IMG/VR virus record: IMGVR_UViG_3300022866_000322 | Span: 62,001-126,000 of that record | Length of the DNA: 64,000 bases | Reading direction: 5' to 3' (one strand) | Program-made: the position numbers and the translations under genes | Shown: positions 1 to 64,000 of the stretch, in pieces | Numbering within the stretch: the first letter of the stretch is position 1 | Layout of the letters: each line of letters begins with the position of its first letter | The notes under the pieces: generated by a model | Database searches by the model: none | What the model saw: the letters and a program-made list of their open reading frames with translations, nothing else | What the model was told of the DNA's origin: nothing

Positions 1-456
1 CTACAGTTTGATCAACTTTTAATAGTGGACAATGGTAGTCCAGAGCTTCCAGGCTGGGGCGATAACAGAATAATTTACAATCTTGATCGACCTTGGTTTG
101 CAAACAAGGATATCATAATATATCGTTACGAAGATACGATAGATACTGATGACCACCTAATCAGATCTGCACAAGTTGCTAAAGAATATACCACACTGTA
201 TGGTTTTGACAAATTGCTACACATGGAATCTGATGTGTACATTTTAAGCAAACGATTGGCTAAATTTATTAATGAACAAGACTTGGTAACTTTCCCTGGT
301 GAACTATGTGCAGATTACATAGGAGACAACTACGGCCAGACTCATGACGTACTACCAAACAATATAGATTATGCTACTGGAATTGGTGAAGATTGGGACG
401 ATGTACACCAAAAACATCTTGACAAGAAGCGTAATTACACATATAATAGAACTTAA
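1..456 (+). CDS. 5'-truncated ORF, glycosyltransferase (GT-A)-like
   Basis: Frame is open from base 1 (LQFDQLLIVDNGS...). IVDNGS resembles the GT2 N-terminal motif and LHMESDVYIL resembles the acidic metal-binding strand. Confidence 0.45.
   Translation, partial: LQFDQLLIVDNGSPELPGWGDNRIIYNLDRPWFANKDIIIYRYEDTIDTDDHLIRSAQVAKEYTTLYGFDKLLHMESDVYILSKRLAKFINEQDLVTFPGELCADYIGDNYGQTHDVLPNNIDYATGIGEDWDDVHQKHLDKKRNYTYNRT
419..447 (+). promoter_or_regulatory. Consensus sigma70 promoter upstream of the tRNA cluster
   Basis: TTGACA (419-424), 17 nt spacer, TATAAT (442-447). Confidence 0.85.
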
Positions 457-482
457 GAAATTAGGAAAGTTGTAGTAGTAAC

Positions 483-572
483 GGAAGTGTGGCCGAGTGG
501 CTTAAGGCGGGAGATTACTAATCTCTTGTACGTGCAAACGTACCGTGGGTTCGAATCCTACCACTTCCGCCA
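483..572 (+). tRNA. tRNA-Ser, anticodon ACU (unusual A34), long variable arm, encoded CCA
   Basis: Acceptor GGAAGTG/CACTTCC with G73 and CCA; anticodon arm GGAGA-TTACTAA-TCTCT (ACT at 517-519); variable arm GTACG...CGTAC; T loop TTCGAAT. Confidence 0.9.
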
Positions 573-602
573 AATGTTTTAACAAGATACAATGGAGATA
601 GT

Positions 603-758
603 ATGACAGTTAATAAGAAGAACAGCCCATTAACATATGAATCAGGCAAGCTAAGACTCGGTCCATTAAGCACAGGAAAACTAGAAGAAATGTTGAAAAC
701 TTGTAGACCAAGACACAAGAACAAAATTATTAACGAGATAGCAAAGAGAAGTAAATAA
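603..758 (+). CDS. Small basic hypothetical protein (51 aa) between tRNAs
   Basis: GGAGA Shine-Dalgarno at 594-598; MTVNKKNSPLTYESGKLRLGPLSTGKLEEMLKTCRPRHKNKIINEIAKRSK; below the ORF-track cutoff. Confidence 0.6.
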   Translation: MTVNKKNSPLTYESGKLRLGPLSTGKLEEMLKTCRPRHKNKIINEIAKRSK

Positions 759-764
759 ACGCAT

Positions 765-841
765 GCTGGTGTAGCTCAGTTGGTAGTAGCGCCTGCTTTG
801 TAAGCAGGATGTCGGGAGTTCGAGTCTCTCCTCCAGCACCA
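765..841 (+). tRNA. tRNA-Thr(UGU), encoded CCA
   Basis: GCTGGTG...CTCCAGC-A-CCA; anticodon arm CCTGC-TTTGTAA-GCAGG; T arm GGGAG-TTCGAGT-CTCTC. Confidence 0.9.
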
Positions 842-846
842 ACCTT

Positions 847-921
847 GTCCGGTTCGTCTATCGGTTAGGACTCGGGATTTTCATTCCCGCAAGAGGGGTT
901 CGACTCCCCTACCGGATGCCA
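847..921 (+). tRNA. tRNA-Glu(UUC), encoded CCA
   Basis: GTCCGGT...ACCGGAT-G-CCA; anticodon arm CGGGA-TTTTCAT-TCCCG; T arm AGGGG-TTCGACT-CCCCT. Confidence 0.9.
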
Positions 922-938
922 AGTATAAGGAAACACTA

Positions 939-1163
939 ATGAAAAATGGATTGCGTTGGTTCGGCTTCATACTAGCAATGGTTAGTGCTTTCCTTTTAAG
1001 CGGAGGTAATCCTGATGTGCAATGGATGGGCTGGGCAGTTGGTACAGTTAGTTCTGCAATGTGGGTTTACTTTGGTTTTAAGGATAGTGATACTCCTAGA
1101 GCATTAATGGAAGTAATGTATTTGTTACTTGCGATGAGAGGAATATATAATTGGGTAATCTAA
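939..1163 (+). CDS. Small membrane protein (about 3 TM)
   Basis: AAGGA SD; three hydrophobic segments in 74 aa. Confidence 0.7.
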   Translation: MKNGLRWFGFILAMVSAFLLSGGNPDVQWMGWAVGTVSSAMWVYFGFKDSDTPRALMEVMYLLLAMRGIYNWVI

Positions 1164-1166
1164 ATA
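1160..1166 (+). promoter_or_regulatory. T4-like late promoter motif (CTAAATA) before clpP
   Basis: Same NTAAATA motif that recurs just upstream of many genes in the window. Confidence 0.55.
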
Positions 1167-1179
1167 ATAAAGGAACAGT

Positions 1180-1770
1180 ATGTCACTAGTACCAATGGTA
1201 ATTGAAACAACGTCAAAAGGCGAACGTGCTTATGATATCTACAGTAGATTACTCAAAGAGCGTATTATTATGCTGAATGGTCCTGTGGAAGATAACATGA
1301 GTAATTTAATTGTTAGCCAACTGCTGTTCCTAGAATCAGAAGACCCAGACAAGGATATTAATTTATTTGTTAACAGTCCAGGTGGTGTTATTACAGCAGG
1401 CATGGCTATATACGATACCATGCAGTTTATCAAATGTGATGTAGCAACCTATGTGATTGGACAAGCATGTTCAATGGGGTCATTCCTAGCACAAGCAGGA
1501 GCGCCAGGCAAGCGTCACATGTTGCCCTATGCTAGACACATGATTCATCAGCCCAGTGGCGGCACACGCGGTATGCAGAGTGATATAGAAATACAGTACA
1601 AAGAAATTACCAAGATGAAAGAAATACTCACAGAGTTGTATGTTAAACACAACACAGCAGGCAAGACATATGACGACTTTGAGATTGACATGGACCGTGA
1701 TACATTCATGAGTTCAGAAGAATCATTGGAATACGGATTAATAGACAAAATTATTGACAAAAGGCCATAA
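1180..1770 (+). CDS. clpP: ATP-dependent Clp protease proteolytic subunit
   Basis: [31 protein letters not shown] (catalytic Ser), MIHQPSGG (catalytic His). Confidence 0.97.
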
Positions 1771-1791
1771 TAAACCCGGATTATTAGCTGA

Positions 1792-2490
1792 ATGGCAACT
1801 CAAGAGCAAAAAGAAAAACTGGTAGAAATACTCAAATTCACTTCATGTACATATACGATCAGTATCTCAGGATACGGCAGGGAGCACGTGGTTGGATGTA
1901 TTCCCAATCAGTCTAGTATCAAGTACCTAAAGGACAACAACATTCAGTGGGAGCATGCACTGTTTATGGATCTTGATGAGTGGGTAGACGATGGGCATAA
2001 ACTACCAGACCATCCGTTAATCGACGATGATGGTGTGTATGCACGTGACTGGAGTGAGCTGGATGACATTTGCCGTTGCTGGGGTGCTGAGCGAGGTGTT
2101 TACACCTATATATCAATTGACGATGAGAATGGCGATCCTGTAATTGAGTTCAGCACAGACTACGAAACATTAACCAATTTGGGTGTGAGTTACGAGTCGG
2201 AATCTGAGGTAGATATAGATAATGTAGAGAAGGCACAACAGTATAGAAAAAAAGGACGCTGGATTGCAGAAGTCTGCAATTTCGAAGAAGGAACGTTTTT
2301 TGTGGGTGATATAGAACTAACACAACCGTTTGACATCACAAAACTATTAGTGTATGCTTCAACTATAAACGAATCACCAGACATTATTAATGGTGTTAGT
2401 TACGATAATAATCCAATTGACTACCTTGACAATAACATTATTAACAATAGTATCGAAAGCAATCTTATTGATTTAGATGAATGGACATGA
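1792..2490 (+). CDS. Acidic hypothetical protein
   Basis: Long ORF in operon-like context; no recognised motif. Confidence 0.65.
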   Translation: MATQEQKEKLVEILKFTSCTYTISISGYGREHVVGCIPNQSSIKYLKDNNIQWEHALFMDLDEWVDDGHKLPDHPLIDDDGVYARDWSELDDICRCWGAERGVYTYISIDDENGDPVIEFSTDYETLTNLGVSYESESEVDIDNVEKAQQYRKKGRWIAEVCNFEEGTFFVGDIELTQPFDITKLLVYASTINESPDIINGVSYDNNPIDYLDNNIINNSIESNLIDLDEWT

Positions 2491-2491
2491 A

Positions 2492-2926
2492 ATGCAAACA
2501 CTTAAAGTAGGATTCACCTGCAGTACGTTTGATTTACTTCATGCCGGGCATGTGACCATGTTAGAAGATGCGAGAAGTCAATGTGACTATTTGATATGTG
2601 GATTACAGGTTGACCCTACCCTGGATCGTCCAGAAAAGAACTCACCTATACAGTCTGTGGTGGAACGATATACACAGCTCAAAGCATTATCTTGTGTAGA
2701 TGAAATAGTTCCGTATGCTTACGAACGTGACTTAGAAGATATACTCAGCATGTACAATATTGATGTGCGTATACTAGGTGATGAGTATGCTACCAAAGAC
2801 TTCACAGGTAAAGACATCTGTAAACAGCGTGGCATACAGCTATACTTTAACAAGCGTGAACACAGATTCAGTTCAAGCGAACTGCGTCAACGAGTAGCGG
2901 CTAAAGAGAAGTCTTCTTCTTCTTAG
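2492..2926 (+). CDS. Cytidylyltransferase (glycerol-3-phosphate cytidylyltransferase/TagD-like)
   Basis: GFTCSTFDLLHAGH (HxGH motif), ILGDEY, REHRFSSSELR. Start moved to ATG 2492. Confidence 0.9.
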   Translation: MQTLKVGFTCSTFDLLHAGHVTMLEDARSQCDYLICGLQVDPTLDRPEKNSPIQSVVERYTQLKALSCVDEIVPYAYERDLEDILSMYNIDVRILGDEYATKDFTGKDICKQRGIQLYFNKREHRFSSSELRQRVAAKEKSSSS

Positions 2927-3074
2927 TGGTTGACTTGGCTTTAGTTGGTTTGTACACATCAGTTATTTCAGTTGATTCCATTGGTATTGCTTTTGCCTTT
3001 TGTTTTTCTTTCGCTTCTCTTTTGGCTTGCATTTCTGCTGGAGTTATTGTGTTGCCTTTAACTTTAAAAACCAT
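2901..3074 (-). CDS. Small Lys-rich hypothetical protein, probably late
   Basis: On the minus strand, TATAAATA (3110-3103) and an AAAGGA SD precede MVFKVKGNTIT...KKKKTSL. Confidence 0.65.
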   Translation of the reverse strand: MVFKVKGNTITPAEMQAKREAKEKQKAKAIPMESTEITDVYKPTKAKSTTKKKKTSL

Positions 3075-3102
3075 GATCGACATTTCCTTTAATTGTTATA
3101 AG

Positions 3103-3110
3103 TATTTATA
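3103..3110 (-). promoter_or_regulatory. Exact T4 late promoter consensus TATAAATA
   Basis: Forward strand reads TATTTATA at 3103-3110. Confidence 0.65.
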
Positions 3111-3349
3111 TGCTGGTCGATCATTATCATCCCTTCAGGTTCCATGCAACAGTGCCATGGCCTGGACAACCAGACAATCCACAAGTGGATTGGGTATGGG
3201 GTATTGGGCAAATTGAAGACTGGTTGCAACAGTGCATTGGTTCTAGGCATCAACTATGGGCATACGATGATTGCCCTGCAACGTATCAATTAGGAGTAGC
3301 ATTCAAGTGGGACAAGGATCGAACACTTTTTGTATTAACTTGGTCATAA
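3110..3349 (+). CDS. Hypothetical protein (Trp-rich)
   Basis: 79 aa ORF abutting the next gene. Confidence 0.6.
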   Translation: MLVDHYHPFRFHATVPWPGQPDNPQVDWVWGIGQIEDWLQQCIGSRHQLWAYDDCPATYQLGVAFKWDKDRTLFVLTWS

Positions 3350-3353
3350 ACTA

Positions 3354-4511
3354 ATGGCAGAGCTCAACAAAGAGTTCTTCTGCCCAGCTCCCTTTGCAGG
3401 AGGTTATGTTGACGTAAAGAAGATAGCATATCCTTGCTGTAAAATACGTGTAACAGAATTTGAAAATGATCCAGGTTGCGACTTAACTAAAAACAACCTA
3501 TCAACAGCATATCATAGTAAATCTTTTAAAGATCTGAGGGAACAGTTCGAAAACAATGAGAAACCTGATCAATGTCAGGAATGTTGGCGTGCCGAAGACG
3601 CAGGTTGTGAGAGTGAAAGAAATCACCTAACTAAGTTAATCACTACTGATACAAACAGTTTGAATTCGGCTAACGTAGGACTTAAAAAGTTACAAATAGT
3701 GCCGAGTATCACCTGCAATTTCAAATGTAGAATTTGCGACAGTAATTTTAGTTCAGCTATTGCTATGGAAGAAATAAAATTTGCAGAGGCCGCAAATAAA
3801 GAAAAACTTTTATTAAATTTGCAAAATCGCAGTCTAATAGACATAGAATACACTAAAAGAATATTGCAAGACAGTTTATCTGGTTTGACAATGTTACAAG
3901 TATTGGGTGGCGAGCCGACACTGATGAAAAACTTGCCAGAGCTACTAGAGTATATAATTGCACAAGGAGATCACAAACACATAGACCTTGCAATTAACAC
4001 CAATGGCAGTATTTGGTCTGACCGTTTAACGGAAATACTACAAAAATTTAAAAGTTGTAAAATGCTAATTAGCATAGATGCTTTTGGTAAAAGATTTGAA
4101 GATCAACGTGGGGGTTGTTGGCAAGATATTGAAGATAATTTCGACAGATGGTTGACTGTTCCAAACGTTTCTGTAATAATAACAGCAACAGTCAGCATAC
4201 AAAATGTATTATATGTAGATGAAATTGTAGACTTTGTAAAAAGTAAAGGAGTTTTTGTAGGTTGGAATTATGTAGATGACCCTAGTGAATTATCCATAGA
4301 TAACTTAACACAGACGGCAAAAGACTTGGTATACTTGAAGTACATAAATCACGAATCTAACGAGTTGCATGGTATTGCTACTCGGGTAATGCAAACTCCA
4401 GCAGTGTCTGGACAGAAATTTATTAGCCTAATGGACCTTTACGATTTACGTAGAGGTACTAACTTTAAACAATCACATGGAGAGATATATGATGCAATGT
4501 CAGCTAAGTAG
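3354..4511 (+). CDS. Radical SAM protein with N-terminal twitch/SPASM-like Cys cluster
   Basis: CNFKCRIC (CX3CX2C), LGGEPTL, NTNG; N-terminal CPAPF...YPCC...QCQECW. Confidence 0.85.
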   Translation: MAELNKEFFCPAPFAGGYVDVKKIAYPCCKIRVTEFENDPGCDLTKNNLSTAYHSKSFKDLREQFENNEKPDQCQECWRAEDAGCESERNHLTKLITTDTNSLNSANVGLKKLQIVPSITCNFKCRICDSNFSSAIAMEEIKFAEAANKEKLLLNLQNRSLIDIEYTKRILQDSLSGLTMLQVLGGEPTLMKNLPELLEYIIAQGDHKHIDLAINTNGSIWSDRLTEILQKFKSCKMLISIDAFGKRFEDQRGGCWQDIEDNFDRWLTVPNVSVIITATVSIQNVLYVDEIVDFVKSKGVFVGWNYVDDPSELSIDNLTQTAKDLVYLKYINHESNELHGIATRVMQTPAVSGQKFISLMDLYDLRRGTNFKQSHGEIYDAMSAK

Positions 4512-4530
4512 TTTTATAGGAGACGCAATA

Positions 4531-4917
4531 GTGAACTGGAAAGAACGACTTGTAGGAGCAGTGGGTAGTTTAATAGCAATATGTTTATTGATGTGGTTGA
4601 TCATTGCAACCATTCCTGCACATGCAGGAGTAACAGGAACAGCCGCACCAGGATCAGGTGCTAACGTAAAGCCAGCAGGTGAACTGGTAATTAAGAACAA
4701 CTACTGTGTAGCATGCCACAATGTAAATGTTAAAATGGTAGGTCCGGCATTTAAAGACATAGCCGCAAAGTACACAGAAGCTGACAGAGAGTATTTGGTT
4801 GAAAAGATACTCAAAGGCAGTATGGGTGTATGGGGTCAGATTCCTATGCCACCAAATGCTGTAGACCAACAGCAAGCAAATCAAGCAATTACTTGGATCC
4901 TAAGCCTTGAAAAATAG
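4531..4917 (+). CDS. Secreted class I cytochrome c (c551/c552-like)
   Basis: AGGAG SD and GTG start; signal peptide ending PAHA; CVACH heme motif (4705-4719); VGPAFKDIAAKY; GVWGQIPMPPN (axial Met). Confidence 0.9.
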   Translation: MNWKERLVGAVGSLIAICLLMWLIIATIPAHAGVTGTAAPGSGANVKPAGELVIKNNYCVACHNVNVKMVGPAFKDIAAKYTEADREYLVEKILKGSMGVWGQIPMPPNAVDQQQANQAITWILSLEK

Positions 4918-4918
4918 G

Positions 4919-4947
4919 TTGACTTTGCTACCAAAAGAGTCTATAAT
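4919..4947 (+). promoter_or_regulatory. sigma70 promoter
   Basis: TTGACT, 17 nt, TATAAT. Confidence 0.8.
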
Positions 4948-4979
4948 ATACGTATATTATAAACACAAACAATAAAACT

Positions 4980-5321
4980 ATGACATTCTTAGACCTTATA
5001 TTTTTTATCATGCTTGGTTATCTAATCTGGAATCTATTTGCCAGTTATGTGCTAAAGCAAAAGCTATCAGCGTATGTTGCTGGCATGGAGCAAGCACGGG
5101 TTGGTGTTAAGGCACTGGAAGAAAAAGTAATGATAGTTAAAACAGAAATAATACAGTTCGAACAAGATAAAGAACTTGTGTTATTATATGATCGCAACAA
5201 CAGTTTCCTAGGACAAGGACCAACTGAAGATGAAGCCATTGATAGCATTCGCAAGGAGTACCCTACTGAAACTTTTGTTTTAGTAGATGCTGATACTAAA
5301 CTAAGCGAGCCTGCAGTATGA
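4980..5321 (+). CDS. Hypothetical protein with N-terminal membrane anchor
   Basis: Hydrophobic N-terminus; directly downstream of a promoter. Confidence 0.7.
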   Translation: MTFLDLIFFIMLGYLIWNLFASYVLKQKLSAYVAGMEQARVGVKALEEKVMIVKTEIIQFEQDKELVLLYDRNNSFLGQGPTEDEAIDSIRKEYPTETFVLVDADTKLSEPAV

Positions 5322-5701
5322 CCATGCACTTAGAAGGCCCGTGGCTCAGTACCACAGGCAAAAGCAAGCGTAAACACAAGTACCGTACAGCAGAGGCCGC
5401 ACAACAAGCAAGAAAAAATTCAGAAAATTGGAAGCAGTTGCTGGACAAGCATAACGTGCCGGAACCTGCTAAACGTGTACCCAAGCGTTTGGAAAAAAGT
5501 GTTTACGTTGAGACAAAGGGGTATCGCAGGGAGACACCGCACATACCGAGTCTGAGTACGGGTGTTGGCACAGCAGTGAAAGCGCCTGACAAGGTATACA
5601 CAGGCAACAAAATTATAGGCATAGGCACACTGCACAAATCAAATGCAGTTCCTGTGTTTAGTAATGAAGATGCAATAGCCATCAGCAAAATGAGGAGATA
5701 G
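5318..5701 (+). CDS. Basic hypothetical phage protein
   Basis: ATGA overlap with upstream gene; [23 protein letters not shown] resembles a motif I recall from large myoviruses. Confidence 0.75.
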
Positions 5702-5702
5702 A

Positions 5703-5921
5703 TTGGCAAAGGAAGAACTACTAACATTCGAAGGTGAAATAACAGACCTTCTACCAAACGCAAGTTTTCGTGTTAAGTTAGAAAACGATCACGAAATTAT
5801 AGCCACACTTGCTGGCAAACTAAGACGATTTAACATTAGAGTAGCACTTGGTGACAAGGTTGATATTGAAATGAGTCCATATGATTTAAACCGCGGACGC
5901 ATAGTATATCGCACTAAATAG
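5703..5921 (+). CDS. infA: Translation initiation factor IF-1
   Basis: [28 protein letters not shown]...[33 protein letters not shown]; TTG start. Confidence 0.95.
5914..5920 (+). promoter_or_regulatory. Late promoter motif CTAAATA, 5 nt before the SOD start codon
   Basis: CTAAATA-gtagt-ATG with no SD. Confidence 0.55.
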
Positions 5922-5925
5922 TAGT

Positions 5926-6507
5926 ATGCTTACTACAGAACTTATACCCAATCAGACGTACACTTCAGAGGATACTACTTGTCCTCGAACTAAAGCGGCG
6001 GCTTGCCAATGTGAGTCTGTTAATGCAATCTCAGAGGATCAAGATTTTACACAAGCAGTATGTGAACTAGACCACAGTGACAAAGTCAAAGGTACTATTC
6101 TTTTAGTTAGCAAACCTGGAAAAGGCACACTGATCCGAGGACAAATAACGGGCCTTGAACCCGGAGAGCACGGGTTTCACATACACGAGTATGGTGATCT
6201 AAGCAACGGATGCGAAAGTGCTGGGGCTCATTACAATCCAGACGGTGTAGACCACGGTGACATCAGCAAAGGACATGTAGGCGATCTAGGTAATGTTATT
6301 GCTAATGACAAAGGTGTTGCTAACTTTATGATAAAGGCACCCCGAGTGGATCTAACAGGAGATCGGAGTGTTGTAGGTAGAGCAATAGTAATACATAGCA
6401 AACAAGATGACCTTGGAAAAGGCGGAGACGAAGAATCATTGAAGACTGGGAATGCTGGTGATCGACTGGCATGTGGAGTTATAGTCTTACGTGGTTCTGA
6501 TGATTAG
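5926..6507 (+). CDS. sodC: Cu/Zn superoxide dismutase with N-terminal extension
   Basis: GFHIHEYGD, GAHYNP, HG...HVGDLGN, VIHSKQDDLG, GNAGDRLACGVI. Confidence 0.95.
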   Translation: MLTTELIPNQTYTSEDTTCPRTKAAACQCESVNAISEDQDFTQAVCELDHSDKVKGTILLVSKPGKGTLIRGQITGLEPGEHGFHIHEYGDLSNGCESAGAHYNPDGVDHGDISKGHVGDLGNVIANDKGVANFMIKAPRVDLTGDRSVVGRAIVIHSKQDDLGKGGDEESLKTGNAGDRLACGVIVLRGSDD

Positions 6508-6552
6508 TGATGTCTACCTAATGGTTAATGGTACTTTTGTATTGGAGAATTT

Positions 6553-6702
6553 ATGAATACTAAAGGAATATGCAGAGCATGCTTGCATGCCGCACACTGT
6601 GGACACAGTTGTGTAGATGAACACTGCGACTACTGCACAGAATGTTATTGTGAAAAATGCAACCCTATAAAGGAAGAACATTATGGAAATATTAACAGTT
6701 GA
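6553..6702 (+). CDS. Cys/His-rich 49-aa peptide, metallothionein-like
   Basis: GGAG SD; [49 protein letters not shown] (9 Cys, 5 His); missed by the ORF track. Confidence 0.7.
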
Positions 6703-7015
6703 ACAAAGCGCAACAAGTAAACTAAAAGAACTTATCGCAGAAGAAGACAACCCAAACCTTAAACTGCGTATATTTGTGCAAGGTGGCGGCTGTAGTGGCT
6801 TCCAATATGGGTTTACATTCGACGAAGACACTGCTGATGATGATTACAGCATAGATGCCGGTGACGGAGTTGGTATTCTAATAGATCATATGAGTGCAGA
6901 ATACCTTAAAGGTTCCACAATCAAGTTCACAAAGGATTTGATGAGCCAAAGTTTTGCTATTGTCAACCCTAATGCTACAGCAACTTGCGGATGTGGAAGC
7001 AGTTTTAACGCATAA
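6683..7015 (+). CDS. erpA: A-type Fe-S carrier (ErpA/IscA/HesB family)
   Basis: [20 protein letters not shown] and [14 protein letters not shown]. Confidence 0.92.
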
Positions 7016-7045
7016 CCCCCCAAAACCTTAAACTTTATAACTGCC

Positions 7046-7052
7046 ATAAATA
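7046..7052 (+). promoter_or_regulatory. Late promoter motif ATAAATA before the structural block
   Basis: Directly upstream of GAGG SD and the 1745-aa fibre gene. Confidence 0.6.
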
Positions 7053-7071
7053 CTCTGTATGAGGATGATTT

Positions 7072-10000
7072 ATGGCACAACAAATAATTGATATCGGAAC
7101 GTCCGCAGGTGACGGGACCGGTGACGAACTTCGAATAGCGTTTGATAAAGCAAATGATAACTTTACTGAACTATACTCTACCGCCGAAAACAGTGGACTA
7201 ACTTATTCGAATGTATCTACCATCACAAGTGGATCAGGTACAGACGCTAGATTTACAGTCAATCGTTACGCTAACACCTATACTGTTGATATTATTAACA
7301 GTGCTGGTAACAACTATGCTGTATCAGATACACTAACGATATTTGGTAACGCACTAGGTGGCACGTCGGGCGTAAATGATGTAACTCTTACAGTCCTCAC
7401 ACTAGGAAACGCAACAGTAGGAAACATTGCTACCATAAGCAATGTTGGTGCTCCTGCTAATCCAGTTCTCACTGTCAACGGGCAGACTGGAGATGTAACA
7501 CTAGACGTAAACGATATTGCAAATGCCGCAAGCAAAGGTTATGTAACCAATGCTATAAACGGTAACATTGCAACCTTAAGCTCAAGCTTCAACAGTGTTA
7601 ACGCCAACGTTACCGCGGCAAACAGTGCCATATCAACTCATACAAGTCAGATACAAACACTAGACGCCAACGTTGGTACACTATGGGGCAACGTAGGAGG
7701 ATTGGCCGCTACTAGAGCAACCATAAGTTATGTCGACACCAGCATCAACAACGCACTAAGCTCAAATGCTATTCTTGCCAACGTTACTAGTATCAATGCT
7801 AATGTTACTGCCGCAAATGTAAACATTGAAAACAACAGAGCCAATTTGGTAATATTCCGTGCTAACTTAGGTGTGCAGGATCTGCTGTTGGATGCGCTTG
7901 ATGCTAATGTAGGCACAATTGTTGGCAATACCAGTACTACATTCTACACACTGGTGGCCAATGCCGCTACACAAAGTGTTGCAATTACCAACAATCTTAA
8001 TCAGATAAACAACTTATTCAGCAATGCTGGGGTACAAGCAGACTCAATTAACAATCTAACTGCTAATGCCGCTACACAAGGTGCCAAGCTCGATTCGATC
8101 GATGCAAACTTGGGTGTGGCAACAACCAATATCTCAGCATTACAAAGCAACACTGGTGTTACAACAAACGAAGTTAACCTACTTCGTGCAAACATCACAG
8201 CCGCCAATGCAACTATTGGAAGCAACGATGCAGACATACTAGCAATTAATGCTAACTTGGGTTTGAGATCAACTGAGATTATTTCGTTAGATGCCAACCT
8301 TGGCACAGCAACAACCAATATCACAAGCCTTACCAGTAATGCCGCTACGCAGGCCACTAGCATTAACACACTTACTAGTAATGCCGCTACACAAGCAACT
8401 AGTATTGACACCTTAACTGCTAACGCAGGCACACAGGCTACTAGTATTGTTACACTCACATCAAACGCCGCGGCACAAAGTGTTGCACTTGTTGACCTGC
8501 AAAACAATGCAGGCGTACAAGGCGATAGTATTCGCACAATTGATGCCAATCTTGGCACGGTTGTTGGTACAACTATCCCTGCTATTGATGCTAACTTAGG
8601 AGCGTATCAAACAACTATTAACGCTAACCTGGGCACAAGAACAACTGAAATACAAACACTAGATGCTAACGTAGGTTACATCAGAACAAACTATGCAAAC
8701 ACTGCAACCAGCGCAACATTCACAGGCAATGTGGGTGCTTCCTATCTACTAGCAACTGCCAATGTTAAAATTGACGGTGTACTTGAAGTTGGATTAGCAC
8801 CAAGTTTATCTTGGCCCAACGAAGGTGCTGTGTTTACAGGTAACATAAATGCTGGTTACGAAATAGTTACACAGAACAAGAGTACTGGTACGAGCGCAAC
8901 ATCAAATTATGTTGCATACGCTAATGATGCTATACTTGGTAGTGGAGCTACCAAATACGTAGCTGTTGGCATAAACAACAGCACATTTACAGGAAACTTT
9001 ATACCTGCAGGGGTTGACAGCAAGATAGTACAATATGCACACGACGGATATTTCCAAACCGTTGGAGGCAATGCCCAGGTACAATCAGACACAGGCGTAG
9101 TTTTACAAGCAAACACAGCTTTGGCAAAACTAAACAAAGACGGCAACTTCCAACTTGTTACTGGTAACTTAACGTTTGCTGACAGTACTATACAGTCAAG
9201 TGCATTTACTGGAGGAACCTGGGCAGCCGTAGATGCTAATATCGGTGGCATAAGTGACGGAGTTACCGTTAACAGCAACGCTATATTTGCAATTAGAGCA
9301 AACACTGGATCATTCCAGACTTATGCTAACTTAAATATCAGCCAAATTAATGCAAACATGGCGGCTGCTAATGCTGTTATTGCAACCGTTGATACTGCGG
9401 CAATAGCGGCAATTAATGCAAATGTAACCGCGGCAAATGTAAACATTGCAACACTTGATGCCAATATTGGTGTAGTAGTTGGTACAACTATACCAGGCAT
9501 AAATGCCAACTTAGGTACTGTAGTTGGTACAACTATCCCAGCTATTGATGCTAATTTAGGAACAGCAACTACAAATATTACAACTGTGAATGCTAACGTA
9601 ACTGCCGCAAACTTAGCAATTACCACTGTGAATAATAATGTAACTGCCGCAAACTTAGCAATTACAACAATTGATGCTAATGTAGGTACAATTGTAGGCA
9701 CAACTATTCCTGCTATTGATGCAAACATTGGTACTACTGTTGGTACAACTATCCCAGCAATTGATGCTAATGTAGGTACAATTGTAGGCACAACTATTCC
9801 TGCTATTGATGCTAATGTAGGTACAATTGTAGGCACAACCATACCGTCACTTGCAACTTTGTCAAGTTTCAATACACTTGATGCCAATGTTGGTGTGGTA
9901 GTTGGTACAACTATACCAGGTATAAATGCTAACTTGGGAATTGTAGTTGGCACCACTATACCAGCTATTGATGCTAACTTGGGCACAACTGTTGGCACAA

Positions 10001-12309
10001 CTATCCCAGCAATTGATGCTAACTTAGGCACAGCAACAACTAATATAACAACACTTGATGCTAACGTAGGCACAACTGTTGGCACAACCCTACCAACACT
10101 AAATGCAAATATTGGAGCATACCAAACTTACGCTAATGCTAATTTTAGTGGTAGCACCTATGGTGATGCTAATGTAGCCGCTTATAACGGTAACATGAAC
10201 AACCTGGGCACAGTTACTACAGGAACAATAAACGCAACTACTGGTAATATTACAAACCTTGGTGCCACACTGACTACAGTCGCGCAACCAAATATCACAA
10301 GTGTAGGGCAGTTGACCTCACTGAATGTGTTTGGCAACGCCATTGTTAACGGTAACTTAACGGTTGCAAACCTAAACAGTATTGCAAGTCACACAATTAA
10401 CGTACAAGACCCATTGTTGTACTTGACTGCAAATACAGTATATCCATACAACTACGACATTGGTACGTTTAGTCAATTCGTTGGTGGGTCCGCTAATGTT
10501 TATCAACACACAGGTGTTGTGCGTGATTACACCGACAGCACTTGGAAAGTATTCAGTAATGTTGATGCAGAACCTGGTGCAACAATAAACTGGGCAGACA
10601 CAGACATAATATGGGATAGATTAAGAGTTGGTAACTTAACAATTGCCAACACCACAGCATCAACAACCTCCACAACTGGAGCATTGATACTTGCAGGTGG
10701 TGCTGGCGTAGCAGGAGCAATTAATTCCGCAGGAAACGTTGGAGCTCCGCATGTAAATGCTACAACCTCAATACAAGCACCCACTATCAATGCCGCTACA
10801 AGTTTAACAGCAGTAGCCGCAACAATCAGTGCTAATGCAAGTGTAAATCATCTTAATGCTACAACATCAATACAAGCACCCACTATCAATGCCGCTACTG
10901 CACTTACAGCAGTAGCCGCAACAATCAGTGCAAATGCAAGTGTAAACCATCTTAATGCTACAACCTCAATACAAGCACCCACTATCAATGCCGCTACTGC
11001 ACTTACAGCAGTAGCCGCTACAATTAGTGCTAACGTAGGTGCAAGTCATGTAAACGTAACAAACTCATTGCAAGCTACTACTGTTAACGGTGATACAGTA
11101 AATGCTGGCACATTACAAATTGGTGCCGGTAGTATTACTGCTACAGCGGCAGAGCTTAACGTTCTTGATAATGCTGTAGCAGATACCGTAGTAAGTAGTA
11201 AGGGTGTAATTTACAGTTCAGCAGGTAATATCAGAGCAAATGCATTTAACACAACTGGAAGTTTACAAGCAGTTACAGTAAACGCTACTGGAAACGTAGG
11301 CGGAGTACACTTGAATGCAACCACAAGTGTACAAGCACCAACTATTAATGCCGCTACAAGTTTAACAGCCGTGGCTGCAACGATTAGTGCTAACGCCGCT
11401 GTAAATCACTTGAATGCAACTACAAGCGTACAAGCACCAACTATCAACGCCGCTACAAGTTTAACAGCAGTGGCTGCAACAATCAGTGCAAATGCAAGTG
11501 TAAATCACTTGAATGCAACCACAAGTGTACAAGCACCAACTATTAATGCCGCTACAGCACTTACAGCAGTGGCCGCAACAATCAGTGCTAACTTAGCCGC
11601 AAGTCATGTAAATGTAACCAACACAGTACAAGCTGCCACAGTAAACGGAACCACAGCAGTAACGGGAGCCGCAGGTACGTTCAGTGCTAATGTAGGTGCC
11701 AATCATGTCATTGCCTCAACAAGCATGCAGGCACCAACTATTAATGCCGCTACAGCACTTACAGCAGTGGCCGCAACAATCAGTGCAAATGCAAGTGTAA
11801 ATCACTTGAATGCAACCACAAGTGTACAAGCACCAACTATTAATGCCGCTGGAAACGTAAGCGCGATACACGGAAACTTCAGTGGCAACGTTTCAGCGAC
11901 ATACTTTGCAGGTACTGCTACTGGAGCTCTATATGCTGACTTGGCAGAGAATTATCAGGCAGATACTACATACGATCCAGGTACTGTATTGGTATTTGGC
12001 GGTGAACAGGAAGTTACAGTTACAACTGTATCACATGATGAAAGAGTAGCAGGTATTGTTAGTACAAATCCAGCCTACTTGATGAACACAGGCGGCGGAA
12101 GTGTTGCAGTTGGACTTACAGGACGTTTACCGTGTATGGTTCAAGGACCAGTTAACAAAGGTACACTGCTAGTAACAAGCGCGACGCCAGGTGTTGCTGT
12201 AGCATTGGACAGGACACAGTATCAGCCGGGATGTGTTATTGGTAAGAGCTTAGAAATAATTGAAGACAACTCTGTTGCACTAATTGAAGTAGCAGTAGGT
12301 AGATACTAA
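7072..12309 (+). CDS. Long tail fibre/adhesin-like structural protein with C-terminal chaperone-like domain
   Basis: N-terminal IDIGTSAGDGTGDELRIAFDKANDNFTELY (T4 gp9/gp10-type baseplate-attachment motif); A/T/N/G-rich repeats; C-terminal YADLAENY...STNPAYLMN...GRLPC domain typical of fibre intramolecular chaperones. Confidence 0.85.
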   Translation: MAQQIIDIGTSAGDGTGDELRIAFDKANDNFTELYSTAENSGLTYSNVSTITSGSGTDARFTVNRYANTYTVDIINSAGNNYAVSDTLTIFGNALGGTSGVNDVTLTVLTLGNATVGNIATISNVGAPANPVLTVNGQTGDVTLDVNDIANAASKGYVTNAINGNIATLSSSFNSVNANVTAANSAISTHTSQIQTLDANVGTLWGNVGGLAATRATISYVDTSINNALSSNAILANVTSINANVTAANVNIENNRANLVIFRANLGVQDLLLDALDANVGTIVGNTSTTFYTLVANAATQSVAITNNLNQINNLFSNAGVQADSINNLTANAATQGAKLDSIDANLGVATTNISALQSNTGVTTNEVNLLRANITAANATIGSNDADILAINANLGLRSTEIISLDANLGTATTNITSLTSNAATQATSINTLTSNAATQATSIDTLTANAGTQATSIVTLTSNAAAQSVALVDLQNNAGVQGDSIRTIDANLGTVVGTTIPAIDANLGAYQTTINANLGTRTTEIQTLDANVGYIRTNYANTATSATFTGNVGASYLLATANVKIDGVLEVGLAPSLSWPNEGAVFTGNINAGYEIVTQNKSTGTSATSNYVAYANDAILGSGATKYVAVGINNSTFTGNFIPAGVDSKIVQYAHDGYFQTVGGNAQVQSDTGVVLQANTALAKLNKDGNFQLVTGNLTFADSTIQSSAFTGGTWAAVDANIGGISDGVTVNSNAIFAIRANTGSFQTYANLNISQINANMAAANAVIATVDTAAIAAINANVTAANVNIATLDANIGVVVGTTIPGINANLGTVVGTTIPAIDANLGTATTNITTVNANVTAANLAITTVNNNVTAANLAITTIDANVGTIVGTTIPAIDANIGTTVGTTIPAIDANVGTIVGTTIPAIDANVGTIVGTTIPSLATLSSFNTLDANVGVVVGTTIPGINANLGIVVGTTIPAIDANLGTTVGTTIPAIDANLGTATTNITTLDANVGTTVGTTLPTLNANIGAYQTYANANFSGSTYGDANVAAYNGNMNNLGTVTTGTINATTGNITNLGATLTTVAQPNITSVGQLTSLNVFGNAIVNGNLTVANLNSIASHTINVQDPLLYLTANTVYPYNYDIGTFSQFVGGSANVYQHTGVVRDYTDSTWKVFSNVDAEPGATINWADTDIIWDRLRVGNLTIANTTASTTSTTGALILAGGAGVAGAINSAGNVGAPHVNATTSIQAPTINAATSLTAVAATISANASVNHLNATTSIQAPTINAATALTAVAATISANASVNHLNATTSIQAPTINAATALTAVAATISANVGASHVNVTNSLQATTVNGDTVNAGTLQIGAGSITATAAELNVLDNAVADTVVSSKGVIYSSAGNIRANAFNTTGSLQAVTVNATGNVGGVHLNATTSVQAPTINAATSLTAVAATISANAAVNHLNATTSVQAPTINAATSLTAVAATISANASVNHLNATTSVQAPTINAATALTAVAATISANLAASHVNVTNTVQAATVNGTTAVTGAAGTFSANVGANHVIASTSMQAPTINAATALTAVAATISANASVNHLNATTSVQAPTINAAGNVSAIHGNFSGNVSATYFAGTATGALYADLAENYQADTTYDPGTVLVFGGEQEVTVTTVSHDERVAGIVSTNPAYLMNTGGGSVAVGLTGRLPCMVQGPVNKGTLLVTSATPGVAVALDRTQYQPGCVIGKSLEIIEDNSVALIEVAVGRY
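8329..8490 (+). repeat. In-frame 14-aa (42 nt) tandem repeats, coiled-coil type
   Basis: LTSNAATQATSINT / LTSNAATQATSIDT / LTANAGTQATSIVT. Confidence 0.8.
9451..10100 (+). repeat. In-frame 15-aa (45 nt) tandem repeats
   Basis: IDANVGTIVGTTIPA-type units; near-identical DNA copies at about 9671 and 9761. Confidence 0.85.
10750..11850 (+). repeat. In-frame 33-aa (99 nt) repeats in blocks
   Basis: HLNATTSIQAPTINAATALTAVAATISANASVN-type units, about 9-10 copies including degenerate ones. Confidence 0.85.
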
Positions 12310-12337
12310 ACAAGTAAATATTAAAAACGGATAAAAA

Positions 12338-14302
12338 ATGGCGTACATTAACATTAACACAGGAGCAGTAGCAAACGACGGAACCGGTGATACTATACGG
12401 TCTGCGTTTGGAACTGTTAATGACAATTTTCAAACATTTAACGAAGGGCTATTTGCAGGCACAAGACAAAGCATAATCAGTGCCGCAAGTGTAACTGGTG
12501 GGTACATTGTATCCAACACCTATGTCCTTGCTTCATCTTATGTTAATGCAGACAGTATTGTGGGCAACACAGTTACCAGTTATGGTAATTTGTTTGTTAG
12601 CCAGGACGGTGCAACCATTGTAGGTAATGTTACTATTGTGGGTAACTTGAGTGTTAGTGGCTCACAATCCAGCAGTGCAAGTCAAAACACAAGTGCTCCT
12701 ATTTTGGACCTACACTTTGATGGTGGTGGACTCAGCAGTGACGACGGCAAAGATATTGGTATTGCCGCACAATACTATGATGTTGCTGAAAAGAAATTCT
12801 TCCTTGGATGGCAGAACACTTCAGAAAGTTTAGTCTACTTAGACAACACAACTGTTGCGTCAAATGTTGTTACAGCAGGCACACCAGGTAATGTACAGTT
12901 TGGTCAATTGATGTTGAGCAACACACTGTCATCAACTTCGAGCACAACAGGTGCATTAATAGTTAAAGGTGGCACAGGTGTTGCTGGTAATGTACACATT
13001 GCTGGAAACTTAGTAACTGCCAACACAGGTACAGTCAGTACAGGCAATATTACCGTTAGAGGCTTCCATGTTGGAAACATGAACTTTAGTGGTGCAGACA
13101 CGATTTATATTAACGGTAGTCCAGTTGTAACTTCAGCTGGTGCGTTCAATGGTGGTACTGTTGGACTAGCGACTACATTCCAATCAGCAACAGCTTCAAC
13201 CAGTAAAACAACTGGTGCTGTGATTATTACAGGTGGATTGGGTGTGTCGGGTAATACCTTTGTAAGTGACATACACGCTGTTGGCACCAATGCGGCATTC
13301 CGTGGAAACCTATTAGGTACACTGAAAACAAATGCACAACCAAGTGTTACCAGTTTAGGTACACTAACAAGTTTAGTAACTTCAGGAATCTTTACTTCTG
13401 GTGGTAACGTAATGCCAAGTGTTACTAATACACATTGGTTGGGCGACAAGAACACAGCCAGATGGGCACAAGTACATGCAGGTACATTAGATGTAACCAC
13501 TATTGCAAGTGCTCCGCAATTTAGTGGTATTCCTAATTTTACAGCAAATGCTGTATATACTAGTGGAACAGCATCTAGTAGTAAAACTAGCGGTGCTATC
13601 GTAGTCACTGGATCAGGTGGTGTTGGCGTTGGCGGAGATGTGCGATCAGCCAAGTTATACGTTGATGCTGGCGTTTTTTGGTCAGGCAACAGTGCTCCAT
13701 TTGCTAGTGTAGGCGGAGCAGATACACAGGTACAGTTTAACGATAACGGTACTCTTGGTGGTGACGCAGGATTAATTTTTAATAAAACAACAAACGATTT
13801 AACTAGCACAGGAAACATAGCCGCAAATCATGTAAATGTAACTAACACAGTGCAAGGTAATATAGTTAATGCAGTGACTGCTATAACAAGTAATACAGGT
13901 GTGTTTACTGGTAATGTATCTGCAAGCTACTTAATAGGTACATCAACACAAGCTCTATATGCTGACTTGGCTGAGAAATATACCACGGACCAAGTCTATG
14001 CACCAGGTACAGTTGTTGTAGTTGGTGGCACAGCAGAAGTAACAGCAAGTTCAGAAGGTCAACGAGCAATTGGTGTTATATCTACAGCACCAGCGTTCTT
14101 AATGAACAAAGATGGAGATGGACAAGCAGTTGCACTAAAAGGGCGTGTACCATGTCGTGTAGTAGGTGCAGTTGCCAAAGGTGACGAGCTAGTACCGGCA
14201 GACAACGGATGTGCAAAAGTAGGCGACAGTAGAGTATTTGGTGTTGCACTAGACACCAGCGCAGAAACTGTAGAAAGAGTTATTGAAATAGTGGTGTTAT
14301 AA
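12338..14302 (+). CDS. Second tail fibre-like protein, paralogue of 7072-12309
   Basis: Same N-terminal GAVANDGTGDTIRSAF motif and C-terminal YADLAEKY...STAPAFLMN...GRVPCRV domain; GTAAATA motif at 12314-12320 upstream. Confidence 0.85.
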   Translation: MAYININTGAVANDGTGDTIRSAFGTVNDNFQTFNEGLFAGTRQSIISAASVTGGYIVSNTYVLASSYVNADSIVGNTVTSYGNLFVSQDGATIVGNVTIVGNLSVSGSQSSSASQNTSAPILDLHFDGGGLSSDDGKDIGIAAQYYDVAEKKFFLGWQNTSESLVYLDNTTVASNVVTAGTPGNVQFGQLMLSNTLSSTSSTTGALIVKGGTGVAGNVHIAGNLVTANTGTVSTGNITVRGFHVGNMNFSGADTIYINGSPVVTSAGAFNGGTVGLATTFQSATASTSKTTGAVIITGGLGVSGNTFVSDIHAVGTNAAFRGNLLGTLKTNAQPSVTSLGTLTSLVTSGIFTSGGNVMPSVTNTHWLGDKNTARWAQVHAGTLDVTTIASAPQFSGIPNFTANAVYTSGTASSSKTSGAIVVTGSGGVGVGGDVRSAKLYVDAGVFWSGNSAPFASVGGADTQVQFNDNGTLGGDAGLIFNKTTNDLTSTGNIAANHVNVTNTVQGNIVNAVTAITSNTGVFTGNVSASYLIGTSTQALYADLAEKYTTDQVYAPGTVVVVGGTAEVTASSEGQRAIGVISTAPAFLMNKDGDGQAVALKGRVPCRVVGAVAKGDELVPADNGCAKVGDSRVFGVALDTSAETVERVIEIVVL

Positions 14303-17300
14303 ATGAGCACAATTACATGGGTAACCGCTAAAGGTGATTTGGGAACAATACCTGAATCCCAGTACTTTAAGTTACAATTATCAGCAACAGACAGCGACAG
14401 TCAACCATTAACTTATAGTTTAATTGCAGGTGAGCTTCCAGGTGGAATGTACATAACACGTGCAGGTGAATTCCGCGGTGCTCCGACGATTCTTAGTGCA
14501 GTTAACCAAAGCAAAGCATATAGTTTTACTGCCAGAGCCTCCAATGACGACGGTGACGTCGCAGATAGATCCTTTACACTAACAGTCAGCAATGCAGTTG
14601 GCCCACAAATTTTCCCACGTCCGGACTTGATTGGTGCATTCTTTGATGGCGAATTTTTAAGTTATCAATTTGTAACTATAAATGACAACCCTAGTGCCAC
14701 AGCAACTTACAAAGTGGTCCAAGGTGACCTACCTCCAGGCACAACACTAAGTTCAACAGGATTACTATCTGGCTATGTTGATATCATTGCCGCTAATATT
14801 GATGATCTAGGATACGAAGCGGCTGCATACGAAACAATTATTTTTGATGCATTACCTGAAAGCACAGACAAATACTTTAATTTTAGAGTAGAAGTTACTG
14901 ATGGTGGAAAATTTGATACAGTAGATGTTAGAACATTAATTGTAAGCAAGTCAAACTTTACTGCTGATAACGATATCACCGTTGTCAATAATACATTTAT
15001 TACAATTGATCATGATAACCGTTATCGTCCAATCATACTTAACGCTCCGGATAGCCTTCCTGCACGTGTAGCCGGGGACACACTTGCTTACAAATTCCTT
15101 GCATACGACCCAGAGGCAAAAGACGTACAATGGGAAGTTGCAGAACTTGCTTTTAGTGGATTAGATCAACTTGATACCCCTGTAATACAAACACTTAATG
15201 GTGACGGTAGTACTGGACCTTACACACTAGACACCGCGGCTGCCGCAGTTGACATCAGTGTAAGAATAAACGATACGATATATCTTCCCACTATAGACTA
15301 TACCACGTCAGGGACAAACTTAACGTTTACAAGTCTAACACCTAGTGCCAGTGATGTAATCACTGTTCTATATATTGCGCCAGGTACTGGTTTTGATTCA
15401 TTGCTGTTTGATCAAGGTGCTGAAGGACTACCGATCGGGTTAACAATTAACCGAGACACAGGTTGGCTGTTTGGTACCTTGCCTACCCAGACTGAAGAAA
15501 CTAAAACATACAATGTATCTGTCAGAGCATTCAGAGAACTAGATCCAGGGGTAAAGAGTGACCCTGTTGTATTCAGCATAACAGTACAACGTACTCTGAA
15601 CGAACAAATTATATGGAACACTAATGAAAATTTAGGCATAATGGATAACGGTGCTGTAAGTAAACTATCTATTAGCGCATACAATACATTAGGTAAAGAA
15701 TTAGAATACAGTACAGTTTACCAGCCTTATCGTAGAATCCCACAAGGTTTAAAAGTACTGAGTACCGGAAACTTAGTAGGGCGTGTTTCTTTTAGATACT
15801 TTAGTTTAGATGCGGCAGTAGGATATCTGCCAGTGACCAGCACAACAGATTTAGAAGTAGGAATGAGTGTGCAAGGCATAGGCGTAGCGGCAGGGTGTAA
15901 GATAACTGCAATAGTAGATAGTAAAACTGTAGAGGTGCAACCAGCAATTTATGTTGTGCAAGGAACGCTGTTAACATTCAGTAACGACACTACAACCAAA
16001 GTAAGATCTACAACAAGTAATGCAATTACCACAGCTATAGACAGTGGTACAACGACGTTTGATCAGAATTGTAGGTTTACTGTAAAAGCAACAACACGAG
16101 ATGGTACAAGCAGTGCTACTAAGAGCTTTAGGGTGTTTATCAAGTCTAGAAACTTAGCACCTTACGAAAATCTATATCTAAAAGCATTGCCAGATAATAC
16201 AGAAAGAAGATCATATGTTAATACTGTGACAAATCCTTCTTTTGTTCCGCCTGCAAATGTGTATAGACCAGATGATGCTTACTTTGGAATACAAAAAAAT
16301 ATTAAATTCTTATTCTCAGCTGGTTTAAGTGTTGCACAAGCATCTGAAATGGTGTCGACTATAGCACTTAATCATTATACAAAAAGTATTAACTTCGGTG
16401 CAATTAAAACAGCTAGAGCATTGGACTCAAGCGGAAATGTAGAATACGAAGTGGTATATGCAGACATTATTGACAATCAAATGTTTGCAGGAAATAGTCC
16501 ACCGCTTAGTACTACACTCACAAACACTAACCCATACATTCAAAACGGTGTTGAGTATGGTAATACCATTTATACCAATAGCTTTACTAACATGCAAAAG
16601 CGATTAGAAACAGGTTTAGGTTATACCAACAGCGGTGCTTTGCCCCGTTGGATGACCAGTGTACAAACCAATGGTAAGGTATTGGGGCTTATTAGAGCAG
16701 TGCCATTGGTTTACACAAACCCAGGTGCATCCGAACTAATAGCGTATAGACTAAGGAATAGTGGGTTTACTTTAAATACTATCCCATTCACGGTGGACAG
16801 ATATCAATGGGATAACTCACTAAGTAAGTTCTTTGACACTACGACTAATAAGTTCTTACCTAGCAGAGACACAACGTTTGATAAGTTAGTAGATCTTAAT
16901 GCAGGAACGGATGTAATCACAACATCAGTTGTAGGCTCAGTTACTAATGCAAATGCTATTGTTGTTTCGGATAACCTAAAAATTGGTTATGGCTGGACGT
17001 TATCAAGTGTAGATACGTTATCGTCTGGTATAGACGATAATGTGTTTATAACCAACGTACAAGAAAACGTGGGCTCACAAAACTTAACATTAAGTGCAAA
17101 TATTACTGCATCAGCAGGCGCAGGGATCAAATTCAATGGTACCGCTTCAGTTGACTATGCAGTTAGCAAATCGTTTAATAGCATAGACAGTGAGTTACTA
17201 AGTAGAGTAAAATTGCTAGGACTTATAGACGGTGTTACTAACATTCAACCATTTGAAAAAATAATCTTTGCTAAACAATTTGGGTTTGACACTGAAGCAG

Positions 17301-17824
17301 TCAACGACGGTTGGGTCCGCGGTGATGGTACAACATTCATATATGGATATTTAGAAAAACAGTCAGGATTAAGTTCTGTAAACCAGCGGGGCGGAGTGTG
17401 GCAAATAACATACGAAACAATACCAGATGAAGGTTTTGACGAATCGATAGGGTTTGATGAAACTATACCTGGTTTTGAACATTCAAGACTGGATGCAGGT
17501 AGTGACCAAGAAATAAGATTAGAGTTTATAAGCGAAATATTTGTAAATCAAACAGTAAAAGTTCGCGGCGGTCGAACATACCCATCGTCTACATTACAAT
17601 ATACATTTGATGGAGGAGAGGCTACACCAACTTTCTTAGTGTTTTCAGAGGCGCAAGGAACTGAAACAACATTTGATGGTGGCAGTATGACTAGCAAAGA
17701 AGGAGATCCTACTGTAGGAGGTGTTCGTGGGGGCACAGCTTTCAGTAATAATAGAGACAAATATATGGAACCTGAAACAGAGGATAAATATATCAAGTTC
17801 CCACAGAATGGAGTATTTGTATAA
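14303..17824 (+). CDS. Large baseplate/tail structural protein with Ig-like repeats
   Basis: Four GxLPxG...G.L.G repeats (GELPGG, GDLPPG, GLPIG, RIPQG); starts immediately after the upstream stop (TAA-ATG). Confidence 0.7.
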   Translation: MSTITWVTAKGDLGTIPESQYFKLQLSATDSDSQPLTYSLIAGELPGGMYITRAGEFRGAPTILSAVNQSKAYSFTARASNDDGDVADRSFTLTVSNAVGPQIFPRPDLIGAFFDGEFLSYQFVTINDNPSATATYKVVQGDLPPGTTLSSTGLLSGYVDIIAANIDDLGYEAAAYETIIFDALPESTDKYFNFRVEVTDGGKFDTVDVRTLIVSKSNFTADNDITVVNNTFITIDHDNRYRPIILNAPDSLPARVAGDTLAYKFLAYDPEAKDVQWEVAELAFSGLDQLDTPVIQTLNGDGSTGPYTLDTAAAAVDISVRINDTIYLPTIDYTTSGTNLTFTSLTPSASDVITVLYIAPGTGFDSLLFDQGAEGLPIGLTINRDTGWLFGTLPTQTEETKTYNVSVRAFRELDPGVKSDPVVFSITVQRTLNEQIIWNTNENLGIMDNGAVSKLSISAYNTLGKELEYSTVYQPYRRIPQGLKVLSTGNLVGRVSFRYFSLDAAVGYLPVTSTTDLEVGMSVQGIGVAAGCKITAIVDSKTVEVQPAIYVVQGTLLTFSNDTTTKVRSTTSNAITTAIDSGTTTFDQNCRFTVKATTRDGTSSATKSFRVFIKSRNLAPYENLYLKALPDNTERRSYVNTVTNPSFVPPANVYRPDDAYFGIQKNIKFLFSAGLSVAQASEMVSTIALNHYTKSINFGAIKTARALDSSGNVEYEVVYADIIDNQMFAGNSPPLSTTLTNTNPYIQNGVEYGNTIYTNSFTNMQKRLETGLGYTNSGALPRWMTSVQTNGKVLGLIRAVPLVYTNPGASELIAYRLRNSGFTLNTIPFTVDRYQWDNSLSKFFDTTTNKFLPSRDTTFDKLVDLNAGTDVITTSVVGSVTNANAIVVSDNLKIGYGWTLSSVDTLSSGIDDNVFITNVQENVGSQNLTLSANITASAGAGIKFNGTASVDYAVSKSFNSIDSELLSRVKLLGLIDGVTNIQPFEKIIFAKQFGFDTEAVNDGWVRGDGTTFIYGYLEKQSGLSSVNQRGGVWQITYETIPDEGFDESIGFDETIPGFEHSRLDAGSDQEIRLEFISEIFVNQTVKVRGGRTYPSSTLQYTFDGGEATPTFLVFSEAQGTETTFDGGSMTSKEGDPTVGGVRGGTAFSNNRDKYMEPETEDKYIKFPQNGVFV

Positions 17825-18793
17825 ATGACAAGCCAAGTAAACCCAAATAATGTCGACGGTACATATCCGGTCGCTGGTCAAGATAATGACAGCCAAGGTT
17901 TCCGCGATAATTTCACAAACATACGTAACAATCTTACTTTTGCTAAAGCTGAGTTAGAAGACTTACAAAACAAAGCAGTACTAAAGTCTGCTTTAACCAA
18001 TACCACGCTCAGTAATGATCTGGCTGGTAATGTTATAACCAACGCCTCATTGACTAGTTGGAGAGAAACATACAATAATGTTGGTTCAGTAAGTGGTGCT
18101 ACTACTATTGATTTTGCTAACGGCAACTATCAAAAGATTACCTTAGGTGGTGCTACAACACTAGCATTTACTTTCCCGTCAAACAGTTCCGGGCAAAAAG
18201 CCAAAATTGCAGTTTGGGTCAATGTAAGCAATATCGCTCATACACTTACACTGCCAGCGGCAGTTTCGTTAGGTGACAAAGATACCGTTGCCGGTATTAG
18301 TGGTAGTGTTATAACATTTAATGCTGACGAGATAGCAAATTCAAATGATTACTTGTTTGAGTTTAGCACAGTTGATGCCGGTACTACAATTGAAATACAA
18401 GATCTAACCAGAAACAGAAACGCAGTAAACAGTGGACTAACCGTAAAAGGTAACCTAACTACCCAAGATGGTACAATTAGTCCAAACTATGCTTACCATA
18501 CAGTTGCAAATGGTGCAAACTTATTTGTTAACAACGAAGTAAGAACCTATCATATTGATACAGCAAATTCCGCAACTATTGCCAATCTTTATGTTACTGT
18601 TCCAACCGTTGCGTTAGACGGTCAAGAACTTACATTGTCTTTCCACTCGAACATTACTACATTAACTGTTCAAAACTTTGCTGGCAACACTGCTGGCGCT
18701 GTTAAGTGGGTAGGAACTGGTACAGCCTTAACTGGCAATGTTGCTGTTAACTTACAATACAGCACTGGTGTAACAGCTTGGTTAAGAACATAA
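17825..18793 (+). CDS. Tail/baseplate structural protein
   Basis: PVAGQDNDSQGFRDNFTNIRNN N-terminus; N/T-rich; last gene of the structural block. Confidence 0.7.
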   Translation: MTSQVNPNNVDGTYPVAGQDNDSQGFRDNFTNIRNNLTFAKAELEDLQNKAVLKSALTNTTLSNDLAGNVITNASLTSWRETYNNVGSVSGATTIDFANGNYQKITLGGATTLAFTFPSNSSGQKAKIAVWVNVSNIAHTLTLPAAVSLGDKDTVAGISGSVITFNADEIANSNDYLFEFSTVDAGTTIEIQDLTRNRNAVNSGLTVKGNLTTQDGTISPNYAYHTVANGANLFVNNEVRTYHIDTANSATIANLYVTVPTVALDGQELTLSFHSNITTLTVQNFAGNTAGAVKWVGTGTALTGNVAVNLQYSTGVTAWLRT

Positions 18794-18812
18794 GTTAATT
18801 TACACAAATCAG

Positions 18813-18842
18813 TTGACTCCTAGTGGTGTTTTAGTATATACT
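18813..18842 (+). promoter_or_regulatory. sigma70 promoter
   Basis: TTGACT, 18 nt, TATACT, at the boundary after the structural block. Confidence 0.65.
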
Positions 18843-18867
18843 ATTGCATAACTAGGAGTTTTCTTTT

Positions 18868-19275
18868 ATGCAAATTGATTTGAACAAGTATCAAGACTTT
18901 GTTCGTGAAGTAACTTCAGCAGAGTCAAACTATCCAGACAAGTTAGTAGAACGGCTGACTGACATTAATACCAATACAACAGTTAATCCAAGTTTGTTGT
19001 TAACAGCCGCAATGGGGTTGGCCGCAGAGTGTGGCGAATTTACAGAAATACCCAAAAAGATTGTGTTCCAGGGCAAACCAGTAAACGAAGAAAACATCTT
19101 TCACATGAAACGTGAACTAGGTGATATCATGTGGTATTGGATTAATGCTTGCAGAGCGTTGAACTTAGATCCAAATGATGTGATTGCAGAAAATGTAAAT
19201 AAATTAAAAGCACGTTACCCCGGTGGTGAGTTTGATGCATTTCATTCTGAAAACCGTAAACAAGGTGACTTGTAA
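18868..19275 (+). CDS. MazG-like nucleotide pyrophosphohydrolase
   Basis: GLAAECGEFTEIPKK and KRELGDIMWY all-alpha NTP-PPase motifs; AGGAG SD. Confidence 0.88.
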   Translation: MQIDLNKYQDFVREVTSAESNYPDKLVERLTDINTNTTVNPSLLLTAAMGLAAECGEFTEIPKKIVFQGKPVNEENIFHMKRELGDIMWYWINACRALNLDPNDVIAENVNKLKARYPGGEFDAFHSENRKQGDL

Positions 19276-19289
19276 ACTGGAGATGTATA

Positions 19290-19535
19290 ATGCATCCGCT
19301 GATAGATAAATTAGACGGCCTAAGCGACGAAGAAGTACAGAAAAAACACAGTGATATTATGCAGAGGTTAAACCAAGCATACAGCATGGGCAATCAACAG
19401 ATGATTAACCAATTGAACATGATTATGGAATCATACCAAGATGAGCTGAATAAGCGCAACAAAAAAATGTTGGATGACTTGGCTGGTAAAGACGACAAGT
19501 TCAAAGACTTAATTGATATTGGTAAGAAAAGATGA
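19290..19535 (+). CDS. Hypothetical helical protein
   Basis: GGAG SD; ATGA-coupled to the next gene. Confidence 0.7.
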   Translation: MHPLIDKLDGLSDEEVQKKHSDIMQRLNQAYSMGNQQMINQLNMIMESYQDELNKRNKKMLDDLAGKDDKFKDLIDIGKKR

Positions 19536-20158
19536 ACATATGGCCGAATATTACTTCAGCCAACGACATTCCTGGTTGGACTACGGATGTCCAACATGAA
19601 CTTTATAAAGATGTAGCTAATCTTTTGCCCCAAGTTCCTAATGTATTAGAAATAGGATGTGGGTGGGGCAGAAGTACTTGGGCCTGGCTAAATGTTTTGC
19701 CATCCGACACTAAGTTCTTCATTCTTGACACTTTTGGGTTGACCAACGAGTACTTATTTTTTGCATCGAAATTAATTGATAACAAAGAAGAATTTTATCA
19801 ATATGCTCGATATGTAGAAAAAGAAAATATCCAACATCGTGACATATTTGATAAAATTATTCAACAACACCCAAAGTTTTATTTGATTGAAAAAATCTGG
19901 CAAGAAAATACCATAGACTGGTTTGGCGGCAAAGATGTTATAACAGATTGGGATTTAGTTTATTACGATGGAGACCATGATTATCAGGCAGTCAAGGATA
20001 TGCTTAGATTATTTGAACATGTTCCAGTAGTGTGTGGAGATGATTATGCTCCTGATTTTCAAGGCACTATAGACGCCATAACGGAATATGCTAATGAAAA
20101 AACTTGTTCTGTGGAAATATTACCAGGACGTTTTTGGATGATAAAAAATGAAGTATGA
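19532..20158 (+). CDS. Class I SAM-dependent methyltransferase
   Basis: VLEIGCGWGRST, DLVYYDGDHDY, VCGDDY. Confidence 0.85.
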   Translation: MNIWPNITSANDIPGWTTDVQHELYKDVANLLPQVPNVLEIGCGWGRSTWAWLNVLPSDTKFFILDTFGLTNEYLFFASKLIDNKEEFYQYARYVEKENIQHRDIFDKIIQQHPKFYLIEKIWQENTIDWFGGKDVITDWDLVYYDGDHDYQAVKDMLRLFEHVPVVCGDDYAPDFQGTIDAITEYANEKTCSVEILPGRFWMIKNEV

Positions 20159-20660
20159 TAAGTTTGGTGTAGCAGTTGCAGAAGTAGACGAACTATGTGA
20201 CTTGCTATACAAAAATCCACAAGCAAGTATAGAACAAATATTTGTAAATGATCCTGCGCAGTTTAACAGTGCAGTTGATAACTTGTTTGCTGGATTTAAT
20301 AAACTAAAAGAGTACACCAGTACAGATTTAGATGTAGAAGAGTTTGATCGAAAGATGCAAGACAGTTGGGATATGCCTGCAGAGTATCTGAACTTGGATA
20401 TTGCCAAATGGTTAATTGAACAATGTAATACAGATCAAGAAGTAGAACGTGTAGGAAAGGAATTGTTGATGTATCAGGAACGTGGTATGTTTGATTTGTT
20501 AAAACAAATAAAGTATATCATAGACACCTGGAGGAAAAACGATGTTGTTTGGGGAGTGGGCAGAGGTTCAAGTGTAGCCAGTTACGTACTGTATTTGTTA
20601 GGCGCCCACAAGATAAACAGTATAAAGTATAATCTCGACATCCACGAATTCTTACGGTAA
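20148..20660 (+). CDS. Stand-alone fragment homologous to DNA polymerase III alpha (DnaE)
   Basis: ERVGKELLMYQERGMFDLL...WGVGRGSSVASYVLYLLGAHKINSIKYNLDIHEFLR parallels the DnaE GPGRGSAAGSLVAY...FL segment; ORF ends before the catalytic PDxD. Confidence 0.75.
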   Translation: MKYDKFGVAVAEVDELCDLLYKNPQASIEQIFVNDPAQFNSAVDNLFAGFNKLKEYTSTDLDVEEFDRKMQDSWDMPAEYLNLDIAKWLIEQCNTDQEVERVGKELLMYQERGMFDLLKQIKYIIDTWRKNDVVWGVGRGSSVASYVLYLLGAHKINSIKYNLDIHEFLR

Positions 20661-20684
20661 ATATCAGCGCATAAGGAGATAAAA

Positions 20685-21095
20685 ATGCCAAAAGTATACA
20701 GAACAGCAAACGGAAAACAAGTTAACATGGATTCACTGTTGGCTGCAAACGAAAGCGAAATAGCGATAGGCAATATGGGTATCAATGCCAGAGGAGACCA
20801 ACTGGGCCCAGGTGGTGTAATAGAAAAAACCAAAGACAAGGTAATGCAGGACTATTACAAATTAAATACGCCTGTAGCAACGGATAATCCTCCACAACCA
20901 AAAGAACCTGTAAACAATAAAAAAGAACTAGTAGATGATTGGGTAGAACCTGCACCAGACGTAACGCCAGAGGAACCCAAAACCAGACCAATGATTAGAG
21001 GTAGTCTTGCATCAGCAGTTACAGAAACTAAAGCAGATCAAGATCTGGTACCAAAGAAACCAGAGCCACCAAAGAAAAAAGTTAGTCGATTTTAA
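20685..21095 (+). CDS. Hypothetical protein, Pro/Lys-rich C-terminus
   Basis: GTAAATA motif at 20657 and AAGGAG SD. Confidence 0.75.
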   Translation: MPKVYRTANGKQVNMDSLLAANESEIAIGNMGINARGDQLGPGGVIEKTKDKVMQDYYKLNTPVATDNPPQPKEPVNNKKELVDDWVEPAPDVTPEEPKTRPMIRGSLASAVTETKADQDLVPKKPEPPKKKVSRF

Positions 21096-21159
21096 GTGAA
21101 TCTATTACAAACTTACATTAGTTAAATTTATTACAACATAACTCAATAAGGAAATACAC

Positions 21160-21579
21160 ATGGCAGTAGAGAATCCATTCGATCAAAACATTGGATATCA
21201 ATTTCGTCTCGACTTCGAAGGCAAGACAATTAAACCGCTACACAACAATATAATTGTTCGTGATATGAGCTTCGAAGGACGTACACTAGACAGTGGTATT
21301 GTGCTATTAGGTGATGACGGCAAAACAGATGGTATACGTCCACGTTGGGCAAAGGTATATGCTGTGGGCCCAACACAAACAGAGATCACCGTGGGACAGT
21401 GGGTACTATTAGAACACGGACGATGGAGTCGTGGTATTAAGATTGCAAAAGACGGTGAAGAATTTACTATACGTAGAGCTGATCCAGATGCAATCATGAT
21501 GGTCAGTGACGAAGAGCCTAATTCAGAATCAATTGCAAACTCTGTACATGCAGAACGCAAAACTAGAGACTACGCATAG
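21160..21579 (+). CDS. groES: GroES-like co-chaperonin (T4 gp31-like)
   Basis: IKPLHNNIIV, TLDSGIVL mobile loop, AKVYAVGP, VGQWVL. Confidence 0.8.
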   Translation: MAVENPFDQNIGYQFRLDFEGKTIKPLHNNIIVRDMSFEGRTLDSGIVLLGDDGKTDGIRPRWAKVYAVGPTQTEITVGQWVLLEHGRWSRGIKIAKDGEEFTIRRADPDAIMMVSDEEPNSESIANSVHAERKTRDYA

Positions 21580-21592
21580 CGTGAGTGGAGCG

Positions 21593-21841
21593 ATGATTAT
21601 AGATTGGAGTGTAGAAAAGATTACACACGAACTTAGGAAATGCAACCGTGCAATGCACGACAAGTATGCAACAGGATTTGAAACTTGGGGTTGCAAACAA
21701 GACCTATATCGTGTAAAATTTATACTAGATGAAATGCTAGAAGAAGCGTCCACTTATACTGGAGAACAGGAGTGGCTCGACGAAATGGAAAAGGAAAAAG
21801 TATGGCGAACGCTAAAAAAACAAAACACCCAGACCCGGTAA
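21593..21841 (+). CDS. Hypothetical protein
   Basis: GGAG SD before ATG 21593 (MIIDWSVEK...). Confidence 0.65.
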   Translation: MIIDWSVEKITHELRKCNRAMHDKYATGFETWGCKQDLYRVKFILDEMLEEASTYTGEQEWLDEMEKEKVWRTLKKQNTQTR

Positions 21842-21978
21842 AACACAAAAACATCAGTTTTGCTAAAAGCGCAATTAGAATTGTTGCTGGTCTATTCTTG
21901 ATGAGTGGACAAGTTTGGTGGGCAGGTGCAGGATTTGTAGTAGCAGAATTATTGGGCGTATATGAGGAAATGGTATAA
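21802..21978 (+). CDS. Small membrane protein
   Basis: AAGGA SD; hydrophobic C-terminus; TAATG overlap with the next gene. Start uncertain (21772 or 21802). Confidence 0.55.
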   Translation: MANAKKTKHPDPVKHKNISFAKSAIRIVAGLFLMSGQVWWAGAGFVVAELLGVYEEMV

Positions 21979-22778
21979 TGCAGTTGGACTTTGGTCTAAA
22001 GAAGTGTTATCGCCTCAGTCTTGAAGACTATGGCTACCCAGGAGACGTTTGCTACTGGCTACGTATGGATCACTTTAAAGACGGCAGTCCAGAATGGCAA
22101 GTGCTGTTTGAATACTACATGCGACAGCAACATTGGGACAAGTGGATTACTCCTGGCATGACCTGTATTGACATCGGTGGACATAGTGGCGACACTGCTG
22201 TACCAATGGCAGTTCTCAGTCGCGGCACAGTGTTGAGCAGTGAGCCGAATCCAACCATTTATCCATACCTGGAAATGAACTGTAGAATGAATGATCACTT
22301 GGCAACTATGATACCAGTTATGGATGCAGTGTCTAGTAGTAATGAGGCCATGGTTACTTTTGGTGACCATCAAAACATGATGTGCAATGGAGGAATTGTC
22401 AAGCAGGCTGATCTAGGAACACAGCAGAACATAGATAAGAAAACAGGTGACACAATTCAGGTCAGTACCATGACACTGGAAACAATGCTTAATCAGCATC
22501 TAACCAAAGAACAACAAGACGCAATTGGATTTATCAAAACAGATACAGAGGGACATGATATCGAAATCATTGCAAGCAGTAGAGATATTCTGTTAAAGTA
22601 TAAACCTGTGCTGTTCACTGAATGGTTTTCGTCATACAGTCCGTGGGCCAGCAAAAAACTGTTTGAAACCATTGAAGATTGTGGATACGTAGCATTCAAC
22701 CCTGAAACCATGGCAGAAGTAGATCCTAGCACACGCACTTGCGAAGACTTGCTCTGCTTACATAAAGATAACTTATGA
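21978..22778 (+). CDS. FkbM-family methyltransferase
   Basis: CIDIGGHSGDT, SEPNP, FIKTDTEGHDIEII, LFTEW. Confidence 0.88.
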   Translation: MQLDFGLKKCYRLSLEDYGYPGDVCYWLRMDHFKDGSPEWQVLFEYYMRQQHWDKWITPGMTCIDIGGHSGDTAVPMAVLSRGTVLSSEPNPTIYPYLEMNCRMNDHLATMIPVMDAVSSSNEAMVTFGDHQNMMCNGGIVKQADLGTQQNIDKKTGDTIQVSTMTLETMLNQHLTKEQQDAIGFIKTDTEGHDIEIIASSRDILLKYKPVLFTEWFSSYSPWASKKLFETIEDCGYVAFNPETMAEVDPSTRTCEDLLCLHKDNL

Positions 22779-23695
22779 AAGAACTTTGGACTGAAAAATA
22801 TAGACCCAACACACTAGATGGTTATGTGTTTACTGATCCTAACACCAGGGAACAGATTGAATACATGGTTAAAGAAAAATCAATCCCACACTTGTTGTTG
22901 ACTGGTCCTGCTGGTACTGGCAAAACAACACTAGCAAAAATTCTAGTTAACGTGTTGGACATTGATGATTATGACTTCTTACAGGTCAACGCAAGTAGAG
23001 ACAATGGTGTAGACTTTTTGAAGAGCAAGATTGAGGGCTTTGTTAGCACACTGCCGTTTGGCGAATTGAAGATTGTGCTGTTAGATGAGGCAGACTATTT
23101 GTCGCACAATGCACAAGCAATCTTGCGTGGACTTATGGAAACATATCAAAGTCAGGCAAGATTTATACTTACTGCCAACTTGGCACACAAGATCATTACG
23201 CCACTGAAAAGCAGAAGCACACAGATTGTTATAGACAAAACAGACACAACAGAGTTTACAACAAGAGCCGCACAGGTACTGTTAGGCGAAGGCGTTGAGT
23301 TTGACATCGATACGCTGGACAGCTATGTAAAAGCAACATATCCAGACTTGCGAAACTGTTTGAAGATGTTACAAATGAACAGTGTAACTGGTAAACTGAT
23401 TATTAACAACAGCAAGGACAGTGGCACCGGTGATTACAAACTGGAAGTTGTTGAACTGTTCAAAGCAGGTAAGATTAGAGAAGGCAGGCAGAAACTGTGT
23501 GCTAGTGCCAGTGCAGATGAAATGGAAGAACTGTTTACTTGGATGTATCAGAACTTGGAACTGTGGAGTGCTACTCCAGAAGGACAAGATGAAGCTATAC
23601 TGGCAATACGCAAGGGTGCAGTGAATCACAGTCTGGTTGCAGACTTTGAAATCAATTTAAGTGCAACACTAACGGAATTAGGTCAAATATCATGA
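22775..23695 (+). CDS. Clamp loader small subunit (RFC/T4 gp44-like)
   Basis: LWTEKYRP, GPAGTGKT, NASRD, LDEADYL, PLKSRS. Confidence 0.92.
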   Translation: MKELWTEKYRPNTLDGYVFTDPNTREQIEYMVKEKSIPHLLLTGPAGTGKTTLAKILVNVLDIDDYDFLQVNASRDNGVDFLKSKIEGFVSTLPFGELKIVLLDEADYLSHNAQAILRGLMETYQSQARFILTANLAHKIITPLKSRSTQIVIDKTDTTEFTTRAAQVLLGEGVEFDIDTLDSYVKATYPDLRNCLKMLQMNSVTGKLIINNSKDSGTGDYKLEVVELFKAGKIREGRQKLCASASADEMEELFTWMYQNLELWSATPEGQDEAILAIRKGAVNHSLVADFEINLSATLTELGQIS

Positions 23696-24039
23696 AAGGC
23701 ATATTTTTAATAGCAAAGTACACACAAAGACCAAAGAATCCTAATATGACACACCTCAAAGGTTATATGCAGGACCCAGGCAACTGGCAATGGGACGAGC
23801 AAGTGCAGGTTGCTAACAAGGTTAGAACCAAAGACCTAATAGGGTCGCAGGTTGTTCTTAATCTAATAGACGGAGAAGTTGTGCGCAACAGTTTAAGCAC
23901 TACCAAAGACTTTCCGTCCTTGTTCCAACATTACTATAAAGACTACACGCAGTACATACACGATGCAGTCAAGTCGATCAATCCTAACTTAGAACTAGTA
24001 GTACCGGAAGCCCAAGATGAAAAAGTTGCAACTGAGTGA
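23692..24039 (+). CDS. Hypothetical protein
   Basis: ATGA-coupled ORF. Confidence 0.7.
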   Translation: MKGIFLIAKYTQRPKNPNMTHLKGYMQDPGNWQWDEQVQVANKVRTKDLIGSQVVLNLIDGEVVRNSLSTTKDFPSLFQHYYKDYTQYIHDAVKSINPNLELVVPEAQDEKVATE

Positions 24040-24340
24040 TGCTGGTGACAGAGGATGGTTTATTGGGGACTTCGAAAAAGCACTAGTTCGTACAAAGGAC
24101 TTTGAAGCATGCTGGCAAGAGAATCCTGCAGGCAAAGTGGACACTCCGCACAAGCACAAAATAATAACAGAACTACAATTGGTCACTGAAGGACTAATGA
24201 TAATTAACGATGTAGCGTTCGGTCCTGGCGATGTTTATCTAAGCGAACCTGGAGAAGAATACAGAGCTTACTACATTAAAGATACCAAAGTAGTAGCAAT
24301 TAAGTTCCCTAGTATACCCGACGATAAATATCTTATATGA
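24017..24340 (+). CDS. Cupin-fold protein (possible sugar epimerase/isomerase)
   Basis: RGWFIGDF...HKHKIITE...GDVYLSEPGE cupin-like pattern. Confidence 0.65.
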   Translation: MKKLQLSDAGDRGWFIGDFEKALVRTKDFEACWQENPAGKVDTPHKHKIITELQLVTEGLMIINDVAFGPGDVYLSEPGEEYRAYYIKDTKVVAIKFPSIPDDKYLI

Positions 24341-24573
24341 GCGACATGTTTAAAGTTATGCGAGCAAAGAAAAAGCGTCCCGTGGACCCTAATGCTCCGC
24401 CTCGTCCTAATCTACTAAGTCAAGATAAAAAACTTAGAGAGCAGGAACAAACAGTGCAACATCTACATTCAGAAGTTTCGTATCTAAAAGATAAACTCAG
24501 TAGTTTGGAAATAAAACTACGAACTCAAGACAATCTAGTTTCACAAATGCTTTCAAGATTAATGAAGAAATGA
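24337..24573 (+). CDS. Hypothetical coiled-coil protein
   Basis: Heptad pattern; ATAAATA 6 nt before the ATG. Confidence 0.7.
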   Translation: MSDMFKVMRAKKKRPVDPNAPPRPNLLSQDKKLREQEQTVQHLHSEVSYLKDKLSSLEIKLRTQDNLVSQMLSRLMKK

Positions 24574-25091
24574 ATTCACTTTATATCGATATGGACGGTG
24601 TGGTCGCAGACTTTGACCGTTATGCACATCAAAAACTAGGAATTGGACCTAGTGAAGGGAAATACCCACAAAACGTGTGGAAAGTACTGATAGAGAACCC
24701 TAGACTATATAGGGATTTAAAACCCACTCCTTATGCTACAGAATTATACGATTTGTGCCACAAAACAGCAAAAAAACTAGACTATAGGGTCGCTTTTTTA
24801 ACTGCTATACCCAGGAAGAATGATGTACAGTACGCTATGTATGATAAGGTAAACTGGGTCCAAAAGAATTTTCCAGACACTCCTGTGTTCTTTGGACCTT
24901 ATAGTAGAGACAAACAGAATCATTGTCGTACTGGTGACATCTTAATTGACGATAGATCAGATAACATTCAAGAATGGAAAGACGCGGGTGGTGTTGGGAT
25001 ACTGCACAAGGACTACGACGTCACTGTTAAAAAACTAAAAGGTTTTGTGGACTTTCATGCACATTTGCCACAAGTCTCGTTGCAACTGTAG
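24570..25091 (+). CDS. HAD-family 5'(3')-deoxyribonucleotidase-like
   Basis: YIDMDGVVADF, FLTA, ILIDDR, AGGVGILH. Confidence 0.88.
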   Translation: MNSLYIDMDGVVADFDRYAHQKLGIGPSEGKYPQNVWKVLIENPRLYRDLKPTPYATELYDLCHKTAKKLDYRVAFLTAIPRKNDVQYAMYDKVNWVQKNFPDTPVFFGPYSRDKQNHCRTGDILIDDRSDNIQEWKDAGGVGILHKDYDVTVKKLKGFVDFHAHLPQVSLQL

Positions 25092-26050
25092 ATCCTACCT
25101 TCTTTAATAGAGTCTATCTTCCAGGACTCTTCAATTTTTATAAACCAGTTAATTGCATTTTCTATGCCAATCTCATTAGCATTATTATTTTCTAATATTT
25201 TTCTTAACTGAACGTTACTAGGATTGCCTGTGTTGTTACGTGGATAAAACCCTAACCAACAACATGGGTATACTTCCCCGGTTGCTGTTATGTATATTTC
25301 GTTATTATTTTTTGCATGACAGTCAATTATAGGTTTTGTAACTGTTTCGGTTAGTGTAATCTCTGGCAGATCGGTATAGTAAACATGTTGTGCATACAAT
25401 TCGTCGAAGTCTGTCGAATCACGATAATCACCAAGCACATGACTTAATTTACCTTCTCTGTTGAATACTGGTCCTACATTGCGGCCAGCATCAGCCACCC
25501 AAAAATGTGCAAAGCCCATATCGTTTGCTAAGGTTTCAGCTAACTCACGTTGATGGACATTATGATCAAATGGGATCCACGCCCACACAGCACGGCCACC
25601 TGCTGATATAAACTTTTTGGCGTTTTCTAATATCAAGTTAAAGTCTGTATATTGTCTGTACAAGTGATGTGTGTCAGCCAACCCATCAATTCTAAAATCA
25701 ACAGTAACACCCAGTTCACCCAATCGAGTCCACCAATTTGGACGACCACTGGCATTGGTACTGATTTCTATTCTCAGTTTTGGATTTGTTTCTTTAAAGT
25801 ATTCAACAATAGCAAGTCCATCACGTGCGGTTATGAAGTCACCATAGTTGCCGTTGATTAACACATTATCTATTTGTTGTAGAAATTGCGGGGTGAAGAT
25901 TGTTTTGGCTTGTACCAAAGTCATATCTGTCACAGGGTAGGTATCTATTATGTCAACCCCGTGAAAGTTACGGGGGCATTCTGGGCAAGCGGCGTTGCAC
26001 CTGGTTGATATTTCCAGGTGCAAACTCCGTATATCTTTATATTCAATCAT
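25055..26050 (-). CDS. Radical SAM protein with C-terminal SPASM/twitch-like domain
   Basis: CNAACPEC, NGNYGD, STNAS, IDG; C-terminal GEVYPCCW...CNETCG; ATAAATA 6 nt upstream on the minus strand. Confidence 0.85.
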   Translation of the reverse strand: MIEYKDIRSLHLEISTRCNAACPECPRNFHGVDIIDTYPVTDMTLVQAKTIFTPQFLQQIDNVLINGNYGDFITARDGLAIVEYFKETNPKLRIEISTNASGRPNWWTRLGELGVTVDFRIDGLADTHHLYRQYTDFNLILENAKKFISAGGRAVWAWIPFDHNVHQRELAETLANDMGFAHFWVADAGRNVGPVFNREGKLSHVLGDYRDSTDFDELYAQHVYYTDLPEITLTETVTKPIIDCHAKNNNEIYITATGEVYPCCWLGFYPRNNTGNPSNVQLRKILENNNANEIGIENAINWFIKIEESWKIDSIKEGRIYSCNETCGKCA

Positions 26051-26070
26051 TCATGATATTTATGATGTAG

Positions 26071-26802
26071 TTACTCCTCTCCGTATAATCTAAGAACTTC
26101 AGCCACAGCAGGATGTCTACGTACATCCGTTACTGCAAACTCTACACCAGCAATATATCGACTTTTAAAGTTTGTCATTAAACTTTGAAAATCCAATAAT
26201 CCGTTGTCCTTGGCCCTACGGTCGGCCTGCTGTGTGTCACCTGTTACAACCATCTTAGAGTTCTCACCTAAACGAGTCAACAGCATCTTCATCTGACTTG
26301 GTGTCGCGTTTTGCATTTCGTCTGCAATAATCCACGAGTTTTTAAATGTCCGTCCTCGCATGTATGCTAGTGGAGCAATCTCTATATACTTTTCTTCTAG
26401 CAAACGGGCTACCTCTTGTGGTCTGTAATACTCTTCTATAATATCAAAAATTGGCCTTGTCCACGGCTCCATTTTTTGGTCCAGTGTGCCTGGTAAGAAT
26501 CCATGTTGCTCATCATCAACACCAACTGCTGGTCTTGTTATAAGAATTTTGGAACACTCACCTGCTCTGAATGCTTTTAGTGCGGCCAATACTGCTAACA
26601 TGGTTTTGCCTGTACCAGCAGGGCCTGACGCAAATACTATTAGACGTTGGTCGTTTTCTAATAGATCTACATATTTTTCTTGGTTAAGTGATTTGGGGAC
26701 TAACTGTATAGGACTTTTTCTTTTTTGATATGACTTGTAATCATTACTTTTGGTATTTGTTACTACCTCTAATTGTACTGCCTTGCGACGTTGTTTACTC
26801 AA
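26071..26802 (-). CDS. phoH: PhoH-family ATPase
   Basis: GPAGTGKT, ITRPAV, GFLPG, PLAYMRGRTF, DEMQN, GDTQQAD, VRRHP; AAGGAGG SD. Confidence 0.95.
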   Translation of the reverse strand: MSKQRRKAVQLEVVTNTKSNDYKSYQKRKSPIQLVPKSLNQEKYVDLLENDQRLIVFASGPAGTGKTMLAVLAALKAFRAGECSKILITRPAVGVDDEQHGFLPGTLDQKMEPWTRPIFDIIEEYYRPQEVARLLEEKYIEIAPLAYMRGRTFKNSWIIADEMQNATPSQMKMLLTRLGENSKMVVTGDTQQADRRAKDNGLLDFQSLMTNFKSRYIAGVEFAVTDVRRHPAVAEVLRLYGEE

Positions 26803-26923
26803 TCTAACCTCCTTGTTGCTTGAAATGTATGGGTTACGGTGTCCGGCCCATAAAAATATTTAACAGTTAGATTTTTTTATTTAATACTACTACATAATAA
26901 TTTAATTCCTGTATAAGTAACGA

Positions 26924-27448
26924 TCACTCACTTGTCCAGACTGCATAGATTCTATTCTTATATCCACTGTCTCGTTTACACACTTCTACACGATAGCCCC
27001 ATTGCGGCGCCATTAGATAGTGATCTACTTCACGCCAAGGATAAAACTGTATCTGGTATTGCATTTGGTTATTGTGGTCGTAGTTGCCAGGATTACACCG
27101 CCAGTATATTCTGGACTTGGGTTTCATTAGCCGCATGATTCTGCCAATCTGATATTCTACCACAGTTTTATCGCCAAAGTTTAAACTGCCCAAACAGAAT
27201 GCAACATCAAAGCGTTGATCTGTATCAAAGAATTCTATTTGTTCTTTGTGGTCTGCGGCATCATTTGCAGGGTCAATACCCACTATGTTTTTAATTAGGT
27301 CTTTGTATGGATGATATCCGCAACCTACGTCAAGTACCCATTCATCGGCTTGTATTTCATTTGCCAAGTTAAAACCTGTTTCACCAAAGCCTGATGTGCT
27401 GGGTTTCCAAACTGACGCAAAATATTCGTTAAGTAATTTTTGATTCAT
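26924..27448 (-). CDS. Class I SAM-dependent methyltransferase
   Basis: VLDVGCG, VGIDP, FDVAFCLGSL. Start probably ATG 27448 (track gives 27454). Confidence 0.8.
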   Translation of the reverse strand: MNQKLLNEYFASVWKPSTSGFGETGFNLANEIQADEWVLDVGCGYHPYKDLIKNIVGIDPANDAADHKEQIEFFDTDQRFDVAFCLGSLNFGDKTVVEYQIGRIMRLMKPKSRIYWRCNPGNYDHNNQMQYQIQFYPWREVDHYLMAPQWGYRVEVCKRDSGYKNRIYAVWTSE

Positions 27449-27476
27449 TGACAATCCTTGATAATTACAGTATACT
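27448..27476 (+). promoter_or_regulatory. sigma70 promoter, probably giving a leaderless mRNA
   Basis: TTGACA, 17 nt, TATACT; ATG 27483 lies 7 nt after the -10 element. Confidence 0.75.
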
Positions 27477-27482
27477 TATATT

Positions 27483-28067
27483 ATGATAATACCTGAACAC
27501 ATATTCTTTACTGGTGTACCCGGATCCCGTTGGAGTGGTATAGCACAAACTATTGAAACCATACCTGGATTTAATACCAGTGACCGTACCCCAGAACGAT
27601 CATACGACCATCATGCTTACAGTGGGCACAAAGGTGCATACTTTGGCAAGGGCATGGAGTTTGACGCTAATCTTAATAGAGGTATAGACTACATAAACCA
27701 AGCGTGGCCAGAACCCGGAGGCCACAAGTTAGTTAAGAGTCATAACTGGGCGTATTTTGCAAGATGGCTTAAAATTAACCATCCGCACAGTTGGGTAATG
27801 CTGGTATATAGATCAGACTTAGCCAGTTACACTTGGTGGCACGAAGCAGGTGGCTTCCAGATAAAGTACCCTTGCTACGATTGGTACGAAAACAGTGCTA
27901 AGATGATGATGGAAATACAGAAACAAAATACAGGTATCTTAGAATATGCATACGAAGCAGGTGCAACATGGGAATACTTTACTCCAGACTGGATTGAACG
28001 TGAGTTTGGACATGCTGTTGACGTTCCTACTATACACAAAGACATATTGGTAACTATAATAAAATGA
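27483..28067 (+). CDS. Hypothetical protein, P-loop/sulfotransferase-like
   Basis: FFTGVPGSRWSGIA N-terminus; LVKSH; VMLVYR. Confidence 0.55.
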   Translation: MIIPEHIFFTGVPGSRWSGIAQTIETIPGFNTSDRTPERSYDHHAYSGHKGAYFGKGMEFDANLNRGIDYINQAWPEPGGHKLVKSHNWAYFARWLKINHPHSWVMLVYRSDLASYTWWHEAGGFQIKYPCYDWYENSAKMMMEIQKQNTGILEYAYEAGATWEYFTPDWIEREFGHAVDVPTIHKDILVTIIK

Positions 28068-28600
28068 TTTTTAAAACAAGTAAGGAACTTATTGTTAATC
28101 CAACACAAGGGTTGTATAAATGGGCAAAGATCTTCAACAGGTTACAAAGAAGATTCTTTGAAGGGCAATACGATCAATTGCGTAGAGAAAGGCAAATACA
28201 CGACTTTCTGTACCTAAACGAATACACGAAACCTCATTACATAACGGATACTGATGTATTTGTAAATGACCCCAAGTACGACATAGATGAAGCAGACATT
28301 ATTGTAATTACAGATCAGAAGTTCAGCAGATCTCCATGTCCTGCTATTGTGGACAATGTTAAAAATCTATTAGATCGGTGTCCGCTGTACTTGTGTCTTA
28401 ATAGATGCTATGTGAACATTGACGACAGTTACCACGACACTACACTAGACTCTAACTTTACGTTGGCAATAACACAGTGGTTAAAGAAATCGCTTGATGC
28501 AGACATCACGGATTTAAGTTTAAACTATGTGGATTACGGAAATGCCTTTACTTGGGCTGTTCCTGACAGACACTATTTTATAAGAAAGCGCAATGCCTAA
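28064..28600 (+). CDS. Hypothetical protein
   Basis: ATGA-coupled ORF in operon. Confidence 0.7.
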   Translation: MIFKTSKELIVNPTQGLYKWAKIFNRLQRRFFEGQYDQLRRERQIHDFLYLNEYTKPHYITDTDVFVNDPKYDIDEADIIVITDQKFSRSPCPAIVDNVKNLLDRCPLYLCLNRCYVNIDDSYHDTTLDSNFTLAITQWLKKSLDADITDLSLNYVDYGNAFTWAVPDRHYFIRKRNA

Positions 28601-29282
28601 ATTACTAGAGTTCTTTGAAGAACAACCAATAAAGTCAGATTGGCGTACACAGTATATTAGATATAGACTGGGGCGTCTGAAACATCAGTATTGGCTATGG
28701 AATCGAAAGAATCCAAGCAAGGCATTGATCGACGAGTATGATTATGCTATACTAGAAAACTGTCAGCCGGGCACTACAGTGTTTTTTGCGAGTTCTGGAT
28801 ACTACTTGAAAGACATATACCCAGAGATCGAAGTTGTAGAAATGCACCCAGTAGTAAAAACATTTTATCCGTCTGTGCATATCTGCAGTGATAGAGACAA
28901 TTTAGAAAATTTATCTATACGTGCAGATAACTTTGCTGTAGTGAACAACCGAGGCGATATATGGACAGAAGCGCACAACATAGCAAAGTATTGTAAGCAG
29001 TACACAAAGATAATGAATCCTGGCTGTAGATTTTTTTACAGTTTTAGAGACACACAAGTATCGGATATCAACAGGTTAACAATTAACTTAGAAGATTACT
29101 TTCTTGATTGGGCACAGAATGTCGCAAAAGATAACGATATGCAATTAGTTTGGCACAATATTGATTTTAGAAAGAAACAAGCTCAACCTGACGGCAGTTA
29201 TGATGCTTTAGAAAATCCAGATACCACAAACGGAAATTTAAAGTTTTGGTTTGTGTATAAAGGGGAACCATGGAAAATGTAA
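28593..29282 (+). CDS. Hypothetical protein (possible degenerate methyltransferase fold)
   Basis: Coupled ORF; IMNPGCRFFYSF resembles the LkPGG motif of methyltransferases. Confidence 0.55.
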   Translation: MPKLLEFFEEQPIKSDWRTQYIRYRLGRLKHQYWLWNRKNPSKALIDEYDYAILENCQPGTTVFFASSGYYLKDIYPEIEVVEMHPVVKTFYPSVHICSDRDNLENLSIRADNFAVVNNRGDIWTEAHNIAKYCKQYTKIMNPGCRFFYSFRDTQVSDINRLTINLEDYFLDWAQNVAKDNDMQLVWHNIDFRKKQAQPDGSYDALENPDTTNGNLKFWFVYKGEPWKM

Positions 29283-29815
29283 CAACCTATTTTATTGTAG
29301 CATACGCTGGCGGCACTGCTGGCGATTTGATCACAGCATTACTGAATCCTACGGATGTGCAGTTAGATGGTGCCAGGGTGATAGTCCCAGATCATAGAAT
29401 AAAATTAAAAAAGCCAGGTAGATTTCAAGATGACGTAGCCAAAGATAAGTATATACAAGAGTTTAAGAACACAGTTAGTTTATCAAGTCACGATCTAGAA
29501 TACCATATCAGAAATCATCACCCATTCATTGGCATAACTGTCAGGTATAAATTAGCATACTGGGCTGCCAACCGATTTAAAGAATTGCATAGCGATCGTA
29601 TATGGGAACAGTTAGGAAACGGTACAGTAGAAGACTATGCCGAAGATTTGCTTGATATCAGTAAATCGTTGATTACAAAAAATGCAAGTCATGTTTTACA
29701 GTTGGAAGATATCGCGAATGGCTTAGCCATCGAAAAACTAAGAGAGTTTTCTACAATACCAAAACAGTCAGAAGAATTTTATGATTCCTGGTTGCAAGCG
29801 AACGGATTCAAATGA
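29270..29815 (+). CDS. Hypothetical protein, P-loop/sulfotransferase-like
   Basis: IVAYAGGTAGDLITALL N-terminus; LSSHD. Confidence 0.55.
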   Translation: MENVTTYFIVAYAGGTAGDLITALLNPTDVQLDGARVIVPDHRIKLKKPGRFQDDVAKDKYIQEFKNTVSLSSHDLEYHIRNHHPFIGITVRYKLAYWAANRFKELHSDRIWEQLGNGTVEDYAEDLLDISKSLITKNASHVLQLEDIANGLAIEKLREFSTIPKQSEEFYDSWLQANGFK

Positions 29816-30045
29816 AAAGAGATCACATTTGGTACATTAAATACGCTAGTGCAATTGTAATACTAATTGCAATGGTTTTCCATGTTAACGGTTGGACACC
29901 CTGGAACAGTTTTTTACAACTGGTGGGTGCGTGTGGGTGGATGTACGTTGGGTACCGTTGGCGGGAGTGGTCAATGTTATTGAACTTTATACCACAAATT
30001 TTTATAATAATTCCAATATTAACATACACGTACTACTTTAAGTAA
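29812..30045 (+). CDS. Small membrane protein (about 3 TM)
   Basis: Hydrophobic, Trp-rich; similar in type to 939-1163. Confidence 0.7.
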   Translation: MKRDHIWYIKYASAIVILIAMVFHVNGWTPWNSFLQLVGACGWMYVGYRWREWSMLLNFIPQIFIIIPILTYTYYFK

Positions 30046-30054
30046 GGATTTGCA

Positions 30055-30729
30055 ATGGCTGCAATGCTACACGTTAAAAATGAATTTGTTACACAAGACC
30101 GTTGGCCGTTAAAGCTAACTAAATTAGAACCCAATGAACAGCGTAGTTTTCCTGCAACCGACGGAACATACTATGTGCTACTACGTAATGCCACGTACCT
30201 AAGTAACGATGCAGTCTTTTATCACGTTATGGGAGCGTTTGGAGTTAACAACGAATTTACCATCGAGTGCAATCAAGATAGTCACGCCGTGGTAATAGAG
30301 TACAAAGGCATACACTTATTAGAAAATCGTTACTACCTGCAAAATGATCTCGGTGTTGGAAATTTAAGTTACATGGATGGTGGTACAAATACTACAGCAG
30401 TTAACCCTAGTAGGCTAGGAGATCCTGTAGTTAACTACGTGCATTTCCCAAACAAAATGTATCAAACACTGCATACACATCCTAGTCATCGTATCGGACT
30501 GATACTGCGTGGCAGTGGTCATATTGAGTTAGATAATGACGAAATATTTGATATCGAAACAGGAGATGTTTTTTGGATGCCACGCAATACACTGCACAAC
30601 TTCTGCTGTCAAAAAGGTGAGCATGTTGAGTTATTTGTATTTGCACCCGATTCAGGCACAGGCCCAACAGACGAAGTTAATCCATTAAAAATTAGGACCT
30701 ACGTTGGACAGCAACGCTATGCAAAATAA
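30055..30729 (+). CDS. Cupin-domain protein
   Basis: QTLHTHPSHRIGLILRGSG and GDVFWMPRNTLHNF metal-binding cupin motifs. Confidence 0.8.
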   Translation: MAAMLHVKNEFVTQDRWPLKLTKLEPNEQRSFPATDGTYYVLLRNATYLSNDAVFYHVMGAFGVNNEFTIECNQDSHAVVIEYKGIHLLENRYYLQNDLGVGNLSYMDGGTNTTAVNPSRLGDPVVNYVHFPNKMYQTLHTHPSHRIGLILRGSGHIELDNDEIFDIETGDVFWMPRNTLHNFCCQKGEHVELFVFAPDSGTGPTDEVNPLKIRTYVGQQRYAK

Positions 30730-31423
30730 AAAATTATTAATAACCACGGGCCCGCAAGGGTCAGGCAACCACTTGTTTGGCAGACTGTTGAGTCTACATC
30801 CTGATGTCGAAGGGTGGGAAGAACTGGTAGACAAGTACTGGGTACCAAGTGACTTAGAGCCGTTTGCTGAATACTGGGTCTACCCAGAAAGACTTACAGC
30901 AGAAAAGTTTACAGGCAAGAACTATTTCCTTGCTAATGTTAGTTGCCCGTTTATGTATGATGGTGTACGCTATGTGCCTAAAATATTAGAAGTTGCTGAC
31001 CGTAGCCGTGAACTAGGTGTAGATGTTGAAATTGCTATTATTGTGCGTGATCAAAACATAAATGCTGAACAGCAAAAACGTGTGCGTGGAGAAGTAACAA
31101 CACCTATAGCACAGGACTACTACTACAACACGCTACTTGCAAGTGACCACAGTGTGCATTTTTTAGACCACGAAGCATTTTTCCTGCACAAACAGCATTA
31201 CTTGAAGTGGATCAGTAAAATTTTAAACTTCCCTGTCGAAGTTAATCAAAATAAGATAAATAAATTTATAGATACAGATGCAAACCACAAGTACGTGAAG
31301 TATGTACAAGAATATTGGTTAGATCAAGAAGTATGGTCAGGCATCCAATCTAAATCTTCCCGTGGCTTAAACCAAAAAAACATAAATAATATTGTATCGA
31401 TACAGAGGAGTATACAAAAATGA
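30719..31423 (+). CDS. P-loop/sulfotransferase-like protein
   Basis: LITTGPQGSGNHLFGRLLSLHP; IIVRD. Start moved to ATG 30719. Confidence 0.6.
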   Translation: MQNKKLLITTGPQGSGNHLFGRLLSLHPDVEGWEELVDKYWVPSDLEPFAEYWVYPERLTAEKFTGKNYFLANVSCPFMYDGVRYVPKILEVADRSRELGVDVEIAIIVRDQNINAEQQKRVRGEVTTPIAQDYYYNTLLASDHSVHFLDHEAFFLHKQHYLKWISKILNFPVEVNQNKINKFIDTDANHKYVKYVQEYWLDQEVWSGIQSKSSRGLNQKNINNIVSIQRSIQK

Positions 31424-32115
31424 ACGCAAAGAAATTCGTAGAAGACATTGTTGCTGACAACCAAGCACTTTTCCGTGCTAGTCAACTCAACGTTAAGTCC
31501 TACTTTGACAGCAAGCCAGATCAGTCTGAATTAGTAGAACATTTCATCGGTCGTATGGTTAACGAGCGTATGAACATGGTAGAAATTGCTCAACAGGTTG
31601 CTAACATGCCTGCTGATGCAGATGCAGAAGAACTACAACTTTTAACAAAACAAGCTCACGATGAAGCTGTACACTTTAAACTAGTTAAAGATGTTATTGA
31701 GCACATCACAGGCGAAGAGTTAGACGTTAACGCCGCTATTGCCGCTGAACAAGCAAAGCCAACTGCTAAAGGTGCAAGCCTTTTAGCTAAGTATGGTGCT
31801 GACACAGATCCAGCCGCTCTTGCTGCCTATCAGTTAGTAGCTGAAGGTCGTGCAGAAGCAGTTTGGGACCAAATGGCAGATTCAATTGAAGACGAATTCA
31901 TCTCAAGTGCATACGCAAAAATTGCACGTGACGAAGGATTCCACGCAACAATTGGAGCACGTAAGTTGGCGTCATTGGCTGGTAGCGATGACGAGCAAGC
32001 ACGTATTTTAGGCTTAGTTGCTGAAATGCGTAAAGACCTTTATCAAGTAAGTTGCTTAAACACAACTCCTACAGAAGAAGGTCGTCAACTTGTAGCAGAC
32101 GCTTACGGTTGGTAA
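31420..32115 (+). CDS. Ferritin-like di-iron protein
   Basis: Two ExxH motifs (DEAVH, DEGFH) plus upstream Glu helices (ERMNMVE, EGRA); ATAAATA at 31382 and strong GAGGAG SD. Confidence 0.8.
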   Translation: MNAKKFVEDIVADNQALFRASQLNVKSYFDSKPDQSELVEHFIGRMVNERMNMVEIAQQVANMPADADAEELQLLTKQAHDEAVHFKLVKDVIEHITGEELDVNAAIAAEQAKPTAKGASLLAKYGADTDPAALAAYQLVAEGRAEAVWDQMADSIEDEFISSAYAKIARDEGFHATIGARKLASLAGSDDEQARILGLVAEMRKDLYQVSCLNTTPTEEGRQLVADAYGW

Positions 32116-32116
32116 T

Positions 32117-32674
32117 ATGCGTATAGGACTTAGTCAAAGAGTCCTGTTGCACAAAAATAGAGCGTATGATTCACTAGATCAAGGTTGGTACCGATATCTA
32201 AAGGATCATACGCTCTTTGCTGTCCCAAATAATCCAGATCAATTAGACTTTGGGAAACTTTCAAAAGAACTAGATGCTTTTATTATCACAGGCGGTGATG
32301 ATAGCACAGTTCGTAGAGTGACAGAGACCAGATTAGCCACACACATGTTAGCCAAACATAAACCTATAATAGGTATATGCCATGGAGCCTTCTTGCTAAC
32401 AGAATTAATGGGCGGAAAGTTAATGGAAGTAGAGCAACATACAGACACAGAGCATGTTGTTAACTACTTTGGTGACTTAAAAACAGTAAACAGTTTCCAC
32501 TCTTGGGGAATAGTAGAACCGCACAACACAGCGACCACATTAGTAACAGACTTGAATGGCAATTGCGAAGCATGGATAGACAACAGAGCACCATTAGCTG
32601 GAATAGTATGGCACCCAGAGCGTATGCAAGATCCTTGGATTCCAGACGAGATATCTACATTTTTTAATATATGA
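32117..32674 (+). CDS. Class I glutamine amidotransferase-like hydrolase (peptidase C26; Cj1417-like)
   Basis: IGLSQRV, ITGGDD, IGICHGA (Cys nucleophile), VNSFH, WHPER. Confidence 0.85.
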   Translation: MRIGLSQRVLLHKNRAYDSLDQGWYRYLKDHTLFAVPNNPDQLDFGKLSKELDAFIITGGDDSTVRRVTETRLATHMLAKHKPIIGICHGAFLLTELMGGKLMEVEQHTDTEHVVNYFGDLKTVNSFHSWGIVEPHNTATTLVTDLNGNCEAWIDNRAPLAGIVWHPERMQDPWIPDEISTFFNI

Positions 32675-33669
32675 ATATAGAAATAGATTTTATTGGGGGG
32701 ACCCATGGCCATTATCTATCATTTTTAATTAATAAATTATTGTTGGGTGATAAAATACCAATGGATCATCCTTTTACTGATTTAGGAACAGCACACAGTT
32801 TCAGCGATCTAAATATGCTTGTCGCATGCGGCCATTGGAGTGCGCCTAATTTAAACAAAAAGCAATGGTGGGTTGAAGGCAAACCACTCACCTTAAGTGA
32901 CAATATTATTAGAATAACAGTTGAGGAAGAGGATCAACTGCCTATTATTCAACTTCAGTTTCACAGAGGTGGTGATAGGGGGTGCGACCCAGCTTTCTTA
33001 CAAACCAATACCTATCATAAATTAAAAGGGAGAAAAATAGGGTTAGGTGATACTATGCTCGCAGATATTAATATAATGTATAACAACGTTGATTATAATA
33101 ACGCCGACACTGTTTTTTCTGCTGACTGCTGGGAGGATGCGCTAACGCAAGAGGGTAAATTATTTTGTCTAGACAAACAAAACCCTGATTGCCCTAAGAA
33201 CATATTAAGGGATTATTTTAAAAACATGTTTAATCAAATAACACCCACAAATCATAATAATGGGTTTCAAAAATGCTTAAGAATATACAACCCTGCCTGG
33301 CCCAATTTGGCTGGCAAAAATATATATCATCTACCATATCAAAGTTTCTATGATCAAACTAAGTTTATAGCAGAAATTAACAAGATTAAAGAATACTTTA
33401 ATTTAAATTTTAAAAGTTTTAATATAGAAAACTTACACACTACTTTTCTTAATAAACAACCGTATAAGGATAGCAAGGAAAAGGTTGCAATAATAATAAG
33501 CAACATACTACAAAACAAAGACTACAAGATACATGAGTTAGATGTTATTCATGAAGGCTATATTAACAGCCAAATTGAAAAATTAATTAAGATAAAATTG
33601 CCCATAGGCCCTGTTAATTTCCCCACAACTGTTAACAACCTAGTAAAACAATACAGGCTAAATAAGTAG
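32671..33669 (+). CDS. Hypothetical protein, P-loop/sulfotransferase-like N-terminus
   Basis: IDFIGGTHGHYLSFLINKLL. Confidence 0.55.
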   Translation: MNIEIDFIGGTHGHYLSFLINKLLLGDKIPMDHPFTDLGTAHSFSDLNMLVACGHWSAPNLNKKQWWVEGKPLTLSDNIIRITVEEEDQLPIIQLQFHRGGDRGCDPAFLQTNTYHKLKGRKIGLGDTMLADINIMYNNVDYNNADTVFSADCWEDALTQEGKLFCLDKQNPDCPKNILRDYFKNMFNQITPTNHNNGFQKCLRIYNPAWPNLAGKNIYHLPYQSFYDQTKFIAEINKIKEYFNLNFKSFNIENLHTTFLNKQPYKDSKEKVAIIISNILQNKDYKIHELDVIHEGYINSQIEKLIKIKLPIGPVNFPTTVNNLVKQYRLNK

Positions 33670-33684
33670 TACTGGAATACATTT

Positions 33685-34260
33685 ATGGAAAAAAAGAATT
33701 TACATATTAAAGATGCTATAGAAAATACTAAAGCTCTTCAAATGACTGATAGTTCAGTTGCAACACTGTTAGACTTTGAACGTGTAATTGACGAACTTGA
33801 CTGTTATGCGTTTGCTAATTGGAAAAACGGAGAACTGGTAGAAGGTCCGAAGTACGAGCGTTACTTTGTTACCTGCACCTTTATGTGGCCTTATAAGGCA
33901 ATGCCTGACCCACGTGCCGGCGAGCGTCTACTAGATTACGGTTGTAAAGTTAAATATCGTAAAGACGTATTTGAATATCCAATAAAAGTAAAAAGTCCAG
34001 ATGACTTTACACCTGGCACCAAGATGCCTAAATTATCCAAGACACCAATTTGGCTAGTTGAAATTGTTATGCCTAAACAACTTATGCAAGAGATTAATCA
34101 AGGCAGTGTTGAACTTATTAGTGGTAGCGTTGACGCAGAGGACATTGAAGCAAGTTACGAAGAAGGCTTAGACGACAACATGTACAAAACAGACGGCCAG
34201 GCACAAGGAACTGCTAGTAGTGGTGCAGATGACAACCCAGACGGACAGATGAATGACTAA
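33685..34260 (+). CDS. Hypothetical phage protein, probably late
   Basis: CTAAATA at 33658-33664; Trp/Pro-rich core. Confidence 0.75.
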   Translation: MEKKNLHIKDAIENTKALQMTDSSVATLLDFERVIDELDCYAFANWKNGELVEGPKYERYFVTCTFMWPYKAMPDPRAGERLLDYGCKVKYRKDVFEYPIKVKSPDDFTPGTKMPKLSKTPIWLVEIVMPKQLMQEINQGSVELISGSVDAEDIEASYEEGLDDNMYKTDGQAQGTASSGADDNPDGQMND

Positions 34261-34801
34261 ACTATTTGAAGGCTTAGAGCAAAACGACCTAGCACGATTA
34301 GTTGCACCGTCTTTACATTTTGACGAGTACGAAAGCAAAATGGGCAAGGATGAAGATGTTTGTGTTGTAAGTTATAAAGTAACTGGGAAGTTACCTGCAC
34401 AGGATCTTGTTAACTTTATAGAAAAAGGTTACGAGTGGTGTATTGATGCTGACATTAGTGCTGGTGAATTAGAAGATGGCGATTACTTGGTATTCGTTGA
34501 AATAGAACGCACAAAAGATTTACCTGATCAGGTTATGCAAATGGTCAATGACGTCCTTAATCTCACAGGACAAAAAATTGGTGAGTGGAAGATGCGTATT
34601 CGTTCAGATAAAACAGACCATGAGTTGACTGAAGAAAACATTGCGCAGATGGTCCCATTAAGTAAACAGGATTATCGTGCAAGATATGGCACAGATAAAA
34701 AACTCGACGAAATGCGTACTGCCGCTGGCGTTACAGTAAACACCAAAGCTGAAAAGAACGACCGCACACAAAAATTACGAGCCCAGGCCGGAATCCTTTA
34801 A
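34253..34801 (+). CDS. Hypothetical protein
   Basis: Coupled ORF; N-terminal MTKLFE resembles the L-x-E head-protein motif. Confidence 0.7.
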   Translation: MTKLFEGLEQNDLARLVAPSLHFDEYESKMGKDEDVCVVSYKVTGKLPAQDLVNFIEKGYEWCIDADISAGELEDGDYLVFVEIERTKDLPDQVMQMVNDVLNLTGQKIGEWKMRIRSDKTDHELTEENIAQMVPLSKQDYRARYGTDKKLDEMRTAAGVTVNTKAEKNDRTQKLRAQAGIL

Positions 34802-34809
34802 ATAACTGC

Positions 34810-35691
34810 ATGATTGATTTAGTCACGGTGGTCTATCGACTTGAGATATCTCTCCTTGAGTTACAAGCCAAATCCATTGACACATACTTCGAAGATAACT
34901 TCATAAACAGTATAACTGTTGTTGTGAACGACAACGACAGTGTTTGTGATCTAATAGACAAGTCGTGGTGGGGGAAGTATAAACACATAGTAACAATAGT
35001 TCCTTATTCTGTTTACGGATACACATGTAGGATAAACGGATGGGAGAATCAACAGTTGTGTAAACTATTATCTGTTTCACGTTGCTTGATGCCGTGGGTT
35101 ATAATATTAGATGCTAAGACACTGTTTGTTAAGCCTTGCACATCTCAGCTTATGTTTACTGGCGATAAATGTAATTCACGTCTAATAAACATATTTCCTC
35201 AATTTGTAGAAGCACAACAATCTTTAGAAAAGATGTTTGATATATCTTTTACAAAAGCAATCGGACCTGGTGGTGTTCCGTTTGTAATGCACACCGATAC
35301 TGTTAGAAGTATGATCGCATACATAGAGTCAAATTTTGAAACAACATTTGATGACTTTTTCCAAACCAAATGCAGATACCCGGACTTAATTACTGAATTT
35401 TATCTTTATTCAGCTTATGTACAATATCGATACGGAAATAGTACTTTGCTTTATTCTAACACACAAGACTGGGATTGCGTAAATTTGGCAGACTGGCAGG
35501 TCGACGAATTTGATAGAATATATCACGAAATGAGTTTGCCTACAACATTAACGGTATCAGTACATGCACAAGCATGGAATCTATTATCACAGCAACAAAA
35601 GTTCCTATACCTCGAACTACTAGAATCTAAAAAAATAATAAATGACCCCAAACACACCCTTGATAAACTAAATACAGTTGTTATCAATTAA
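34810..35691 (+). CDS. GT-A glycosyltransferase-like protein
   Basis: DLVTVVY...WENQQLCKL...IILDAKTLFV (DxD-like position), TEFYLYSAY. Confidence 0.6.
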   Translation: MIDLVTVVYRLEISLLELQAKSIDTYFEDNFINSITVVVNDNDSVCDLIDKSWWGKYKHIVTIVPYSVYGYTCRINGWENQQLCKLLSVSRCLMPWVIILDAKTLFVKPCTSQLMFTGDKCNSRLINIFPQFVEAQQSLEKMFDISFTKAIGPGGVPFVMHTDTVRSMIAYIESNFETTFDDFFQTKCRYPDLITEFYLYSAYVQYRYGNSTLLYSNTQDWDCVNLADWQVDEFDRIYHEMSLPTTLTVSVHAQAWNLLSQQQKFLYLELLESKKIINDPKHTLDKLNTVVIN

Positions 35692-35702
35692 AGGGTGAGA
35701 AA

Positions 35703-36077
35703 ATGCGATTATTAGTAACCATGTTGCTCACAGCAACATTGTTGGGTTGCTCTACAGTAGACAAAGCACAAACACAATTTTATACATGGATGCCCAAAGA
35801 TCATGACGTGATGATGTTTGACCGTCTTGTGAGTATAGACTTGGCGATTGAGCGTATCAACTGTGATGCACCAGACTGGTTTTATATACAAGGTATGGTT
35901 GATCATTTAGAACGTTATGCACAATATCGTTATGATCAACAACTGGAAAACTTACAAGGATTAAGTGCGCACATAACCAAACTGTCCACAAACACAAATC
36001 CTGTATTTTGTAAAATAGGTAAGAAAACAGCCAACAGCAGAATTGATGCTGTTGCAAAAGCATGGAGGAATAGATAA
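35703..36077 (+). CDS. Putative lipoprotein
   Basis: MRLLVTMLLTATLLGC signal with lipobox. Confidence 0.7.
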   Translation: MRLLVTMLLTATLLGCSTVDKAQTQFYTWMPKDHDVMMFDRLVSIDLAIERINCDAPDWFYIQGMVDHLERYAQYRYDQQLENLQGLSAHITKLSTNTNPVFCKIGKKTANSRIDAVAKAWRNR

Positions 36078-36271
36078 TGGCCAAGCATGAACTAGAAGAA
36101 ACAATAGAACAGATATCAGAAGAATACAAAGCAGGTAACCTCAACAAGGACGAACGTGATTACTTGCTAACAGAAATACGAGATGTACAGGCAGCAGAGA
36201 GTTGCGCAGGAAACGAAAATCTATTACGTAACATTGTAAAGAGTTGCAATGTTGCTATGTCAATTTTATAG
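36077..36271 (+). CDS. Small hypothetical protein
   Basis: TAATG-coupled ORF. Confidence 0.65.
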   Translation: MAKHELEETIEQISEEYKAGNLNKDERDYLLTEIRDVQAAESCAGNENLLRNIVKSCNVAMSIL

Positions 36272-36279
36272 GATAACAA

Positions 36280-36744
36280 ATGAAACTATCAAAGAACTTT
36301 TCACTTCAAGAATTTACAAAATCACAAACAGCACTAAGACAAGGCATTGACAATACACCCAATGACGAACATTTAAAAGCCGCCCAGGGACTATTTGAAA
36401 ACGTGGTACAAAAAGTTAGAGATAACTTTGGTCCTACTGTTATCAACAGTGGCTATCGTGGCCAAGCCTTAAATGAAGCAGTAGGTGGAAGCAGTCGTTC
36501 ACAGCATTGCAAAGGTGAAGCGGTGGATATCGAAGTTCCTGGTGTGCCAAACGCAGAAGTTGCACAATGGATCGTGGACAACACAGACTTTGACCAAGTG
36601 ATCCTGGAGTTTTACACACCAGGTATTCCTGATTCAGGTTGGGTACATGTAAGTTATAACTCAAAGACTTTTCAACGTAAAAGCATTCTCACAGCACTAA
36701 AAGAAGATGGTAAAACTGTGTACAAGCAAGGGTTAGTTACGTAA
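36280..36744 (+). CDS. Peptidase M15A endolysin candidate
   Basis: LSKNFSLQEFTKS, INSGYR, SQHCKGEAVD, WVHVS zinc-peptidase motifs. Confidence 0.88.
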   Translation: MKLSKNFSLQEFTKSQTALRQGIDNTPNDEHLKAAQGLFENVVQKVRDNFGPTVINSGYRGQALNEAVGGSSRSQHCKGEAVDIEVPGVPNAEVAQWIVDNTDFDQVILEFYTPGIPDSGWVHVSYNSKTFQRKSILTALKEDGKTVYKQGLVT

Positions 36745-36745
36745 C

Positions 36746-37432
36746 ATGAATACTGTTATAGTAGAACCTAACGCATATACAGGTTCTTACCTGGTGCAAA
36801 CCATTGCCTTAAACTTAACACAACCGGATTTATCAATGAAGTCTGTCAGTGAGGAACTTGAAGATATATTTGATAACTCGAGTAGACATTTTGTTAACAA
36901 CATGATAAGTCTACACATAGAAGAAAGATGGTTAAATCGTGTTCTTGTATCAGTTGACAATTTATCTATTTTGCGCACAAGACTCTTAACCAAACTTACC
37001 GAAGAAAATTTTAAAGTTTTATACATCACATACGAAAAAGATGATATAATTGCGCTGAGAAAAAAAAGGCACACAGTAGAAAAATTAGATGATTTTGATA
37101 TAGAGAAACATCTGTCAGCGATGTCAGAAAAGATGTATAATTTTTGTAGGGCAGATAGTCATCCAACCTGGGAAGAATTCAAGGCCGGAGATATTCATCC
37201 AGAATTTTTATGTAACCCCAATGACGTTGATATAGTCAACGATCCGTTAAGTGATTGGGTGTATGATGTACCAAGTAAGAACGAGCTTTGTCACGAAATT
37301 AAATTTAATAGCATTTTAAATGGTTATGATATCGTTAATGACATAGCAAATTTTTTAAAAGTAAAAAACATAACAGATCAAAAATCTCTATTAGACGAAT
37401 ATAGAGAAAAATTTTTCGAAGTAGACTATTAG
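36746..37432 (+). CDS. Hypothetical protein
   Basis: EPNAYTGSYLVQTI N-terminus resembles the P-loop-like family at 27-33 kb. Confidence 0.6.
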   Translation: MNTVIVEPNAYTGSYLVQTIALNLTQPDLSMKSVSEELEDIFDNSSRHFVNNMISLHIEERWLNRVLVSVDNLSILRTRLLTKLTEENFKVLYITYEKDDIIALRKKRHTVEKLDDFDIEKHLSAMSEKMYNFCRADSHPTWEEFKAGDIHPEFLCNPNDVDIVNDPLSDWVYDVPSKNELCHEIKFNSILNGYDIVNDIANFLKVKNITDQKSLLDEYREKFFEVDY

Positions 37433-37441
37433 GATAAAATT

Positions 37442-37948
37442 ATGTTAGGAACAGCAAAGTCAGTAGGATTTATCATTAAGTTAGTTCTTATACTACTCAT
37501 CCTGGGTGGTATTGGGTACGGCTTGTGGTATGTAACAGGACTGCGAGCTAATCTTGCTGTAAGCCAAGAAAACGGCCGCAAGATGGAACAGGCAATGCAG
37601 GAACAGCAAGAAGCAATAGCACAGATGCAACGTGAAGCAGAACAAATAAAAGAAATTAACAAAGATCTTGATACTAAGATCAAAGCACAACAAGCAGACT
37701 ATAAAACACTAGAAAATAAGTTTGAAACAACAAAGAGTGGCAAGAAGCGTGACTTTGGCGGAACAGCAGTTAAAAAGCCAGGGCTTGTTGAAAGGGCCAT
37801 CAACAACGGATCACTGGATGCTATGAGATGTTTAGAAATAGCGTCAGGTGGTACATTAACAGAAGCGGAGAAAAATGCTACAAAGAAAAGCAAATCAAAC
37901 AGTATTTGCCCGAGTTTGGCAAATCCCAACTATACTCCTCCTCGTTAG
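37442..37948 (+). CDS. Inner-membrane spanin (Rz-like) candidate
   Basis: N-terminal TM, long coiled coil, two C-terminal Cys. Confidence 0.65.
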   Translation: MLGTAKSVGFIIKLVLILLILGGIGYGLWYVTGLRANLAVSQENGRKMEQAMQEQQEAIAQMQREAEQIKEINKDLDTKIKAQQADYKTLENKFETTKSGKKRDFGGTAVKKPGLVERAINNGSLDAMRCLEIASGGTLTEAEKNATKKSKSNSICPSLANPNYTPPR

Positions 37949-38306
37949 TAGTATAGCAGGGTGTGCTACATTTAGTCTCTTTGACAAAGAGCCTGATGTA
38001 AAGCCAATTGAGGTAGTAACCAAGCCGGTAGAAAAAACACCGCTGGATTTACCTATGCCTGACCCATTAAAATTAGAATCAGTGAAATGGCGTATTGTAA
38101 CACCAGAAAACATTGACAAAGTATGGGAAGAGCTTGGCGCAGAAGGCGGCAATGTTGTGCTGTTTGCATTATCAGAAAACGGGTATAAAACACTTAGTCT
38201 AAACTTTGCGCAGATACGTAACTTTATCTTAACGCAGAATGAAATGCTGATAAAATACAAATTGTATTATGAACCACCGAAGAAAGCAGAAGAAGTAGAA
38301 AAATAA
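37875..38306 (+). CDS. Outer-membrane lipoprotein spanin (Rz1-like) candidate
   Basis: Overlaps the 3' end of the upstream gene in another frame; LLLVSSIAGC lipobox; Pro-rich mature region. Confidence 0.65.
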   Translation: MLQRKANQTVFARVWQIPTILLLVSSIAGCATFSLFDKEPDVKPIEVVTKPVEKTPLDLPMPDPLKLESVKWRIVTPENIDKVWEELGAEGGNVVLFALSENGYKTLSLNFAQIRNFILTQNEMLIKYKLYYEPPKKAEEVEK

Positions 38307-38330
38307 AAATATGAAAAGGAGCTTAACACA

Positions 38331-39107
38331 ATGGCCACCAAACCATTACTACAGGAAACGATACCACAGCGTTCGTTAATATTTGCACAACTAGCACAAA
38401 TCGCCTACGACGAGCTTGCAGATGCAAAGAAAAAAGCCAGGAAACTGGGCTTTACCACAGTAGAATTTTACGACTTTGACGGTGCGCAGGCTTATCGTTT
38501 TCAAAACAAACACGACTTAGTTATTGCTTGTCGCGGCACACAGCCAACAGAATTTAACGACATCAAAGCAGACCTACGTGCGTTGCCTATCATGGCAGAG
38601 ACCATTGGGCGTGTACACAAAGGCTTTAAGAAAGAAGTAGACGAGCTTTGGCCAATGATACTAGAAGATATCAGTCGCACAGTTAACACAAACAATACAC
38701 TGTGGTTTTGTGGACATAGCCTAGGAGCCGCAATGGCAACCATCATGGCGTCAAGGTGTTTTTATGAGCGTAACATACAAAACCCATACGAGTTATACAC
38801 ATATGGTTCACCACGGGTAGGATGGCGCAAGTATGTTAAAACACTAGGAGTAAAACACATACGTTGGCAAAACAACAACGATATTGTTACTCGTGTGCCA
38901 CTATGGTGTATGGGATATGTACACCACGGTGAAAGACACTACATGAACGCATACGGCCAAGTACGCAATCCGTCAGGATGGCAACTTGTAAAAGATCGCT
39001 TCCGCGGCATGTGGATGGGACTTAAACAAGGCAAAATAGACAACTTTGGAGATCATTCAATGGTTGAGTATGTTGCCAACTTAGAAAACTATAACAAGAA
39101 CATATAA
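38331..39107 (+). CDS. Lipase, class 3 (alpha/beta hydrolase)
   Basis: IACRGT, GRVHKGF, GHSLGAA (GxSxG), TYGSPRVG, NDIVTRVP, DHSM. Confidence 0.9.
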   Translation: MATKPLLQETIPQRSLIFAQLAQIAYDELADAKKKARKLGFTTVEFYDFDGAQAYRFQNKHDLVIACRGTQPTEFNDIKADLRALPIMAETIGRVHKGFKKEVDELWPMILEDISRTVNTNNTLWFCGHSLGAAMATIMASRCFYERNIQNPYELYTYGSPRVGWRKYVKTLGVKHIRWQNNNDIVTRVPLWCMGYVHHGERHYMNAYGQVRNPSGWQLVKDRFRGMWMGLKQGKIDNFGDHSMVEYVANLENYNKNI

Positions 39108-39120
39108 AGGAGATAAGTAA

Positions 39121-39465
39121 ATGGCAGATAAGAAAACAGTTACAATCGATTCAGATCTAGCGACTAAATTGGACGCTAACGGAGACGGACACATCTCCGC
39201 AGAAGAAATGGCAATGGATCTTGAATTTAAACGCAAGCGTTTAGAAGATGCAGATGCAATGCGTGACGCACAACGTAACATGGCATGGTTTGCACTATTT
39301 GGAATGTTGTTGTATCCATTCTCAGTAGTCATTGCTGAATTGATTGGTCTTGGCAAGGCCAGCGGAGTGTTGGGCGATATGGCTCCAACATACTTTGTTT
39401 CAGTTGCCGCTATTGTTGCTGCCTTTTATGGCAAGAGTGCGTTTGAGAGCAAAAACACAAAATAG
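39121..39465 (+). CDS. EF-hand plus 2-TM membrane protein (holin-like candidate)
   Basis: Canonical EF-hand DANGDGHISAEE followed by two hydrophobic helices; AAGGAG SD. Confidence 0.65.
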   Translation: MADKKTVTIDSDLATKLDANGDGHISAEEMAMDLEFKRKRLEDADAMRDAQRNMAWFALFGMLLYPFSVVIAELIGLGKASGVLGDMAPTYFVSVAAIVAAFYGKSAFESKNTK

Positions 39466-39474
39466 GAGGCCTAA

Positions 39475-39660
39475 ATGGCAGGACGTAAGGACATTGTATA
39501 TCTAATACCAGAAGGTGAAACTCGAAGTAGTCACACGTATCACTATACTTTACAAAAGACTAAGAACTTAAAAAGTCAAAAAGTAAAGTTTCGCAAGTAT
39601 AACCCTGTTAAGCGCAAGCATGAAATGTTTGTGGAAGTAAAGGCACCGGGACACAACTAG
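39475..39660 (+). CDS. rpmG: Ribosomal protein bL33 homologue (Cys-free type)
   Basis: IVYLI...HTYHYTLQK...KVKFRKYNPVKRKHEMFVEVK matches the L33 pattern (K/R)K(Y/F)DPxxRxHxx(F/Y)xExK; GGAGG SD. Confidence 0.75.
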   Translation: MAGRKDIVYLIPEGETRSSHTYHYTLQKTKNLKSQKVKFRKYNPVKRKHEMFVEVKAPGHN

Positions 39661-39670
39661 TAACACAACA

Positions 39671-39702
39671 GGGCAAGTCTTAGTTGACTATGCCCTGTTT
39701 TT
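39671..39702 (+). terminator. Probable intrinsic terminator overlapping a promoter
   Basis: GGGCA-AGTC...GACT-A-TGCCC hairpin followed by TGTTTTT. Confidence 0.6.
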
Positions 39703-39712
39703 ATAATATAAT
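39684..39712 (+). promoter_or_regulatory. sigma70 promoter
   Basis: TTGACT, 17 nt, TATAAT. Confidence 0.8.
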
Positions 39713-39721
39713 AGTATCTTA

Positions 39722-39826
39722 ATGAAAATGCAGACACAAATAAAACTCCTGTTATGGCTAGTAATAGCCTTTATGTCGCTAGGATTAAGTTTTATACTCT
39801 GGTTATTATATAAGATACTTTCATGA
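39722..39826 (+). CDS. 34-aa single-TM peptide
   Basis: MKMQTQIKLLLWLVIAFMSLGLSFILWLLYKILS; stop overlaps the next start (ATGA). Confidence 0.55.
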   Translation: MKMQTQIKLLLWLVIAFMSLGLSFILWLLYKILS

Positions 39827-40662
39827 CCCATTATCAAACACTAGGCGTAGCAGAAAATACCTCCCAAGATGATATCAAAAAAGCATATCGCAAACTCGCG
39901 ATGCAACATCATCCTGACCGCAATAATGGTGACGATACAAAATTCAAAGAAATACAAATTGCATACGATGCTGTAGGTGACGAACAAAAACGTCAGCAGT
40001 ATGACATGCAAAGACAAAATCCAGGTGGCATTAGGTTTAACATCAATAATGGACAACATCCAGACATTGATGAGATGTTGCGTAACTTTGGCTTTGGGTT
40101 TGCAAGAGGGCAAGATCCTTTTAGTGGTTTTAAGCAACCTAGAAAGAATAAAGACCTACGAGTAGAATTAGTAGTGCCGTTAAGTAGTACACTAGACGCA
40201 CAAACTAAGACAATAAGTGTGCAAACAACCAATGGCCAAAGGCAAACGGTTAATGTAAAACTTCCTAGAGGAATAGTACCCGGAAGCACTATTAAATACC
40301 CACAACTAGGCGATAGTTTTTTTGAACAGTTGCCACAAGGTGATTTATACATCCAAGTGCAAGTGCAAAACGACACAGACTTTGCTGTCAATGGGTTAGA
40401 CTTGTACAACGCCATTGACATAAATGCAATAGATGCTATAATAGGTACTAAGATAAGTGTTACAAGTATAAGTGGCAAAACATTTGAAATGAACATCCCT
40501 GCAGGTACACAGCATGGCAAGAAGTTTAAGATTCCCAGCAACGGGCTGTATACAATGAATCAATCTAGTAGGGGAAGTTTGATAATAGTTATTAACATAG
40601 TTATTCCGACAGATTTAACTGGTGAGCAACTGCAAACTTTACGCACAATCAATAACCTTTAG
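39823..40662 (+). CDS. J-domain chaperone (DnaJ/CbpA-like, no zinc finger)
   Basis: HYQTLGV...IKKAYRKLAMQHHPDRN (HPD motif); C-terminal GDLYI, GTQHG, GSLII. Confidence 0.92.
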   Translation: MTHYQTLGVAENTSQDDIKKAYRKLAMQHHPDRNNGDDTKFKEIQIAYDAVGDEQKRQQYDMQRQNPGGIRFNINNGQHPDIDEMLRNFGFGFARGQDPFSGFKQPRKNKDLRVELVVPLSSTLDAQTKTISVQTTNGQRQTVNVKLPRGIVPGSTIKYPQLGDSFFEQLPQGDLYIQVQVQNDTDFAVNGLDLYNAIDINAIDAIIGTKISVTSISGKTFEMNIPAGTQHGKKFKIPSNGLYTMNQSSRGSLIIVINIVIPTDLTGEQLQTLRTINNL

Positions 40663-40676
40663 CACTAAATATTTTT

Positions 40677-42944
40677 ATGTTACAAACAAATCCTGAAATA
40701 GACTATGTAGTACAAGAAGCAACAAAACTAGCAAAGAGCTACGAGCATGAATACATCACAGTAGAACATGTAATGTTAGCCATGATTAGATACGAGCCGC
40801 TATGCGTTCTGTTTGAAAAATCTCAAATCGATGTAAAAACAATAGATGCAGATTTAAGCCTTTATATTTCTGAACAAGAAGATTTAGTGGTCCAAGGTTG
40901 TGAACCAAGAAAAACACATGCGCTCGAAAGAGTATTTAACAGAGCTTTGACTCAACTATTGTTTAGCGGGCGCACACAGCTACAGTTAATGGACTTGCTG
41001 TTAAGTATACAATCAGAAACAAATAGTTTTGCACAGTACTTTGCTGTAAAGCACGGGCTGACACGTGAAAAAATGTTAGAACTGTTTGCACTTGTTAATG
41101 CAGATGGCGAAAATAAGAAAGTAGTTAATGCAAGCAAAGCAGAAAGAATTTTAGAACACTATTGTGACAACCTTAACAAAAAGGTAGCAGAAGGAAAGAT
41201 AGACCCTGTCATTGGCAGAGAATTTGAGACAAACGAGATCATAGAAGTTATGGCTCGTAAGAATAAAAATAATGTGTTACTAATTGGAGATCCGGGTGTA
41301 GGCAAGACTGCAATTGCAGAAGGGCTTGCACTAGCAATCGAAGCAAATACTGTTCCGGAGTTCTTACAAGGTTACGTTGTTTACAATCTTGACATAGGCT
41401 CGTTGCTTGCTGGTAGCAGGTACAGAGGAGACTTTGAAGAAAAAGTACAAGAAGTTATTAAAGCCTTAACTGTTAAAGGGAAGGCAATACTGTTCATTGA
41501 TGAAGCACACCAAATGAAAGGTGCAGGCTCTACAGGGGCAAACGCAAGTGTAGATTTCAGTAACATGATAAAGCCTGCGATCGGCAAAGGCAAGATCAAA
41601 GTAATGGCTTCTACAACGTGGGAAGAGTATTCAAATAGTTTCGAAAAGGATCGTGCATTGATGCGCAGATTCCAGCGTATTACTGTTGATGAGCCTACAG
41701 CAGAAGTAGCAAAAGAAATACTTACAGGGCTGAAAAGTGTATTTGAAAAGTTCCATGGTGGTACAGTAACAAATGCTTCAATTGATGCGGCCGTTGATCT
41801 TAGTGTCAGATACCAAACAGATAAAAAACTGCCAGACAAGGCAATTGATTTAATCGACAGCACATGTGCCAGGTTAAAACTTAGCACTGCTATTTGGACA
41901 GTTACTAGAGCTGATATTATTGACAGCATTGCTAAGATGACTAAGATTCCTGCTGACCAAATTGGAAACCAGAAAGCAATTGTCAACTTCGAAGCGATTA
42001 TAAAAGAAAAACTGTACGGACAGGATCAAGCAGTTGACACTGTATTGGAAAAAATATATGTAAGTAGAGCTGGCTTGAAAGCAATTAACAAGCCCGTTGG
42101 TAGTTTCTTGTTTACAGGACCAACAGGCACAGGCAAAACAGAACTTGCTAAACTGTTAGCAGAAAACCTAGGCATGAAGTTATTACGTTACGACATGAGC
42201 GAATACCAAGAACGTCACACTGTAGCAAAGTTAGTTGGCGCACCTCCAGGGTACGTAGGCTACGATGACGGAAACTTAGGTGGTGGTATGCTTATTAGTG
42301 ATATCGAAAAGAATCCAAACAGTGTTATATTAATGGATGAGATAGAAAAAGCACATCCAGACGTTACTAATGTGCTATTGCAGATGATGGATGAAGGAAT
42401 GATTACCTCAAGCAACGGTAAGAAAGCAAATTGTCGTAACACAGTTATTATCCTTACCAGTAACCTGGGTGCCGCAGACAACGAAAATAACACAATAGGC
42501 TTTGGTGACGAACTACAAAAAACAGGCGAGGATGACAAAGCAGTTAAGAAGTACTTTGCTCCTGAATTTAGGAATAGACTAGACGGGACTGTGAAGTTCA
42601 AGAAACTTGACGAACTAAGCATGCGTAAGATCGTAACAAAGTATCTAGTAGAAATTAATGATTTACTACTAGATAAAAATCTAAAGGTTAAACTTACAGA
42701 ACCAGCAATAGGTGAACTTGTTGAACAAGGATTTGATCCCAAGATGGGAGCAAGGCCATTGCAACGCAAAATGAACGAAGAAATAAAAGTTCCATTGAGT
42801 AAAAAAATGTTGTTTGAGCCCATTGTGCCCGGTAGCATTATAACTGTAGACTTTCGAGATGATAAATTTACCTTTATTGTAGACTCACCAGAAAACACAA
42901 CACACAAAGTAGACGATGATGGATTTATTATACTGGAAGAATAG
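40677..42944 (+). CDS. clpA: ATP-dependent Clp protease ATP-binding subunit ClpA
   Basis: N-domain HEYITVEH; GDPGVGKT and GPTGTGKT Walker A motifs; IGF loop (NTIGFG); GARPLQR. Confidence 0.92.
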   Translation: MLQTNPEIDYVVQEATKLAKSYEHEYITVEHVMLAMIRYEPLCVLFEKSQIDVKTIDADLSLYISEQEDLVVQGCEPRKTHALERVFNRALTQLLFSGRTQLQLMDLLLSIQSETNSFAQYFAVKHGLTREKMLELFALVNADGENKKVVNASKAERILEHYCDNLNKKVAEGKIDPVIGREFETNEIIEVMARKNKNNVLLIGDPGVGKTAIAEGLALAIEANTVPEFLQGYVVYNLDIGSLLAGSRYRGDFEEKVQEVIKALTVKGKAILFIDEAHQMKGAGSTGANASVDFSNMIKPAIGKGKIKVMASTTWEEYSNSFEKDRALMRRFQRITVDEPTAEVAKEILTGLKSVFEKFHGGTVTNASIDAAVDLSVRYQTDKKLPDKAIDLIDSTCARLKLSTAIWTVTRADIIDSIAKMTKIPADQIGNQKAIVNFEAIIKEKLYGQDQAVDTVLEKIYVSRAGLKAINKPVGSFLFTGPTGTGKTELAKLLAENLGMKLLRYDMSEYQERHTVAKLVGAPPGYVGYDDGNLGGGMLISDIEKNPNSVILMDEIEKAHPDVTNVLLQMMDEGMITSSNGKKANCRNTVIILTSNLGAADNENNTIGFGDELQKTGEDDKAVKKYFAPEFRNRLDGTVKFKKLDELSMRKIVTKYLVEINDLLLDKNLKVKLTEPAIGELVEQGFDPKMGARPLQRKMNEEIKVPLSKKMLFEPIVPGSIITVDFRDDKFTFIVDSPENTTHKVDDDGFIILEE

Positions 42945-43644
42945 AGCTAGTCAGACAGAAATTCTGTCTACACACAAGAAGTTTTACAAGGCGTTCTTGT
43001 ACAAAATGACTGTGTTTGCTCCTGGATGTCGTAGTATACTATGTCCGGACATTGCAGGAAGTTTAAAAAGCAGAAAAGAACTGGTAATAGGTCACTACAA
43101 CTACGGTGGTAGTTGGTACAGTCCAAAAGTGCAAGAATGGGTTAGTCAAGCAGATATAACTCAGTTAAAAACGCTACAAGAAATGAGGATGCGCAGTCAC
43201 TCACACAATATTAAAGTGCGTGTCGAGGAACCATACGTGGACATTTATGCATGCACTGAGGAAAAGTTAAAAGAGCTGTGTGAACTGCTGGATAACCCCA
43301 GTTCAGTTAAAAGCGTTAGTGGTCCACAGAGCAAACAAGCAGAAACGCTACTTGTTGACAACAAGATCTTACGAAAACGTAAGCCCAAGTGGCGTTACAA
43401 AATTGCCCTCAAGGATAAAAAATTCAGCAAAGACATCAAAGAATCTATATGGAATTATCTATTAGGGATCGGTGAGGAAATACACATGCCAAACATGGCA
43501 CAACACCAGTTAACCAAAGATCACGAATGGATTTGGGGTTGTTATTTTTACACTAACGATTCTGGCGTTGTGAATATGTTAAGATTAATTGACCCAGACA
43601 TGGTTAGAGAAGTTTCCGAGATGGTACAAGTAGGTGATAAATAG
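42916..43644 (+). CDS. Hypothetical protein
   Basis: Long coupled ORF. Confidence 0.7.
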   Translation: MMDLLYWKNRASQTEILSTHKKFYKAFLYKMTVFAPGCRSILCPDIAGSLKSRKELVIGHYNYGGSWYSPKVQEWVSQADITQLKTLQEMRMRSHSHNIKVRVEEPYVDIYACTEEKLKELCELLDNPSSVKSVSGPQSKQAETLLVDNKILRKRKPKWRYKIALKDKKFSKDIKESIWNYLLGIGEEIHMPNMAQHQLTKDHEWIWGCYFYTNDSGVVNMLRLIDPDMVREVSEMVQVGDK

Positions 43645-43664
43645 TTAAAATTAAGGAAACAACA

Positions 43665-43829
43665 ATGGCTAAAGTACATGAAGAAGTTTTAGTTATCACC
43701 GTAAGCAAACTAGTAAAAGATGACACGACCCCTGAATCAGTTGTAAGTGCAGACATACAAACACAATTAGCAGAAGTTGCAGAACAGTTACTAGGCGAAG
43801 GTGTAATAGTTGAAGTAAGCAAAGCATAA
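43665..43829 (+). CDS. Small hypothetical protein (54 aa)
   Basis: ATAAATA at 43637, AAGGA SD; MAKVHEEVLVITVSKLVKDD...VEVSKA; missed by the ORF track. Confidence 0.7.
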   Translation: MAKVHEEVLVITVSKLVKDDTTPESVVSADIQTQLAEVAEQLLGEGVIVEVSKA

Positions 43830-43858
43830 ATTTAATACAATCAAATAGAAAGAGTTCA

Positions 43859-44815
43859 ATGGCAAAAAAGAAACCAGGAAAGTCCTCACAGGCTAGTGCG
43901 GTTGCGGCAATCAAAGCGGCAGCCGAGAAGCCAGCAACATCCTCCCCACAGGCTAATGCAGTAGACATGATCAAAGCGGCAGCCGCTAAACGTCAAGAAG
44001 AACAACAGCAACAACAAGTTAACAGTGCAGTTCCACAAGGACAGCAGTTTGACTTTTCGAAATGTCATCTGCACATTGGTATTCCCTGTTATGGTGGAAT
44101 GGTAAGTGAACCCACTATGACAAGTTTGTTAAGATTTATTCTACTTGCACAACAGGCAGGACTTAACTGGTCTCTAGATACCATGGTTAACGAGTCATTA
44201 GTAACACGAGCACGTAACAACTTGATGGCCAAAATGATGACCAACAAGAGTGCTACACACTTTATGTTTATCGATGCTGATATTAGATTCCAGCCAGAGT
44301 CCATTCTACAAATGATGGCTTGCAACAAAGAAGTTATTGGCGGACTGTATCCTAAGAAAGCATTGCCGGTAAACTATGTAATTAACCTTAAGCCTGAAAC
44401 CAAAGTACAAGGCGATGTCTTTACTGTGGACACAATGGGCACTGGTTTCTTATTATTCAAGAAAGAAGTATACCAGAAGTTATGTGATGCGCATCCAGAA
44501 TGCAAGTACGTTGATGACGTTGGATTAGGTAAGCAATTTGAACCTACCATGTACAGTATCTTTGACTGTAAAATTGACGAAAAAGGACACTACCTCAGTG
44601 AGGACTGGTTGTTCTGTAGACGTTGGTCAGCAATTGGTGGTGAGATTTGGGCACACGGTAAAGTGTTGCTTAACCATATTGGACACTATGAATTTACAGG
44701 TGATCTCAGCAAGATGCCAGACTTTGCTAGGAATGAACACGTGCCAGGTGGTGGAGTGTTAAACGATGCTATCGATATGGCCAGCAGGGGTCAAAAGGCA
44801 ACAATTAACGGATAA
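43859..44815 (+). CDS. GT-A glycosyltransferase-like protein
   Basis: IGIPCYGG, NESLVTRARN, FMFIDADI (DxD), LSEDWLFC; low-complexity A/Q-rich N-terminus. Confidence 0.75.
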   Translation: MAKKKPGKSSQASAVAAIKAAAEKPATSSPQANAVDMIKAAAAKRQEEQQQQQVNSAVPQGQQFDFSKCHLHIGIPCYGGMVSEPTMTSLLRFILLAQQAGLNWSLDTMVNESLVTRARNNLMAKMMTNKSATHFMFIDADIRFQPESILQMMACNKEVIGGLYPKKALPVNYVINLKPETKVQGDVFTVDTMGTGFLLFKKEVYQKLCDAHPECKYVDDVGLGKQFEPTMYSIFDCKIDEKGHYLSEDWLFCRRWSAIGGEIWAHGKVLLNHIGHYEFTGDLSKMPDFARNEHVPGGGVLNDAIDMASRGQKATING

Positions 44816-44823
44816 GGGCTATA

Positions 44824-45309
44824 ATGGCTGAAACAGAAAAGCTAAAATTTAGAATTGGTTTAAGTGGAACTAACCCAGACAAACAGCCGCAATATCGAAT
44901 CGGTATAAATGGCAAAGGCAAAGTGTTTGGTGTACTTAGTACTGGTGTTAGCGAGACAGAGTATGTAGAGTTCGAATCATCAGTAACAGAAGGCCCACAA
45001 TGTTTGGAAATAGAACTGCTTAACAAAGGTTATGGCGATACTGTAACAGACGAAAACGGAGAAATAATTAGCGATTTTCTCCTTAATATAGATAGTATTG
45101 AGATAGATGAAATTGATTTAGGTACACTCAAATGGACCCTAAGTGAATATTATCCGATTTATCCGCGTGATTATGTAAATCATGTTTTAGCAGAAACAGG
45201 CAACAAGCCAGACGAAGTTGTTAAAAGTTGTGTAAACATGGGATGGAACGGCAAATGGACACTGCCGTTCGAAAGCCCATTTTACATTTGGCTACTAGAG
45301 AACTTGTAA
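44824..45309 (+). CDS. Hypothetical beta-rich protein
   Basis: PQYRIGING motif resembles PVYRIFVDG in 46757-47086. Confidence 0.7.
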   Translation: MAETEKLKFRIGLSGTNPDKQPQYRIGINGKGKVFGVLSTGVSETEYVEFESSVTEGPQCLEIELLNKGYGDTVTDENGEIISDFLLNIDSIEIDEIDLGTLKWTLSEYYPIYPRDYVNHVLAETGNKPDEVVKSCVNMGWNGKWTLPFESPFYIWLLENL

Positions 45310-45338
45310 GCTAAATATAGCAATAGAGCGGAAGATCA

Positions 45339-46241
45339 ATGTTTATTGCTAATTTATTTGAAAACTATGTAAAAGAGAACAACGGCCCGGAAGTGGTAGT
45401 GGTATATCCAGGCCGTTTTCAACCTTTTCACTTAGGACACAAAGAAGTGTTTAACTCACTCCAAAACAAATTTGGACGTGATAATGTTTATATTGCAACC
45501 AGCAACAAAACAGACGGCGCTAAAAGCCCATTTAACTTTTCCGACAAAACCATATTCATGAATGCGGCTGGTGTACCTAGTGATCGCATTATAGAAGTTT
45601 CAAACCCATACGCTTTACCCCAGCAATTCAACCCAGAAAATACTATCTTTGTTGCAGTAGTAGGTAGTCCCGACAAGAATAGACTCAATCCAGATTCAAC
45701 TAAAAAAGACGGTTCGCCAAGTTATTTCAAGATGTTTGATAGTTTTGAAAAAGCTGAAACCGCAGATCGACATGGCTATGTAATCATTGCAGACGAACGC
45801 AATAAACAGATCACCTTAGGTGACGAAACTGTCGATGTTAGCCACGGCACACAGACTAGAGCCGCTTGGAACGCAGTTAGAAAAGATCCGAAACTGCGTT
45901 CCCAATTTTTAAAACAAATGTATGGCAGAGACGATCCAGAAGTTGGTCGTGTACTGGATAAGATTACCGAAACAGTGAATGAGATGGGTGGTGTAGGTGT
46001 AATTGCAAGCAAAGGGCAAGCAAAAGATCCACGCTATAGTATGAGCTTAACCAAAGACATTAGACCAGGTGAAACCAATAGACAGTTAGCGAAGATGGGA
46101 CTGGGCGCAAAAGTCACCAGTCTCGGCGAAGAGATTGCAACACTTAAAGAAAAGTGGAGTGCAAAGTACAAGAAAAGTATCGACTGTAATAACCCTAAGG
46201 GATTTAGTCAAAAAGCACATTGTGCAGGGAAGAAAAAATGA
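45339..46241 (+). CDS. HxGH nucleotidyltransferase fused to short C-terminal basic modules; probable head-packaged protein
   Basis: YPGRFQPFHLGH, SPFNF; C-terminal EKWSAKYKKSIDCNNPKGFSQKAHC module; CTAAATA at 45311. Confidence 0.75.
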   Translation: MFIANLFENYVKENNGPEVVVVYPGRFQPFHLGHKEVFNSLQNKFGRDNVYIATSNKTDGAKSPFNFSDKTIFMNAAGVPSDRIIEVSNPYALPQQFNPENTIFVAVVGSPDKNRLNPDSTKKDGSPSYFKMFDSFEKAETADRHGYVIIADERNKQITLGDETVDVSHGTQTRAAWNAVRKDPKLRSQFLKQMYGRDDPEVGRVLDKITETVNEMGGVGVIASKGQAKDPRYSMSLTKDIRPGETNRQLAKMGLGAKVTSLGEEIATLKEKWSAKYKKSIDCNNPKGFSQKAHCAGKKK

Positions 46242-46645
46242 GAATATTAGAAATTATAGAAGAAGCAAAATCAAGTTGCCCTATTGCAACACAAGACTTA
46301 GAAGTTAACACTGTTAATAGAGACTTTGCACAAGAAAAGTATAACTACGGTCCACTTAATATTGATGAGCCTGGCAATTATTGGGAAGGTGTTGCAAAAG
46401 AATGGGACACTACTGTAGAAGCCGCTAAAGAATCACTTTGCGGAAACTGTGTAGCATTCGATATAAGTCCACGCATGGAAGACTGCATGCCGGGTCCCGT
46501 GAGCGAAGATGGTGGTAGACTAGGTTACTGTTGGATGCACCAATTCAAATGCCACAGTCTAAGAACATGCCACACATGGGCAAAAGGCGGTCCAATTACT
46601 GACGACGAAGTTAGCTATGACTGGGACAAAAGAAGCAATGACTAA
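46238..46645 (+). CDS. Cys-rich protein with capsid-targeting-like N-terminus
   Basis: MRILEIIEE start; CGNC...C...GYCWMHQFKCHSLRTC. Confidence 0.7.
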   Translation: MRILEIIEEAKSSCPIATQDLEVNTVNRDFAQEKYNYGPLNIDEPGNYWEGVAKEWDTTVEAAKESLCGNCVAFDISPRMEDCMPGPVSEDGGRLGYCWMHQFKCHSLRTCHTWAKGGPITDDEVSYDWDKRSND

Positions 46646-46757
46646 CACTGCAACAGAACAATGGTCATGCAGTGGTGGCAACGAGAGCTGGGATGGGCAC
46701 CCGTTGGTATATATACCAATTGGTAAACCTTGTCCTTATTGCGGAAATAGAGAGTAA
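46638..46757 (+). CDS. 39-aa CHCC-type zinc finger
   Basis: MTNTATEQWSCSGGNESWDGHPLVYIPIGKPCPYCGNRE; overlaps both neighbouring genes; missed by the ORF track. Confidence 0.75.
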   Translation: MTNTATEQWSCSGGNESWDGHPLVYIPIGKPCPYCGNRE

Positions 46758-47086
46758 TGGATACCACACAACATCGAACTATGACGTTTGATGTTAAAGC
46801 GGCCTGGCATGATGAGCCTCCTCCAGTTTATAGAATATTTGTTGATGGTCACTTGATCACCGAACGTACATTTGTATGGGCAGGTCACGAAACATATATA
46901 AAAGAAAATCTTGTGTGTGATTTACCGCCTGGCACACATGTGGTAAAAATTGAAAATGTGTCAACACATGGTGAATTTAAACTAAACAATCTGCTAATAG
47001 ACAACAAAGAACAACCCGAACAGCCAGGAAAAGACGGGTACGATCTCAGGCAGTGGACTTTCGTTTGCGATCTTAAACAGAGCTAA
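46757..47086 (+). CDS. Hypothetical beta-rich protein
   Basis: TAATG-coupled; possible paralogue of 44824-45309. Confidence 0.7.
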   Translation: MDTTQHRTMTFDVKAAWHDEPPPVYRIFVDGHLITERTFVWAGHETYIKENLVCDLPPGTHVVKIENVSTHGEFKLNNLLIDNKEQPEQPGKDGYDLRQWTFVCDLKQS

Positions 47087-47111
47087 ATATAACTATTACA
47101 GGTATTAAACT

Positions 47112-47606
47112 ATGAAAACTAAAGATTTTATTAACGAAGCAGATTGTGCTATAGCCAACGATGCAGAAGTAATGCACCGAGATCACGAAGTACAGATGGC
47201 ACGTGGTCAGTTATATAATGCCGCACAATATGCTATCGAACTTCATCGCATGCTTAAAAACATAAGTGAAAGAGAAGGACTTGAAGGTTGGGTCCAAGCA
47301 AAAATTACCAAAGCAACTGATTATCTAAGTAGTGTTAAGCATCACTTAGAATATGAGCAAGTTAGCCAATCATCAGATGCTATGATGGATTTTGTTCCAG
47401 AAGGTGCAGAATATGCAATGGACAAGATACTAGACGAAACAGCAAGTGCAGGTGCCACAGGTGCAGGCTCTGTTGCTACAGCACCAACTGGTGATGGTGG
47501 TACAGGATTTGAAAAAGCAATTGGTCTTGGTAGAACACCGAACACCTACAAAAACAGTAGCAAGCAGGGCAAAGTTAAATTTGGCAAAGGCGTGTACAAC
47601 AAATGA
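47112..47606 (+). CDS. Modular internal-head-like protein
   Basis: CTAAATA at 47083; MKTKDFINE N-terminus; LEGWVQAKITKATDYL helix module; ETASAGATGAGSVAT module. Confidence 0.7.
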   Translation: MKTKDFINEADCAIANDAEVMHRDHEVQMARGQLYNAAQYAIELHRMLKNISEREGLEGWVQAKITKATDYLSSVKHHLEYEQVSQSSDAMMDFVPEGAEYAMDKILDETASAGATGAGSVATAPTGDGGTGFEKAIGLGRTPNTYKNSSKQGKVKFGKGVYNK

Positions 47607-48160
47607 GCTCGATGAAAGATCTACTGGAAAAAATGGACGACAACTATCCATTTGCTGGCGAAAAGGCAACGCCTAAACAAATACCTGGTGATCAAGTTCG
47701 TGGTACAGACGCAGTTAAGATTGCCAAGCGTACAGTTCCTTACCAAAAGCACCCACTCCAGGGAAAACTTGTAGGTGGTGGTGCCGCTGAAGAGTCTGTA
47801 GAGCAAATCGCAGAACAGTTACGCAAAGAGCTTGAAGAGTATGGTGCTCCTGGATCAGGGATGAGCCGTGGGTCAAGTATGGACCGAACAGAAGTTTCAC
47901 AGTTACGCAGAGATCAAAAAGCACAACAACAGCAAGCTGATTCGCAAGAAGATAATCTTGAAAAACAAATTAAGGGGTTGACACAGCAATCACTGGCAGT
48001 ATCAAAACAACCAGTGGCTCCACCTAATCCAAACGATCCAGCATCTGTTGCACAGTTTGCCGCGGCAAGTAATCAAAAGAGGGCAGAGAAGCAACAACTA
48101 GCACTGCAAAGAAGAGCTCTTAACCAACAGAAGAAACAGTTCACTCAGTATAGCGAGTAA
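47603..48160 (+). CDS. Modular hypothetical protein with Q-rich coiled-coil C-terminus
   Basis: Coupled ORF within the same cluster. Confidence 0.65.
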   Translation: MSSMKDLLEKMDDNYPFAGEKATPKQIPGDQVRGTDAVKIAKRTVPYQKHPLQGKLVGGGAAEESVEQIAEQLRKELEEYGAPGSGMSRGSSMDRTEVSQLRRDQKAQQQQADSQEDNLEKQIKGLTQQSLAVSKQPVAPPNPNDPASVAQFAAASNQKRAEKQQLALQRRALNQQKKQFTQYSE

Positions 48161-48165
48161 TCACA

Positions 48166-48957
48166 GTGTATATTAATAACTTCACAAAAAATAAAAAGCA
48201 AAAGCCAGCACCTATTGTAGATAAGTCTACACAATATCAACTTGATAGAAATGCAAATCTTGCAACTGGCACAATAGGTGATGCATATGGTTCACTTAGT
48301 CAACCAAAAAGCACTACGCCACAAGCATATACTCCCCCAGTTAAGACAGTAACAAAGGGGTCAAAGCAAACAGTAAAACCAGTTAAGTTTAATCCCAGGG
48401 GCGGACCCATAATTGCACGTAATGGATCAAAGCAAACAGCAGGATCAACGCAAACAGTAAAACCAGTTAAGTTTAATCCCAGGGGCGGACCCATAATTGC
48501 ACGTGAAGAAATGGAAGAGTTTATAGAGTTTATTGATTCACACGACAATGAAATTATGACCGAAGCACAGTTTGATGAAGCCGCAGGTGAGAAAGACGCT
48601 TGCTACCATAAGGTCAAGAGTCGTTACAAAGTGTGGCCTAGTGCATACGCAAGTGGTGCATTAGTACAGTGCCGTAAAAAAGGTGCTAAGAACTGGGGCA
48701 ACAGTAAAAAGAAAAGCAACGAAAATGTAGAAATGGATAGCAAATTGGATGTTGACAAGTTGTTAACTAGCCTTAGAAATAGTAAAACCACTAATAGTGA
48801 CAGACTTGCAGATGCAATTGAAATGCGGTTCATGCATAACATGACCTTTAAAGAGATAGGTGAAGAATTAAATGTTGGTCCTAGTAGAGCCGCTACGATT
48901 ATTGAAAAGGCACTACGTTTGCTAAGGTGGCATGCCGCTAGGTCACCTGGGTCGTAA
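48166..48957 (+). CDS. Modular protein: tandem repeat, two-Cys basic module, sigma70 region-4-like HTH
   Basis: KDACYHKVKSRYKVWPSAYASGALVQC module; C-terminal MRFMHNMTFKEIGEELNVGPSRAATIIEKALRLLR. Confidence 0.65.
   Translation: MYINNFTKNKKQKPAPIVDKSTQYQLDRNANLATGTIGDAYGSLSQPKSTTPQAYTPPVKTVTKGSKQTVKPVKFNPRGGPIIARNGSKQTAGSTQTVKPVKFNPRGGPIIAREEMEEFIEFIDSHDNEIMTEAQFDEAAGEKDACYHKVKSRYKVWPSAYASGALVQCRKKGAKNWGNSKKKSNENVEMDSKLDVDKLLTSLRNSKTTNSDRLADAIEMRFMHNMTFKEIGEELNVGPSRAATIIEKALRLLRWHAARSPGS
48366..48504 (+). repeat. Exact 55-nt direct repeat, 84-nt period, in frame
   Basis: GCAAACAGTAAAACC...ATTGCACGT at 48366-48420 and 48450-48504 (QTVKPVKFNPRGGPIIAR twice). Confidence 0.9.
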
Positions 48958-48985
48958 AAAAAACTTAATTAGGCATAGAATAGAA

Positions 48986-49588
48986 ATGAGACTAACAGAC
49001 TTTATCACAGAAAAATGCTGGAAAGGCTACGAAAAGAAGGGCATGAAAACCATGTTCGGCAAACGTGTGCCTAACTGTGTTAAAAATGAATCTGCAGATG
49101 CAGTATCACTAGACGAGCATGGCAACTTGATATTTGAAGATGGTGTTAGTGAAGACCTAAAGAAATGGTTCAAAGAGAAGTGGGTCCGCTTTGGTCCAGA
49201 TGGTAAGATACGTGGCGACTGTGCGAGAGGATCAAGCAAAGAAGGTAAGCCAAAGTGTTTACCACAATCAAAAGCACAAGCACTAGGCAAGAAAGGCCGT
49301 TCAAGCAGTGCGGCTAAAAAGCGTAGAGAAGATCCCAAAAAGAATCGCAAAGGCAAAGCCAAGAACGTTGCTACTAAGACACGTGGTATGAAAGAACAAG
49401 GACCACCTGATTACAGCACTGGTAAGTCAGCTGATCAAAAAGGAATAAGCCCTAGGACAGTTGGTAAAGTAATACTAGACCCAGAAGGTACTGCACGAGA
49501 GGCTGGCGGTAGGGTATTACAAAAAGGCATGAATGCAGTTAAGTGCGCAATTACCCAAGATCCAACCTACTGCAACCTATCCAAATAA
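48986..49588 (+). CDS. Modular basic internal-head-like protein
   Basis: MRLTDFITE start; KCWKGYEKKGMKTMFGKRVPNC module; EDLKKWFKEKW...GDC...KPKC module. Confidence 0.7.
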   Translation: MRLTDFITEKCWKGYEKKGMKTMFGKRVPNCVKNESADAVSLDEHGNLIFEDGVSEDLKKWFKEKWVRFGPDGKIRGDCARGSSKEGKPKCLPQSKAQALGKKGRSSSAAKKRREDPKKNRKGKAKNVATKTRGMKEQGPPDYSTGKSADQKGISPRTVGKVILDPEGTAREAGGRVLQKGMNAVKCAITQDPTYCNLSK

Positions 49589-49601
49589 TATCCTAAACCT
49601 C

Positions 49602-49630
49602 TTGTTTTATTAGTTCAGATACTGTATAAT
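49602..49630 (+). promoter_or_regulatory. sigma70-type promoter for the replication block
   Basis: TTGTTT, 17 nt, TATAAT. Confidence 0.55.
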
Positions 49631-49658
49631 AGTATACTTTACTAACAGGAGATCAGTA

Positions 49659-49919
49659 ATGTCATCAAGAATGTTCAGTTCAGAGCAAAAAGCAAAACTC
49701 ACACAGGTTGTTAACGAAGGTATTGCAGTAATGCAAGAAGTAGAAGATCTCAGCGCAGGTTTGAGTGATACAATCAAAGCAGTTGCAGAAGAAATGGAAA
49801 TTAAACCCAGTATTCTTAAGAAAGCTGTGCGTATTGCATTTAAATCCAAACTCACAGACGAAAACGCTGATCACGAAGATCTAAACACGATTCTCGAAAC
49901 TGTCGGCCGTACCCTTTAA
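49659..49919 (+). CDS. Small dsDNA-binding protein (T4 DsbA/GapR-like)
   Basis: AGGAG SD; IKAVAEEMEIKPSILKKAVRI helical pattern. Confidence 0.6.
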   Translation: MSSRMFSSEQKAKLTQVVNEGIAVMQEVEDLSAGLSDTIKAVAEEMEIKPSILKKAVRIAFKSKLTDENADHEDLNTILETVGRTL

Positions 49920-49928
49920 TTGAAAAAC

Positions 49929-50201
49929 ATGAAGAAGTTTTGGGTCAGCAGTTACACAAGTGATCGCACAGCATTTTATCTCGAGCTGATTAGTTTTATA
50001 ACAACTGTCGGTGCAAGTGCTTTATTGGCCGCAACAGCAGATTCTCCCAACATGCTCTTGGTATACCCTGGTTTCTTTGTAGGGTGTATCACAGGTGCAA
50101 TTGCATATCTACGTAGAAGTTTACCTTTTCCGTTTTTATTGACCAGCTGGTTCGCATGTGTTAACATATTCGGATACGGTGTAGCATCAGGATGGTGGTA
50201 A
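49929..50201 (+). CDS. Small membrane protein
   Basis: Three hydrophobic segments; start 49920 or 49929. Confidence 0.65.
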   Translation: MKKFWVSSYTSDRTAFYLELISFITTVGASALLAATADSPNMLLVYPGFFVGCITGAIAYLRRSLPFPFLLTSWFACVNIFGYGVASGWW

Positions 50202-50202
50202 T

Positions 50203-52866
50203 ATGAGTTACATAGACGCATTATTTGATAGAAAAGCAGATCGCATACATGTCGTGGAGCGTGTCAATGGGGAACGTGTATACAAAGAGTTTCCTGCTAA
50301 CTATGTGTTCTACTATGATGATCCCAAGGGCAAGTTCCGTACAGTGTATGGTAGCCCTGTGAATAGGTTCAGTACACGCAACGGCAAAGAGTTTCAAAAA
50401 GAAATGCGTGTGAACGGCGGAAAGAGATTATGGGAATCGGATATTAATCCAGTGTTCCGCTGTTTAGAAGAAAACTACCTGGGACAACAATCACCTAAAC
50501 TGCAAACATGCTTCTTTGATATTGAGGTCGACTTTGACCCTGAACGTGGATTCAGTCCACCTAGTGATCCGTTCAATGCAGTAACTGCAATTACTGTGTA
50601 CAACGACTGGATGGACAAGTTGATCACACTGGCTATTCCTCCCAAAGGACTTAGCTGGGAAAGTGCAGAAGAACTATGCAAAGACTTCGAAAACTGTTTC
50701 TTATTCGAACGTGAAGAAGAACTGTTGGGCACATTCTTAGATTTAATTGAAGATGCTGACATACTGTCGGGTTGGAACAGTGAAGGTTTTGATATTCCTT
50801 ACTTGGTCATGCGCATAAAGCGTGTACTTAGCAACGATGACAATAGACGTTGGTGCCTATGGGGGCAACTACCCAAGCAACGCACATTTGAACGTTTTGG
50901 TGCAGAGAATCTAACATTTGATTTAATAGGCAGAGTGCATATGGACTATATGCAACTGTATCGCAAATACACATACGAAGAACGTCACAGTTATTCACTA
51001 GATGCAATTGGTGAACACGAACTAGGTGAACGTAAAACACAATACGAAGGCTCACTTGATCAGTTGTATAACAAAGACTTCAAGACCTTTATTGAGTACA
51101 ATCGACAGGATACCGCGTTGCTAGGCAAGATGGACAAGAAGTTACGTTTTTTAGATCTTGCAAACGAACTAGCGCATGATAATACCGTACTGCTACAAAC
51201 AACAATGGGTGCAGTGGCAGTTACAGAGCAGGCTATTATTAATGAGGCACATCAGCGTGGTATGGTTGTACCTAATAGGAAAGGAAAAGAAGAACATGGA
51301 GAAACGCAAGCGGCAGGTGCCTATGTTGCTCATCCCAAAAAAGGGATGCACGACTGGATCGGAGCAATCGACATCAACTCACTCTATCCCAGTGCTATTA
51401 GGGCCCTCAACATGGCGCAAGAAAGCATCATCGGACAACTCAGACCGATAATGACAGACAGGTACATCAAGGAAAAACAGGACGCTGGAAAGAGTTTTGC
51501 TGATAGTTGGGAAAACATGTTCGGTAGCCTTGAGTATCAAGCGGTAATGAATGGAGAGCCTGGCACAGAGATTACTGTAGACTGGGAAGCAGATGGTAGC
51601 AGTGATATAATGAGTGCCGCTGACATTTGGAGACTGATATTTGACAGTAACAAACCTTGGATGATCAGTGCTAACGGTACTATATTCAGTTATGAAAAAA
51701 AGGCTATTGTACCAGGATTGTTAGAACGTTGGTATGCCGAACGTAAAGAACTACAAGCAAAGAAGCGTGACGCTGAGTCCGATGATGATATTGCATTCTG
51801 GGATAAACGACAGTTGGTTAAGAAGATTAACTTGAACAGTTTGTATGGCGCTATTCTTAATCCAGGTTGTAGATTCTTTGACAAACGTATTGGACAAAGT
51901 ACTACACTATCCGGTCGTATCATTGCCAAGCACATGGATGCGTTTGTTAACGAAGCCATAACAGGTGTATATGATCACACTGGTGATGCAGTTGTGTATG
52001 GTGATACTGATTCTTGTTACTTCACTGCATGGCCCGCTATTAAAGATGATGTCGAAAGCGGTAAAATGGAATGGAACAAAGACATTGCTACACAAGTGTA
52101 TGATAGCATCTCAGACCAACTTAATGAAAGTTTTCCATTGTTCATGGAAAAAGCCTGTCACTGCCCACGTGAAAATGGCGCATTGATCAAAGGTGGTAGA
52201 GAGATTACTGCAACTAAAGGCTTGTACATTAAGAAGAAGCGTTATGCGGCACTGATATATGACATGGAAGGTACTAGACTCGACGGCGGCGGCAAACCAG
52301 GCAAAGTTAAAGCCATGGGACTTGACTTGAAGCGAAGTGATACTCCGCCGGTTGTACAGAATTTCCTAAGTGATATACTACTTGGTGTACTAACAGGATC
52401 AACCAAAGAACAGATATATGATAAGGTTCGCGACTTTAAAATTGCATTCCAACAGCGTCCAGCATGGGAAAAAGGTACTCCCAAGCGTGTAAACAATCTA
52501 ACCAAGTACACTGCCGCTGAAAAAGCGCAAGGCAAAGCAAACATGCCTGGCCATGTAAGAGCCGCAATGAACTGGAACTATCTCAAACGCATGCATGGTG
52601 ACAACTACAGTCAAAACATTGTTGATGGTATGAAAACTATTGTGTGCAAACTTAAAGAGAACCCAATGGGTTACAAGAGTGTAGGGTATCCAACAGATGT
52701 TTCACATATCCCACAGTGGTTTAAGGACTTGCCATTTGATGATGCACTAATGGAGGCAACTATTGTGGATCAGAAAGTAGAGAACCTATTAAGTGTACTT
52801 AAATGGGATATTCCTGCACATACCAACATCAAAACAACATTTGACGACTTGTTCAGCTTCGAATAA
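50203..52866 (+). CDS. Family B DNA polymerase (T4 gp43-like)
   Basis: Exo motifs FDIEVD, WNSEGFDIPY, YNRQD; polymerase motifs DINSLYPS, KINLNSLYG, YGDTDS, KKKRY. Confidence 0.96.
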   Translation: MSYIDALFDRKADRIHVVERVNGERVYKEFPANYVFYYDDPKGKFRTVYGSPVNRFSTRNGKEFQKEMRVNGGKRLWESDINPVFRCLEENYLGQQSPKLQTCFFDIEVDFDPERGFSPPSDPFNAVTAITVYNDWMDKLITLAIPPKGLSWESAEELCKDFENCFLFEREEELLGTFLDLIEDADILSGWNSEGFDIPYLVMRIKRVLSNDDNRRWCLWGQLPKQRTFERFGAENLTFDLIGRVHMDYMQLYRKYTYEERHSYSLDAIGEHELGERKTQYEGSLDQLYNKDFKTFIEYNRQDTALLGKMDKKLRFLDLANELAHDNTVLLQTTMGAVAVTEQAIINEAHQRGMVVPNRKGKEEHGETQAAGAYVAHPKKGMHDWIGAIDINSLYPSAIRALNMAQESIIGQLRPIMTDRYIKEKQDAGKSFADSWENMFGSLEYQAVMNGEPGTEITVDWEADGSSDIMSAADIWRLIFDSNKPWMISANGTIFSYEKKAIVPGLLERWYAERKELQAKKRDAESDDDIAFWDKRQLVKKINLNSLYGAILNPGCRFFDKRIGQSTTLSGRIIAKHMDAFVNEAITGVYDHTGDAVVYGDTDSCYFTAWPAIKDDVESGKMEWNKDIATQVYDSISDQLNESFPLFMEKACHCPRENGALIKGGREITATKGLYIKKKRYAALIYDMEGTRLDGGGKPGKVKAMGLDLKRSDTPPVVQNFLSDILLGVLTGSTKEQIYDKVRDFKIAFQQRPAWEKGTPKRVNNLTKYTAAEKAQGKANMPGHVRAAMNWNYLKRMHGDNYSQNIVDGMKTIVCKLKENPMGYKSVGYPTDVSHIPQWFKDLPFDDALMEATIVDQKVENLLSVLKWDIPAHTNIKTTFDDLFSFE

Positions 52867-52897
52867 ATACCTATGTACAATTACATAGTGATATTCA

Positions 52898-53881
52898 ATG
52901 AACCTCGTAGATCTTGTAAACACCAAAAACTCCCTCAGAAGTGGGCCTGACCTAGCTCCATTATCTGCCGAGCTTGATAAAATTACCAAGCACTACCAAG
53001 ATATTATTCTAGGTGTTGATCCTAGATTTACCGGATCTGTAAACATTTCTATAGATCATTATCAAACAATTAAAGATCAATTAGCCTTACACCAACCCAA
53101 GATTGAGCAGACAATTGCGGATATTGATGCAGAAATACTGAAACAAAGTCAAAAGTTTTTTACAGAAAGTTATGCACTTGAGCGTGAGCTAAAGAGTGAC
53201 TTTGATTCTTACGGAATGTTAACGCAAAATCTTAGAACAATGCGACACTGGCGGAATATTAGATTAGACCAAACTGGTAGTCCAGATATGCACATGCTAG
53301 GAGTAATTCGAAAACATGTAGAACATAGATATCCTGTACTAGAGATAGGTTGCCGCGACGGGGACTGGACTAAATTTTTAGTTGCTGGTGATCCATTATA
53401 CATATCTGATTACACAGAAGAGTTTATGCATAATGCAGTGCACCAGTTTACGAAACAGTACATTCCTAGAGTCAGGCAGTACCAAATAAAAGACAACAAC
53501 ATAAACGATCTGCCAGAAAATCAATTTGGTTTTGTTCTTAGTTACAACTTCTTTAATTATCTTGCATTTGATACTATCAAACAATGGATGCGCAAAGCGC
53601 ACACTTGGTTAAGGCCAGGTGGTATTATAATGTTTACCTACAATAATGCAGATCATGGTTACGGTGCAGCCATGGCTGAAAGTAGCGTACAAAGTTATTG
53701 TCCAATGAGCTTACTTGTGCCCATGTGCGAAAGTATTGGTTTACAGTATCACGATCATAGAGATTACGTAAACACACCATTTACTCCAATGAGCTGGATA
53801 CAATTCAAAAAGCCAGGAGAGCTGTCCACAGTAAAAGTAGCACAGGCGTTAGGGCAAATAAAATTATACTCTGAGACTTGA
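52898..53881 (+). CDS. Class I SAM methyltransferase with helical N-terminus
   Basis: VLEIGCRDG, FGFVLSYNFF, LRPGGIIMF. Confidence 0.8.
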   Translation: MNLVDLVNTKNSLRSGPDLAPLSAELDKITKHYQDIILGVDPRFTGSVNISIDHYQTIKDQLALHQPKIEQTIADIDAEILKQSQKFFTESYALERELKSDFDSYGMLTQNLRTMRHWRNIRLDQTGSPDMHMLGVIRKHVEHRYPVLEIGCRDGDWTKFLVAGDPLYISDYTEEFMHNAVHQFTKQYIPRVRQYQIKDNNINDLPENQFGFVLSYNFFNYLAFDTIKQWMRKAHTWLRPGGIIMFTYNNADHGYGAAMAESSVQSYCPMSLLVPMCESIGLQYHDHRDYVNTPFTPMSWIQFKKPGELSTVKVAQALGQIKLYSET

Positions 53882-53906
53882 TTTTCTAAATACAATCTGT
53901 TATAAT
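53878..53906 (+). promoter_or_regulatory. sigma70-type promoter
   Basis: TTGATT, 17 nt, TATAAT; a CTAAATA lies inside the spacer. Confidence 0.6.
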
Positions 53907-53930
53907 TAATCATCTTTAACGGAGGTACAA

Positions 53931-54650
53931 ATGAAAGATTATTTACAAGATATAGTAAAACACACACATGCTCTTGGCTTTATTGAGTTGGTAAAAGTCA
54001 CAGGCACTGCAACAGAAACAAAAGTTGATGCAGTTAGCGAAGACAGAAGTGCTATTGTGCAGGCTCAGTTTCACAATCCGGTTCCAGATTTTGTTGGAAC
54101 ATTTGGTATGCCAAATCTAGGCAAACTAAACACAATTCTTAATATTCCAGAGTACAGCGAAGATGCCAAACTTACAGTAAGCAAAACTGACGCTGGGCCA
54201 GCAGGTGTAAACTTTGAAAATGCCGCAGGTGACTTTAAGAACGATTACAGGTTTATGAGCAGTGAAATTGTAAACGACAAGCTCAAAGCAGTTAAGTTCC
54301 GAGGTGTTAAATGGGGCGTAGAGATTGAGCCAAGTGTAGCCAGTATTCAAAGACTAAAGCACATGGCTAGTGCAAACAGCGAAGAAACTACTTTTATTGC
54401 AAAGACAGAAGACAACAAGTTGAAGTTCTACTTTGGCGATCACAGCACACATGCAGGTGACTTTGTGTTTGCACATGATGTTGAAGGTACACTGAGCAAA
54501 GGTTGGAATTGGCCTGTAGCCGCTGTTATCAGTATACTAAGTCTGTCAGGCGATAAGATGATTAAATTTAGTGATGAGGGAGCCGCACAGATCACTGTTG
54601 ATTCAGGACTAGGTGTTTACAACTATATACTTCCAGCACAACAGAAGTAA
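53931..54650 (+). CDS. Sliding clamp candidate (T4 gp45/PCNA-like)
   Basis: GGAGG SD; about 240 aa alpha/beta protein next to PolB; ends GVYNYILPA like clamp C-termini; clamp loader present at 22775. Confidence 0.65.
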   Translation: MKDYLQDIVKHTHALGFIELVKVTGTATETKVDAVSEDRSAIVQAQFHNPVPDFVGTFGMPNLGKLNTILNIPEYSEDAKLTVSKTDAGPAGVNFENAAGDFKNDYRFMSSEIVNDKLKAVKFRGVKWGVEIEPSVASIQRLKHMASANSEETTFIAKTEDNKLKFYFGDHSTHAGDFVFAHDVEGTLSKGWNWPVAAVISILSLSGDKMIKFSDEGAAQITVDSGLGVYNYILPAQQK

Positions 54651-55327
54651 TGACACAACGGGTACGTGATCGTTATTGGGAACGTAGAGGATATGTAAGT
54701 GGTACCTGTATGTTCCACGATCCCACTAGATTGTGTTACTTAAACATACCAAAGAATGCTAGTACCTTCCTAAAAGAAAACCTTGTTGAGCAGGAATGGG
54801 TCATGTTGCATAACAGTGTCAGGCGTGTTCGTCGTGAGACTGTCGGAACTATAGTTATACTGCGTGACCCTATTGACCGTTGGTTTACAGGAATAGCACA
54901 GCATATCACAACAAACCTATTCTGCAAAGATTTTGGTAGTAGTCATTTTTTAGAACAGACAAACGATCTGGTCAGTAACTTGATTGTAGACCAAGTGGTG
55001 TTCGATGATCATACAGAACAACAAAGTTGGTTCATTGAAGAATTTGGTCAATTTTTAATTAACCCAACTTATTTTTATTGTGATCAACACCTAAACAAAA
55101 ATTTAGATCATTACTTTAACACACATAATTTAAGTTACAGTTTGGCTAATAAACCGTTTAAAAATGTCAGTGTAAACAACTTTGATAACAAAAATCTAAT
55201 TGATTATTTTAAAAATATAGTTTATAATAATACTATGTATGAAATACATCTTGCAGAACATTATCAACAAGATTATGATCTCATTTCAACAGTACAGTTT
55301 TATCGAGCGGGCGAACAAAATAAATAG
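54650..55327 (+). CDS. Sulfotransferase (family 2-like)
   Basis: YLNIPKNASTFLK (5'-PSB loop), ILRDPIDRWFTG (3'-PB), DHTEQQ, YQQDYDL. Confidence 0.8.
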   Translation: MTQRVRDRYWERRGYVSGTCMFHDPTRLCYLNIPKNASTFLKENLVEQEWVMLHNSVRRVRRETVGTIVILRDPIDRWFTGIAQHITTNLFCKDFGSSHFLEQTNDLVSNLIVDQVVFDDHTEQQSWFIEEFGQFLINPTYFYCDQHLNKNLDHYFNTHNLSYSLANKPFKNVSVNNFDNKNLIDYFKNIVYNNTMYEIHLAEHYQQDYDLISTVQFYRAGEQNK

Positions 55328-55329
55328 TT

Positions 55330-56838
55330 ATGTCCAAGGTAAAAACATCAACGAAAGATTGCATGGATCAAGATAACCTAACAGCAAAACAAAACGACTA
55401 CGCAATATTCTTGCCTGCCATTTCTGGCTTCTACGCAACATTTATAGGCAAACAACGTGTTAACAACGATTATGTTGATGTTAACCGCATGCCTGCGGCT
55501 ATTCAAGACATGGAACAAATGAATTGGTTAAATGATCAAAAAGGATTGTTTCCATACAAGTGGAGTTTGTATTCAGGTGGACATGCTAACTTAGATCTAG
55601 CAAAAGACGATCCCAAAGAGAATATGGTACGTGAACGTGATCCAAATACTCTAATGTTAGGTGACTCTGGTGGTTTCCAAATTGGTAAAGGGCTTTGGGA
55701 AGGAGACTGGAAGGCTAACTCTGGCTGTCCTAAAGCACAAAAGAAAAGAGGGCTTGTACTTAATTGGTTAGACAATACTGCTGATTACGGAATGGGGCTC
55801 GATATCCCGACTTGGGTTTTTAAAAATAAAGAGGCTAGTGACGCATGTCAAATAAAAACAATACAACAAGCAGTAGACGCAACCAAATTCAACAACGAGT
55901 ACTTCATCAAGCATCGCAAAGGCGTCAGCAATGGCGGAACCCGCTTCTTAAACGTTCTGCAAGGAAGTGATCACACCAGTGCAGACGAGTGGTATGAAGA
56001 GATGAAAGGATTCTGTGACCCCAATAAGTATCCAGACAGACACTTTGACGGCTGGGGAATGGGTGGACAAAACATGTGTGACGTACACTTGGTGTTAAAG
56101 CGGTTAGTTGCACTGCGTCACGATAACCTATTACAACAAGGTAAACATGATTGGATGCACTTCTTGGGAACAAGCAAACTTGAATGGGCGGTGTTATTAA
56201 CTACCATACAACGTGCAGTTCGCAAATATGTAAACCCGAACTTTACAATAAGTTTCGATTGTGCATCACCTTTTTTAGCAACAGCAAATGGTCAAGTATA
56301 TCATGAGATATCGTTACCACACGACGGCAAGTGGAGTTATAGAATGAGTCCAATAGCTGATGATAGGAAATACTCATCAGACACAAGGCCTTACGGTAGT
56401 GCCGCACTACAAGATGGCCTTATTGGTACTTTCGAAGAAAGCCCTATGAGTTCGCGTACACAAATGAAAGATGTTTGTGTTTACGCACCCGGTGATCTGA
56501 ATAAGATAGGTAAAGAAGGCAAGACCAGTTGGGATAGTTTCAGTTATGCACTGTTAATGGGCCACAATGTTTGGACACATATCGAAAGTGTGCAACGTGC
56601 AAACAGAGAGTTTGATGCAGGTAACTACCCACGTATGATGCGCAACAATACTGGTAGAGTATTGTTTAAAGATGTAGTAGACCGCATATTTGCAACACCT
56701 GACCGTGCTGAAGCAGACGAGATAATCCAAAGCCATAACAAATACTGGATGGAAATTATTGGAACCAGAGGCAACACAGGAAAGAAAACTGTTTCGCCAC
56801 AAGCACAATATGAAAACTTATTTGAGGAAGCCGCATAA
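55330..56838 (+). CDS. dpdA: TGT-fold transglycosylase, DpdA-like (7-deazaguanine insertion into DNA)
   Basis: LGDSGGFQ, LDIP, VLQG, HFLG, SFDCASP (catalytic Asp); no CxCxxC zinc motif of tRNA TGTs; clustered with FolE and a QueD-like gene. Confidence 0.75.
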   Translation: MSKVKTSTKDCMDQDNLTAKQNDYAIFLPAISGFYATFIGKQRVNNDYVDVNRMPAAIQDMEQMNWLNDQKGLFPYKWSLYSGGHANLDLAKDDPKENMVRERDPNTLMLGDSGGFQIGKGLWEGDWKANSGCPKAQKKRGLVLNWLDNTADYGMGLDIPTWVFKNKEASDACQIKTIQQAVDATKFNNEYFIKHRKGVSNGGTRFLNVLQGSDHTSADEWYEEMKGFCDPNKYPDRHFDGWGMGGQNMCDVHLVLKRLVALRHDNLLQQGKHDWMHFLGTSKLEWAVLLTTIQRAVRKYVNPNFTISFDCASPFLATANGQVYHEISLPHDGKWSYRMSPIADDRKYSSDTRPYGSAALQDGLIGTFEESPMSSRTQMKDVCVYAPGDLNKIGKEGKTSWDSFSYALLMGHNVWTHIESVQRANREFDAGNYPRMMRNNTGRVLFKDVVDRIFATPDRAEADEIIQSHNKYWMEIIGTRGNTGKKTVSPQAQYENLFEEAA

Positions 56839-57065
56839 TGTCATACCAGCTTAGACTAAACGATTTAGAAGAAGCGCACGAAACCCTAAACCAACAGGTT
56901 AATAACCTACAAGGGAATGTGCATTGGAATGATTATCAATTAAACCAGCTTAAAAAAGAAAAACTTAGAATCAAAGACGAAATATATCGTATTCAAAAAT
57001 TAGACCAAGGACCAGACCCAGAGGACACAGATTATTATGATAGCACGGAAACAGACGACTACTGA
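56838..57065 (+). CDS. Small coiled-coil protein (DUF465/YdcH-like)
   Basis: LEEAHETL...LKKEKLRIKDEI. Confidence 0.65.
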   Translation: MSYQLRLNDLEEAHETLNQQVNNLQGNVHWNDYQLNQLKKEKLRIKDEIYRIQKLDQGPDPEDTDYYDSTETDDY

Positions 57066-57273
57066 TAACCCAATACTAAAAGATGCATGTGAACTGTTTT
57101 GGATAGTTAAAGGGCACATACCATCATGCATGTACTACGACGATACTGTGGAAGATACATATAATTCTTATTTTGATAGAGTATGGCGCTGGGATCCAAA
57201 TGAAGTATATCTTAGACGTCAAGGTTTTGACCAAGCATACAAACAATTTTTAACAAACTGGCCGGAGGCATAA
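57037..57273 (+). CDS. Hypothetical protein
   Basis: Coupled ORF. Confidence 0.6.
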   Translation: MIARKQTTTDNPILKDACELFWIVKGHIPSCMYYDDTVEDTYNSYFDRVWRWDPNEVYLRRQGFDQAYKQFLTNWPEA

Positions 57274-57788
57274 TGAATCGAGAAGGACACGAACAAGCCA
57301 CAATGTTCCTGGGAACAGAAGTAGAACACTCAGCAACCTATGGAATGAAAACATTATTTGTTGTTGGGCTTGTACCCGCAGAACAGGTATTACGAGAAGC
57401 ACTCAGACATGACGTAGAACATATCTACTTGGGTGCTAATCAAAGTTTTGGAACCTGGGACGGCATATTGTCAGAATGGGACGTTTTAATTACCAGTTGC
57501 ATTGACGAAGGTTATTGGGTAACACTGGACTATGATGTTAACGATCACAACGAGGTAATGTCACTGGATCTCCAGGATTGTAATCGTTTTATTAGTATGA
57601 TAAGTGTTAAACTGCCCAACATACGTAAATTAAATTACAATGCTACATTAAAGATTGACGATAGTGATTACGAAGCAACAAATCCTGGTGTATGGTGCCA
57701 CAGCGTACACAGCTTACAAAAAAGAAAACTATTCACAGATTGGTCTAAATATACCAACGACCAAATAATCGAGGAGGAAGTAAAATGA
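57273..57788 (+). CDS. Hypothetical protein within the deazaguanine locus
   Basis: FLGTEVEH...KTLFVVG...HIYLGANQSF...GVWCH. Confidence 0.75.
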   Translation: MNREGHEQATMFLGTEVEHSATYGMKTLFVVGLVPAEQVLREALRHDVEHIYLGANQSFGTWDGILSEWDVLITSCIDEGYWVTLDYDVNDHNEVMSLDLQDCNRFISMISVKLPNIRKLNYNATLKIDDSDYEATNPGVWCHSVHSLQKRKLFTDWSKYTNDQIIEEEVK

Positions 57789-57991
57789 AAAAGCAAATCA
57801 TTGACAATCTCAGAGCAAAGTACCAAAATCAAATTGCTATTGCAAGGACAAACGTTGAGTTGTTTATAGCAAGCCCACAGGGCGTTGCTGAACACATCGA
57901 CTTTTCCGAAACTGTAGAAAAAGAATTGGAAAAAATTGCACATGCAAATGATATGCTAGAAGCATTAGAGTACGTAAGCTCTGATGTTTGA
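57785..57991 (+). CDS. Small helical hypothetical protein
   Basis: GAGG SD; GVAEHIDF. Confidence 0.7.
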   Translation: MKKQIIDNLRAKYQNQIAIARTNVELFIASPQGVAEHIDFSETVEKELEKIAHANDMLEALEYVSSDV

Positions 57992-58016
57992 CATTTCAAT
58001 TAATTAGTTGTACAAT
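57988..58016 (+). promoter_or_regulatory. sigma70 promoter, probably giving a leaderless mRNA
   Basis: TTGACA, 17 nt, TACAAT; ATG 58023 lies 7 nt after the -10 element. Confidence 0.75.
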
Positions 58017-58022
58017 AACTAT

Positions 58023-58469
58023 ATGAACCAATCACAAAGAAATACCGTAGATCAAATCATGCATCATGCACGTAGGGACATTTGGGTTACTTTCCAGAAA
58101 GAAGGTGTTCACATGTATCCAGGGGCTGACACAGATCCTAAACTTGCAACAGGTGGGTGGGACGATGTTAGTTTCTTGGGCGTGCCACATAGACACATAT
58201 TCCACTTTAGGGTAGGAATTGAAGTGTTCCACAACGACAGAGACATTGAATTTATTCAATTCAAGCGTTGGATGCAACGACTTTATGACGTCGAAGGCGT
58301 ACTTGAATTAAATTATAAGTCTTGCGAAATGATTGCAGATGACTTGTACTTACAGATTGCAGACCGTTACCCGGATCGTGTGGTTACAATTGAAGTAAGC
58401 GAAGATGGTGAGAATGGCTGCCAAATAACTTACAATACATCCCAACAAGCCCAAACAAAAATATATTAA
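58023..58469 (+). CDS. QueD-like T-fold protein (DpdL-type motif)
   Basis: LGVPHRHIF (58176-58202; LxxxHRHxF in place of the QueD CxxxHGH); HNDRDIEF; SCEMIA; EVSEDGENG. Confidence 0.7.
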   Translation: MNQSQRNTVDQIMHHARRDIWVTFQKEGVHMYPGADTDPKLATGGWDDVSFLGVPHRHIFHFRVGIEVFHNDRDIEFIQFKRWMQRLYDVEGVLELNYKSCEMIADDLYLQIADRYPDRVVTIEVSEDGENGCQITYNTSQQAQTKIY

Positions 58470-60035
58470 ATGTTATTAGATCTTCTCCGGAAGGTATATG
58501 ATTTTGATATGACCGTAGCGTTAGAAACCATTGCGACTATGCCTTCTTCTTTTTTATACAAAAAGATAAGTCCATTTATTAAACAACAATATCCTAACAA
58601 CTACAAGTTCATATTTTTGAACAACAGTGATGTCAACCAAGAAGTATTACTGCACGTTATACAAACAATAGAATTGTGTAAGATTCCTAATGCATTTGTA
58701 TTGGTCATTACTAATCAAACCAGAGTGCATGATTTTTTTGCAAGTAATAACATTGAAGTTAAAAAAAATAATATTCCTGACGAACTAGAAACAGGGAATT
58801 ACACACCAACTTTTAATGTCCAAGAGAAACTTTGTCCTTATCCGTGGGCTGGCATTCATGTAGAGCCACAAGGTTACGTTAAGCCGTGCTGTGATTTTTA
58901 TGGTTCATACTTAAAGCATAACGGTACTCTATTGGATGCTAGTAAAGATTCGTTTGAATACATGCAAAATTCAAGCGACATGAAATTGATAAGGGAACAG
59001 TTTAGACAAGGCATAAAGCCAGAAGGATGTAAGAAGAACTGTTTAGATGCGCCAGAGGGCAAATCTACCAGGTTTACGCATTCAAAGTACAAGCTGAACA
59101 ATGTATACGGAGAAATAGACTGGGAAGGCGAAGGTGAGATGAAGTTTCTTAACGGACACTTCAGTAACTTGTGCAACCTCGGTTGTGTGATTTGTGAACC
59201 GCGATCTAGTTCGATACTGTCTGTAGAGGAACTTAAAGATTCACAGTACGCCAACATTAAACAAGATCCACGATATAAAAAGTTACAAATCCATCTAAAC
59301 ACATTAGACGAAAACAGCACTATATGGAAAGAACTGGATAAAAATATTTCAACTATACGTAACTTTGAAATATTGGGTGGCGAACCACTGCTAAATAAAA
59401 ATATCTTACGAGTCATCGAAAGATTAATTGATTCAGGGCATAGTAAACATTGTGTTTTTCAAATTATAACCAATGGTACACAATTCCCTGATATATGCAA
59501 CCAGTTACATCACTTTAAAGAGGTATTCATACACATAAGTGTAGACAACACAAACGAGCGATTTGAATATGAACGCTATTTGGGAAAATGGGATAAGTGG
59601 GTAAGTAACGTAAGCCAATTTGATAATTTAACAAAACAACACAATCATATTAAATTACATTTTGCAATAGCAGTAAGTATTTTAAATGCATTGTACTTGC
59701 CAGAACTGTTATCGCATATTTCAAGATACAACTACCAAACATTTTACTTTGGTGATGTACATAAACCGTCTCAGTTATCGTTGAACAACTTGACATTAGA
59801 AGCAAAAGATGTTCTAATAGAAAGACTATCAATGTTTACTGATCAATATCCAAAACTAAATTTTGTGCTGAACTTACTAAAAAATTCTAAACAAGTTGAT
59901 GGAACAGAATTTTGTAACTTTATACAAAACAAAGATAAATTACGAAATTTAAACTTTATGGATACGCATGAGGAAATAGGAAATCTTATGGGATATTCAT
60001 CTTTTAACATTCAAGGAGAAACAAATGGCCGCTAG
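58470..60035 (+). CDS. Radical SAM protein with N-terminal extension and twitch-like domain
   Basis: CPYPW...VKPCC...GCKKNC, CNLGCVIC, LGGEPLL, ITNGT. Confidence 0.85.
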   Translation: MLLDLLRKVYDFDMTVALETIATMPSSFLYKKISPFIKQQYPNNYKFIFLNNSDVNQEVLLHVIQTIELCKIPNAFVLVITNQTRVHDFFASNNIEVKKNNIPDELETGNYTPTFNVQEKLCPYPWAGIHVEPQGYVKPCCDFYGSYLKHNGTLLDASKDSFEYMQNSSDMKLIREQFRQGIKPEGCKKNCLDAPEGKSTRFTHSKYKLNNVYGEIDWEGEGEMKFLNGHFSNLCNLGCVICEPRSSSILSVEELKDSQYANIKQDPRYKKLQIHLNTLDENSTIWKELDKNISTIRNFEILGGEPLLNKNILRVIERLIDSGHSKHCVFQIITNGTQFPDICNQLHHFKEVFIHISVDNTNERFEYERYLGKWDKWVSNVSQFDNLTKQHNHIKLHFAIAVSILNALYLPELLSHISRYNYQTFYFGDVHKPSQLSLNNLTLEAKDVLIERLSMFTDQYPKLNFVLNLLKNSKQVDGTEFCNFIQNKDKLRNLNFMDTHEEIGNLMGYSSFNIQGETNGR

Positions 60036-60252
60036 TTGGCTAAAAAAATATCTCACAATGAAGCCAGAGGTTAATCAAATTTATGATGACCTTGACGCTT
60101 ACCGTGAGTTCTGTGTTAAGCAAGGATACAACTTTGACGAACGACACCTATATCATGAGAAAACGCCATGGGGAGAATATCAACGTGTGCTAAATGGTAA
60201 ACGACCCAAGGATGCTTGGTACTTTGTAAAGAAACCTTACGTAAGTCGATGA
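60025..60252 (+). CDS. Hypothetical protein
   Basis: AGGAG SD. Confidence 0.7.
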   Translation: MAASWLKKYLTMKPEVNQIYDDLDAYREFCVKQGYNFDERHLYHEKTPWGEYQRVLNGKRPKDAWYFVKKPYVSR

Positions 60253-61325
60253 TATATCTAGTAGACTTAGAAGCAGTAGACACACGTTATACTAAACAGT
60301 GGAAGACTCATGTCCCAGAACTCCTACAAAGAGAACTGGACGAGCCTGTTACTGTTATAAGTGGCGGTGAGACACCACAAGCAACAACGCCAGGTGCGTT
60401 CTTAAACTTTGGTGGCACTAATGTGTACAAGTCTAAACAACTAGAACAAATAGGTGAACTATTTTGTTCTGGCAAAGTTAAAGACGGTGACTACTTCCTT
60501 TATACTGATGCTTGGAACCCTACTGTTATACAGTTAAAGTATATGGCAGAGTTGTTAGGTGTCAACATAAAGATAGGTGGGCTTTGGCATGCTGGTAGTT
60601 ATGATCCAGAAGACTTTTTAGGAAGACTCATTGGTGACAAGCCTTGGGTCAGACACGCTGAAAAAAGCATGTACGAAGTGTTTGATCATAACTTCTTTGC
60701 TAGTGTATTTCATATTAAAATGTTTTACAGTGTACTCCATCATCCTTGGCAAATTACCTGGGCTGATGGAATGTTCAGTGATGGAAAGATAACTCGCACT
60801 GGTTGGCCTATGGAGTATATGGCAGATACTCTTGCGCCACATAACAACATACCCAAGCGGGACTTGATACTTTTCCCACACAGGATTGCTCCAGAAAAAC
60901 AACCTGAGATATTCCGAGACTTAAAGGCATCATTGCCACAGTACGAGTTTGTGATGTGTCAAGAGCAAGAACTTACAAAAAACGAATATCATAATCTGTT
61001 AGGTGAAGCTAAAATTGTTTTTAGTGCTAACTTACAAGAAACACTTGGAATAAGTTGGTACGAAGGAGCATTAGTGGGTGCTATTCCCATGGTGCCTGAC
61101 AGGTTAAGTTATAGTGAGATGGCATTGCCTGAGTTTAAGTATCCAAGTGAATGGACTCAAAACTTTGAAAATTACAGAGAACATAAACAGCAAGTCTGTG
61201 ATACTATTGTAGACTATATAGAAAATTACGACAAGTACACTAACCTAGTTAATAAACAAGCACTTAAACTTAAAGACGAGTACTTTGGTGCTGGTAAATT
61301 AATTTCAACAATCAAGAACAGATGA
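60249..61325 (+). CDS. GT-B glycosyltransferase
   Basis: FPHRIAPEKQP, QETLGISWYEGALVGAIPMVP (ExFG...EA-type motif). Start moved to ATG 60249. Confidence 0.8.
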   Translation: MIYLVDLEAVDTRYTKQWKTHVPELLQRELDEPVTVISGGETPQATTPGAFLNFGGTNVYKSKQLEQIGELFCSGKVKDGDYFLYTDAWNPTVIQLKYMAELLGVNIKIGGLWHAGSYDPEDFLGRLIGDKPWVRHAEKSMYEVFDHNFFASVFHIKMFYSVLHHPWQITWADGMFSDGKITRTGWPMEYMADTLAPHNNIPKRDLILFPHRIAPEKQPEIFRDLKASLPQYEFVMCQEQELTKNEYHNLLGEAKIVFSANLQETLGISWYEGALVGAIPMVPDRLSYSEMALPEFKYPSEWTQNFENYREHKQQVCDTIVDYIENYDKYTNLVNKQALKLKDEYFGAGKLISTIKNR

Positions 61326-62302
61326 AGGTAGTCATTACAGGTGGGTGCGGATACATTGGTAGCCATGTTGCTAGAGCATTTACGCAACATGGCGCCGAAG
61401 TGTTTGTTATTGATAAAGAACGCAGACAACACACACTAAAAGGCATCAAGCACTTTAGACATGATGACTTTGCTAGTCCTGGATCAATAGATCTAATTAA
61501 AGATTACGAACCAGACTACATTGTGCATTGTGCAGGTACCAGTCTGGTTGGTCCAAGTGTTACTGATCCCGGTGAGTACTACGATAACAACATTGCCAAA
61601 ACAATACACATGCTGAATAGTCTACGTGACTTGCCTGTTAAGCCTACCATAATGTTTAGCTCAAGTGCAAGTGTTTATGGCGAGCCCGACACTGTTCCTA
61701 TTCCAGAAACAGCAAGGTTAGATCCAATAAGTCCGTATGGTAATACAAAGTACCTAACAGAAGTTATTCTGAAAGATTATGCTAGAGCGTACGGTATTGC
61801 TAGTATTTGTTTTAGATATTTTAATGCCGCTGGTGCTGAGCCTGACGCATTTGACCTTGGTCAAGAACTAGGTGCTACGCACATCGTTGCTAGGGTGCTA
61901 GAGGCCAGTATGTTGAATCAACAGTTTACACTCAACGGCGATGACTATCCAACACCAGACGGCAGTTGTATTAGGGATTATGTGCATGTACAAGACATTG
62001 CACAAGCACACGTTTGTGGTGCTGAATACTTGGAGACAGCAAGACCAGATCCTGCTTGTCATATTTTTAACCTTGGTACCAATACAGGTATTAGCAATTG
62101 GGAAATTGTAAACTTCGTAAAAGAAAAATACGGTTTACCAAAGTTTACTGTTAGCGAACGAAGAGCCGGAGATCCTGCTCAATTGATTGCTGATGCTACT
62201 CGTGCAAAAGAAATACTTAACTGGGTTCCTGAATACAGTAACTTGGAAGACGTTGTATCTACTGCACATCATTGGTATCTAAACAGCCTTACAAAACACT
62301 AA
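61322..62302 (+). CDS. galE: UDP-glucose 4-epimerase
   Basis: VITGGCGYIGSH, FSSSASVYG, YGNTK, FRYFNAAGA, GSCIRDYVHVQDIA, RRAGDP. Confidence 0.92.
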   Translation: MKVVITGGCGYIGSHVARAFTQHGAEVFVIDKERRQHTLKGIKHFRHDDFASPGSIDLIKDYEPDYIVHCAGTSLVGPSVTDPGEYYDNNIAKTIHMLNSLRDLPVKPTIMFSSSASVYGEPDTVPIPETARLDPISPYGNTKYLTEVILKDYARAYGIASICFRYFNAAGAEPDAFDLGQELGATHIVARVLEASMLNQQFTLNGDDYPTPDGSCIRDYVHVQDIAQAHVCGAEYLETARPDPACHIFNLGTNTGISNWEIVNFVKEKYGLPKFTVSERRAGDPAQLIADATRAKEILNWVPEYSNLEDVVSTAHHWYLNSLTKH

Positions 62303-62880
62303 TGTTTGACAAAATATTTGAATTTGAACAAGCACTTGCAGAATACACAGGTGCTCCGTATGCAGTAATGACCGATTGTTGTACACATGCACTGGAACTT
62401 TGCTTTAGATTAAAACAGGTTAAACGTGTACAGTTTACCTGTTACACATACCTGAGCATACCCATGTTGATGCACAAACTTGGTATCGAATATGAGTTGG
62501 TTCCAGAGAAATGGACAGGCGAGTATCGATTTTATGGCACGGATATTTGGGATAGCGCACGTAAAGTAGAGCGTGGCATGTATCAAGCAGGACAAATGCA
62601 GTGTTTAAGTTTTGGTTACGGAAAGCCTTTACATATAGGACACGGTGGTGCTATACTAGTAGATGATGTAGAAACTTATGATCAGCTATCGCAAATGAGA
62701 TATGACGGTCGGGACTTGAACATTAGTCCATGGGAGCAACAGAGATCATTTAGGGTAGGGTATCATTACAAACCAGCAATTGAAGATGCTGTGCTAGGAT
62801 TAGAAAAATTATCAGTACTGGAAGAACAGTCTAAATATCATCAATATCCAGACCTAAGAGAGATTGAAATACATGATTAG
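62302..62880 (+). CDS. Short DegT/DnrJ-family PLP aminotransferase
   Basis: FEQALAEYTGAPYAV, CCTHALEL, WDSAR, SFGYGKPL (PLP Lys), GHGGAIL; only 192 aa. Confidence 0.8.
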   Translation: MFDKIFEFEQALAEYTGAPYAVMTDCCTHALELCFRLKQVKRVQFTCYTYLSIPMLMHKLGIEYELVPEKWTGEYRFYGTDIWDSARKVERGMYQAGQMQCLSFGYGKPLHIGHGGAILVDDVETYDQLSQMRYDGRDLNISPWEQQRSFRVGYHYKPAIEDAVLGLEKLSVLEEQSKYHQYPDLREIEIHD

Positions 62881-63556
62881 CAAAACTATTAAAGACAGAA
62901 TTGAACAAGCAGGCAAACGCTACTGGGCAGGCGATAACATCAGTGAGCATATTCAAGAAGGAGATCTGGATCAGCTGGTGGATGAACTTACTGGTAAGTT
63001 TTCGGGTGTGTTGGATAGTTTGGTTATTGACCAAGCAAATGATCCCAACAGCAAAGGCACAGCAAAGCGTCTTGCTAAGATGTATATACATGAACTTATG
63101 GCAGGGCGGTATGATCCAATGCCTCCGGCAACAGCATTCCCAAATGATTCAGATGATCGTTATGACGGTATGCTAGTAGTACGTAGCGAACTAAAGAGCA
63201 TGTGTTCACATCACCATCAGCCTGTTACAGGCATAGCCTATATTGGTATTATTGCCGCAGACAAACTTATTGGCCTAAGCAAGTATACCCGTATTGCACA
63301 GTGGTGTGCTAGACGTGGTACGTTGCAAGAAGAACTTGCAAACGACATTGCACGTGAGATTGGTAACGCAACCGACGCAAAGCATTTGGGTGTTTACATC
63401 CAAGCAACACACGGGTGTTGTGAAAATAGAGGCATTATGGCACATAGTAGTCTTACGCAAACTACTGTATTACGTGGATCTTTCAAAGATGATCCGGGCA
63501 CAAAGAAAGAGTTCTTTGACAACATCAAACTGCAACAGGAGTTTTCGCCAAGATAA
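62873..63556 (+). CDS. folE: GTP cyclohydrolase I
   Basis: SMCSHHHQP, IGLSKYTR, QEELA, ATHGCCENRG, TTVLRGSF. Confidence 0.95.
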   Translation: MISKTIKDRIEQAGKRYWAGDNISEHIQEGDLDQLVDELTGKFSGVLDSLVIDQANDPNSKGTAKRLAKMYIHELMAGRYDPMPPATAFPNDSDDRYDGMLVVRSELKSMCSHHHQPVTGIAYIGIIAADKLIGLSKYTRIAQWCARRGTLQEELANDIAREIGNATDAKHLGVYIQATHGCCENRGIMAHSSLTQTTVLRGSFKDDPGTKKEFFDNIKLQQEFSPR

Positions 63557-63561
63557 AATGA

Positions 63562-63590
63562 TTGACAAAATCATTAACTGAGTATATAAT
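63562..63590 (+). promoter_or_regulatory. Consensus sigma70 promoter
   Basis: TTGACA, 17 nt, TATAAT. Confidence 0.85.
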
Positions 63591-63623
63591 AAGTACTTCT
63601 TTTCAACACTTAATGGTGTGATC

Positions 63624-64000
63624 ATGAAGTACTTTTTTGTTTGTGCGTTGTCTTTATCTATTGTAGCCTGTGGTGGCGGAGGCGGGGGCGGAGGTCCAAA
63701 CGTTAGACCCACAATATCCAGCCCAACACTTTCGGCTTCTAGCAACACCAATTTTGTTGCACCAGTAAAAGCAGGCAGTTACAATCTATTTGTTAGTGGT
63801 AGCACAACTGCCCCTGTGCAGGACATATTTGTACAAGACCTAAACAATGACAACAAAGAAGAAATTGTCATTGCTGGACGTATGAGCCAGAGTGATACTA
63901 ACCTTGTAACTGCACCCGATCAAACAGCTAAAAATGCCGCCTGGCAGAACAGTCAAATTAGTGTATTTGGTTGGAACGGTAGCGACCAACTTGAAAACCA
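63624..64000 (+). CDS. 3'-truncated lipoprotein with FG-GAP/VCBS-like repeat
   Basis: MKYFFVCALSLSIVAC-GGGGGGG lipobox and Gly linker; DLNNDNKEEIVIAG; frame open to the window end; absent from the ORF track. Confidence 0.75.
   Translation, partial: MKYFFVCALSLSIVACGGGGGGGGPNVRPTISSPTLSASSNTNFVAPVKAGSYNLFVSGSTTAPVQDIFVQDLNNDNKEEIVIAGRMSQSDTNLVTAPDQTAKNAAWQNSQISVFGWNGSDQLEN

What the first reader, a model, noticed from the sequence alone, without database searches (positions are those of the whole stretch)
483..572. tRNA-Ser with an A34 (ACU) anticodon in a split codon box
Seen: a class II tRNA with Ser identity elements (long variable arm, G73) and loop TT-ACT-AA. Established: bacteria read AGY with a GCU anticodon, and A34-to-I editing by TadA acts mainly on tRNA-Arg(ACG). 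An I34 here would also read AGA (Arg), which this phage uses often. Inference: the tRNA stays unedited to serve the abundant AGT codons of this AT-rich genome, evades host anticodon nucleases, or deliberately miscodes.
Basis: partly seen in the sequence, partly recalled or inferred. Interest (0 to 1): 0.6.

Follow-up and report, generated by a model that had tools for sequence, protein, structure and literature searches.

The report
Phage serine tRNA with ACU anticodon
A giant salt-lake phage carries an intact serine tRNA whose anticodon starts with A, a type that reviews call universally absent, and it proved to be one of a large, overlooked class found in uncultured phages and some ultra-small bacteria, most likely read unedited to serve the phage's favourite serine codon AGU.

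Summary
Window 483-572 (+) is a well-formed class II tRNA-Ser with loop UU-ACU-AA; A34 is base 517. ARAGORN and Rfam (54.5 bits) both call it.

It is not a sequencing error. Three other IMG/VR contigs match it exactly over 521 bp, and contigs from two salt-lake runs (2017, 2018) show no differences.

A perfect sigma-70 promoter (419-447) lies 35 nt upstream. The phage's only three tRNAs, Ser-ACU, Thr-UGU and Glu-UUC, match its top codon for each amino acid (AGT is 42% of Ser).

It is not one: pattern scans found over 110 diverse phage tRNA-Ser(ACU) genes, about 16% of comparable AGY-type Ser tRNAs, plus chromosomal copies in Patescibacteria. Cultured Rhizobium phages are already annotated with it.

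Published E. coli experiments show that an ACU anticodon stays unedited and reads AGU. The loop lacks the UACG motif that TadA needs, and the 221 kb of phage sequence held (about 63% of the genome) encodes only a dCMP deaminase.

Best reading: an unedited Watson-Crick decoder of AGU. Deliberate miscoding and nuclease evasion have no support. Reviews call this anticodon "universally missing", so the class deserves attention.

The parts
419..447 (+). Perfect sigma-70 consensus promoter (TTGACA, 17-nt spacer, TATAAT). It sits 35 nt upstream of the tRNA-Ser 5' end, inside the end of the upstream ORF.
   Evidence: 12 of 12 matches; 3 perfect sites in the 64-kb window against 0.08 expected from shuffles. 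This is a consensus match only; transcription was not shown.
483..572 (+). tRNA-Ser(ACU). Class II, G73, encoded CCA, loop UU-ACU-AA. A34 is base 517, C35 is 518, U36 is 519, A37 is 520.
   Evidence: ARAGORN. Rfam RF00005 54.5 bits. Identical in 3 other IMG/VR contigs and in contigs of two sequencing runs.
603..758 (+). Small ORF of 51 aa between tRNA-Ser and tRNA-Thr, with no family match. It is probably co-transcribed.
   Evidence: Sequence. No Pfam hit. A copy with 23 differences in 143 nt (586-728) exists in another contig from the same lake.
765..841 (+). tRNA-Thr(UGU) with encoded CCA.
   Evidence: (61.7 bits). ACA is 49% of Thr codons.
847..921 (+). tRNA-Glu(UUC) with encoded CCA.
   Evidence: (50.2 bits). 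GAA is 75% of Glu codons and the most used codon overall.
939..1163 (+). Small membrane-like ORF of 74 aa downstream of the tRNAs, on the same strand. It gives a weak, sub-threshold NMN-transporter-like hit. Context only.
   Evidence: PF04973, 20.9 bits, below the cut-off.
1180..1770 (+). ClpP protease gene, on the same strand and immediately downstream. It was used as the marker to find related phages.
   Evidence: PF00574, 262 bits; 80 related loci.

Best explanation
This is a functional phage-encoded serine tRNA. Host sigma-70 RNA polymerase probably transcribes it from a consensus promoter, together with tRNA-Thr(UGU) and tRNA-Glu(UUC). Host SerRS charges it, because SerRS reads the long variable arm, G73 and the acceptor and D-stem pairs rather than the anticodon. 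A34 stays unmodified, because the loop UUACUAA lacks G36 of the UACG motif that TadA requires. The tRNA then decodes AGU, the phage's most used serine codon, by a full Watson-Crick pair, whereas host tRNA-Ser(GCU) reads AGU only by G-U wobble.

It belongs to a large, heritable class of natural tRNA-Ser(ACU) genes in phages and some Patescibacteria. A likely reason that Ser is the only split-box amino acid with such an A34 tRNA is that the G34A change is neutral for aminoacylation only where the synthetase ignores the anticodon.

Shown: gene integrity, reproducibility, the promoter motif, the codon match, conservation, absence of a phage TadA in the 221 kb held, and the mismatch to the TadA motif. 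Inferred: expression, charging with Ser, the unmodified state of A34 in the real host, and the benefit to the phage.
For: (1) Intact tRNA: a canonical cloverleaf with Ser features.

(2) Not an error: identical in 4 assemblies and in contigs of 2 runs.

(3) Expression signal: a 12/12 sigma-70 promoter 35 nt upstream.

(4) Codon match: the record's only three tRNAs match the top codon of each amino acid. AGT is 42% of Ser (27.1 per 1000, rank 12 of 61), ACA is 49% of Thr, and GAA is 75% of Glu and ranks 1st. AGT/(AGT+AGC) is 0.69, against 0.48-0.56 in the Asn, Asp, His and Tyr boxes.

(5) The same link across phages: loci with Ser(ACU) use AGT for 28% of Ser, against 19% in loci with Ser(GCU), p = 2.5e-9.

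(6) Conservation: 111 viral ACU tRNAs comprise 98 distinct sequences, and paired stem changes are visible among the listed closest relatives. The nearest ones (76-89% identical) lie in contigs that share 60-78% aa homologues with this phage, and four of them (L059, L045, L121, L020) have a ClpP homologue within about 2 kb of the tRNA. With the anticodon masked, 94 of 98 viral ACU tRNAs have another ACU tRNA as nearest neighbour. On a tree, 26 A/G changes are needed against about 96 for shuffled labels.

(7) Editing is unlikely: TadA needs YUACGAA, and single changes in the motif abolish editing (PMC12255301). An orthogonal ACU tRNA in E. coli showed no inosine, read AGU with U3:C3 of at least 95:5, read AGG slightly, and did not read AGC or AGA (PMC11066159). 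The phage's only CDA-fold enzyme is a dCMP deaminase.

(8) Tolerance: overexpressing Ser-tRNA(ACU) in E. coli improved growth in several media (bioRxiv 10.64898/2026.05.15.725136).

(9) Only Ser shows this. In the same phage loci the other split boxes use G34: Asn GTT 50, Asp GTC 17, Tyr GTA 16, Cys GCA 14, His GTG 5.
Against: There is no RNA evidence for this tRNA. The metatranscriptome contigs that hit the window cover the ClpP region, not the tRNA. The host is unknown, so its TadA specificity, its tRNA-Ser(GCU) supply and its codon usage could not be compared.

Across phages, the excess of AGT over AGC in ACU loci is no greater than their general T-over-C bias at third positions (logit excess p = 0.73). 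The link is therefore with overall AGT demand and not with a specific AGT/AGC shift.

Most ClpP-defined relatives (73-90% aa) have no tRNA within 3 kb of ClpP, and four have Ser(GCU) instead, so the gene is not universal in the clade. Under TadA overexpression about 29% of editing sites deviate by one base from UACG, so low-level I34 cannot be ruled out. The identity-element and t6A37 arguments rest on textbook knowledge and were not tested here.
Confidence: 0.7

Rival explanations
1. A34 is deaminated to inosine by host TadA or an unseen phage enzyme. The tRNA then reads AGU, AGC and AGA, and so deliberately or tolerably puts Ser at AGA (Arg) codons.
For: The loop differs from the TadA motif at only one of seven positions (UUACUAA against YUACGAA). 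With TadA overexpressed, about 29% of edited sites are one base off UACG. About 37% of the phage genome is missing, so a phage deaminase could lie outside the record.
Against: AGA is 35% of Arg codons (14.4 per 1000) in this phage and 15.5 per 1000 in ACU-bearing phage loci, and 38 of those 111 loci also carry tRNA-Arg(UCU). In E. coli the ACU anticodon showed no inosine and no AGC or AGA reading. Single mutations in the TadA motif abolish editing. The only deaminase found is a dCMP deaminase. The Patescibacteria that carry it use Arg(GCG) rather than Arg(ACG), and 3 of 5 tested gave no TadA hit.
Confidence: 0.05
2. The A34 change makes the phage tRNA immune to a host (or phage) anticodon nuclease that cleaves tRNA-Ser(GCU). 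The phage tRNA then replaces a depleted host tRNA.
For: Phage tRNAs are reported to escape anticodon nucleases through loop mutations (my own knowledge; not retrieved here). ACU and GCU tRNAs form separate, stable lineages, and only 1 of 111 ACU-bearing viral loci also has a GCU tRNA nearby.
Against: I know of no nuclease specific for tRNA-Ser(GCU), and the literature searches surfaced none. An ACU tRNA reads AGC poorly, so it could not replace a destroyed GCU tRNA for the 12.2 per 1000 AGC codons. Patescibacteria keep ACU and GCU side by side on the chromosome (39 of 82 loci), which fits a division of labour between codons better than evasion.
Confidence: 0.1
3. The gene is a decaying or non-functional copy, a recent G34A mutant of a GCU tRNA or an assembly artefact.
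For: Four ClpP-defined relatives carry Ser(GCU), and reviews treat ACU as a 'prohibited' anticodon.
Against: All stems are intact, CCA is encoded, and a consensus promoter lies upstream. The sequence is identical across 4 assemblies and several sampling years. There are 98 distinct ACU sequences, with paired stem changes visible among the closest relatives, and ACU tRNAs cluster with each other rather than with GCU tRNAs.
Confidence: 0.03
4. The tRNA-like element serves mainly outside decoding. It could be an RNase P/Z processing signal that cuts the mixed tRNA-mRNA transcript, or a recombination or attachment site.
For: The tRNAs are interleaved with small ORFs in one co-oriented block, and no terminator-like site was found between 300 and 1300.
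Against: A processing signal needs neither a conserved UUACUAA loop nor a match to the most used serine codon. No integrase is nearby, and the phage looks like a lytic jumbo myovirus.
Confidence: 0.05

Closest known systems
tRNA-Ser(act) of Rhizobium phages RHph_TM30, TM40, Y65 and relatives (Kleczkowskaviridae; GenBank MN988521 and others)
   Same: About 76% identical over 84 nt. It has the same anticodon and is already annotated as tRNA-Ser(act). It also sits in a large lytic phage next to a few other A/U-codon tRNAs (Lys-UUU, Arg-UCU).
   Different: The phage family and gene neighbourhood differ, and tblastx found no shared proteins in the 3-kb locus. As far as I could find, its function has never been discussed or tested.
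Canonical bacterial and phage tRNA-Ser(GCU), the normal AGY decoder
   Same: It shares the class II architecture, G73, the U33 and A37-A38 loop context and the codon box. Phage GCU tRNAs with the same loop and T-arm signature are about five times as frequent (92 against 18 in one scan).
   Different: G34 reads AGC by a Watson-Crick pair and AGU by wobble. A34 reads AGU by a Watson-Crick pair and reads AGC poorly. ACU tRNAs form their own sequence lineages.
Engineered ACU tRNAs in E. coli: the orthogonal M. jannaschii tRNA (PMC11066159) and the Ser-tRNA G34A variant (bioRxiv 10.64898/2026.05.15.725136)
   Same: Same anticodon. Experiments show it is matured, active, not inosine-modified, reads AGU, and is neutral to beneficial.
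   Different: Those are laboratory constructs in one host. The gene here is natural, phage-borne and conserved. Neither paper surveyed phages or Patescibacteria.
Natural unmodified-A34 tRNAs in four-fold boxes (Mycoplasma tRNA-Thr(AGU); Leu-AAG and Thr-AGU in Lactobacillales)
   Same: A34 is kept in AT-rich genomes where U-ending codons dominate.
   Different: Those sit in family boxes, where misreading is harmless, and some are edited to inosine. This one sits in a split Ser/Arg box, the class that reviews call universally missing.
tRNA-Arg(ACG), the TadA substrate
   Same: A34 in a 7-nt loop with U33, C35, A37 and A38.
   Different: It has G36 where this tRNA has U36. The UACG motif is required for editing, so this tRNA fails that test.
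Earlier passing mentions of tRNA-Ser(ACU): Acidithiobacillus tRNA arrays (PMC4758250) and chlorovirus ATCV-1 (PMC4810235)
   Same: The same anticodon is listed among horizontally moving or viral tRNA sets.
   Different: They are only listed, with no analysis. One carrier is a eukaryotic virus and the other an integrative element.

Membership tests
Bacterial-type class II tRNA-Ser | Cloverleaf with a long variable arm (stem plus loop) and a 3-bp D stem | tested here: met
   ARAGORN drawing. The Rfam alignment shows the inserted variable arm.
Bacterial-type class II tRNA-Ser | Discriminator G73 and acceptor/D-stem identity pairs (G1-C72, G2-C71, A3-U70, C11-G24). The identity set for E. coli SerRS is recalled from memory. 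| tested here: met
   All are read directly from the sequence and the ARAGORN fold. The identity set itself was not checked against a source.
Bacterial-type class II tRNA-Ser | Is charged with serine by SerRS | not testable with these tools
   Needs an aminoacylation assay or charged-tRNA sequencing.
Natural tRNA-Ser(ACU) class (phages and Patescibacteria) | Ser-type body with loop UUACUAA, found as a conserved gene in many independent genomes | tested here: met
   111 viral loci (98 distinct sequences) and 82 genome loci. The closest members are 76-89% identical, with paired changes in the stems.
TadA (I34) substrates | Anticodon loop YUACGAA, with UACG strictly needed, in a stem-loop | tested here: not met
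   The loop is UUACUAA, with U36 in place of G36. The motif requirement comes from PMC12255301. No inosine was seen on an ACU tRNA in E. coli.
TadA (I34) substrates | A34 is actually converted to inosine in vivo | not testable with these tools
   No RNA reads cover the tRNA.
Phage codon-supply tRNAs | The anticodon matches codons that the phage uses heavily | tested here: met
   AGT is 42% of Ser, ACA 49% of Thr and GAA 75% of Glu. ACU-bearing phage loci are AGT-rich, p = 2.5e-9.
Phage codon-supply tRNAs | The codon is poorly served by the host tRNA pool | not testable with these tools
   The host is unknown. The only hint is a beta-proteobacterial-type permuted tmRNA.
Phage codon-supply tRNAs | The tRNA is expressed during infection | tested here: inconclusive
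   A perfect sigma-70 promoter lies upstream, but no RNA contig covers the tRNA.
Anticodon-nuclease-evading phage tRNAs | A known nuclease cleaves the host isoacceptor, and the phage copy carries loop changes that block it | not tested
   No nuclease for tRNA-Ser(GCU) is known to me or turned up in the searches, and the host is unknown.

The most novel reading that the evidence does not exclude
Nature does use a 'forbidden' split-box A34 tRNA, and does so at scale. On this reading, tRNA-Ser(ACU) is an old, selectively maintained isoacceptor carried by roughly one in six phages that encode an AGY serine tRNA, and by a minority of Patescibacteria that seem to lack TadA. Its A34 may carry an undescribed protective modification, or it may be part of a tRNA-replacement strategy against a defence aimed at tRNA-Ser(GCU). 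Either would give the first natural system in which to study why A34 is otherwise excluded from split codon boxes.
Probability: 0.12. Interest if true: 0.8.

Novelty: new variant of a known kind. Interest (0 to 1): 0.6.

Why it matters
Reviews state that A34 anticodons in the Ser/Arg split box are universally missing and that phages lack the same 'prohibited' tRNAs (PMC8007984). A 2026 preprint calls the near-absence of unmodified A-starting anticodons a paradox and finds almost none in split boxes in GtRNAdb.

This window's tRNA, and the hundreds of relatives found from it, show that one such tRNA is common in exactly the genomes those surveys left out: uncultured phages and candidate-phyla bacteria. 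It is also the same anticodon that proved harmless or beneficial when engineered into E. coli.

This gives a natural system for testing the rules of wobble avoidance. Some carriers are cultured (the Rhizobium phages). It also gives a concrete hypothesis for why Ser is the exception: SerRS ignores the anticodon, and TadA does not accept U36. Finally, genome annotators should not treat Ser(ACU) calls in phages as errors or pseudogenes.

Tried and rejected
- **Near-identity search in the cultured-phage collection.** The window's first 3 kb found only a 63-nt tRNA match. The phage has no close cultured relative; its DNA polymerase is 50% identical to that of Sinorhizobium phage Phosso.
- **Synteny through ClpP.** All 80 related loci align only over ClpP itself at the DNA level. 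69 lack any tRNA within 3 kb, and four carry Ser(GCU) in a different cluster. This route gave no orthologous position for comparing anticodons. Relatives had to be found through the tRNA itself.
- **RNA evidence for A versus I at position 34.** The metatranscriptome contigs that hit the window are 99% identical over the ClpP region only. One joint near the tRNA comes from another organism's tRNA cluster. No conclusion was possible.
- **Three common environmental ACU tRNA types queried against cultured phages.** Only 75-81% matches came back, and the four hits I inspected (121Q, S-SKS1, Bastille, A3Wally) were UGA or GCU tRNAs.
- **Literature searches by anticodon name.** These were mostly noise, because parentheses cannot be searched. 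PMC6409571 and PMC8421152 held nothing on ACU.
- **Test for an AGT-specific bias beyond general T3 bias in ACU-bearing phages.** Negative, p = 0.73.
- **TadA search in five Patescibacteria carriers.** Suggestive but not clean: one genome has two 81-85-bit sub-threshold hits.
- **Rejected outright.** Sequencing error, pseudogene, and an alternative reading register of the loop. The only 5-bp stem with a 7-nt loop gives ACU.

Full report
**Where the window lies.** The window is bases 62001-126000 of a 221-kb IMG/VR virus record that CheckV rates about 63% complete. GC is 40% and most genes are on one strand. Its T4-type DNA polymerase is 50% identical to that of Sinorhizobium phage Phosso and about 42% identical to those of Atu_ph07 and the Rak2/121Q-like jumbo phages. 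It is therefore an uncultured jumbo myovirus-like phage. Fourteen sequencing runs labelled salt lake metagenome (2017-2018) hold the stretch.

**Checking the observation.** ARAGORN finds three tRNAs in the whole 221 kb, all within window 483-921: Ser(act) at 483-572, Thr(tgt) at 765-841 and Glu(ttc) at 847-921. The Ser tRNA folds into a clean class II cloverleaf:
- a 7-bp acceptor stem without mismatch;
- a 3-bp D stem;
- an anticodon stem GGAGA/TCTCT, with G27-U43;
- the loop TT-ACT-AA;
- a 6-bp variable-arm stem;
- a T arm with one G-U pair;
- G73 and an encoded CCA.

Rfam's tRNA model gives 54.5 bits, E = 2.8e-10. A34 is window base 517. No other register gives a 5-bp stem with a 7-nt loop.

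**Is the A real?** A pattern spanning the anticodon arm, with the anticodon left free, found three further IMG/VR contigs from other samples. All carry ACT and are 100% identical to the window over 521 bp. Contigs of two runs from different years span window 1-3000 with no difference at all. These are contigs, and some may come from the source sample, but a one-off base-calling error is excluded.

**Signs that the gene is used.** A perfect sigma-70 consensus promoter (TTGACA, 17 nt, TATAAT) lies at 419-447, 35 nt upstream. The window has three such perfect sites where shuffles give 0.08. No terminator-like site follows before ClpP. The block therefore reads as one unit: promoter, tRNA-Ser, a 51-aa ORF, tRNA-Thr, tRNA-Glu, a 74-aa ORF, then ClpP.

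Codon counts over 236 long ORFs of the record show that each of the three tRNAs matches the most used codon of its amino acid:

| tRNA | Matching codon | Share of that amino acid | Per 1000 codons | Rank of 61 |
|---|---|---|---|---|
| Ser(ACU) | AGT | 42% | 27.1 | 12 |
| Thr(UGU) | ACA | 49% | 35.4 | 5 |
| Glu(UUC) | GAA | 75% | 42.3 | 1 |

 AGT/(AGT+AGC) is 0.69. That is higher than the T-share in the Asn, Asp, His and Tyr boxes (0.48-0.56).

**The surprise: it is not rare.** I scanned IMG/VR for the loop TTACTAA followed at class II distance by the common T-arm GGTTCGAATCC. ARAGORN confirmed a tRNA-Ser(act) in 111 of them besides the window's own copies, comprising 98 distinct sequences.

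A scan on the T arm alone gave a sample not chosen by anticodon. It returned about 91 Ser(tga), about 22 Ser(act), one Ser(aga) and no Ser(gct). A scan allowing A or G at position 34 returned 92 Ser(gct) and 18 Ser(act) from the same scanned part of the collection. About 16% of phage AGY-type Ser tRNAs with this loop and T-arm signature therefore carry A34.

In the same loci the neighbouring tRNAs are the usual A/U-codon set: Thr-UGU, Glu-UUC, Gln-UUG, Arg-UCU, Lys-UUU and Leu-UAA. The other split boxes keep G34: Asn GTT 50, Asp GTC 17, Tyr GTA 16, Cys GCA 14 and His GTG 5. The A34 habit is therefore peculiar to serine.

Among cultured phages, ten Rhizobium phage records (RHph_TM30, TM40, Y65 and others) match at about 76%. 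RHph_TM30 is annotated tRNA-Ser(act), which ARAGORN confirms. Other cultured matches were gct or tga.

**Heritability and selection.** The nearest ACU tRNAs are 76-89% identical to the window's. They differ by paired changes in the acceptor, anticodon and variable-arm stems. Their contigs share 60-78% aa homologues with this phage, and four of them (L059, L045, L121, L020) have a ClpP homologue within about 2 kb of the tRNA.

With the anticodon masked, 94 of 98 viral ACU tRNAs have another ACU tRNA as nearest neighbour and only 4 have a GCU tRNA. On a FastTree of 298 AGY-type Ser tRNAs, built without the loop columns, 26 A/G switches suffice against about 96 for shuffled labels. This shows a heritable, stable state with occasional switches and nothing more, because related sequences share labels.

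ClpP-defined relatives are not uniform. Most have no tRNA near ClpP, and four carry Ser(gct). tRNA content in this clade is fluid.

**Link to codon demand across phages.** ORFs in ACU-bearing loci use AGT for 28% of Ser (18.5 per 1000). GCU-bearing loci use it for 19% (12.5 per 1000), Mann-Whitney p = 2.5e-9. AGA stays frequent at 15.5 per 1000. The AGT/AGC ratio is no more skewed than third-position T/C in general, p = 0.73.

**Edited or not?** The record's only CDA-fold protein is a dCMP deaminase at G000 148364-148759. Its best solved relative is 4p9c (E = 2e-35), and the TadA model gives only 29 bits.

TadA-dependent editing needs UACG within YUACGAA in a stem-loop, and single mutations in the motif abolish it. 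About 29% of sites are one base off only when TadA is overexpressed (PMC12255301). The loop here is UUACUAA.

Direct experiments exist. An orthogonal tRNA with anticodon ACU in E. coli showed no inosine by cDNA sequencing. It read AGU with U3:C3 of at least 95:5, read AGG slightly, and read AGC and AGA below detection (PMC11066159). Overexpressing a native-backbone Ser-tRNA(ACU) improved E. coli growth in several media, unlike most split-box A34 tRNAs (bioRxiv 10.64898/2026.05.15.725136).

The editing and miscoding reading also clashes with heavy AGA use and with the tRNA-Arg(UCU) genes found in 38 of the 111 ACU loci.

**Why serine?** This part is inference from textbook identity rules and was not tested here. 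Among amino acids with NNY split-box codons, only SerRS ignores the anticodon, so G34A costs nothing in charging. For Phe, Cys, Ile, Asn, Asp, His and Tyr, position 34 or its neighbours are identity elements, and four of those tRNAs use queuosine. U36 also keeps the tRNA out of TadA's reach. The remaining risk, A34 reading AGG, is small where AGG is rare; here it is 4.6 per 1000, rank 54.

**Cellular carriers.** Of the 120 loci returned, 82 hold a real Ser(act), and 46 of those are named as Patescibacteria/CPR lineages. Another 19 are 'uncultured Gammaproteobacteria/Pseudomonadales' bins, some of which have the same gene-cluster layout. The rest are short contigs, at least one of which (L218) has a phage-like tRNA cluster.

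In 39 of the 82, a Ser(gct) lies within 8 kb. The clusters carry Arg(gcg) and Arg(ccg) but never Arg(acg). A TadA model found nothing in 3 of 5 such genomes, a weak hit in one, and two sub-threshold hits in another. In an even sample of 301 genomes of that phylum, 12 have the pattern, 11 of them tRNA-like, with no hits to the reversed control. It is a minority trait there, probably in lineages without TadA.

**What the literature says.** PMC8007984 states that ANN anticodons in split boxes, including Ser-Arg, are universally missing and that phages lack the same 'prohibited' genes. The 2026 preprint finds split-box ANN genes only sporadically in GtRNAdb: 5 of about 240,000 genes after filtering. 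It did not look at phages. tRNA-Ser(ACU) is merely listed for Acidithiobacillus tRNA arrays and for chlorovirus ATCV-1. I found no paper that describes the phage or CPR class. My searches cover open-access text only.

**Verdict.** The feature is real, intact and reproducible. It is best explained as an unedited Watson-Crick decoder of AGU that tops up the supply for the phage's favourite serine codon (confidence 0.7).

It is a new variant of a known kind. The known kind is the phage codon-supply tRNA. The variation is an anticodon class that textbooks exclude. This particular gene is one member of a large class already present, though unremarked, in databases.

Still to be shown: expression, charging, the state of A34 in the true host, and any fitness benefit.

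Noticed in passing
outside the window: G000:C1:42675-43013 (+), read as locus L525:675-1013: The phage encodes a permuted (two-piece) tmRNA. Rfam gives tmRNA_permuted 147 bits and beta_tmRNA 140.9 bits. ARAGORN gives the tag peptide ANENSYFEEFALAA. This is a possible hint that the host is a proteobacterium with two-piece tmRNA.
   Followed up: partly
loci L124-L243 (genome contigs), e.g. L136, L150, L160, L200, L226: Patescibacteria chromosomes carry tRNA-Ser(ACT) in serine/arginine tRNA clusters beside Ser(GCT), with Arg(GCG) and Arg(CCG) and no Arg(ACG). 12 of 301 sampled genomes of the phylum have the pattern. TadA was not found in 3 of 5 carriers.
   Followed up: partly
window 419-447, 40415-40442, 63562-63590 (+): There are three perfect sigma-70 consensus promoters (TTGACA, 16-18 nt, TATAAT) in 64 kb, where 0.08 is expected. 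This suggests the phage relies on host sigma-70 polymerase for some units.
   Followed up: partly
window 1180-4917 (+): Directly after the tRNAs comes a run of auxiliary-looking genes: ClpP (1180-1770), a cytidylyltransferase-like protein (2477-2926), a radical SAM protein (3354-4511) and a cytochrome c-like protein (4477-4917).
   Followed up: no
viral loci L007-L123: The phage loci that carry Ser(ACT) also hold 18 tRNA-Ile(TAT) genes, an anticodon that is rare in bacteria. A few other A34 tRNAs occur there: Gly(ACC) twice, Phe(AAA) once and Thr(AGT) once. One Ser(AGA) occurs in L282.
   Followed up: no
window 586-728 and 1808-1886: Both salt-lake runs hold a second contig, from a diverged relative. 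It matches the small ORF with 23 differences in 143 nt and then rejoins at 1808, with 2357 other letters in between. The tRNA-Ser region of that relative did not align.
   Followed up: no
window 1061-1346, 1843-2188: Marine metatranscriptome contigs are about 99% identical to the ClpP region and the next gene. A near-identical phage therefore occurs in marine samples, possibly transcribed, although DNA carry-over is not excluded.
   Followed up: no
outside the window: G000:C1:148364-148759 (-), locus L443:1447-1908: A phage dCMP deaminase of 153 aa. Its closest solved structure is the cyanophage S-TIM5 enzyme 4p9c. It is the only CDA-fold deaminase in the record.
   Followed up: yes
loci L491-L493, L496: Phages whose ClpP is about 78% identical carry a different tRNA cluster downstream of ClpP (Trp, Glu, Ser(GCT), Gly, Thr, Ala). 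tRNA sets turn over quickly in this phage group.
   Followed up: partly

What the first reader, a model, noticed from the sequence alone, without database searches (positions are those of the whole stretch)
4531..4917. Phage-encoded periplasmic cytochrome c
Seen: signal peptide, CVACH heme site and distal PM motif in a gene with its own SD, embedded among phage genes. Established: class I cytochromes c shuttle electrons in the periplasm and need host maturation machinery. To my knowledge they are rarely reported in phages. Inference: an auxiliary gene that sustains or redirects host respiration during infection; its closest homologues should point to the host.
Basis: partly seen in the sequence, partly recalled or inferred. 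Interest (0 to 1): 0.65.

Follow-up and report, generated by a model that had tools for sequence, protein, structure and literature searches.

The report
Jumbo-phage cytochrome c551 gene
A large uncultivated salt-lake/marine bacteriophage carries an intact, selectively maintained gene for a small haem protein (cytochrome c551) that bacteria use to pass electrons in respiration, a kind of host-metabolism gene found in none of 50,697 GenBank phage records.

Summary
Window 4531-4917 (+) encodes a 128-aa protein with an export signal, CVACH haem site, distal Met106 and a Shine-Dalgarno site. Its domain is about 50% identical to solved Pseudomonas c551 and Nitrosomonas c552 (E 3e-23), and the predicted fold superposes at 1.3-1.6 A.

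The contig is a phage: a 221 kb IMG/VR record, about 63% complete, with a T4-type capsid gene closest to PA5oct/Atu_ph07-like jumbo myoviruses. The locus is not chimeric. Three independent assemblies are collinear at 99.8%, and an 88%-identical strain keeps the same gene order.

About 30 protein clusters form a virus-only clade (SH-aLRT 97). It is under strong purifying selection (dN/dS 0.03-0.12). Most members carry a conserved 19-residue N-terminal extension absent from cellular c551s.

No homologue exists in 50,697 GenBank phages or in BFVD. The nearest cellular proteins are at most 59% identical and scattered over Beta/Gammaproteobacteria, so the gene does not name the host.

The same phage also encodes a second cytochrome, similar to those associated with PQQ dehydrogenases. 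It encodes no oxidase, PQQ dehydrogenase or haem-attachment gene.

Best reading: an auxiliary electron-carrier gene, a respiratory counterpart of cyanophage plastocyanin. Function and haem binding remain untested.

The parts
4518..4522 (+). Shine-Dalgarno AGGAG, 8 nt before the start codon
   Evidence: Sequence. Conserved in the diverged strains L002/L003.
4531..4917 (+). Cytochrome c551-type gene, 128 codons plus TAG stop (GTG start)
   Evidence: The start is confirmed by comparison and by a relative's deletion joint at 4528.
4531..4623 (+). Residues 1-31: export signal. n-region NWKER, a 24-residue hydrophobic helix, and A-H-A before Gly32. Either a cleaved Sec signal or an uncleaved membrane anchor.
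   Evidence: AlphaFold helix 3-26. Hydrophobic core of 24 residues against a median of 15 and maximum of 19 in 80 cellular c551s. The -1 Ala/Ser and +1 Gly are conserved across the clade. dN/dS is 0.45, relaxed as signal peptides usually are.
4624..4680 (+). Residues 32-50: phage-clade-specific Gly/Thr/Ala/Pro-rich extension (GVTGTAAPGSGANVKPAGE), predicted to be disordered
   Evidence: Nearly invariant in the jumbo-phage clade and absent from cellular homologues. 6 synonymous and 0 non-synonymous changes against L002. pLDDT 48-71. An exact 28-nt word at 4641-4668 is shared with a diverged co-occurring gene.
4681..4914 (+). Residues 51-128: c551/c552 (c8) domain
   Evidence: PDB phmmer E 2.7e-23, about 50% identity. 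Foldseek TM (target-normalised) 0.83-0.91, rmsd 1.3-1.6 A to 351c, 2d0s and 3zox. pLDDT above 90. dN/dS 0.026-0.12.
4705..4719 (+). CVACH haem-attachment motif (Cys59, Cys62, His63 proximal ligand)
   Evidence: Sequence. Invariant in 80 homologues.
4846..4848 (+). Met106, predicted distal haem ligand in IPMPPN
   Evidence: Aligned to Met61 of P. aeruginosa c551. Conserved in at least 90% of homologues.
4919..4947 (+). Near-consensus sigma-70-type promoter (TTGACT-17-TATAAT) directly after the stop codon. It marks the 3' boundary of the cytochrome's transcription unit and heads the next gene (4980-5321).
   Evidence: 11 of 12 consensus matches. The intergenic region is 98% conserved in L002/L003, although dS is 0.42 in the coding part.

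Best explanation
The gene encodes a functional, haem-binding, c551/c552-type class I cytochrome c.

Proposed mechanism:
1. The phage expresses the protein in the infected cell.
2. The Sec pathway exports it through its N-terminal signal.
3. The host's cytochrome c maturation system attaches haem covalently to Cys59/Cys62 in the periplasm. The phage carries no such genes in the 221 kb held.
4. It then acts as a small one-electron carrier. It accepts electrons from the host bc1 complex, or from a periplasmic dehydrogenase-linked cytochrome, and donates them to host terminal oxidases or reductases.
5. This keeps proton-motive force and ATP supply up while host gene expression declines.

It is the respiratory counterpart of the plastocyanin and ferredoxin genes of cyanophages.

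Shown:
- family membership and intact ligand residues;
- phage location;
- a monophyletic virus-only clade;
- purifying selection;
- occurrence in several phage genome contexts;
- presence in RNA libraries.

Inferred: export, haem attachment, redox partners and the benefit to the phage.

The conserved 19-residue extension, together with the unusually long hydrophobic N-terminus, is most simply read as a tether or docking arm. If the signal is not cleaved, it would hold the domain at the membrane.
For: Family membership:
- PDB sequence match to c551/c552, E 2.7e-23.
- Predicted fold at rmsd 1.3-1.6 A.
- All haem ligands and structural Trp/Pro/Gly residues conserved.

Phage identity:
- Capsid gene gp23, E 1e-98, on the same contig.
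- Nearest capsid proteins are from jumbo myoviruses: Phosso, Vibrio 2.275.O, PA5oct and Atu_ph07, at 67-76%.
- Family B polymerase, PhoH and MazG are present.

Not chimeric:
- Collinear at 99.8% with three independent UViGs over 10.9 kb.
- Synteny is kept in an 88%-identical strain.

Selection: dN/dS is 0.026 (domain, against L002) and 0.10-0.12 against more distant copies. The extension shows 6 synonymous and 0 non-synonymous changes.

Spread: 31 jumbo-phage rows plus two extension-less phage proteins form one clade, SH-aLRT 97. The gene sits in at least three different phage neighbourhoods. A separate T4-like phage has an independently placed c551-like gene.

RNA: metatranscriptome contigs cover 4627-4842 with 3 mismatches (marine) and 4657-4862 (salt marsh).

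Dependence on the host: no CcmF/CcsA, no haem-copper oxidase and no PQQ dehydrogenase in the 221 kb held.

Precedent:
- Cyanophage petE occurs in 70 of 153 genomes (PMC10452541).
- Phage soxD has cytochrome c motifs, and its authors remark that carriers rather than enzymes are favoured by phages (PMC8190135).
Against: - No biochemical evidence: haem binding, export and partners are untested.
- The host is unknown, so it is not shown that the host has a maturation system or c551-dependent enzymes.
- The RNA evidence comes from assembled contigs of relatives in metatranscriptomes, which can contain DNA and cannot show level or timing.
- The record is only about 63% complete, so absence of partner genes is provisional.
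- The conserved extension has no counterpart in characterised c551s, so the protein may do something that ordinary c551 does not.
- No promoter could be assigned to the gene.
Confidence: 0.6

Rival explanations
1. Two-cytochrome relay for alcohol/C1 oxidation. The c551 works with the phage's second cytochrome, which resembles those associated with PQQ dehydrogenases (cL/XoxG-like). Electrons would pass from the host's periplasmic PQQ methanol/ethanol dehydrogenase to the phage cL-like cytochrome, then to the phage c551 (in the role of cytochrome cH), then to the terminal oxidase.
For: - The same 221 kb record encodes a second exported mono-haem cytochrome (L101:4197-4628; Pfam Cytochrome_CBB3 8.8e-9). 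Its best PDB matches are cytochrome cL and c551i.
- Its closest cellular relative (74% identity) lies directly after a PQQ methanol/ethanol-family dehydrogenase (TIGR03075, 549 bits, above the cut-off) and a MoxJ-like binding protein.
- That MAG also has a c551-type gene.
- Named cellular hits of the second cytochrome are Burkholderiales/Betaproteobacteria MAGs.
Against: - The second cytochrome scores far below the MoxG equivalog cut-off (41 against 148 bits).
- An 80%-complete 289 kb relative with the c551 gene has no copy of it.
- The two genes lie about 62 kb apart.
- The phage has no PQQ dehydrogenase.
- Co-occurrence could not be tested further, because the other viral contigs are short.
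- The equivalence of c551 and cH in methylotrophs rests on memory only.
Confidence: 0.18
2. Oxidative-stress module. The cytochrome donates electrons to a host periplasmic cytochrome c peroxidase, or scavenges superoxide directly. It would act with the neighbouring Cu/Zn superoxide dismutase and ErpA to limit oxidative damage during infection.
For: - The gene lies in a conserved block with Cu/Zn SOD (5926-6507; Pfam 4.6e-45) and ErpA (6683-7015; NF010147, 146 bits, above the cut-off).
- From general knowledge, c551 is an electron donor of bacterial dihaem cytochrome c peroxidases.
Against: - The phage SOD has no hydrophobic N-terminus, so it is not predicted to share the periplasm with the cytochrome.
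- In the other phage lineages the cytochrome gene sits beside unrelated genes: AdoMet decarboxylase and lipase, or 2OG-Fe(II) oxygenases.
- ErpA is explained just as well by the four or more radical-SAM genes in the window.
Confidence: 0.12
3. Membrane-anchored variant, a difference in topology rather than in role. The N-terminus is not cleaved. The protein would be a tethered c551, like cytochrome cy or Paracoccus c552. The 19-residue extension would be the flexible arm that lets the domain shuttle between membrane complexes without being lost from a leaky periplasm.
For: - The hydrophobic core is 24 residues, longer than in any of 80 cellular c551 signals (maximum 19).
- AlphaFold gives a 24-residue helix followed by a disordered stretch.
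- The extension is conserved at protein level.
Against: - Small residues at -1 and -3 (A-H-A, V-W-A, L-H-A and others) before an invariant Gly are kept across the clade, as at signal-peptidase sites.
- The second subtype has a hydrophobic stretch of only about 19-20 residues.
- The linker is much shorter than in cytochrome cy (from memory).
- No signal-peptide or topology predictor was available.
Confidence: 0.3
4. Artefact or passenger: a cellular gene brought in by mis-assembly, or a recently captured gene drifting without function.
For: - Logan contigs of two DNA runs break inside the gene at 4641-4668.
- The gene's GC content (42.6%) is slightly above the window's (39.9%).
Against: - The break is a graph branch. 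It is caused by a 28-nt word shared with a second, diverged cytochrome-bearing contig. Both flanking contigs overlap there and match at about 99.9%.
- Three independent assemblies are collinear across the gene.
- Synteny holds in a diverged strain.
- dN/dS is far below 1.
- No cellular genome has a close copy.
Confidence: 0.02

Closest known systems
Cytochrome c551 / c552 (c8 family, class ID): Pseudomonas aeruginosa NirM c551 (PDB 351c), Nitrosomonas europaea c552 (1a56, 3zow), Hydrogenophilus/Hydrogenobacter c552
   Same: - An approximately 80-residue domain at about 46-56% identity.
- CXXCH near the domain's N-terminus.
- Distal Met in the PMPP motif.
- Conserved Trp, Pro and Gly.
- Predicted fold at rmsd 1.3-1.6 A.
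- An exported protein.

   Different: - It is encoded by a phage.
- It carries a conserved 19-residue extension between the signal and the domain.
- Its N-terminal hydrophobic segment is unusually long.
- It has a two-residue shorter loop after the KY(T) position.
- It belongs to a virus-only clade at most 59% identical to any cellular copy.
Cyanophage plastocyanin (petE) and ferredoxin (petF) auxiliary metabolic genes
   Same: A small soluble one-electron carrier encoded by a large myovirus, working between host membrane complexes. PetE is also exported by a signal peptide, and the phage versions differ from host versions (PMC10452541).
   Different: - A different protein family and cofactor: covalent haem, which needs the host's maturation machinery, instead of copper or Fe-S.
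- A non-cyanobacterial host, presumably a respiring proteobacterium.
- Respiration rather than photosynthesis.
Phage soxD (c-type cytochrome subunit of sulfane dehydrogenase SoxCD) in sulfur-oxidiser phages
   Same: A c-type cytochrome motif encoded on phage genomes, interpreted as relieving an electron-transfer bottleneck (PMC8190135).
   Different: SoxD is a subunit of a specific enzyme and usually sits next to soxC. The present gene is a free-standing general carrier of another cytochrome family. SoxX is only a marginal NCBIfam hit (E 0.008).
Membrane-anchored cytochromes c (Rhodobacter cy, Paracoccus c552)
   Same: An N-terminal hydrophobic helix, then a flexible Ala/Pro/Gly-rich linker, then a class I cytochrome domain.
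   Different: The domain belongs to the c551 family, not the c2 family. The linker is only about 19 residues. A signal-peptidase-like A-X-A site is conserved. Anchoring is not shown.

Membership tests
Cytochrome c551/c552 (c8, class ID) | A single CXXCH haem-attachment motif near the N-terminus of the mature domain, with His as proximal ligand | tested here: met
   CVACH at residues 59-63. Invariant in 80 homologues.
Cytochrome c551/c552 (c8, class ID) | Distal Met ligand in the Pro-rich (I/V)PMPP(N) loop | tested here: met
   Met106 in IPMPPN aligns with Met61 of 351c/2pac.
Cytochrome c551/c552 (c8, class ID) | Significant sequence similarity over the whole ~80-residue domain to characterised members | tested here: met
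   phmmer against the PDB gives E 2.7e-23 to 2e-16 for 16 c551/c552 entries, covering query residues 50-126.
Cytochrome c551/c552 (c8, class ID) | Compact c551 fold | tested here: met
   AlphaFold pLDDT is above 90 for residues 49-125. Foldseek TM (target-normalised) is 0.83-0.91 at rmsd 1.3-1.6 A. This is a prediction, not a solved structure.
Cytochrome c551/c552 (c8, class ID) | Export to the periplasm by an N-terminal signal | tested here: inconclusive
   A basic n-region, a hydrophobic helix and A-H-A are present. The hydrophobic core is 24 residues, longer than in cellular members. No signal or topology predictor was available.
Cytochrome c551/c552 (c8, class ID) | Covalently bound haem c, alpha band near 551-552 nm, high positive potential | not testable with these tools
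   Needs expression with a maturation system, followed by spectroscopy.
Phage auxiliary metabolic gene | Lies inside a bona fide phage genome with phage genes on both sides | tested here: met
   Capsid gene on the contig. Fibre, polymerase, PhoH and MazG in the window. Collinear independent assemblies.
Phage auxiliary metabolic gene | Maintained by selection in phages rather than a transient capture | tested here: met
   A virus-only clade of 33 rows, SH-aLRT 97. dN/dS 0.026-0.17.
Phage auxiliary metabolic gene | Expressed during infection | tested here: inconclusive
   Contigs from two metatranscriptome runs cover the gene at 95-99% identity. These are contigs of relatives and may derive from DNA.
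Membrane-anchored cytochrome c (cy-type) | Uncleaved N-terminal transmembrane anchor | tested here: inconclusive
   A 24-residue helix set against a conserved A-X-A|G site.
Cytochrome cL / MoxG (applies to the second phage cytochrome, P0124, not to the finding) | Score above the TIGR03872 equivalog cut-off | tested here: not met
   41.4 bits against a cut-off of 147.8. Only the gene neighbourhood of its closest cellular relative supports the link.

The most novel reading that the evidence does not exclude
A group of marine and salt-lake jumbo phages carries its own periplasmic electron-transfer kit. One part is a cytochrome similar to those associated with PQQ dehydrogenases (cL/XoxG-like). 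The other is a c551 modified with a phage-specific tether or docking arm. Together they would wire the host's methanol/ethanol dehydrogenase, or its bc1 complex, to the terminal oxidase during infection. Viruses would then directly boost C1/alcohol-driven respiration in abundant streamlined proteobacteria.
Probability: 0.15. Interest if true: 0.8.

Novelty: new member of a known kind. Interest (0 to 1): 0.55.

Why it matters
Auxiliary metabolic genes for electron carriers are well documented for photosynthesis in cyanophages. They are barely documented for aerobic or anaerobic respiration of heterotrophic and chemolithotrophic hosts.

A c-type cytochrome is a demanding cargo. It is useless unless the host exports it and attaches haem. 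Its maintenance under strong purifying selection in a virus-only clade, found in salt-lake, salt-marsh and open-ocean data, therefore argues that respiratory electron flux is a real bottleneck for these phages.

The protein is small and easy to express with a ccm plasmid. The phage-specific extension gives a concrete handle for asking how a viral carrier differs from the host's own.

The gene does not identify the host. That is a caution for host prediction from AMG homology.

Tried and rejected
- **Host from closest homologues.** The word search of 5.8 billion proteins and the scan of 185,579 species genomes gave only viral close relatives. Cellular hits were at most 59% identical and taxonomically scattered. 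The tree places the viral clade beside Tepidiphilus and unnamed metagenomic sequences with weak support, 76-81. Cluster names gave nothing finer than Burkholderiales or Proteobacteria.
- **GenBank phages.** tblastn found no match for either cytochrome. The record's own genome may be excluded from that collection.
- **BFVD fold search.** Nothing at E <= 1e-3.
- **Partner or maturation genes in the 221 kb record.** PQQ_2, Cytochrom_C_asm and COX1 are all absent. The record is about 63% complete.
- **Terminase family PF03237.** Not found. Phage identity therefore rests on the capsid gene and other genes.
- **Co-occurrence of the two cytochromes.** The 289 kb relative lacks the second one. Other viral contigs with it are at most 44 kb. 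ENA/TARA scaffolds are not held.
- **Context of c551 in the MAG with the closest second-cytochrome relative.** It lies next to UbiA, which is uninformative.
- **Promoter scan.** The total number of sites equals the chance expectation. Only the site at 4919-4947 is notable.
- **NCBIfam 'cytochro_C551' and 'cytochro_C550' models.** Scores are far below the cut-offs. I take these exception models to represent Bacillus-type cytochromes and gave them no weight.
- **Literature.** No paper uses 'phage-encoded cytochrome' or similar phrases. The one hit for 'viral cytochrome c' concerns cbb3 oxidase reads in viromes.

Full report
**Observation**

Window 4531-4917 (+) is an open frame of 128 codons.

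- It starts at GTG 4531, 8 nt after AGGAG (4518-4522) and 19 nt after the TAG stop of the upstream radical-SAM gene.
- Gene callers in public data often extend the frame to upstream ATGs, giving 142-146 aa proteins. Comparison shows this is wrong.
- In a strain with 88% nucleotide identity (L002/L003), the stop, the SD and the start position are conserved, and the start is ATG. The window's upstream ATGs are not conserved.
- A salt-marsh relative that lacks the radical-SAM gene altogether joins at 4528.

**What it is**

- Pfam Cytochrom_C scores 31.6 bits against a cut-off of 21.3.
- phmmer against all PDB chains gives E 2.7e-23 to Pseudomonas aeruginosa c551. Comparable values follow for P. 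stutzeri c551, Nitrosomonas europaea c552, and Hydrogenophilus and Hydrogenobacter c552. These matches cover residues 50-126 at about 50% identity, with Met106 on the distal ligand Met61.
- In an 80-sequence alignment C59, C62, H63, K68, G71, P72, K80, G96, G99, W101, G102, P105 and P107 are invariant. M106, N109 and W122 are conserved in at least 90%.
- AlphaFold (mean pLDDT 83.9) gives a 24-residue N-terminal helix (residues 3-26), a low-confidence stretch (27-48) and a confident domain (49-125, pLDDT above 90).
- The domain superposes on solved c551/c552 structures with target-normalised TM 0.83-0.91 and rmsd 1.3-1.6 A.
- Every sequence-level defining feature of the c551/c552 (c8) family is met. 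Haem attachment and spectrum cannot be tested here.

**The replicon is a phage, and the locus is not chimeric**

The window is bases 62,001-126,000 of a 221,342-bp IMG/VR virus record, estimated 63% complete.

Evidence that it is a phage:
- The contig carries a T4-type gp23 capsid gene (E 1e-98).
- The closest isolated relatives of that capsid are jumbo myoviruses: Sinorhizobium Phosso 76%, Vibrio 2.275.O 71%, Pseudomonas PA5oct 70% and Agrobacterium Atu_ph07 67%.
- The window holds family B DNA polymerase, a clamp loader, PhoH, MazG, ClpP/ClpA, DnaJ, a 1,745-aa repeat fibre and three tRNAs. Nearly all genes are on one strand.

- Window 1-10,914 is collinear at 99.75-99.84% with three other IMG/VR contigs from different metagenomes.
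- A diverged strain from another sample keeps the order ClpP ... cytidylyltransferase, radical SAM, cytochrome, two small ORFs, IF-1, Cu/Zn SOD, ErpA, fibre.
- The DNA occurs in 14 salt-lake metagenome runs.
- Logan contigs of two of those runs do break at 4641-4668. The two pieces overlap there by 28 nt and match the window at about 99.9%. A third contig carrying a diverged cytochrome gene shares exactly that word. This is a de Bruijn-graph branch between co-occurring related phages, not a join of unrelated DNA.
- The gene's GC content (42.6%) is close to the window's (39.9%).

**A viral clade with its own signature**

- The word-based search of 5.8 billion proteins returned about 30 clusters with full-length similarity (54-96% identity). 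Next came ordinary 100-110-aa cellular c551s that match the domain only.
- On a tree of 201 domains, the 31 full-length relatives plus two 103-aa proteins form one group with SH-aLRT 97. The neighbouring group (Tepidiphilus and unnamed sequences) is weakly supported.
- The two 103-aa proteins also sit on phage-like contigs, among runs of small same-strand ORFs, two 2OG-Fe(II) oxygenases, DUF7220 and a cupin.
- More distant members lie in another jumbo-phage context, between AdoMet decarboxylase and a class-3 lipase, next to radical-SAM and B12-radical-SAM genes. These contigs reach 289 kb.
- A T4-like 63 kb contig has a further, long-branched c551-like gene between the gp41-type helicase and DUF6267. 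This is probably an independent capture.
- One cluster includes a TARA Oceans gene. The family therefore occurs in salt lakes, salt marshes and the open ocean.

Most members of the clade share a 19-residue segment, GVTGTAAPGSGANVKPAGE, between the hydrophobic N-terminus and the c551 domain. No cellular homologue has it.

- The segment is conserved at the protein level. Against L002 it shows 6 synonymous and 0 non-synonymous differences. Against the 56%-identical copy its dN/dS is 0.09.
- The domain has dN/dS 0.026 (dS 0.42) to 0.12. The signal region has 0.45.

**Signal or anchor?**

- The residue before the segment is always Ala or Ser, and position -3 is small or aliphatic. That pattern is expected at a signal-peptidase site.
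- The hydrophobic core of the window's protein is 24 residues. In 80 cellular c551 signals the median is 15 and the maximum 19.
- I cannot decide between a cleaved signal that leaves a 97-aa soluble protein and an uncleaved anchor with a short tether.

**Rarity**

- tblastn against 50,697 GenBank phage records found no homologue at E <= 1e-3.
- Foldseek against BFVD found nothing at E <= 1e-3.
- Full-text searches found no description of a phage c551/c552.

The nearest reports are:
- viral cbb3 oxidase reads in Indian Ocean viromes (PMC3474794);
- a preprint listing bc1 and CcmEFH genes in a Nitrosospira jumbo phage;
- one 'cytochrome C551' in an RNA-virome AMG list;
- phage soxD (PMC8190135).

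**Host**

- The best cellular matches among 185,579 species genomes are 42-59% identical. They come from Accumulibacter, Pseudomonas/Stutzerimonas, Nitrosomonas, Tepidiphilus, Sphaerotilus, Zoogloea and others, all Gamma/Betaproteobacteria.
- The gene therefore points only to that class.

**A second cytochrome**

A scan of the whole record for CXXCH found one more credible gene, outside the window.

- It is L101:4197-4628, 143 aa, with a typical signal peptide and a CSFCH motif.
- Pfam Cytochrome_CBB3 gives 8.8e-9. The best PDB matches are cytochrome cL and c551i.
- Its closest cellular relative (74% identity) lies directly downstream of a PQQ methanol/ethanol-family dehydrogenase (TIGR03075, 549 bits) and a MoxJ-like binding protein, in a roughly 1.8 Mb MAG. 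That MAG also has a c551-type gene.
- The phage protein is far below the MoxG equivalog cut-off. I call it dehydrogenase-associated-like, not cL.
- Phage versions at 90-92% identity are common: 72 member sequences, in scaffolds up to 134 kb, including TARA.
- The 289 kb relative has no copy.
- The record has no PQQ dehydrogenase, CcmF/CcsA or haem-copper oxidase. The phage supplies carriers only.

**Mechanism**

Shown:
- an intact c551-family gene;
- a phage location;
- a virus-only, selectively constrained lineage;
- presence in metatranscriptome contigs, marine at 4627-4842 with 3 mismatches and salt marsh at 4657-4862.

Inferred:
- Sec export and haem attachment by the host system;
- electron transfer between host bc1, or a dehydrogenase-linked cytochrome, and host terminal oxidases or reductases;
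- the result that energy supply is sustained during infection.

The logic is the same as for cyanophage plastocyanin and ferredoxin. It also fits the remark that phages favour carriers over enzymes.

Rivals:
- a two-cytochrome relay for alcohol/C1 oxidation (about 0.18);
- an oxidative-stress role with the neighbouring SOD and ErpA (about 0.12). This is weakened because the SOD lacks an export signal and the neighbourhood differs in other phages;
- a membrane-tethered topology (about 0.3). This concerns form, not role, and is compatible with the main reading;
- artefact or passenger (about 0.02).

**Verdict**

The interpretation as an auxiliary respiratory gene is reasonable and now better founded, but the host-pointing expectation fails.

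It is a new member of two known kinds, the c551 family and phage electron-carrier AMGs. It has a phage-specific extension and a companion cytochrome that deserve experiments. Interest is 0.55.

Noticed in passing
L101:4197-4628 (+) = G000:C1:4197-4628, about 57.4 kb upstream of the window: A second exported mono-haem cytochrome c in the same phage (143 aa, CSFCH, Pfam Cytochrome_CBB3). The best PDB matches are cytochrome cL and c551i. Its closest cellular relative (74%) follows a PQQ methanol/ethanol-family dehydrogenase and a MoxJ-like gene. It has no homologue in GenBank phages, but is common in marine viral contigs.
   Followed up: partly
window 4919-4947 (+), intergenic 4918-4979: A near-consensus sigma-70 promoter (TTGACT-17-TATAAT) lies right after the cytochrome's stop codon. 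The whole 62-nt spacer is 98% conserved in a strain whose coding dS is 0.42.
   Followed up: partly
window 5703-5921, 5926-6507, 6683-7015 (+): A conserved block of bacterial-type IF-1, a Cu/Zn superoxide dismutase and ErpA (Fe-S insertion protein, above the NCBIfam cut-off). The SOD has no hydrophobic signal and carries a Cys-containing ~50-residue N-terminal extension.
   Followed up: partly
window 3354-4511 (+); 25055-26050 (-); 58470-60035 (+): Several radical-SAM genes (twitch-domain and SPASM types). The one upstream of the cytochrome is 385 aa here and 507 aa in a related strain. It is absent in a salt-marsh relative (RNA contig joint 3343->4528).
   Followed up: partly
window 1180-1770, 39823-40662, 40677-42944 (+): A phage-encoded proteostasis set: ClpP, a DnaJ-type co-chaperone and a ClpA-type ATPase (809 bits, below the ClpA equivalog cut-off).
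   Followed up: no
window 483-572 (+): ARAGORN calls a 90-nt tRNA-Ser with anticodon ACT, an unusual A34 anticodon. tRNA-Thr(TGT) and tRNA-Glu(TTC) lie next to it.
   Followed up: no
window 7072-12309 (+): A 1,745-aa protein made largely of short Ala/Asn/Thr-rich repeats ('IDANLGT...'-type), presumably a fibre. Its length varies between strains: the alignment with L002 is interrupted here.
   Followed up: no
window 4641-4668 (+): A 28-nt exact word in the extension-coding segment is shared with a diverged cytochrome gene of a co-occurring phage. This splits short-read graph assemblies inside the gene, so it is a potential site of chimeric assemblies or of recombination between phages.
   Followed up: partly
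L013:5947-6243 (+) (IMG/VR contig of 63 kb): A T4-like phage (family B polymerase, UvsX, gp41-type helicase, DUF6267) carries a separate 98-aa c551-like gene without the extension. It sits on a long branch near Zoogloea sequences, which suggests a second, independent capture.
   Followed up: partly
window 38331-39107 (+); L012:6453-7244; L004:9348-10112: A class-3 lipase gene is present in the window. In the other jumbo-phage lineage it lies immediately downstream of the cytochrome gene.
   Followed up: no

What the first reader, a model, noticed from the sequence alone, without database searches (positions are those of the whole stretch)
6553..6702. Unannotated metallothionein-like peptide between Cu/Zn-SOD and ErpA
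Seen: a 49-aa ORF with a GGAG SD, 9 Cys and 5 His within residues 7-43 (CxxC, CxxCxxCxCxxC), overlapping the erpA start. Established: bacterial metallothioneins are short Cys/His-rich Zn/Cu binders. Inference: a three-gene metal and oxidative-stress module in which the peptide buffers or delivers Cu/Zn for the SOD and protects Fe-S assembly. An alternative role is as a radical SAM peptide substrate.
Basis: partly seen in the sequence, partly recalled or inferred. Interest (0 to 1): 0.7.

Follow-up and report, generated by a model that had tools for sequence, protein, structure and literature searches.

The report
Phage nine-cysteine metal-binding mini-protein
The 49-codon reading frame is a real, strongly conserved gene of a giant bacterial virus that encodes a tiny protein packed with metal-binding cysteines; it belongs to an undescribed virus-only family that repeatedly sits inside the viruses' own iron-sulfur-cluster assembly genes, so it is more likely tied to that machinery than to the neighbouring copper/zinc superoxide dismutase.

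Summary
It is a 49-aa ORF at 6553-6702 with a GGAG Shine-Dalgarno, 9 Cys and 5 His. It lies between a Cu/Zn SOD and an ErpA gene and overlaps the ErpA start by 20 nt.

The window is part of a 221-kb jumbo-phage record from a salt-lake metagenome.

The ORF is a real gene. More than 100 distinct relatives of 43-74 aa exist, essentially all in viral or metagenomic contigs. All 9 Cys and His15 are invariant, position 12 is always His or Cys, and dN/dS is about 0.1 with saturated synonymous sites.

No Pfam, PHROG, NCBIfam or PDB family matches, including bacterial metallothionein PF02069.

The proposed SOD-peptide-ErpA module is not conserved. Close relatives carry an Fe/Mn SOD, or a glyoxalase-family gene plus a second peptide copy, in the SOD position. 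Complete ErpA-bearing relatives lack the peptide.

About 17% of distinct family members lie directly beside or inside phage IscU/IscA/ErpA clusters, in at least six gene orders. The commonest context is elsewhere.

Best reading: a new phage family of metal-thiolate mini-proteins (3-4 Zn or Cu), acting as an accessory of phage Fe-S supply. Its chemistry is metallothionein-like, but it is not a member of a known family. Metal content and partners remain untested.

The parts
6544..6547 (+). Shine-Dalgarno (GGAG) of the peptide gene, 5 nt before the ATG
   Evidence: Read directly from the sequence.
6553..6702 (+). Gene for the 49-aa nine-cysteine mini-protein, including its stop codon
   Evidence: ORF listed. 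Homologues. Purifying selection, dN/dS about 0.1. Contigs in RNA libraries cover it.
6571..6660 (+). Cys/His core, residues 7-36. It holds 9 invariant Cys, invariant His15, a His-or-Cys position 12 and a His-or-Gln position 18. The first half has the spacing C-x2-C-x4-H-x4-C.
   Evidence: Alignments A2 and A3. The spacing was read by eye.
6670..6676 (+). Shine-Dalgarno-like AAGGAAG of erpA, embedded in the peptide's acidic tail codons
   Evidence: Read directly from the sequence.
6683..6702 (+). 20-nt overlap between the end of the peptide gene and the start of erpA (an arrangement that permits translational coupling). The peptide's last residues are dictated by the erpA N-terminal codons.
   Evidence: The same 20-23-nt overlap occurs in L002, L004 and L007.
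6683..7015 (+). Phage ErpA (A-type Fe-S cluster carrier). Cys37, Cys102 and Cys104 are invariant.
   Evidence: Pfam Fe-S_biosyn. NCBIfam ErpA equivalog at 146 bits. Alignment A4.
5926..6507 (+). Cu/Zn superoxide dismutase with a Cys-containing N-terminal extension of about 50 aa and no evident signal peptide. It occupies a variable slot in relatives.
   Evidence: Pfam Sod_Cu at 153.7 bits. An Fe/Mn SOD occupies the same slot in L004-L008.
5703..5921 (+). Phage-encoded translation initiation factor IF-1, the first gene of the conserved run IF-1, SOD, peptide, ErpA
   Evidence: Pfam eIF-1a. NCBIfam infA equivalog at 101.6 bits. Synteny in L004-L007.

Best explanation
ORF 6553-6702 encodes a member of an undescribed, virus-restricted family of 43-74-aa metal-thiolate mini-proteins.

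Shown:
- It is a protein-coding gene under strong purifying selection.
- Its 30-residue core has nine invariant Cys plus two His/Cys positions.
- The protein is acidic (7 Asp/Glu against 4 Lys/Arg).
- In this lineage it is arranged for co-translation with the phage ErpA.
- Across the family it recurs beside or inside phage IscU/IscA/ErpA clusters in several gene orders.

Inferred:
- The core folds only around metal. It would bind three to four Zn(II), or Cu(I), either as three tetrahedral sites or as a metallothionein-type cluster with 11 ligands.
- In the cell it serves the phage's Fe-S supply line, in which ErpA (and IscU in relatives) feeds at least 10 phage radical SAM enzymes.
- The most likely mechanism is a high-affinity sink for thiophilic metals. 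These metals otherwise occupy the cysteine sites of IscU and A-type carriers and destroy exposed [4Fe-4S] clusters.
- It is not a dedicated Cu/Zn chaperone for the neighbouring SOD.

My confidence by layer:
- Real gene: about 0.97.
- Metal bound through the Cys/His set: about 0.85.
- Functional tie to Fe-S assembly in this lineage: about 0.55.
- Soft-metal-sink mechanism specifically: about 0.3.
For: Real gene and family:
- Homologues were found at each search depth.
- 9 Cys and His15 are invariant, and position 12 is always His or Cys.
- dN/dS is about 0.10.
- RNA-library contigs cover the gene.
- One scan of 185,579 species genomes gave a single hit, on a 3.5-kb contig of a MAG. The family is therefore viral.

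Fe-S link:
- The overlap with erpA is conserved while the upstream gene changes between Cu/Zn SOD, Fe/Mn SOD and a VOC/glyoxalase gene plus a paralogue.
- The peptide also occurs in these orders: peptide-IscU-IscA-ErpA (L108); ErpA on the opposite strand followed by peptide-IscU-IscA (L187; L216 and L242); IscA-peptide-IscU-ErpA (L188; L203); IscU-IscA-peptide-ErpA (L233) and peptide-ErpA (L222).
- It lies 1.5 kb upstream of IscU-IscA-ErpA in L168-L171.
- About 8 of 48 distinct cores in IMG/VR and 9 of 53 in metagenomes are isc-adjacent. My estimate of the chance rate, not computed, is 1-2% for a gene in a genome of about 400 genes with 2-3 isc genes.

Fe-S demand:
- The genome has 10 radical SAM genes over the Pfam cut-off and 14 hits in all.

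Chemistry (established knowledge and literature):
- SmtA binds Zn4 through Cys9His2 (PMC10119931).
- Metallothionein folding depends on metal (PMC3323870).
- Zn blocks Fe-S biogenesis by binding the conserved cysteines of IscU, IscA and ferredoxin (PMC6495748).
- Cu(I), but not reactive oxygen species, damages radical SAM clusters (PMC9576991).
- Phage A-type carrier and IscU genes are known auxiliary genes in radical-SAM-rich phages (PMC5332604, PMC9038755).
Against: - No metal binding has been measured.
- Structure prediction gave no confident fold (pLDDT 57), nor did it with Zn present (pLDDT 56-59).
- The ErpA-peptide complex test gave no answer (score 0.01).
- About five sixths of family members are not near Fe-S genes. 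The commonest context is a 140-aa seven-Cys protein upstream and an unknown 200-aa protein downstream. Others lie between virion and tail-sheath genes.
- In G001 and G002 the peptide lies 19-31 kb from ErpA/IscU.
- Two essentially complete ErpA- and IscU-bearing relatives (343 kb and 329 kb) lack the peptide, so it is dispensable for phage ErpA function.
- The isc-adjacent loci are phylogenetically related, so the enrichment is not a clean statistic.
- The strong conservation of non-ligand residues (Ala14, Gly17, Asp22, Glu23, Asp26, Glu30) is unlike typical metallothioneins. It fits a specific partner-binding or Fe-S-binding protein equally well.
Confidence: 0.45

Rival explanations
1. The mini-protein binds iron or an Fe-S cluster rather than Zn/Cu. 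It would act within the phage ISC module as a compact electron donor, replacing ferredoxin, or as an iron donor or cluster store for IscU/ErpA.
For: - It sits immediately 5' of IscU or ErpA in at least six architectures.
- No phage IscS or ferredoxin was seen in the records searched, so other accessory roles are open.
- It is small and acidic, like IscX, CyaY and rubredoxins (read from the sequence).
- It contains a C-x2-C-x-C element, as in the CIAPIN1 domain of anamorsin (recalled, not tested).
- Small viral Cys/His proteins can bind either Fe-S or Zn, as HBx does (PMC9010755, abstract seen).
Against: - It has no ferredoxin-type CxxCxxCxxxCP motif and no hit to any Fe-S family in Pfam or NCBIfam.
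- Nine Cys in 30 residues is denser than any known cubane-binding fold and typical of metal-thiolate clusters (established knowledge).
- Most family members are not near isc genes.
Confidence: 0.2
2. It is a structural zinc mini-domain (three Zn sites, the first a CCHC-type knuckle) that acts as a protein-binding adaptor or inhibitor of an unknown host or phage target unrelated to Fe-S assembly. On this reading its position next to erpA is incidental, as expected for a mobile small gene.
For: - Non-ligand residues are strongly conserved.
- Subsets of the family carry conserved N-terminal (MENxIDDNxAYxRLK) and C-terminal (GYN) motifs, which suggest docking.
- Contexts are very variable, including structural modules.
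- The peptide is absent from complete ErpA-bearing relatives.
- The spacing C7-x2-C10-x4-H15-x4-C20 equals the CCHC knuckle spacing (read by eye).
Against: - Adjacency to isc genes survives several rearrangements in both subfamilies.
- Pfam zf-CCHC and other zinc-finger models are not matched at E up to 1, apart from one B-box hit at E 0.71.
- The protein is acidic, so it is not a nucleic-acid-binding knuckle.
Confidence: 0.2
3. It is a Cu and/or Zn chaperone or buffer that metallates the adjacent cytoplasmic Cu/Zn SOD.
For: - It is directly downstream of a Cu/Zn SOD that lacks a signal peptide and so would need cytoplasmic Cu and Zn.
- Its composition is rich in Cys and His.
Against: - Relatives 63-80% identical keep the peptide and the ErpA overlap with an Fe/Mn SOD, or with no SOD, in that slot.
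- Only 5 of 48 distinct IMG/VR cores have any SOD upstream.
Confidence: 0.05
4. It is a ribosomally made precursor peptide modified by one of the phage's many radical SAM enzymes (a sactipeptide- or ranthipeptide-like product).
For: - The genome has at least 10 radical SAM genes. Two of them, in the window, have an N-terminal twitch/SPASM-type auxiliary-cluster domain.
- The size and Cys-rich composition resemble SCIFF-type precursors (recalled).
Against: - No radical SAM gene is adjacent to the peptide in about 170 loci.
- Relatives have 9-16 radical SAM genes with or without the peptide.
- The nearest one in the window lies 2 kb upstream, behind five unrelated genes.
- There is no leader/core architecture: the whole Cys core is invariant, His residues included.
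Confidence: 0.05
5. It is a Cys-codon-rich leader ORF whose translation merely regulates erpA, through coupling or cysteine sensing. The product itself would have no function.
For: - The 20-nt overlap with erpA and the erpA Shine-Dalgarno inside the ORF.
- Nine Cys codons upstream of a gene for a cysteine-ligated carrier.
Against: - Amino-acid-level conservation of His, Gly, Asp and Glu, with saturated synonymous change.
- Most family members precede unrelated genes or stand alone.
Confidence: 0.03

Closest known systems
Bacterial metallothioneins of the BmtA/SmtA type (Pfam PF02069)
   Same: Both are small (about 50-56 aa), cytoplasmic and rich in Cys with contributing His. SmtA uses 9 Cys plus 2 His to hold a Zn4 cluster (PMC10119931). 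This family conserves 9 Cys plus 2 His/Cys positions.
   Different: There is no sequence relationship: PF02069 finds nothing in the genome or in 39 family members. The Cys spacing differs. Non-ligand residues are far more conserved. The family is virus-only. The zinc-finger fold that defines BmtA could not be tested because models were poor.
Animal metallothionein domains (beta: M3Cys9; alpha: M4Cys11). Recalled from established knowledge.
   Same: The ligand density is the same (9-11 ligands in about 30 residues), so metal-thiolate clusters with bridging cysteines are geometrically plausible.
   Different: This family contains His, aromatic residues and an invariant acidic pattern. It has no CC or repeated CxC motifs of the animal type. 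No homology was detected.
CCHC zinc knuckle (C-x2-C-x4-H-x4-C) and Zn3Cys9 cluster domains (pre-SET, CXC). Recalled.
   Same: Residues C7, C10, H15 and C20 have exactly the knuckle spacing. Nine invariant Cys is the number used by Zn3Cys9 clusters.
   Different: No Pfam zinc-finger, pre-SET or CXC model is matched. The protein is acidic, not basic. Subfamily B shortens the first spacing to C-x-C.
Small accessory proteins of Fe-S assembly operons (ferredoxin Fdx, IscX, CyaY; eukaryotic anamorsin/CIAPIN1)
   Same: It sits within or at the head of IscU/IscA/ErpA gene clusters. It is small and acidic.
   Different: It is unrelated in sequence. It has no ferredoxin motif. It is present in only a minority of phage isc clusters. 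Its function is untested.
Phage auxiliary Fe-S genes (A-type carrier, IscU), as described in marine viral genomes
   Same: The neighbouring erpA, and the radical-SAM-rich genome, match the published picture of phages that carry Fe-S supply genes along with many Fe-S client enzymes (PMC5332604, PMC9038755).
   Different: In the passages I read, those papers do not mention a Cys-rich mini-protein linked to these genes.
SCIFF/ranthipeptide-type radical SAM precursor peptides. Recalled.
   Same: About 45-50 aa with many Cys, in a genome rich in radical SAM enzymes that have auxiliary-cluster domains.
   Different: No adjacent maturase anywhere in the family, and no co-occurrence signal.

Membership tests
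Bacterial metallothionein BmtA/SmtA (PF02069) | Match to the family profile | tested here: not met
   PF02069 searched over the whole 221-kb genome in six frames at E up to 10 gave no match, while the control rang in Synechococcus elongatus. None of 39 family members hits it at E up to 1.
Bacterial metallothionein BmtA/SmtA (PF02069) | Zn4 cluster ligated by 9 Cys and 2 His | not testable with these tools
   The ligand count fits: 9 invariant Cys, His15, and a His/Cys at position 12. Actual metal stoichiometry needs ICP-MS, native MS or NMR.
Bacterial metallothionein BmtA/SmtA (PF02069) | Zinc-finger (treble-clef-like) fold around site A (PMC3323870) | tested here: inconclusive
   The AlphaFold2 model had pLDDT 57. 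ESMFold2 with 4 Zn gave pLDDT 56-59. Both are too poor for a fold comparison.
Metallothioneins in the broad, compositional sense | Low molecular mass, high Cys content, no catalytic domain | tested here: met
   49 aa, with 9 Cys in a 30-residue core. No domain was found in any library.
Metallothioneins in the broad, compositional sense | Binds several metal ions in metal-thiolate clusters | not testable with these tools
   Requires expression and metal analysis.
CCHC zinc knuckle (zf-CCHC) | C-x2-C-x4-H-x4-C spacing | tested here: met
   C7, C10, H15 and C20 are invariant in subfamily A. In subfamily B the first spacing is C-x-C.
CCHC zinc knuckle (zf-CCHC) | Match to the Pfam profile; basic, nucleic-acid-binding character | tested here: not met
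   No zf-CCHC hit at E up to 1 for any member. The protein has 7 acidic against 4 basic residues (read from the sequence).
RiPP precursor of a radical SAM maturase (sactipeptide/ranthipeptide/SCIFF type) | Maturase gene adjacent to, and co-occurring with, the precursor gene | tested here: not met
   No radical SAM gene is among the immediate neighbours in about 170 loci. Radical SAM counts are similar in relatives with and without the peptide.
Accessory component of ISC-type Fe-S assembly gene clusters | Conserved gene neighbourhood with IscU or an A-type carrier | tested here: inconclusive
   The peptide is adjacent in at least six gene orders and in both subfamilies. However, this holds for only about 17% of distinct members, and the peptide is absent from complete isc-bearing relatives.
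Accessory component of ISC-type Fe-S assembly gene clusters | Physical interaction with IscU or ErpA | tested here: inconclusive
   Complex prediction with ErpA, 4 Zn and the peptide scored 0.01, which the tool reports as 'no answer'.
ErpA (the neighbouring gene) | Profile match above the equivalog cut-off, and the three cluster-ligating Cys | tested here: met
   NF010147 scored 146.1 bits against a cut-off of 117. Cys37, Cys102 and Cys104 are invariant in 39 phage homologues.

The most novel reading that the evidence does not exclude
The family is a previously unrecognised, phage-specific accessory factor of ISC-type iron-sulfur cluster assembly. It would be a 30-residue metal-cluster module that works directly on IscU and A-type carriers. 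It could strip inhibitory Zn or Cu from their cysteine sites, or it could donate electrons or iron. Phages would insert it into their own isc operons to keep a large set of radical SAM enzymes supplied during infection.
Probability: 0.25. Interest if true: 0.75.

Novelty: new variant of a known kind. Interest (0 to 1): 0.5.

Why it matters
Phage-borne Fe-S carrier genes are already known as auxiliary genes. No small Cys-rich partner of them appeared in the papers I searched, and I found no report of a phage metallothionein-like family.

If the protein is a soft-metal sink or another helper of IscU/ErpA, three things follow:
- It would add a component to a well-studied pathway.
- It would show how radical-SAM-rich jumbo phages protect their metallo-enzymes.
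- It would provide a very small, highly conserved metal-cluster module for bioinorganic study.

If it turns out to be a generic zinc mini-domain, the result is still a clean definition of a widespread unannotated phage gene family.

Tried and rejected
Searches with no informative match:
- Pfam, PHROGs and NCBIfam on the peptide and on all 39 aligned members. The only hits were noise: B-box at E 0.71, zf_DPOE_2 at E 0.26.
- A PDB sequence-profile search gave nothing at E up to 10.
- The GenBank phage collection gave no DNA match. tblastn gave only spurious E=10 hits in Staphylococcus phage terminases.

Structure and complex prediction:
- AlphaFold2 on the family alignment gave pLDDT 57, so no fold search was attempted.
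- The complex prediction with ErpA and Zn gave no answer.

Other lines followed:
- ESM Atlas returned only viral hypothetical clusters. The nearest named cluster, YgbA_NO at 0.79, is below lead level.
It was repeated with A6 and gave one hit, in a MAG contig.
- I suspected that the commonest upstream neighbour, a 140-aa protein with 7 conserved Cys, is HiPIP-like. Pfam, PHROGs and PDB do not support this. AlphaFold2 gave pLDDT 44. Atlas gives only faint HiPIP links (feature score 0.72, TM 0.46-0.50). This remains a lead.
- The commonest downstream neighbour, an unknown protein of about 200 aa, has no family and no telling motif.
- Radical SAM co-occurrence shows no correlation with the peptide.
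- A phage IscS was not found.
- The antisense ORF 6514-6831 (105 aa) is the shadow of the two real genes and was set aside.
Full report
**What is there.**
- The window is positions 62001-126000 of a 221-kb IMG/VR virus record. CheckV puts it at 63% complete, so the phage is a jumbo phage of roughly 350 kb.
- Near-identical DNA is held by salt-lake metagenome runs.
- The window also carries a T4-type DNA polymerase, a large AAA+ protease, fibre-like giants and three tRNAs.
- Around the finding, all on the + strand and tightly packed, lie these genes:
  - IF-1 (5703-5921)
  - a Cu/Zn SOD (5926-6507)
  - the 49-aa ORF (6553-6702)
  - ErpA (6683-7015)
  - a 1745-aa fibre-like protein starting at 7072
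GGAG lies at 6544-6547. There are nine Cys (residues 7, 10, 16, 20, 25, 28, 31, 33, 36) and five His (12, 15, 18, 24, 43). The ORF overlaps erpA by 20 nt.
- erpA has its own AAGGAAG at 6670-6676, inside the peptide's Lys-Glu-Glu codons. The peptide's last six residues are simply the +2 frame of the erpA N-terminus.

**Is it a gene?**
- Cys density alone would not settle this. Shuffled windows reach at most 7 Cys per stop-free 30 codons against 9 here. However, antisense frames of the repetitive fibre gene reach 9-11.
- Conservation settles it.
  - A first search found six homologues at 63-80% identity.
  - A profile search of 1.84 billion representatives found three more distant ones.
  - A profile search of the 5.8-billion-protein set found 68 clusters of 43-74 aa. 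None has a Pfam domain, and any source name given is 'hypothetical protein'.
  - Scans of IMG/VR and of JGI metagenomes returned 80 loci each.
- In a 39-sequence alignment, C7, C10, H15, C16, C20, C25, C28, C31, C33 and C36 are invariant. Position 12 is always His or Cys, and position 18 is His or Gln. Ala14, Gly17, Asp22, Glu23, Asp26 and Glu30 are conserved in most members (Gly17 and Asp26 in at least 90%).
- Over the 30 core codons, synonymous sites are saturated while dN is 0.06-0.39. Median dN/dS is 0.10.
- Two metatranscriptome runs of one marine study each hold short contigs at least 98% identical across 6472-6733, and across erpA. Salt-marsh metatranscriptomes hold the IF-1/SOD part. 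This is consistent with transcription, but DNA carry-over cannot be excluded.

**What family is it?**
- None that is described.
- Pfam, PHROGs and NCBIfam give no match for any of 39 members.
- The PDB sequence profile search is empty.
- The bacterial metallothionein model PF02069 finds nothing in the genome while its positive control rings.
- A scan of one genome for each of 185,579 prokaryote species found a single hit, on a 3.5-kb contig binned into a Polynucleobacter MAG. The family is therefore essentially viral.
- Two subfamilies are visible.
  - Subfamily A, which includes the window, begins its core C-x2-C-x-H.
  - Subfamily B begins its core C-x-C-x-C and often has an N-terminal 'MENxIDDNxAYxRLK' stretch.
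- Structure prediction failed, as expected for a fold that needs metal: pLDDT 57 alone and 56-59 with four Zn.

**Testing the proposed SOD-peptide-ErpA module.**
- The overlap with erpA is conserved in the close relatives, but the upstream slot is not.
  - L004-L008 have an Fe/Mn SOD there.
  - L002 and L003 have no SOD. Instead they carry a second, 66-aa paralogue of the peptide. In L003 a glyoxalase-family gene precedes that paralogue.
- Among 80 phage ErpA loci, the gene directly upstream is usually one of four: an Fe/Mn SOD, IF-1, IscU, or a large (about 780-aa) protein with a C-terminal CxxC tail that I did not identify. Only the window's clade has the peptide there.
- Two essentially complete relatives (343 kb and 329 kb) have ErpA and IscU but no peptide.
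- A role specific to Cu/Zn SOD is therefore very unlikely, and the peptide is not required for phage ErpA function.

**Where the family sits.**
- Over about 170 loci, the commonest arrangement has a 140-aa protein with seven conserved Cys upstream (41 loci) and an unknown protein of about 200 aa downstream (53 loci).
- Other recurrent neighbours are a basic 84-aa protein, a virion protein with a tail sheath gene, and a glyoxalase-family protein.
- The window's own genome has the 140-aa protein 40 kb away, at 46238-46645.
- Against this background one theme recurs. The peptide is found directly beside or inside phage Fe-S assembly genes in many different gene orders:
  - SOD or glyoxalase, then peptide-ErpA (the window's clade)
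  - peptide-IscU-IscA-ErpA (L108)
  - ErpA on the opposite strand, then peptide-IscU-IscA (L187; L216 and L242)
  - IscA-peptide-IscU-ErpA (L188; L203)
  - IscU-IscA-peptide-ErpA (L233) and peptide-ErpA (L222)
  - 1.5 kb upstream of IscU-IscA-ErpA, across three opposite-strand genes (L168-L171)
- About 8 of 48 distinct cores in IMG/VR and 9 of 53 in metagenomes are in this state, and both subfamilies are represented.
- For a genome of about 400 genes with 2-3 isc genes, I estimate chance adjacency at 1-2%. That figure is not computed, and the loci are not phylogenetically independent.
- The persistence of adjacency through rearrangements is the best functional clue. It is partial, however: in G001 and G002 the peptide lies 19-31 kb from ErpA/IscU.

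**How it most likely works.**
- Shown: the gene, its conservation, its ligand set, its acidity, the coupling-type overlap with erpA, the recurrent isc neighbourhood, and a genome with 10 radical SAM genes over the Pfam cut-off and 14 hits in all.
- Inferred from established chemistry:
  - Eleven conserved thiolate/imidazole ligands in 30 residues cannot form an ordinary hydrophobic core.
  - They fit either of two arrangements. The first is three tetrahedral sites, of which the first (C7, C10, H15, C20) has the CCHC-knuckle spacing. The second is a metallothionein-type cluster.
  - The known numbers match. Animal metallothionein domains use Cys9 for M3 and Cys11 for M4 (recalled). SmtA uses Cys9His2 for Zn4 (PMC10119931).
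  - His ligands favour Zn (PMC3323870).
- Why this would sit with IscU and ErpA:
  - Zn blocks Fe-S biogenesis in E. coli by binding the conserved cysteines of IscU, IscA and ferredoxin (PMC6495748).
  - Cu(I), but not superoxide or peroxide, destroys the clusters of radical SAM enzymes (PMC9576991).
  - A high-affinity sink for thiophilic metals, made in step with the carrier, would protect the phage's Fe-S supply. The neighbouring SOD and glyoxalase-family genes fit a variable stress island.
- I hold the soft-metal-sink mechanism at about 0.3. I hold the broader statement, a metal-thiolate mini-protein functionally tied to phage Fe-S supply, at about 0.45-0.55.

**Rivals.**
- An Fe- or Fe-S-binding electron or iron donor within the ISC module (0.2). 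The position argues for it. The absence of any ferredoxin motif and the extreme Cys density argue against it.
- A structural zinc adaptor or inhibitor with an unrelated target (0.2). The conserved non-ligand residues, the docking-like terminal motifs and the very variable contexts favour it.
The swaps of SOD type contradict it.
- A radical SAM substrate (0.05). No maturase is adjacent in about 170 loci, and relatives have 9-16 radical SAM genes whether or not they carry the peptide.
- A mere Cys-codon leader ORF (0.03). Amino-acid-level selection and the non-erpA contexts contradict it.
- The complex prediction of ErpA with the peptide and Zn returned 'no answer' and is not evidence either way.

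**Comparison with the known, and novelty.**
- Phage-encoded A-type carriers and IscU are published auxiliary genes of radical-SAM-rich marine phages (PMC5332604, PMC9038755), so that part is ordinary.
- The mini-protein works like a metallothionein in composition and ligand count. It fails the one testable membership criterion of the bacterial metallothionein family, the profile match. It also differs in the strong conservation of non-ligand residues.
- In my literature searches I found no description of a phage metallothionein-like protein or of a Cys-rich partner of phage isc genes. The absence of a paper in this library is not proof of novelty.
- I class it as a new variant of a known kind: a new, virus-only family of metal-thiolate mini-proteins with a new genomic association.
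- I set interest at 0.5. The family and its isc linkage are solid and testable, but its chemistry and role are still inferred.

Noticed in passing
window 5926-6507: The Cu/Zn SOD has an N-terminal extension of about 50 aa with four Cys and no obvious signal peptide. It would therefore be cytoplasmic, unlike bacterial SodC. In close relatives the same slot holds an Fe/Mn SOD, a non-orthologous replacement.
   Followed up: partly
window 3354-4511 and 58470-60035; G000 as a whole: Two radical SAM genes belong to the 'N-terminal twitch domain' subfamily (NF033640, about 250 bits). The auxiliary-cluster (SPASM-type) domain lies before the radical SAM core. The 221-kb record has 10 radical SAM genes over the Pfam cut-off and 14 hits in all, with seven in a row at G000 155-163 kb. 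Related jumbo phages have 9-16.
   Followed up: partly
window 46238-46645: A 135-aa protein with seven conserved Cys. Its homologue is the commonest gene directly upstream of the mini-protein in other phages. Atlas shows a very large viral family. Models of similar fold are fused to ferritin, portal or prohead-protease proteins. There are faint HiPIP links. No Pfam, PHROG or PDB match, and the AlphaFold2 model is poor.
   Followed up: partly
window 4477-4917: A phage-encoded c-type cytochrome with a CVACH haem motif. Pfam Cytochrom_C matches at E 6e-7, and there is a weak cytochrome c551 match. A hydrophobic N-terminal segment precedes it.
   Followed up: no
window 5703-5921: A phage-encoded translation initiation factor IF-1 with a TTG start (infA equivalog, 101.6 bits). 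In many related phages IF-1 lies directly upstream of ErpA.
   Followed up: partly
window 7072-12309 and 12338-14302: Giant fibre-like proteins of 1745 and 654 aa, built of Ala/Asn/Thr-rich repeats. They share a C-terminal domain (phrog_22593). Their antisense frames produce spurious Cys-rich ORFs.
   Followed up: no
L002 179-379 and L003 508-708: A 66-aa paralogue of the mini-protein lies in tandem, directly upstream of the 50-aa copy. It has the same Cys/His pattern with an insertion after HCG. It takes the place of the SOD gene.
   Followed up: partly
window 483-921: A cluster of three tRNA genes: Ser-ACT (an unusual anticodon as called by ARAGORN), Thr-TGT and Glu-TTC. All three are confirmed as tRNAs by Rfam.
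   Followed up: no
L093-L107 (e.g. L093 4107-4325) and L097 565-717: In one phage lineage the mini-protein overlaps a conserved protein of about 72 aa with no family. A very basic 50-aa protein ending in YRGQGR follows. This small basic protein recurs downstream of subfamily-B peptides in 11 metagenome loci.
   Followed up: no
window 40677-42944: A 755-aa two-domain AAA+ 'ATP-dependent protease' homologue (phrog_4871, E 1e-238), probably ClpA/ClpB-like. The literature on phage Fe-S auxiliary genes notes ClpP as targeting Fe-S proteins.
   Followed up: no
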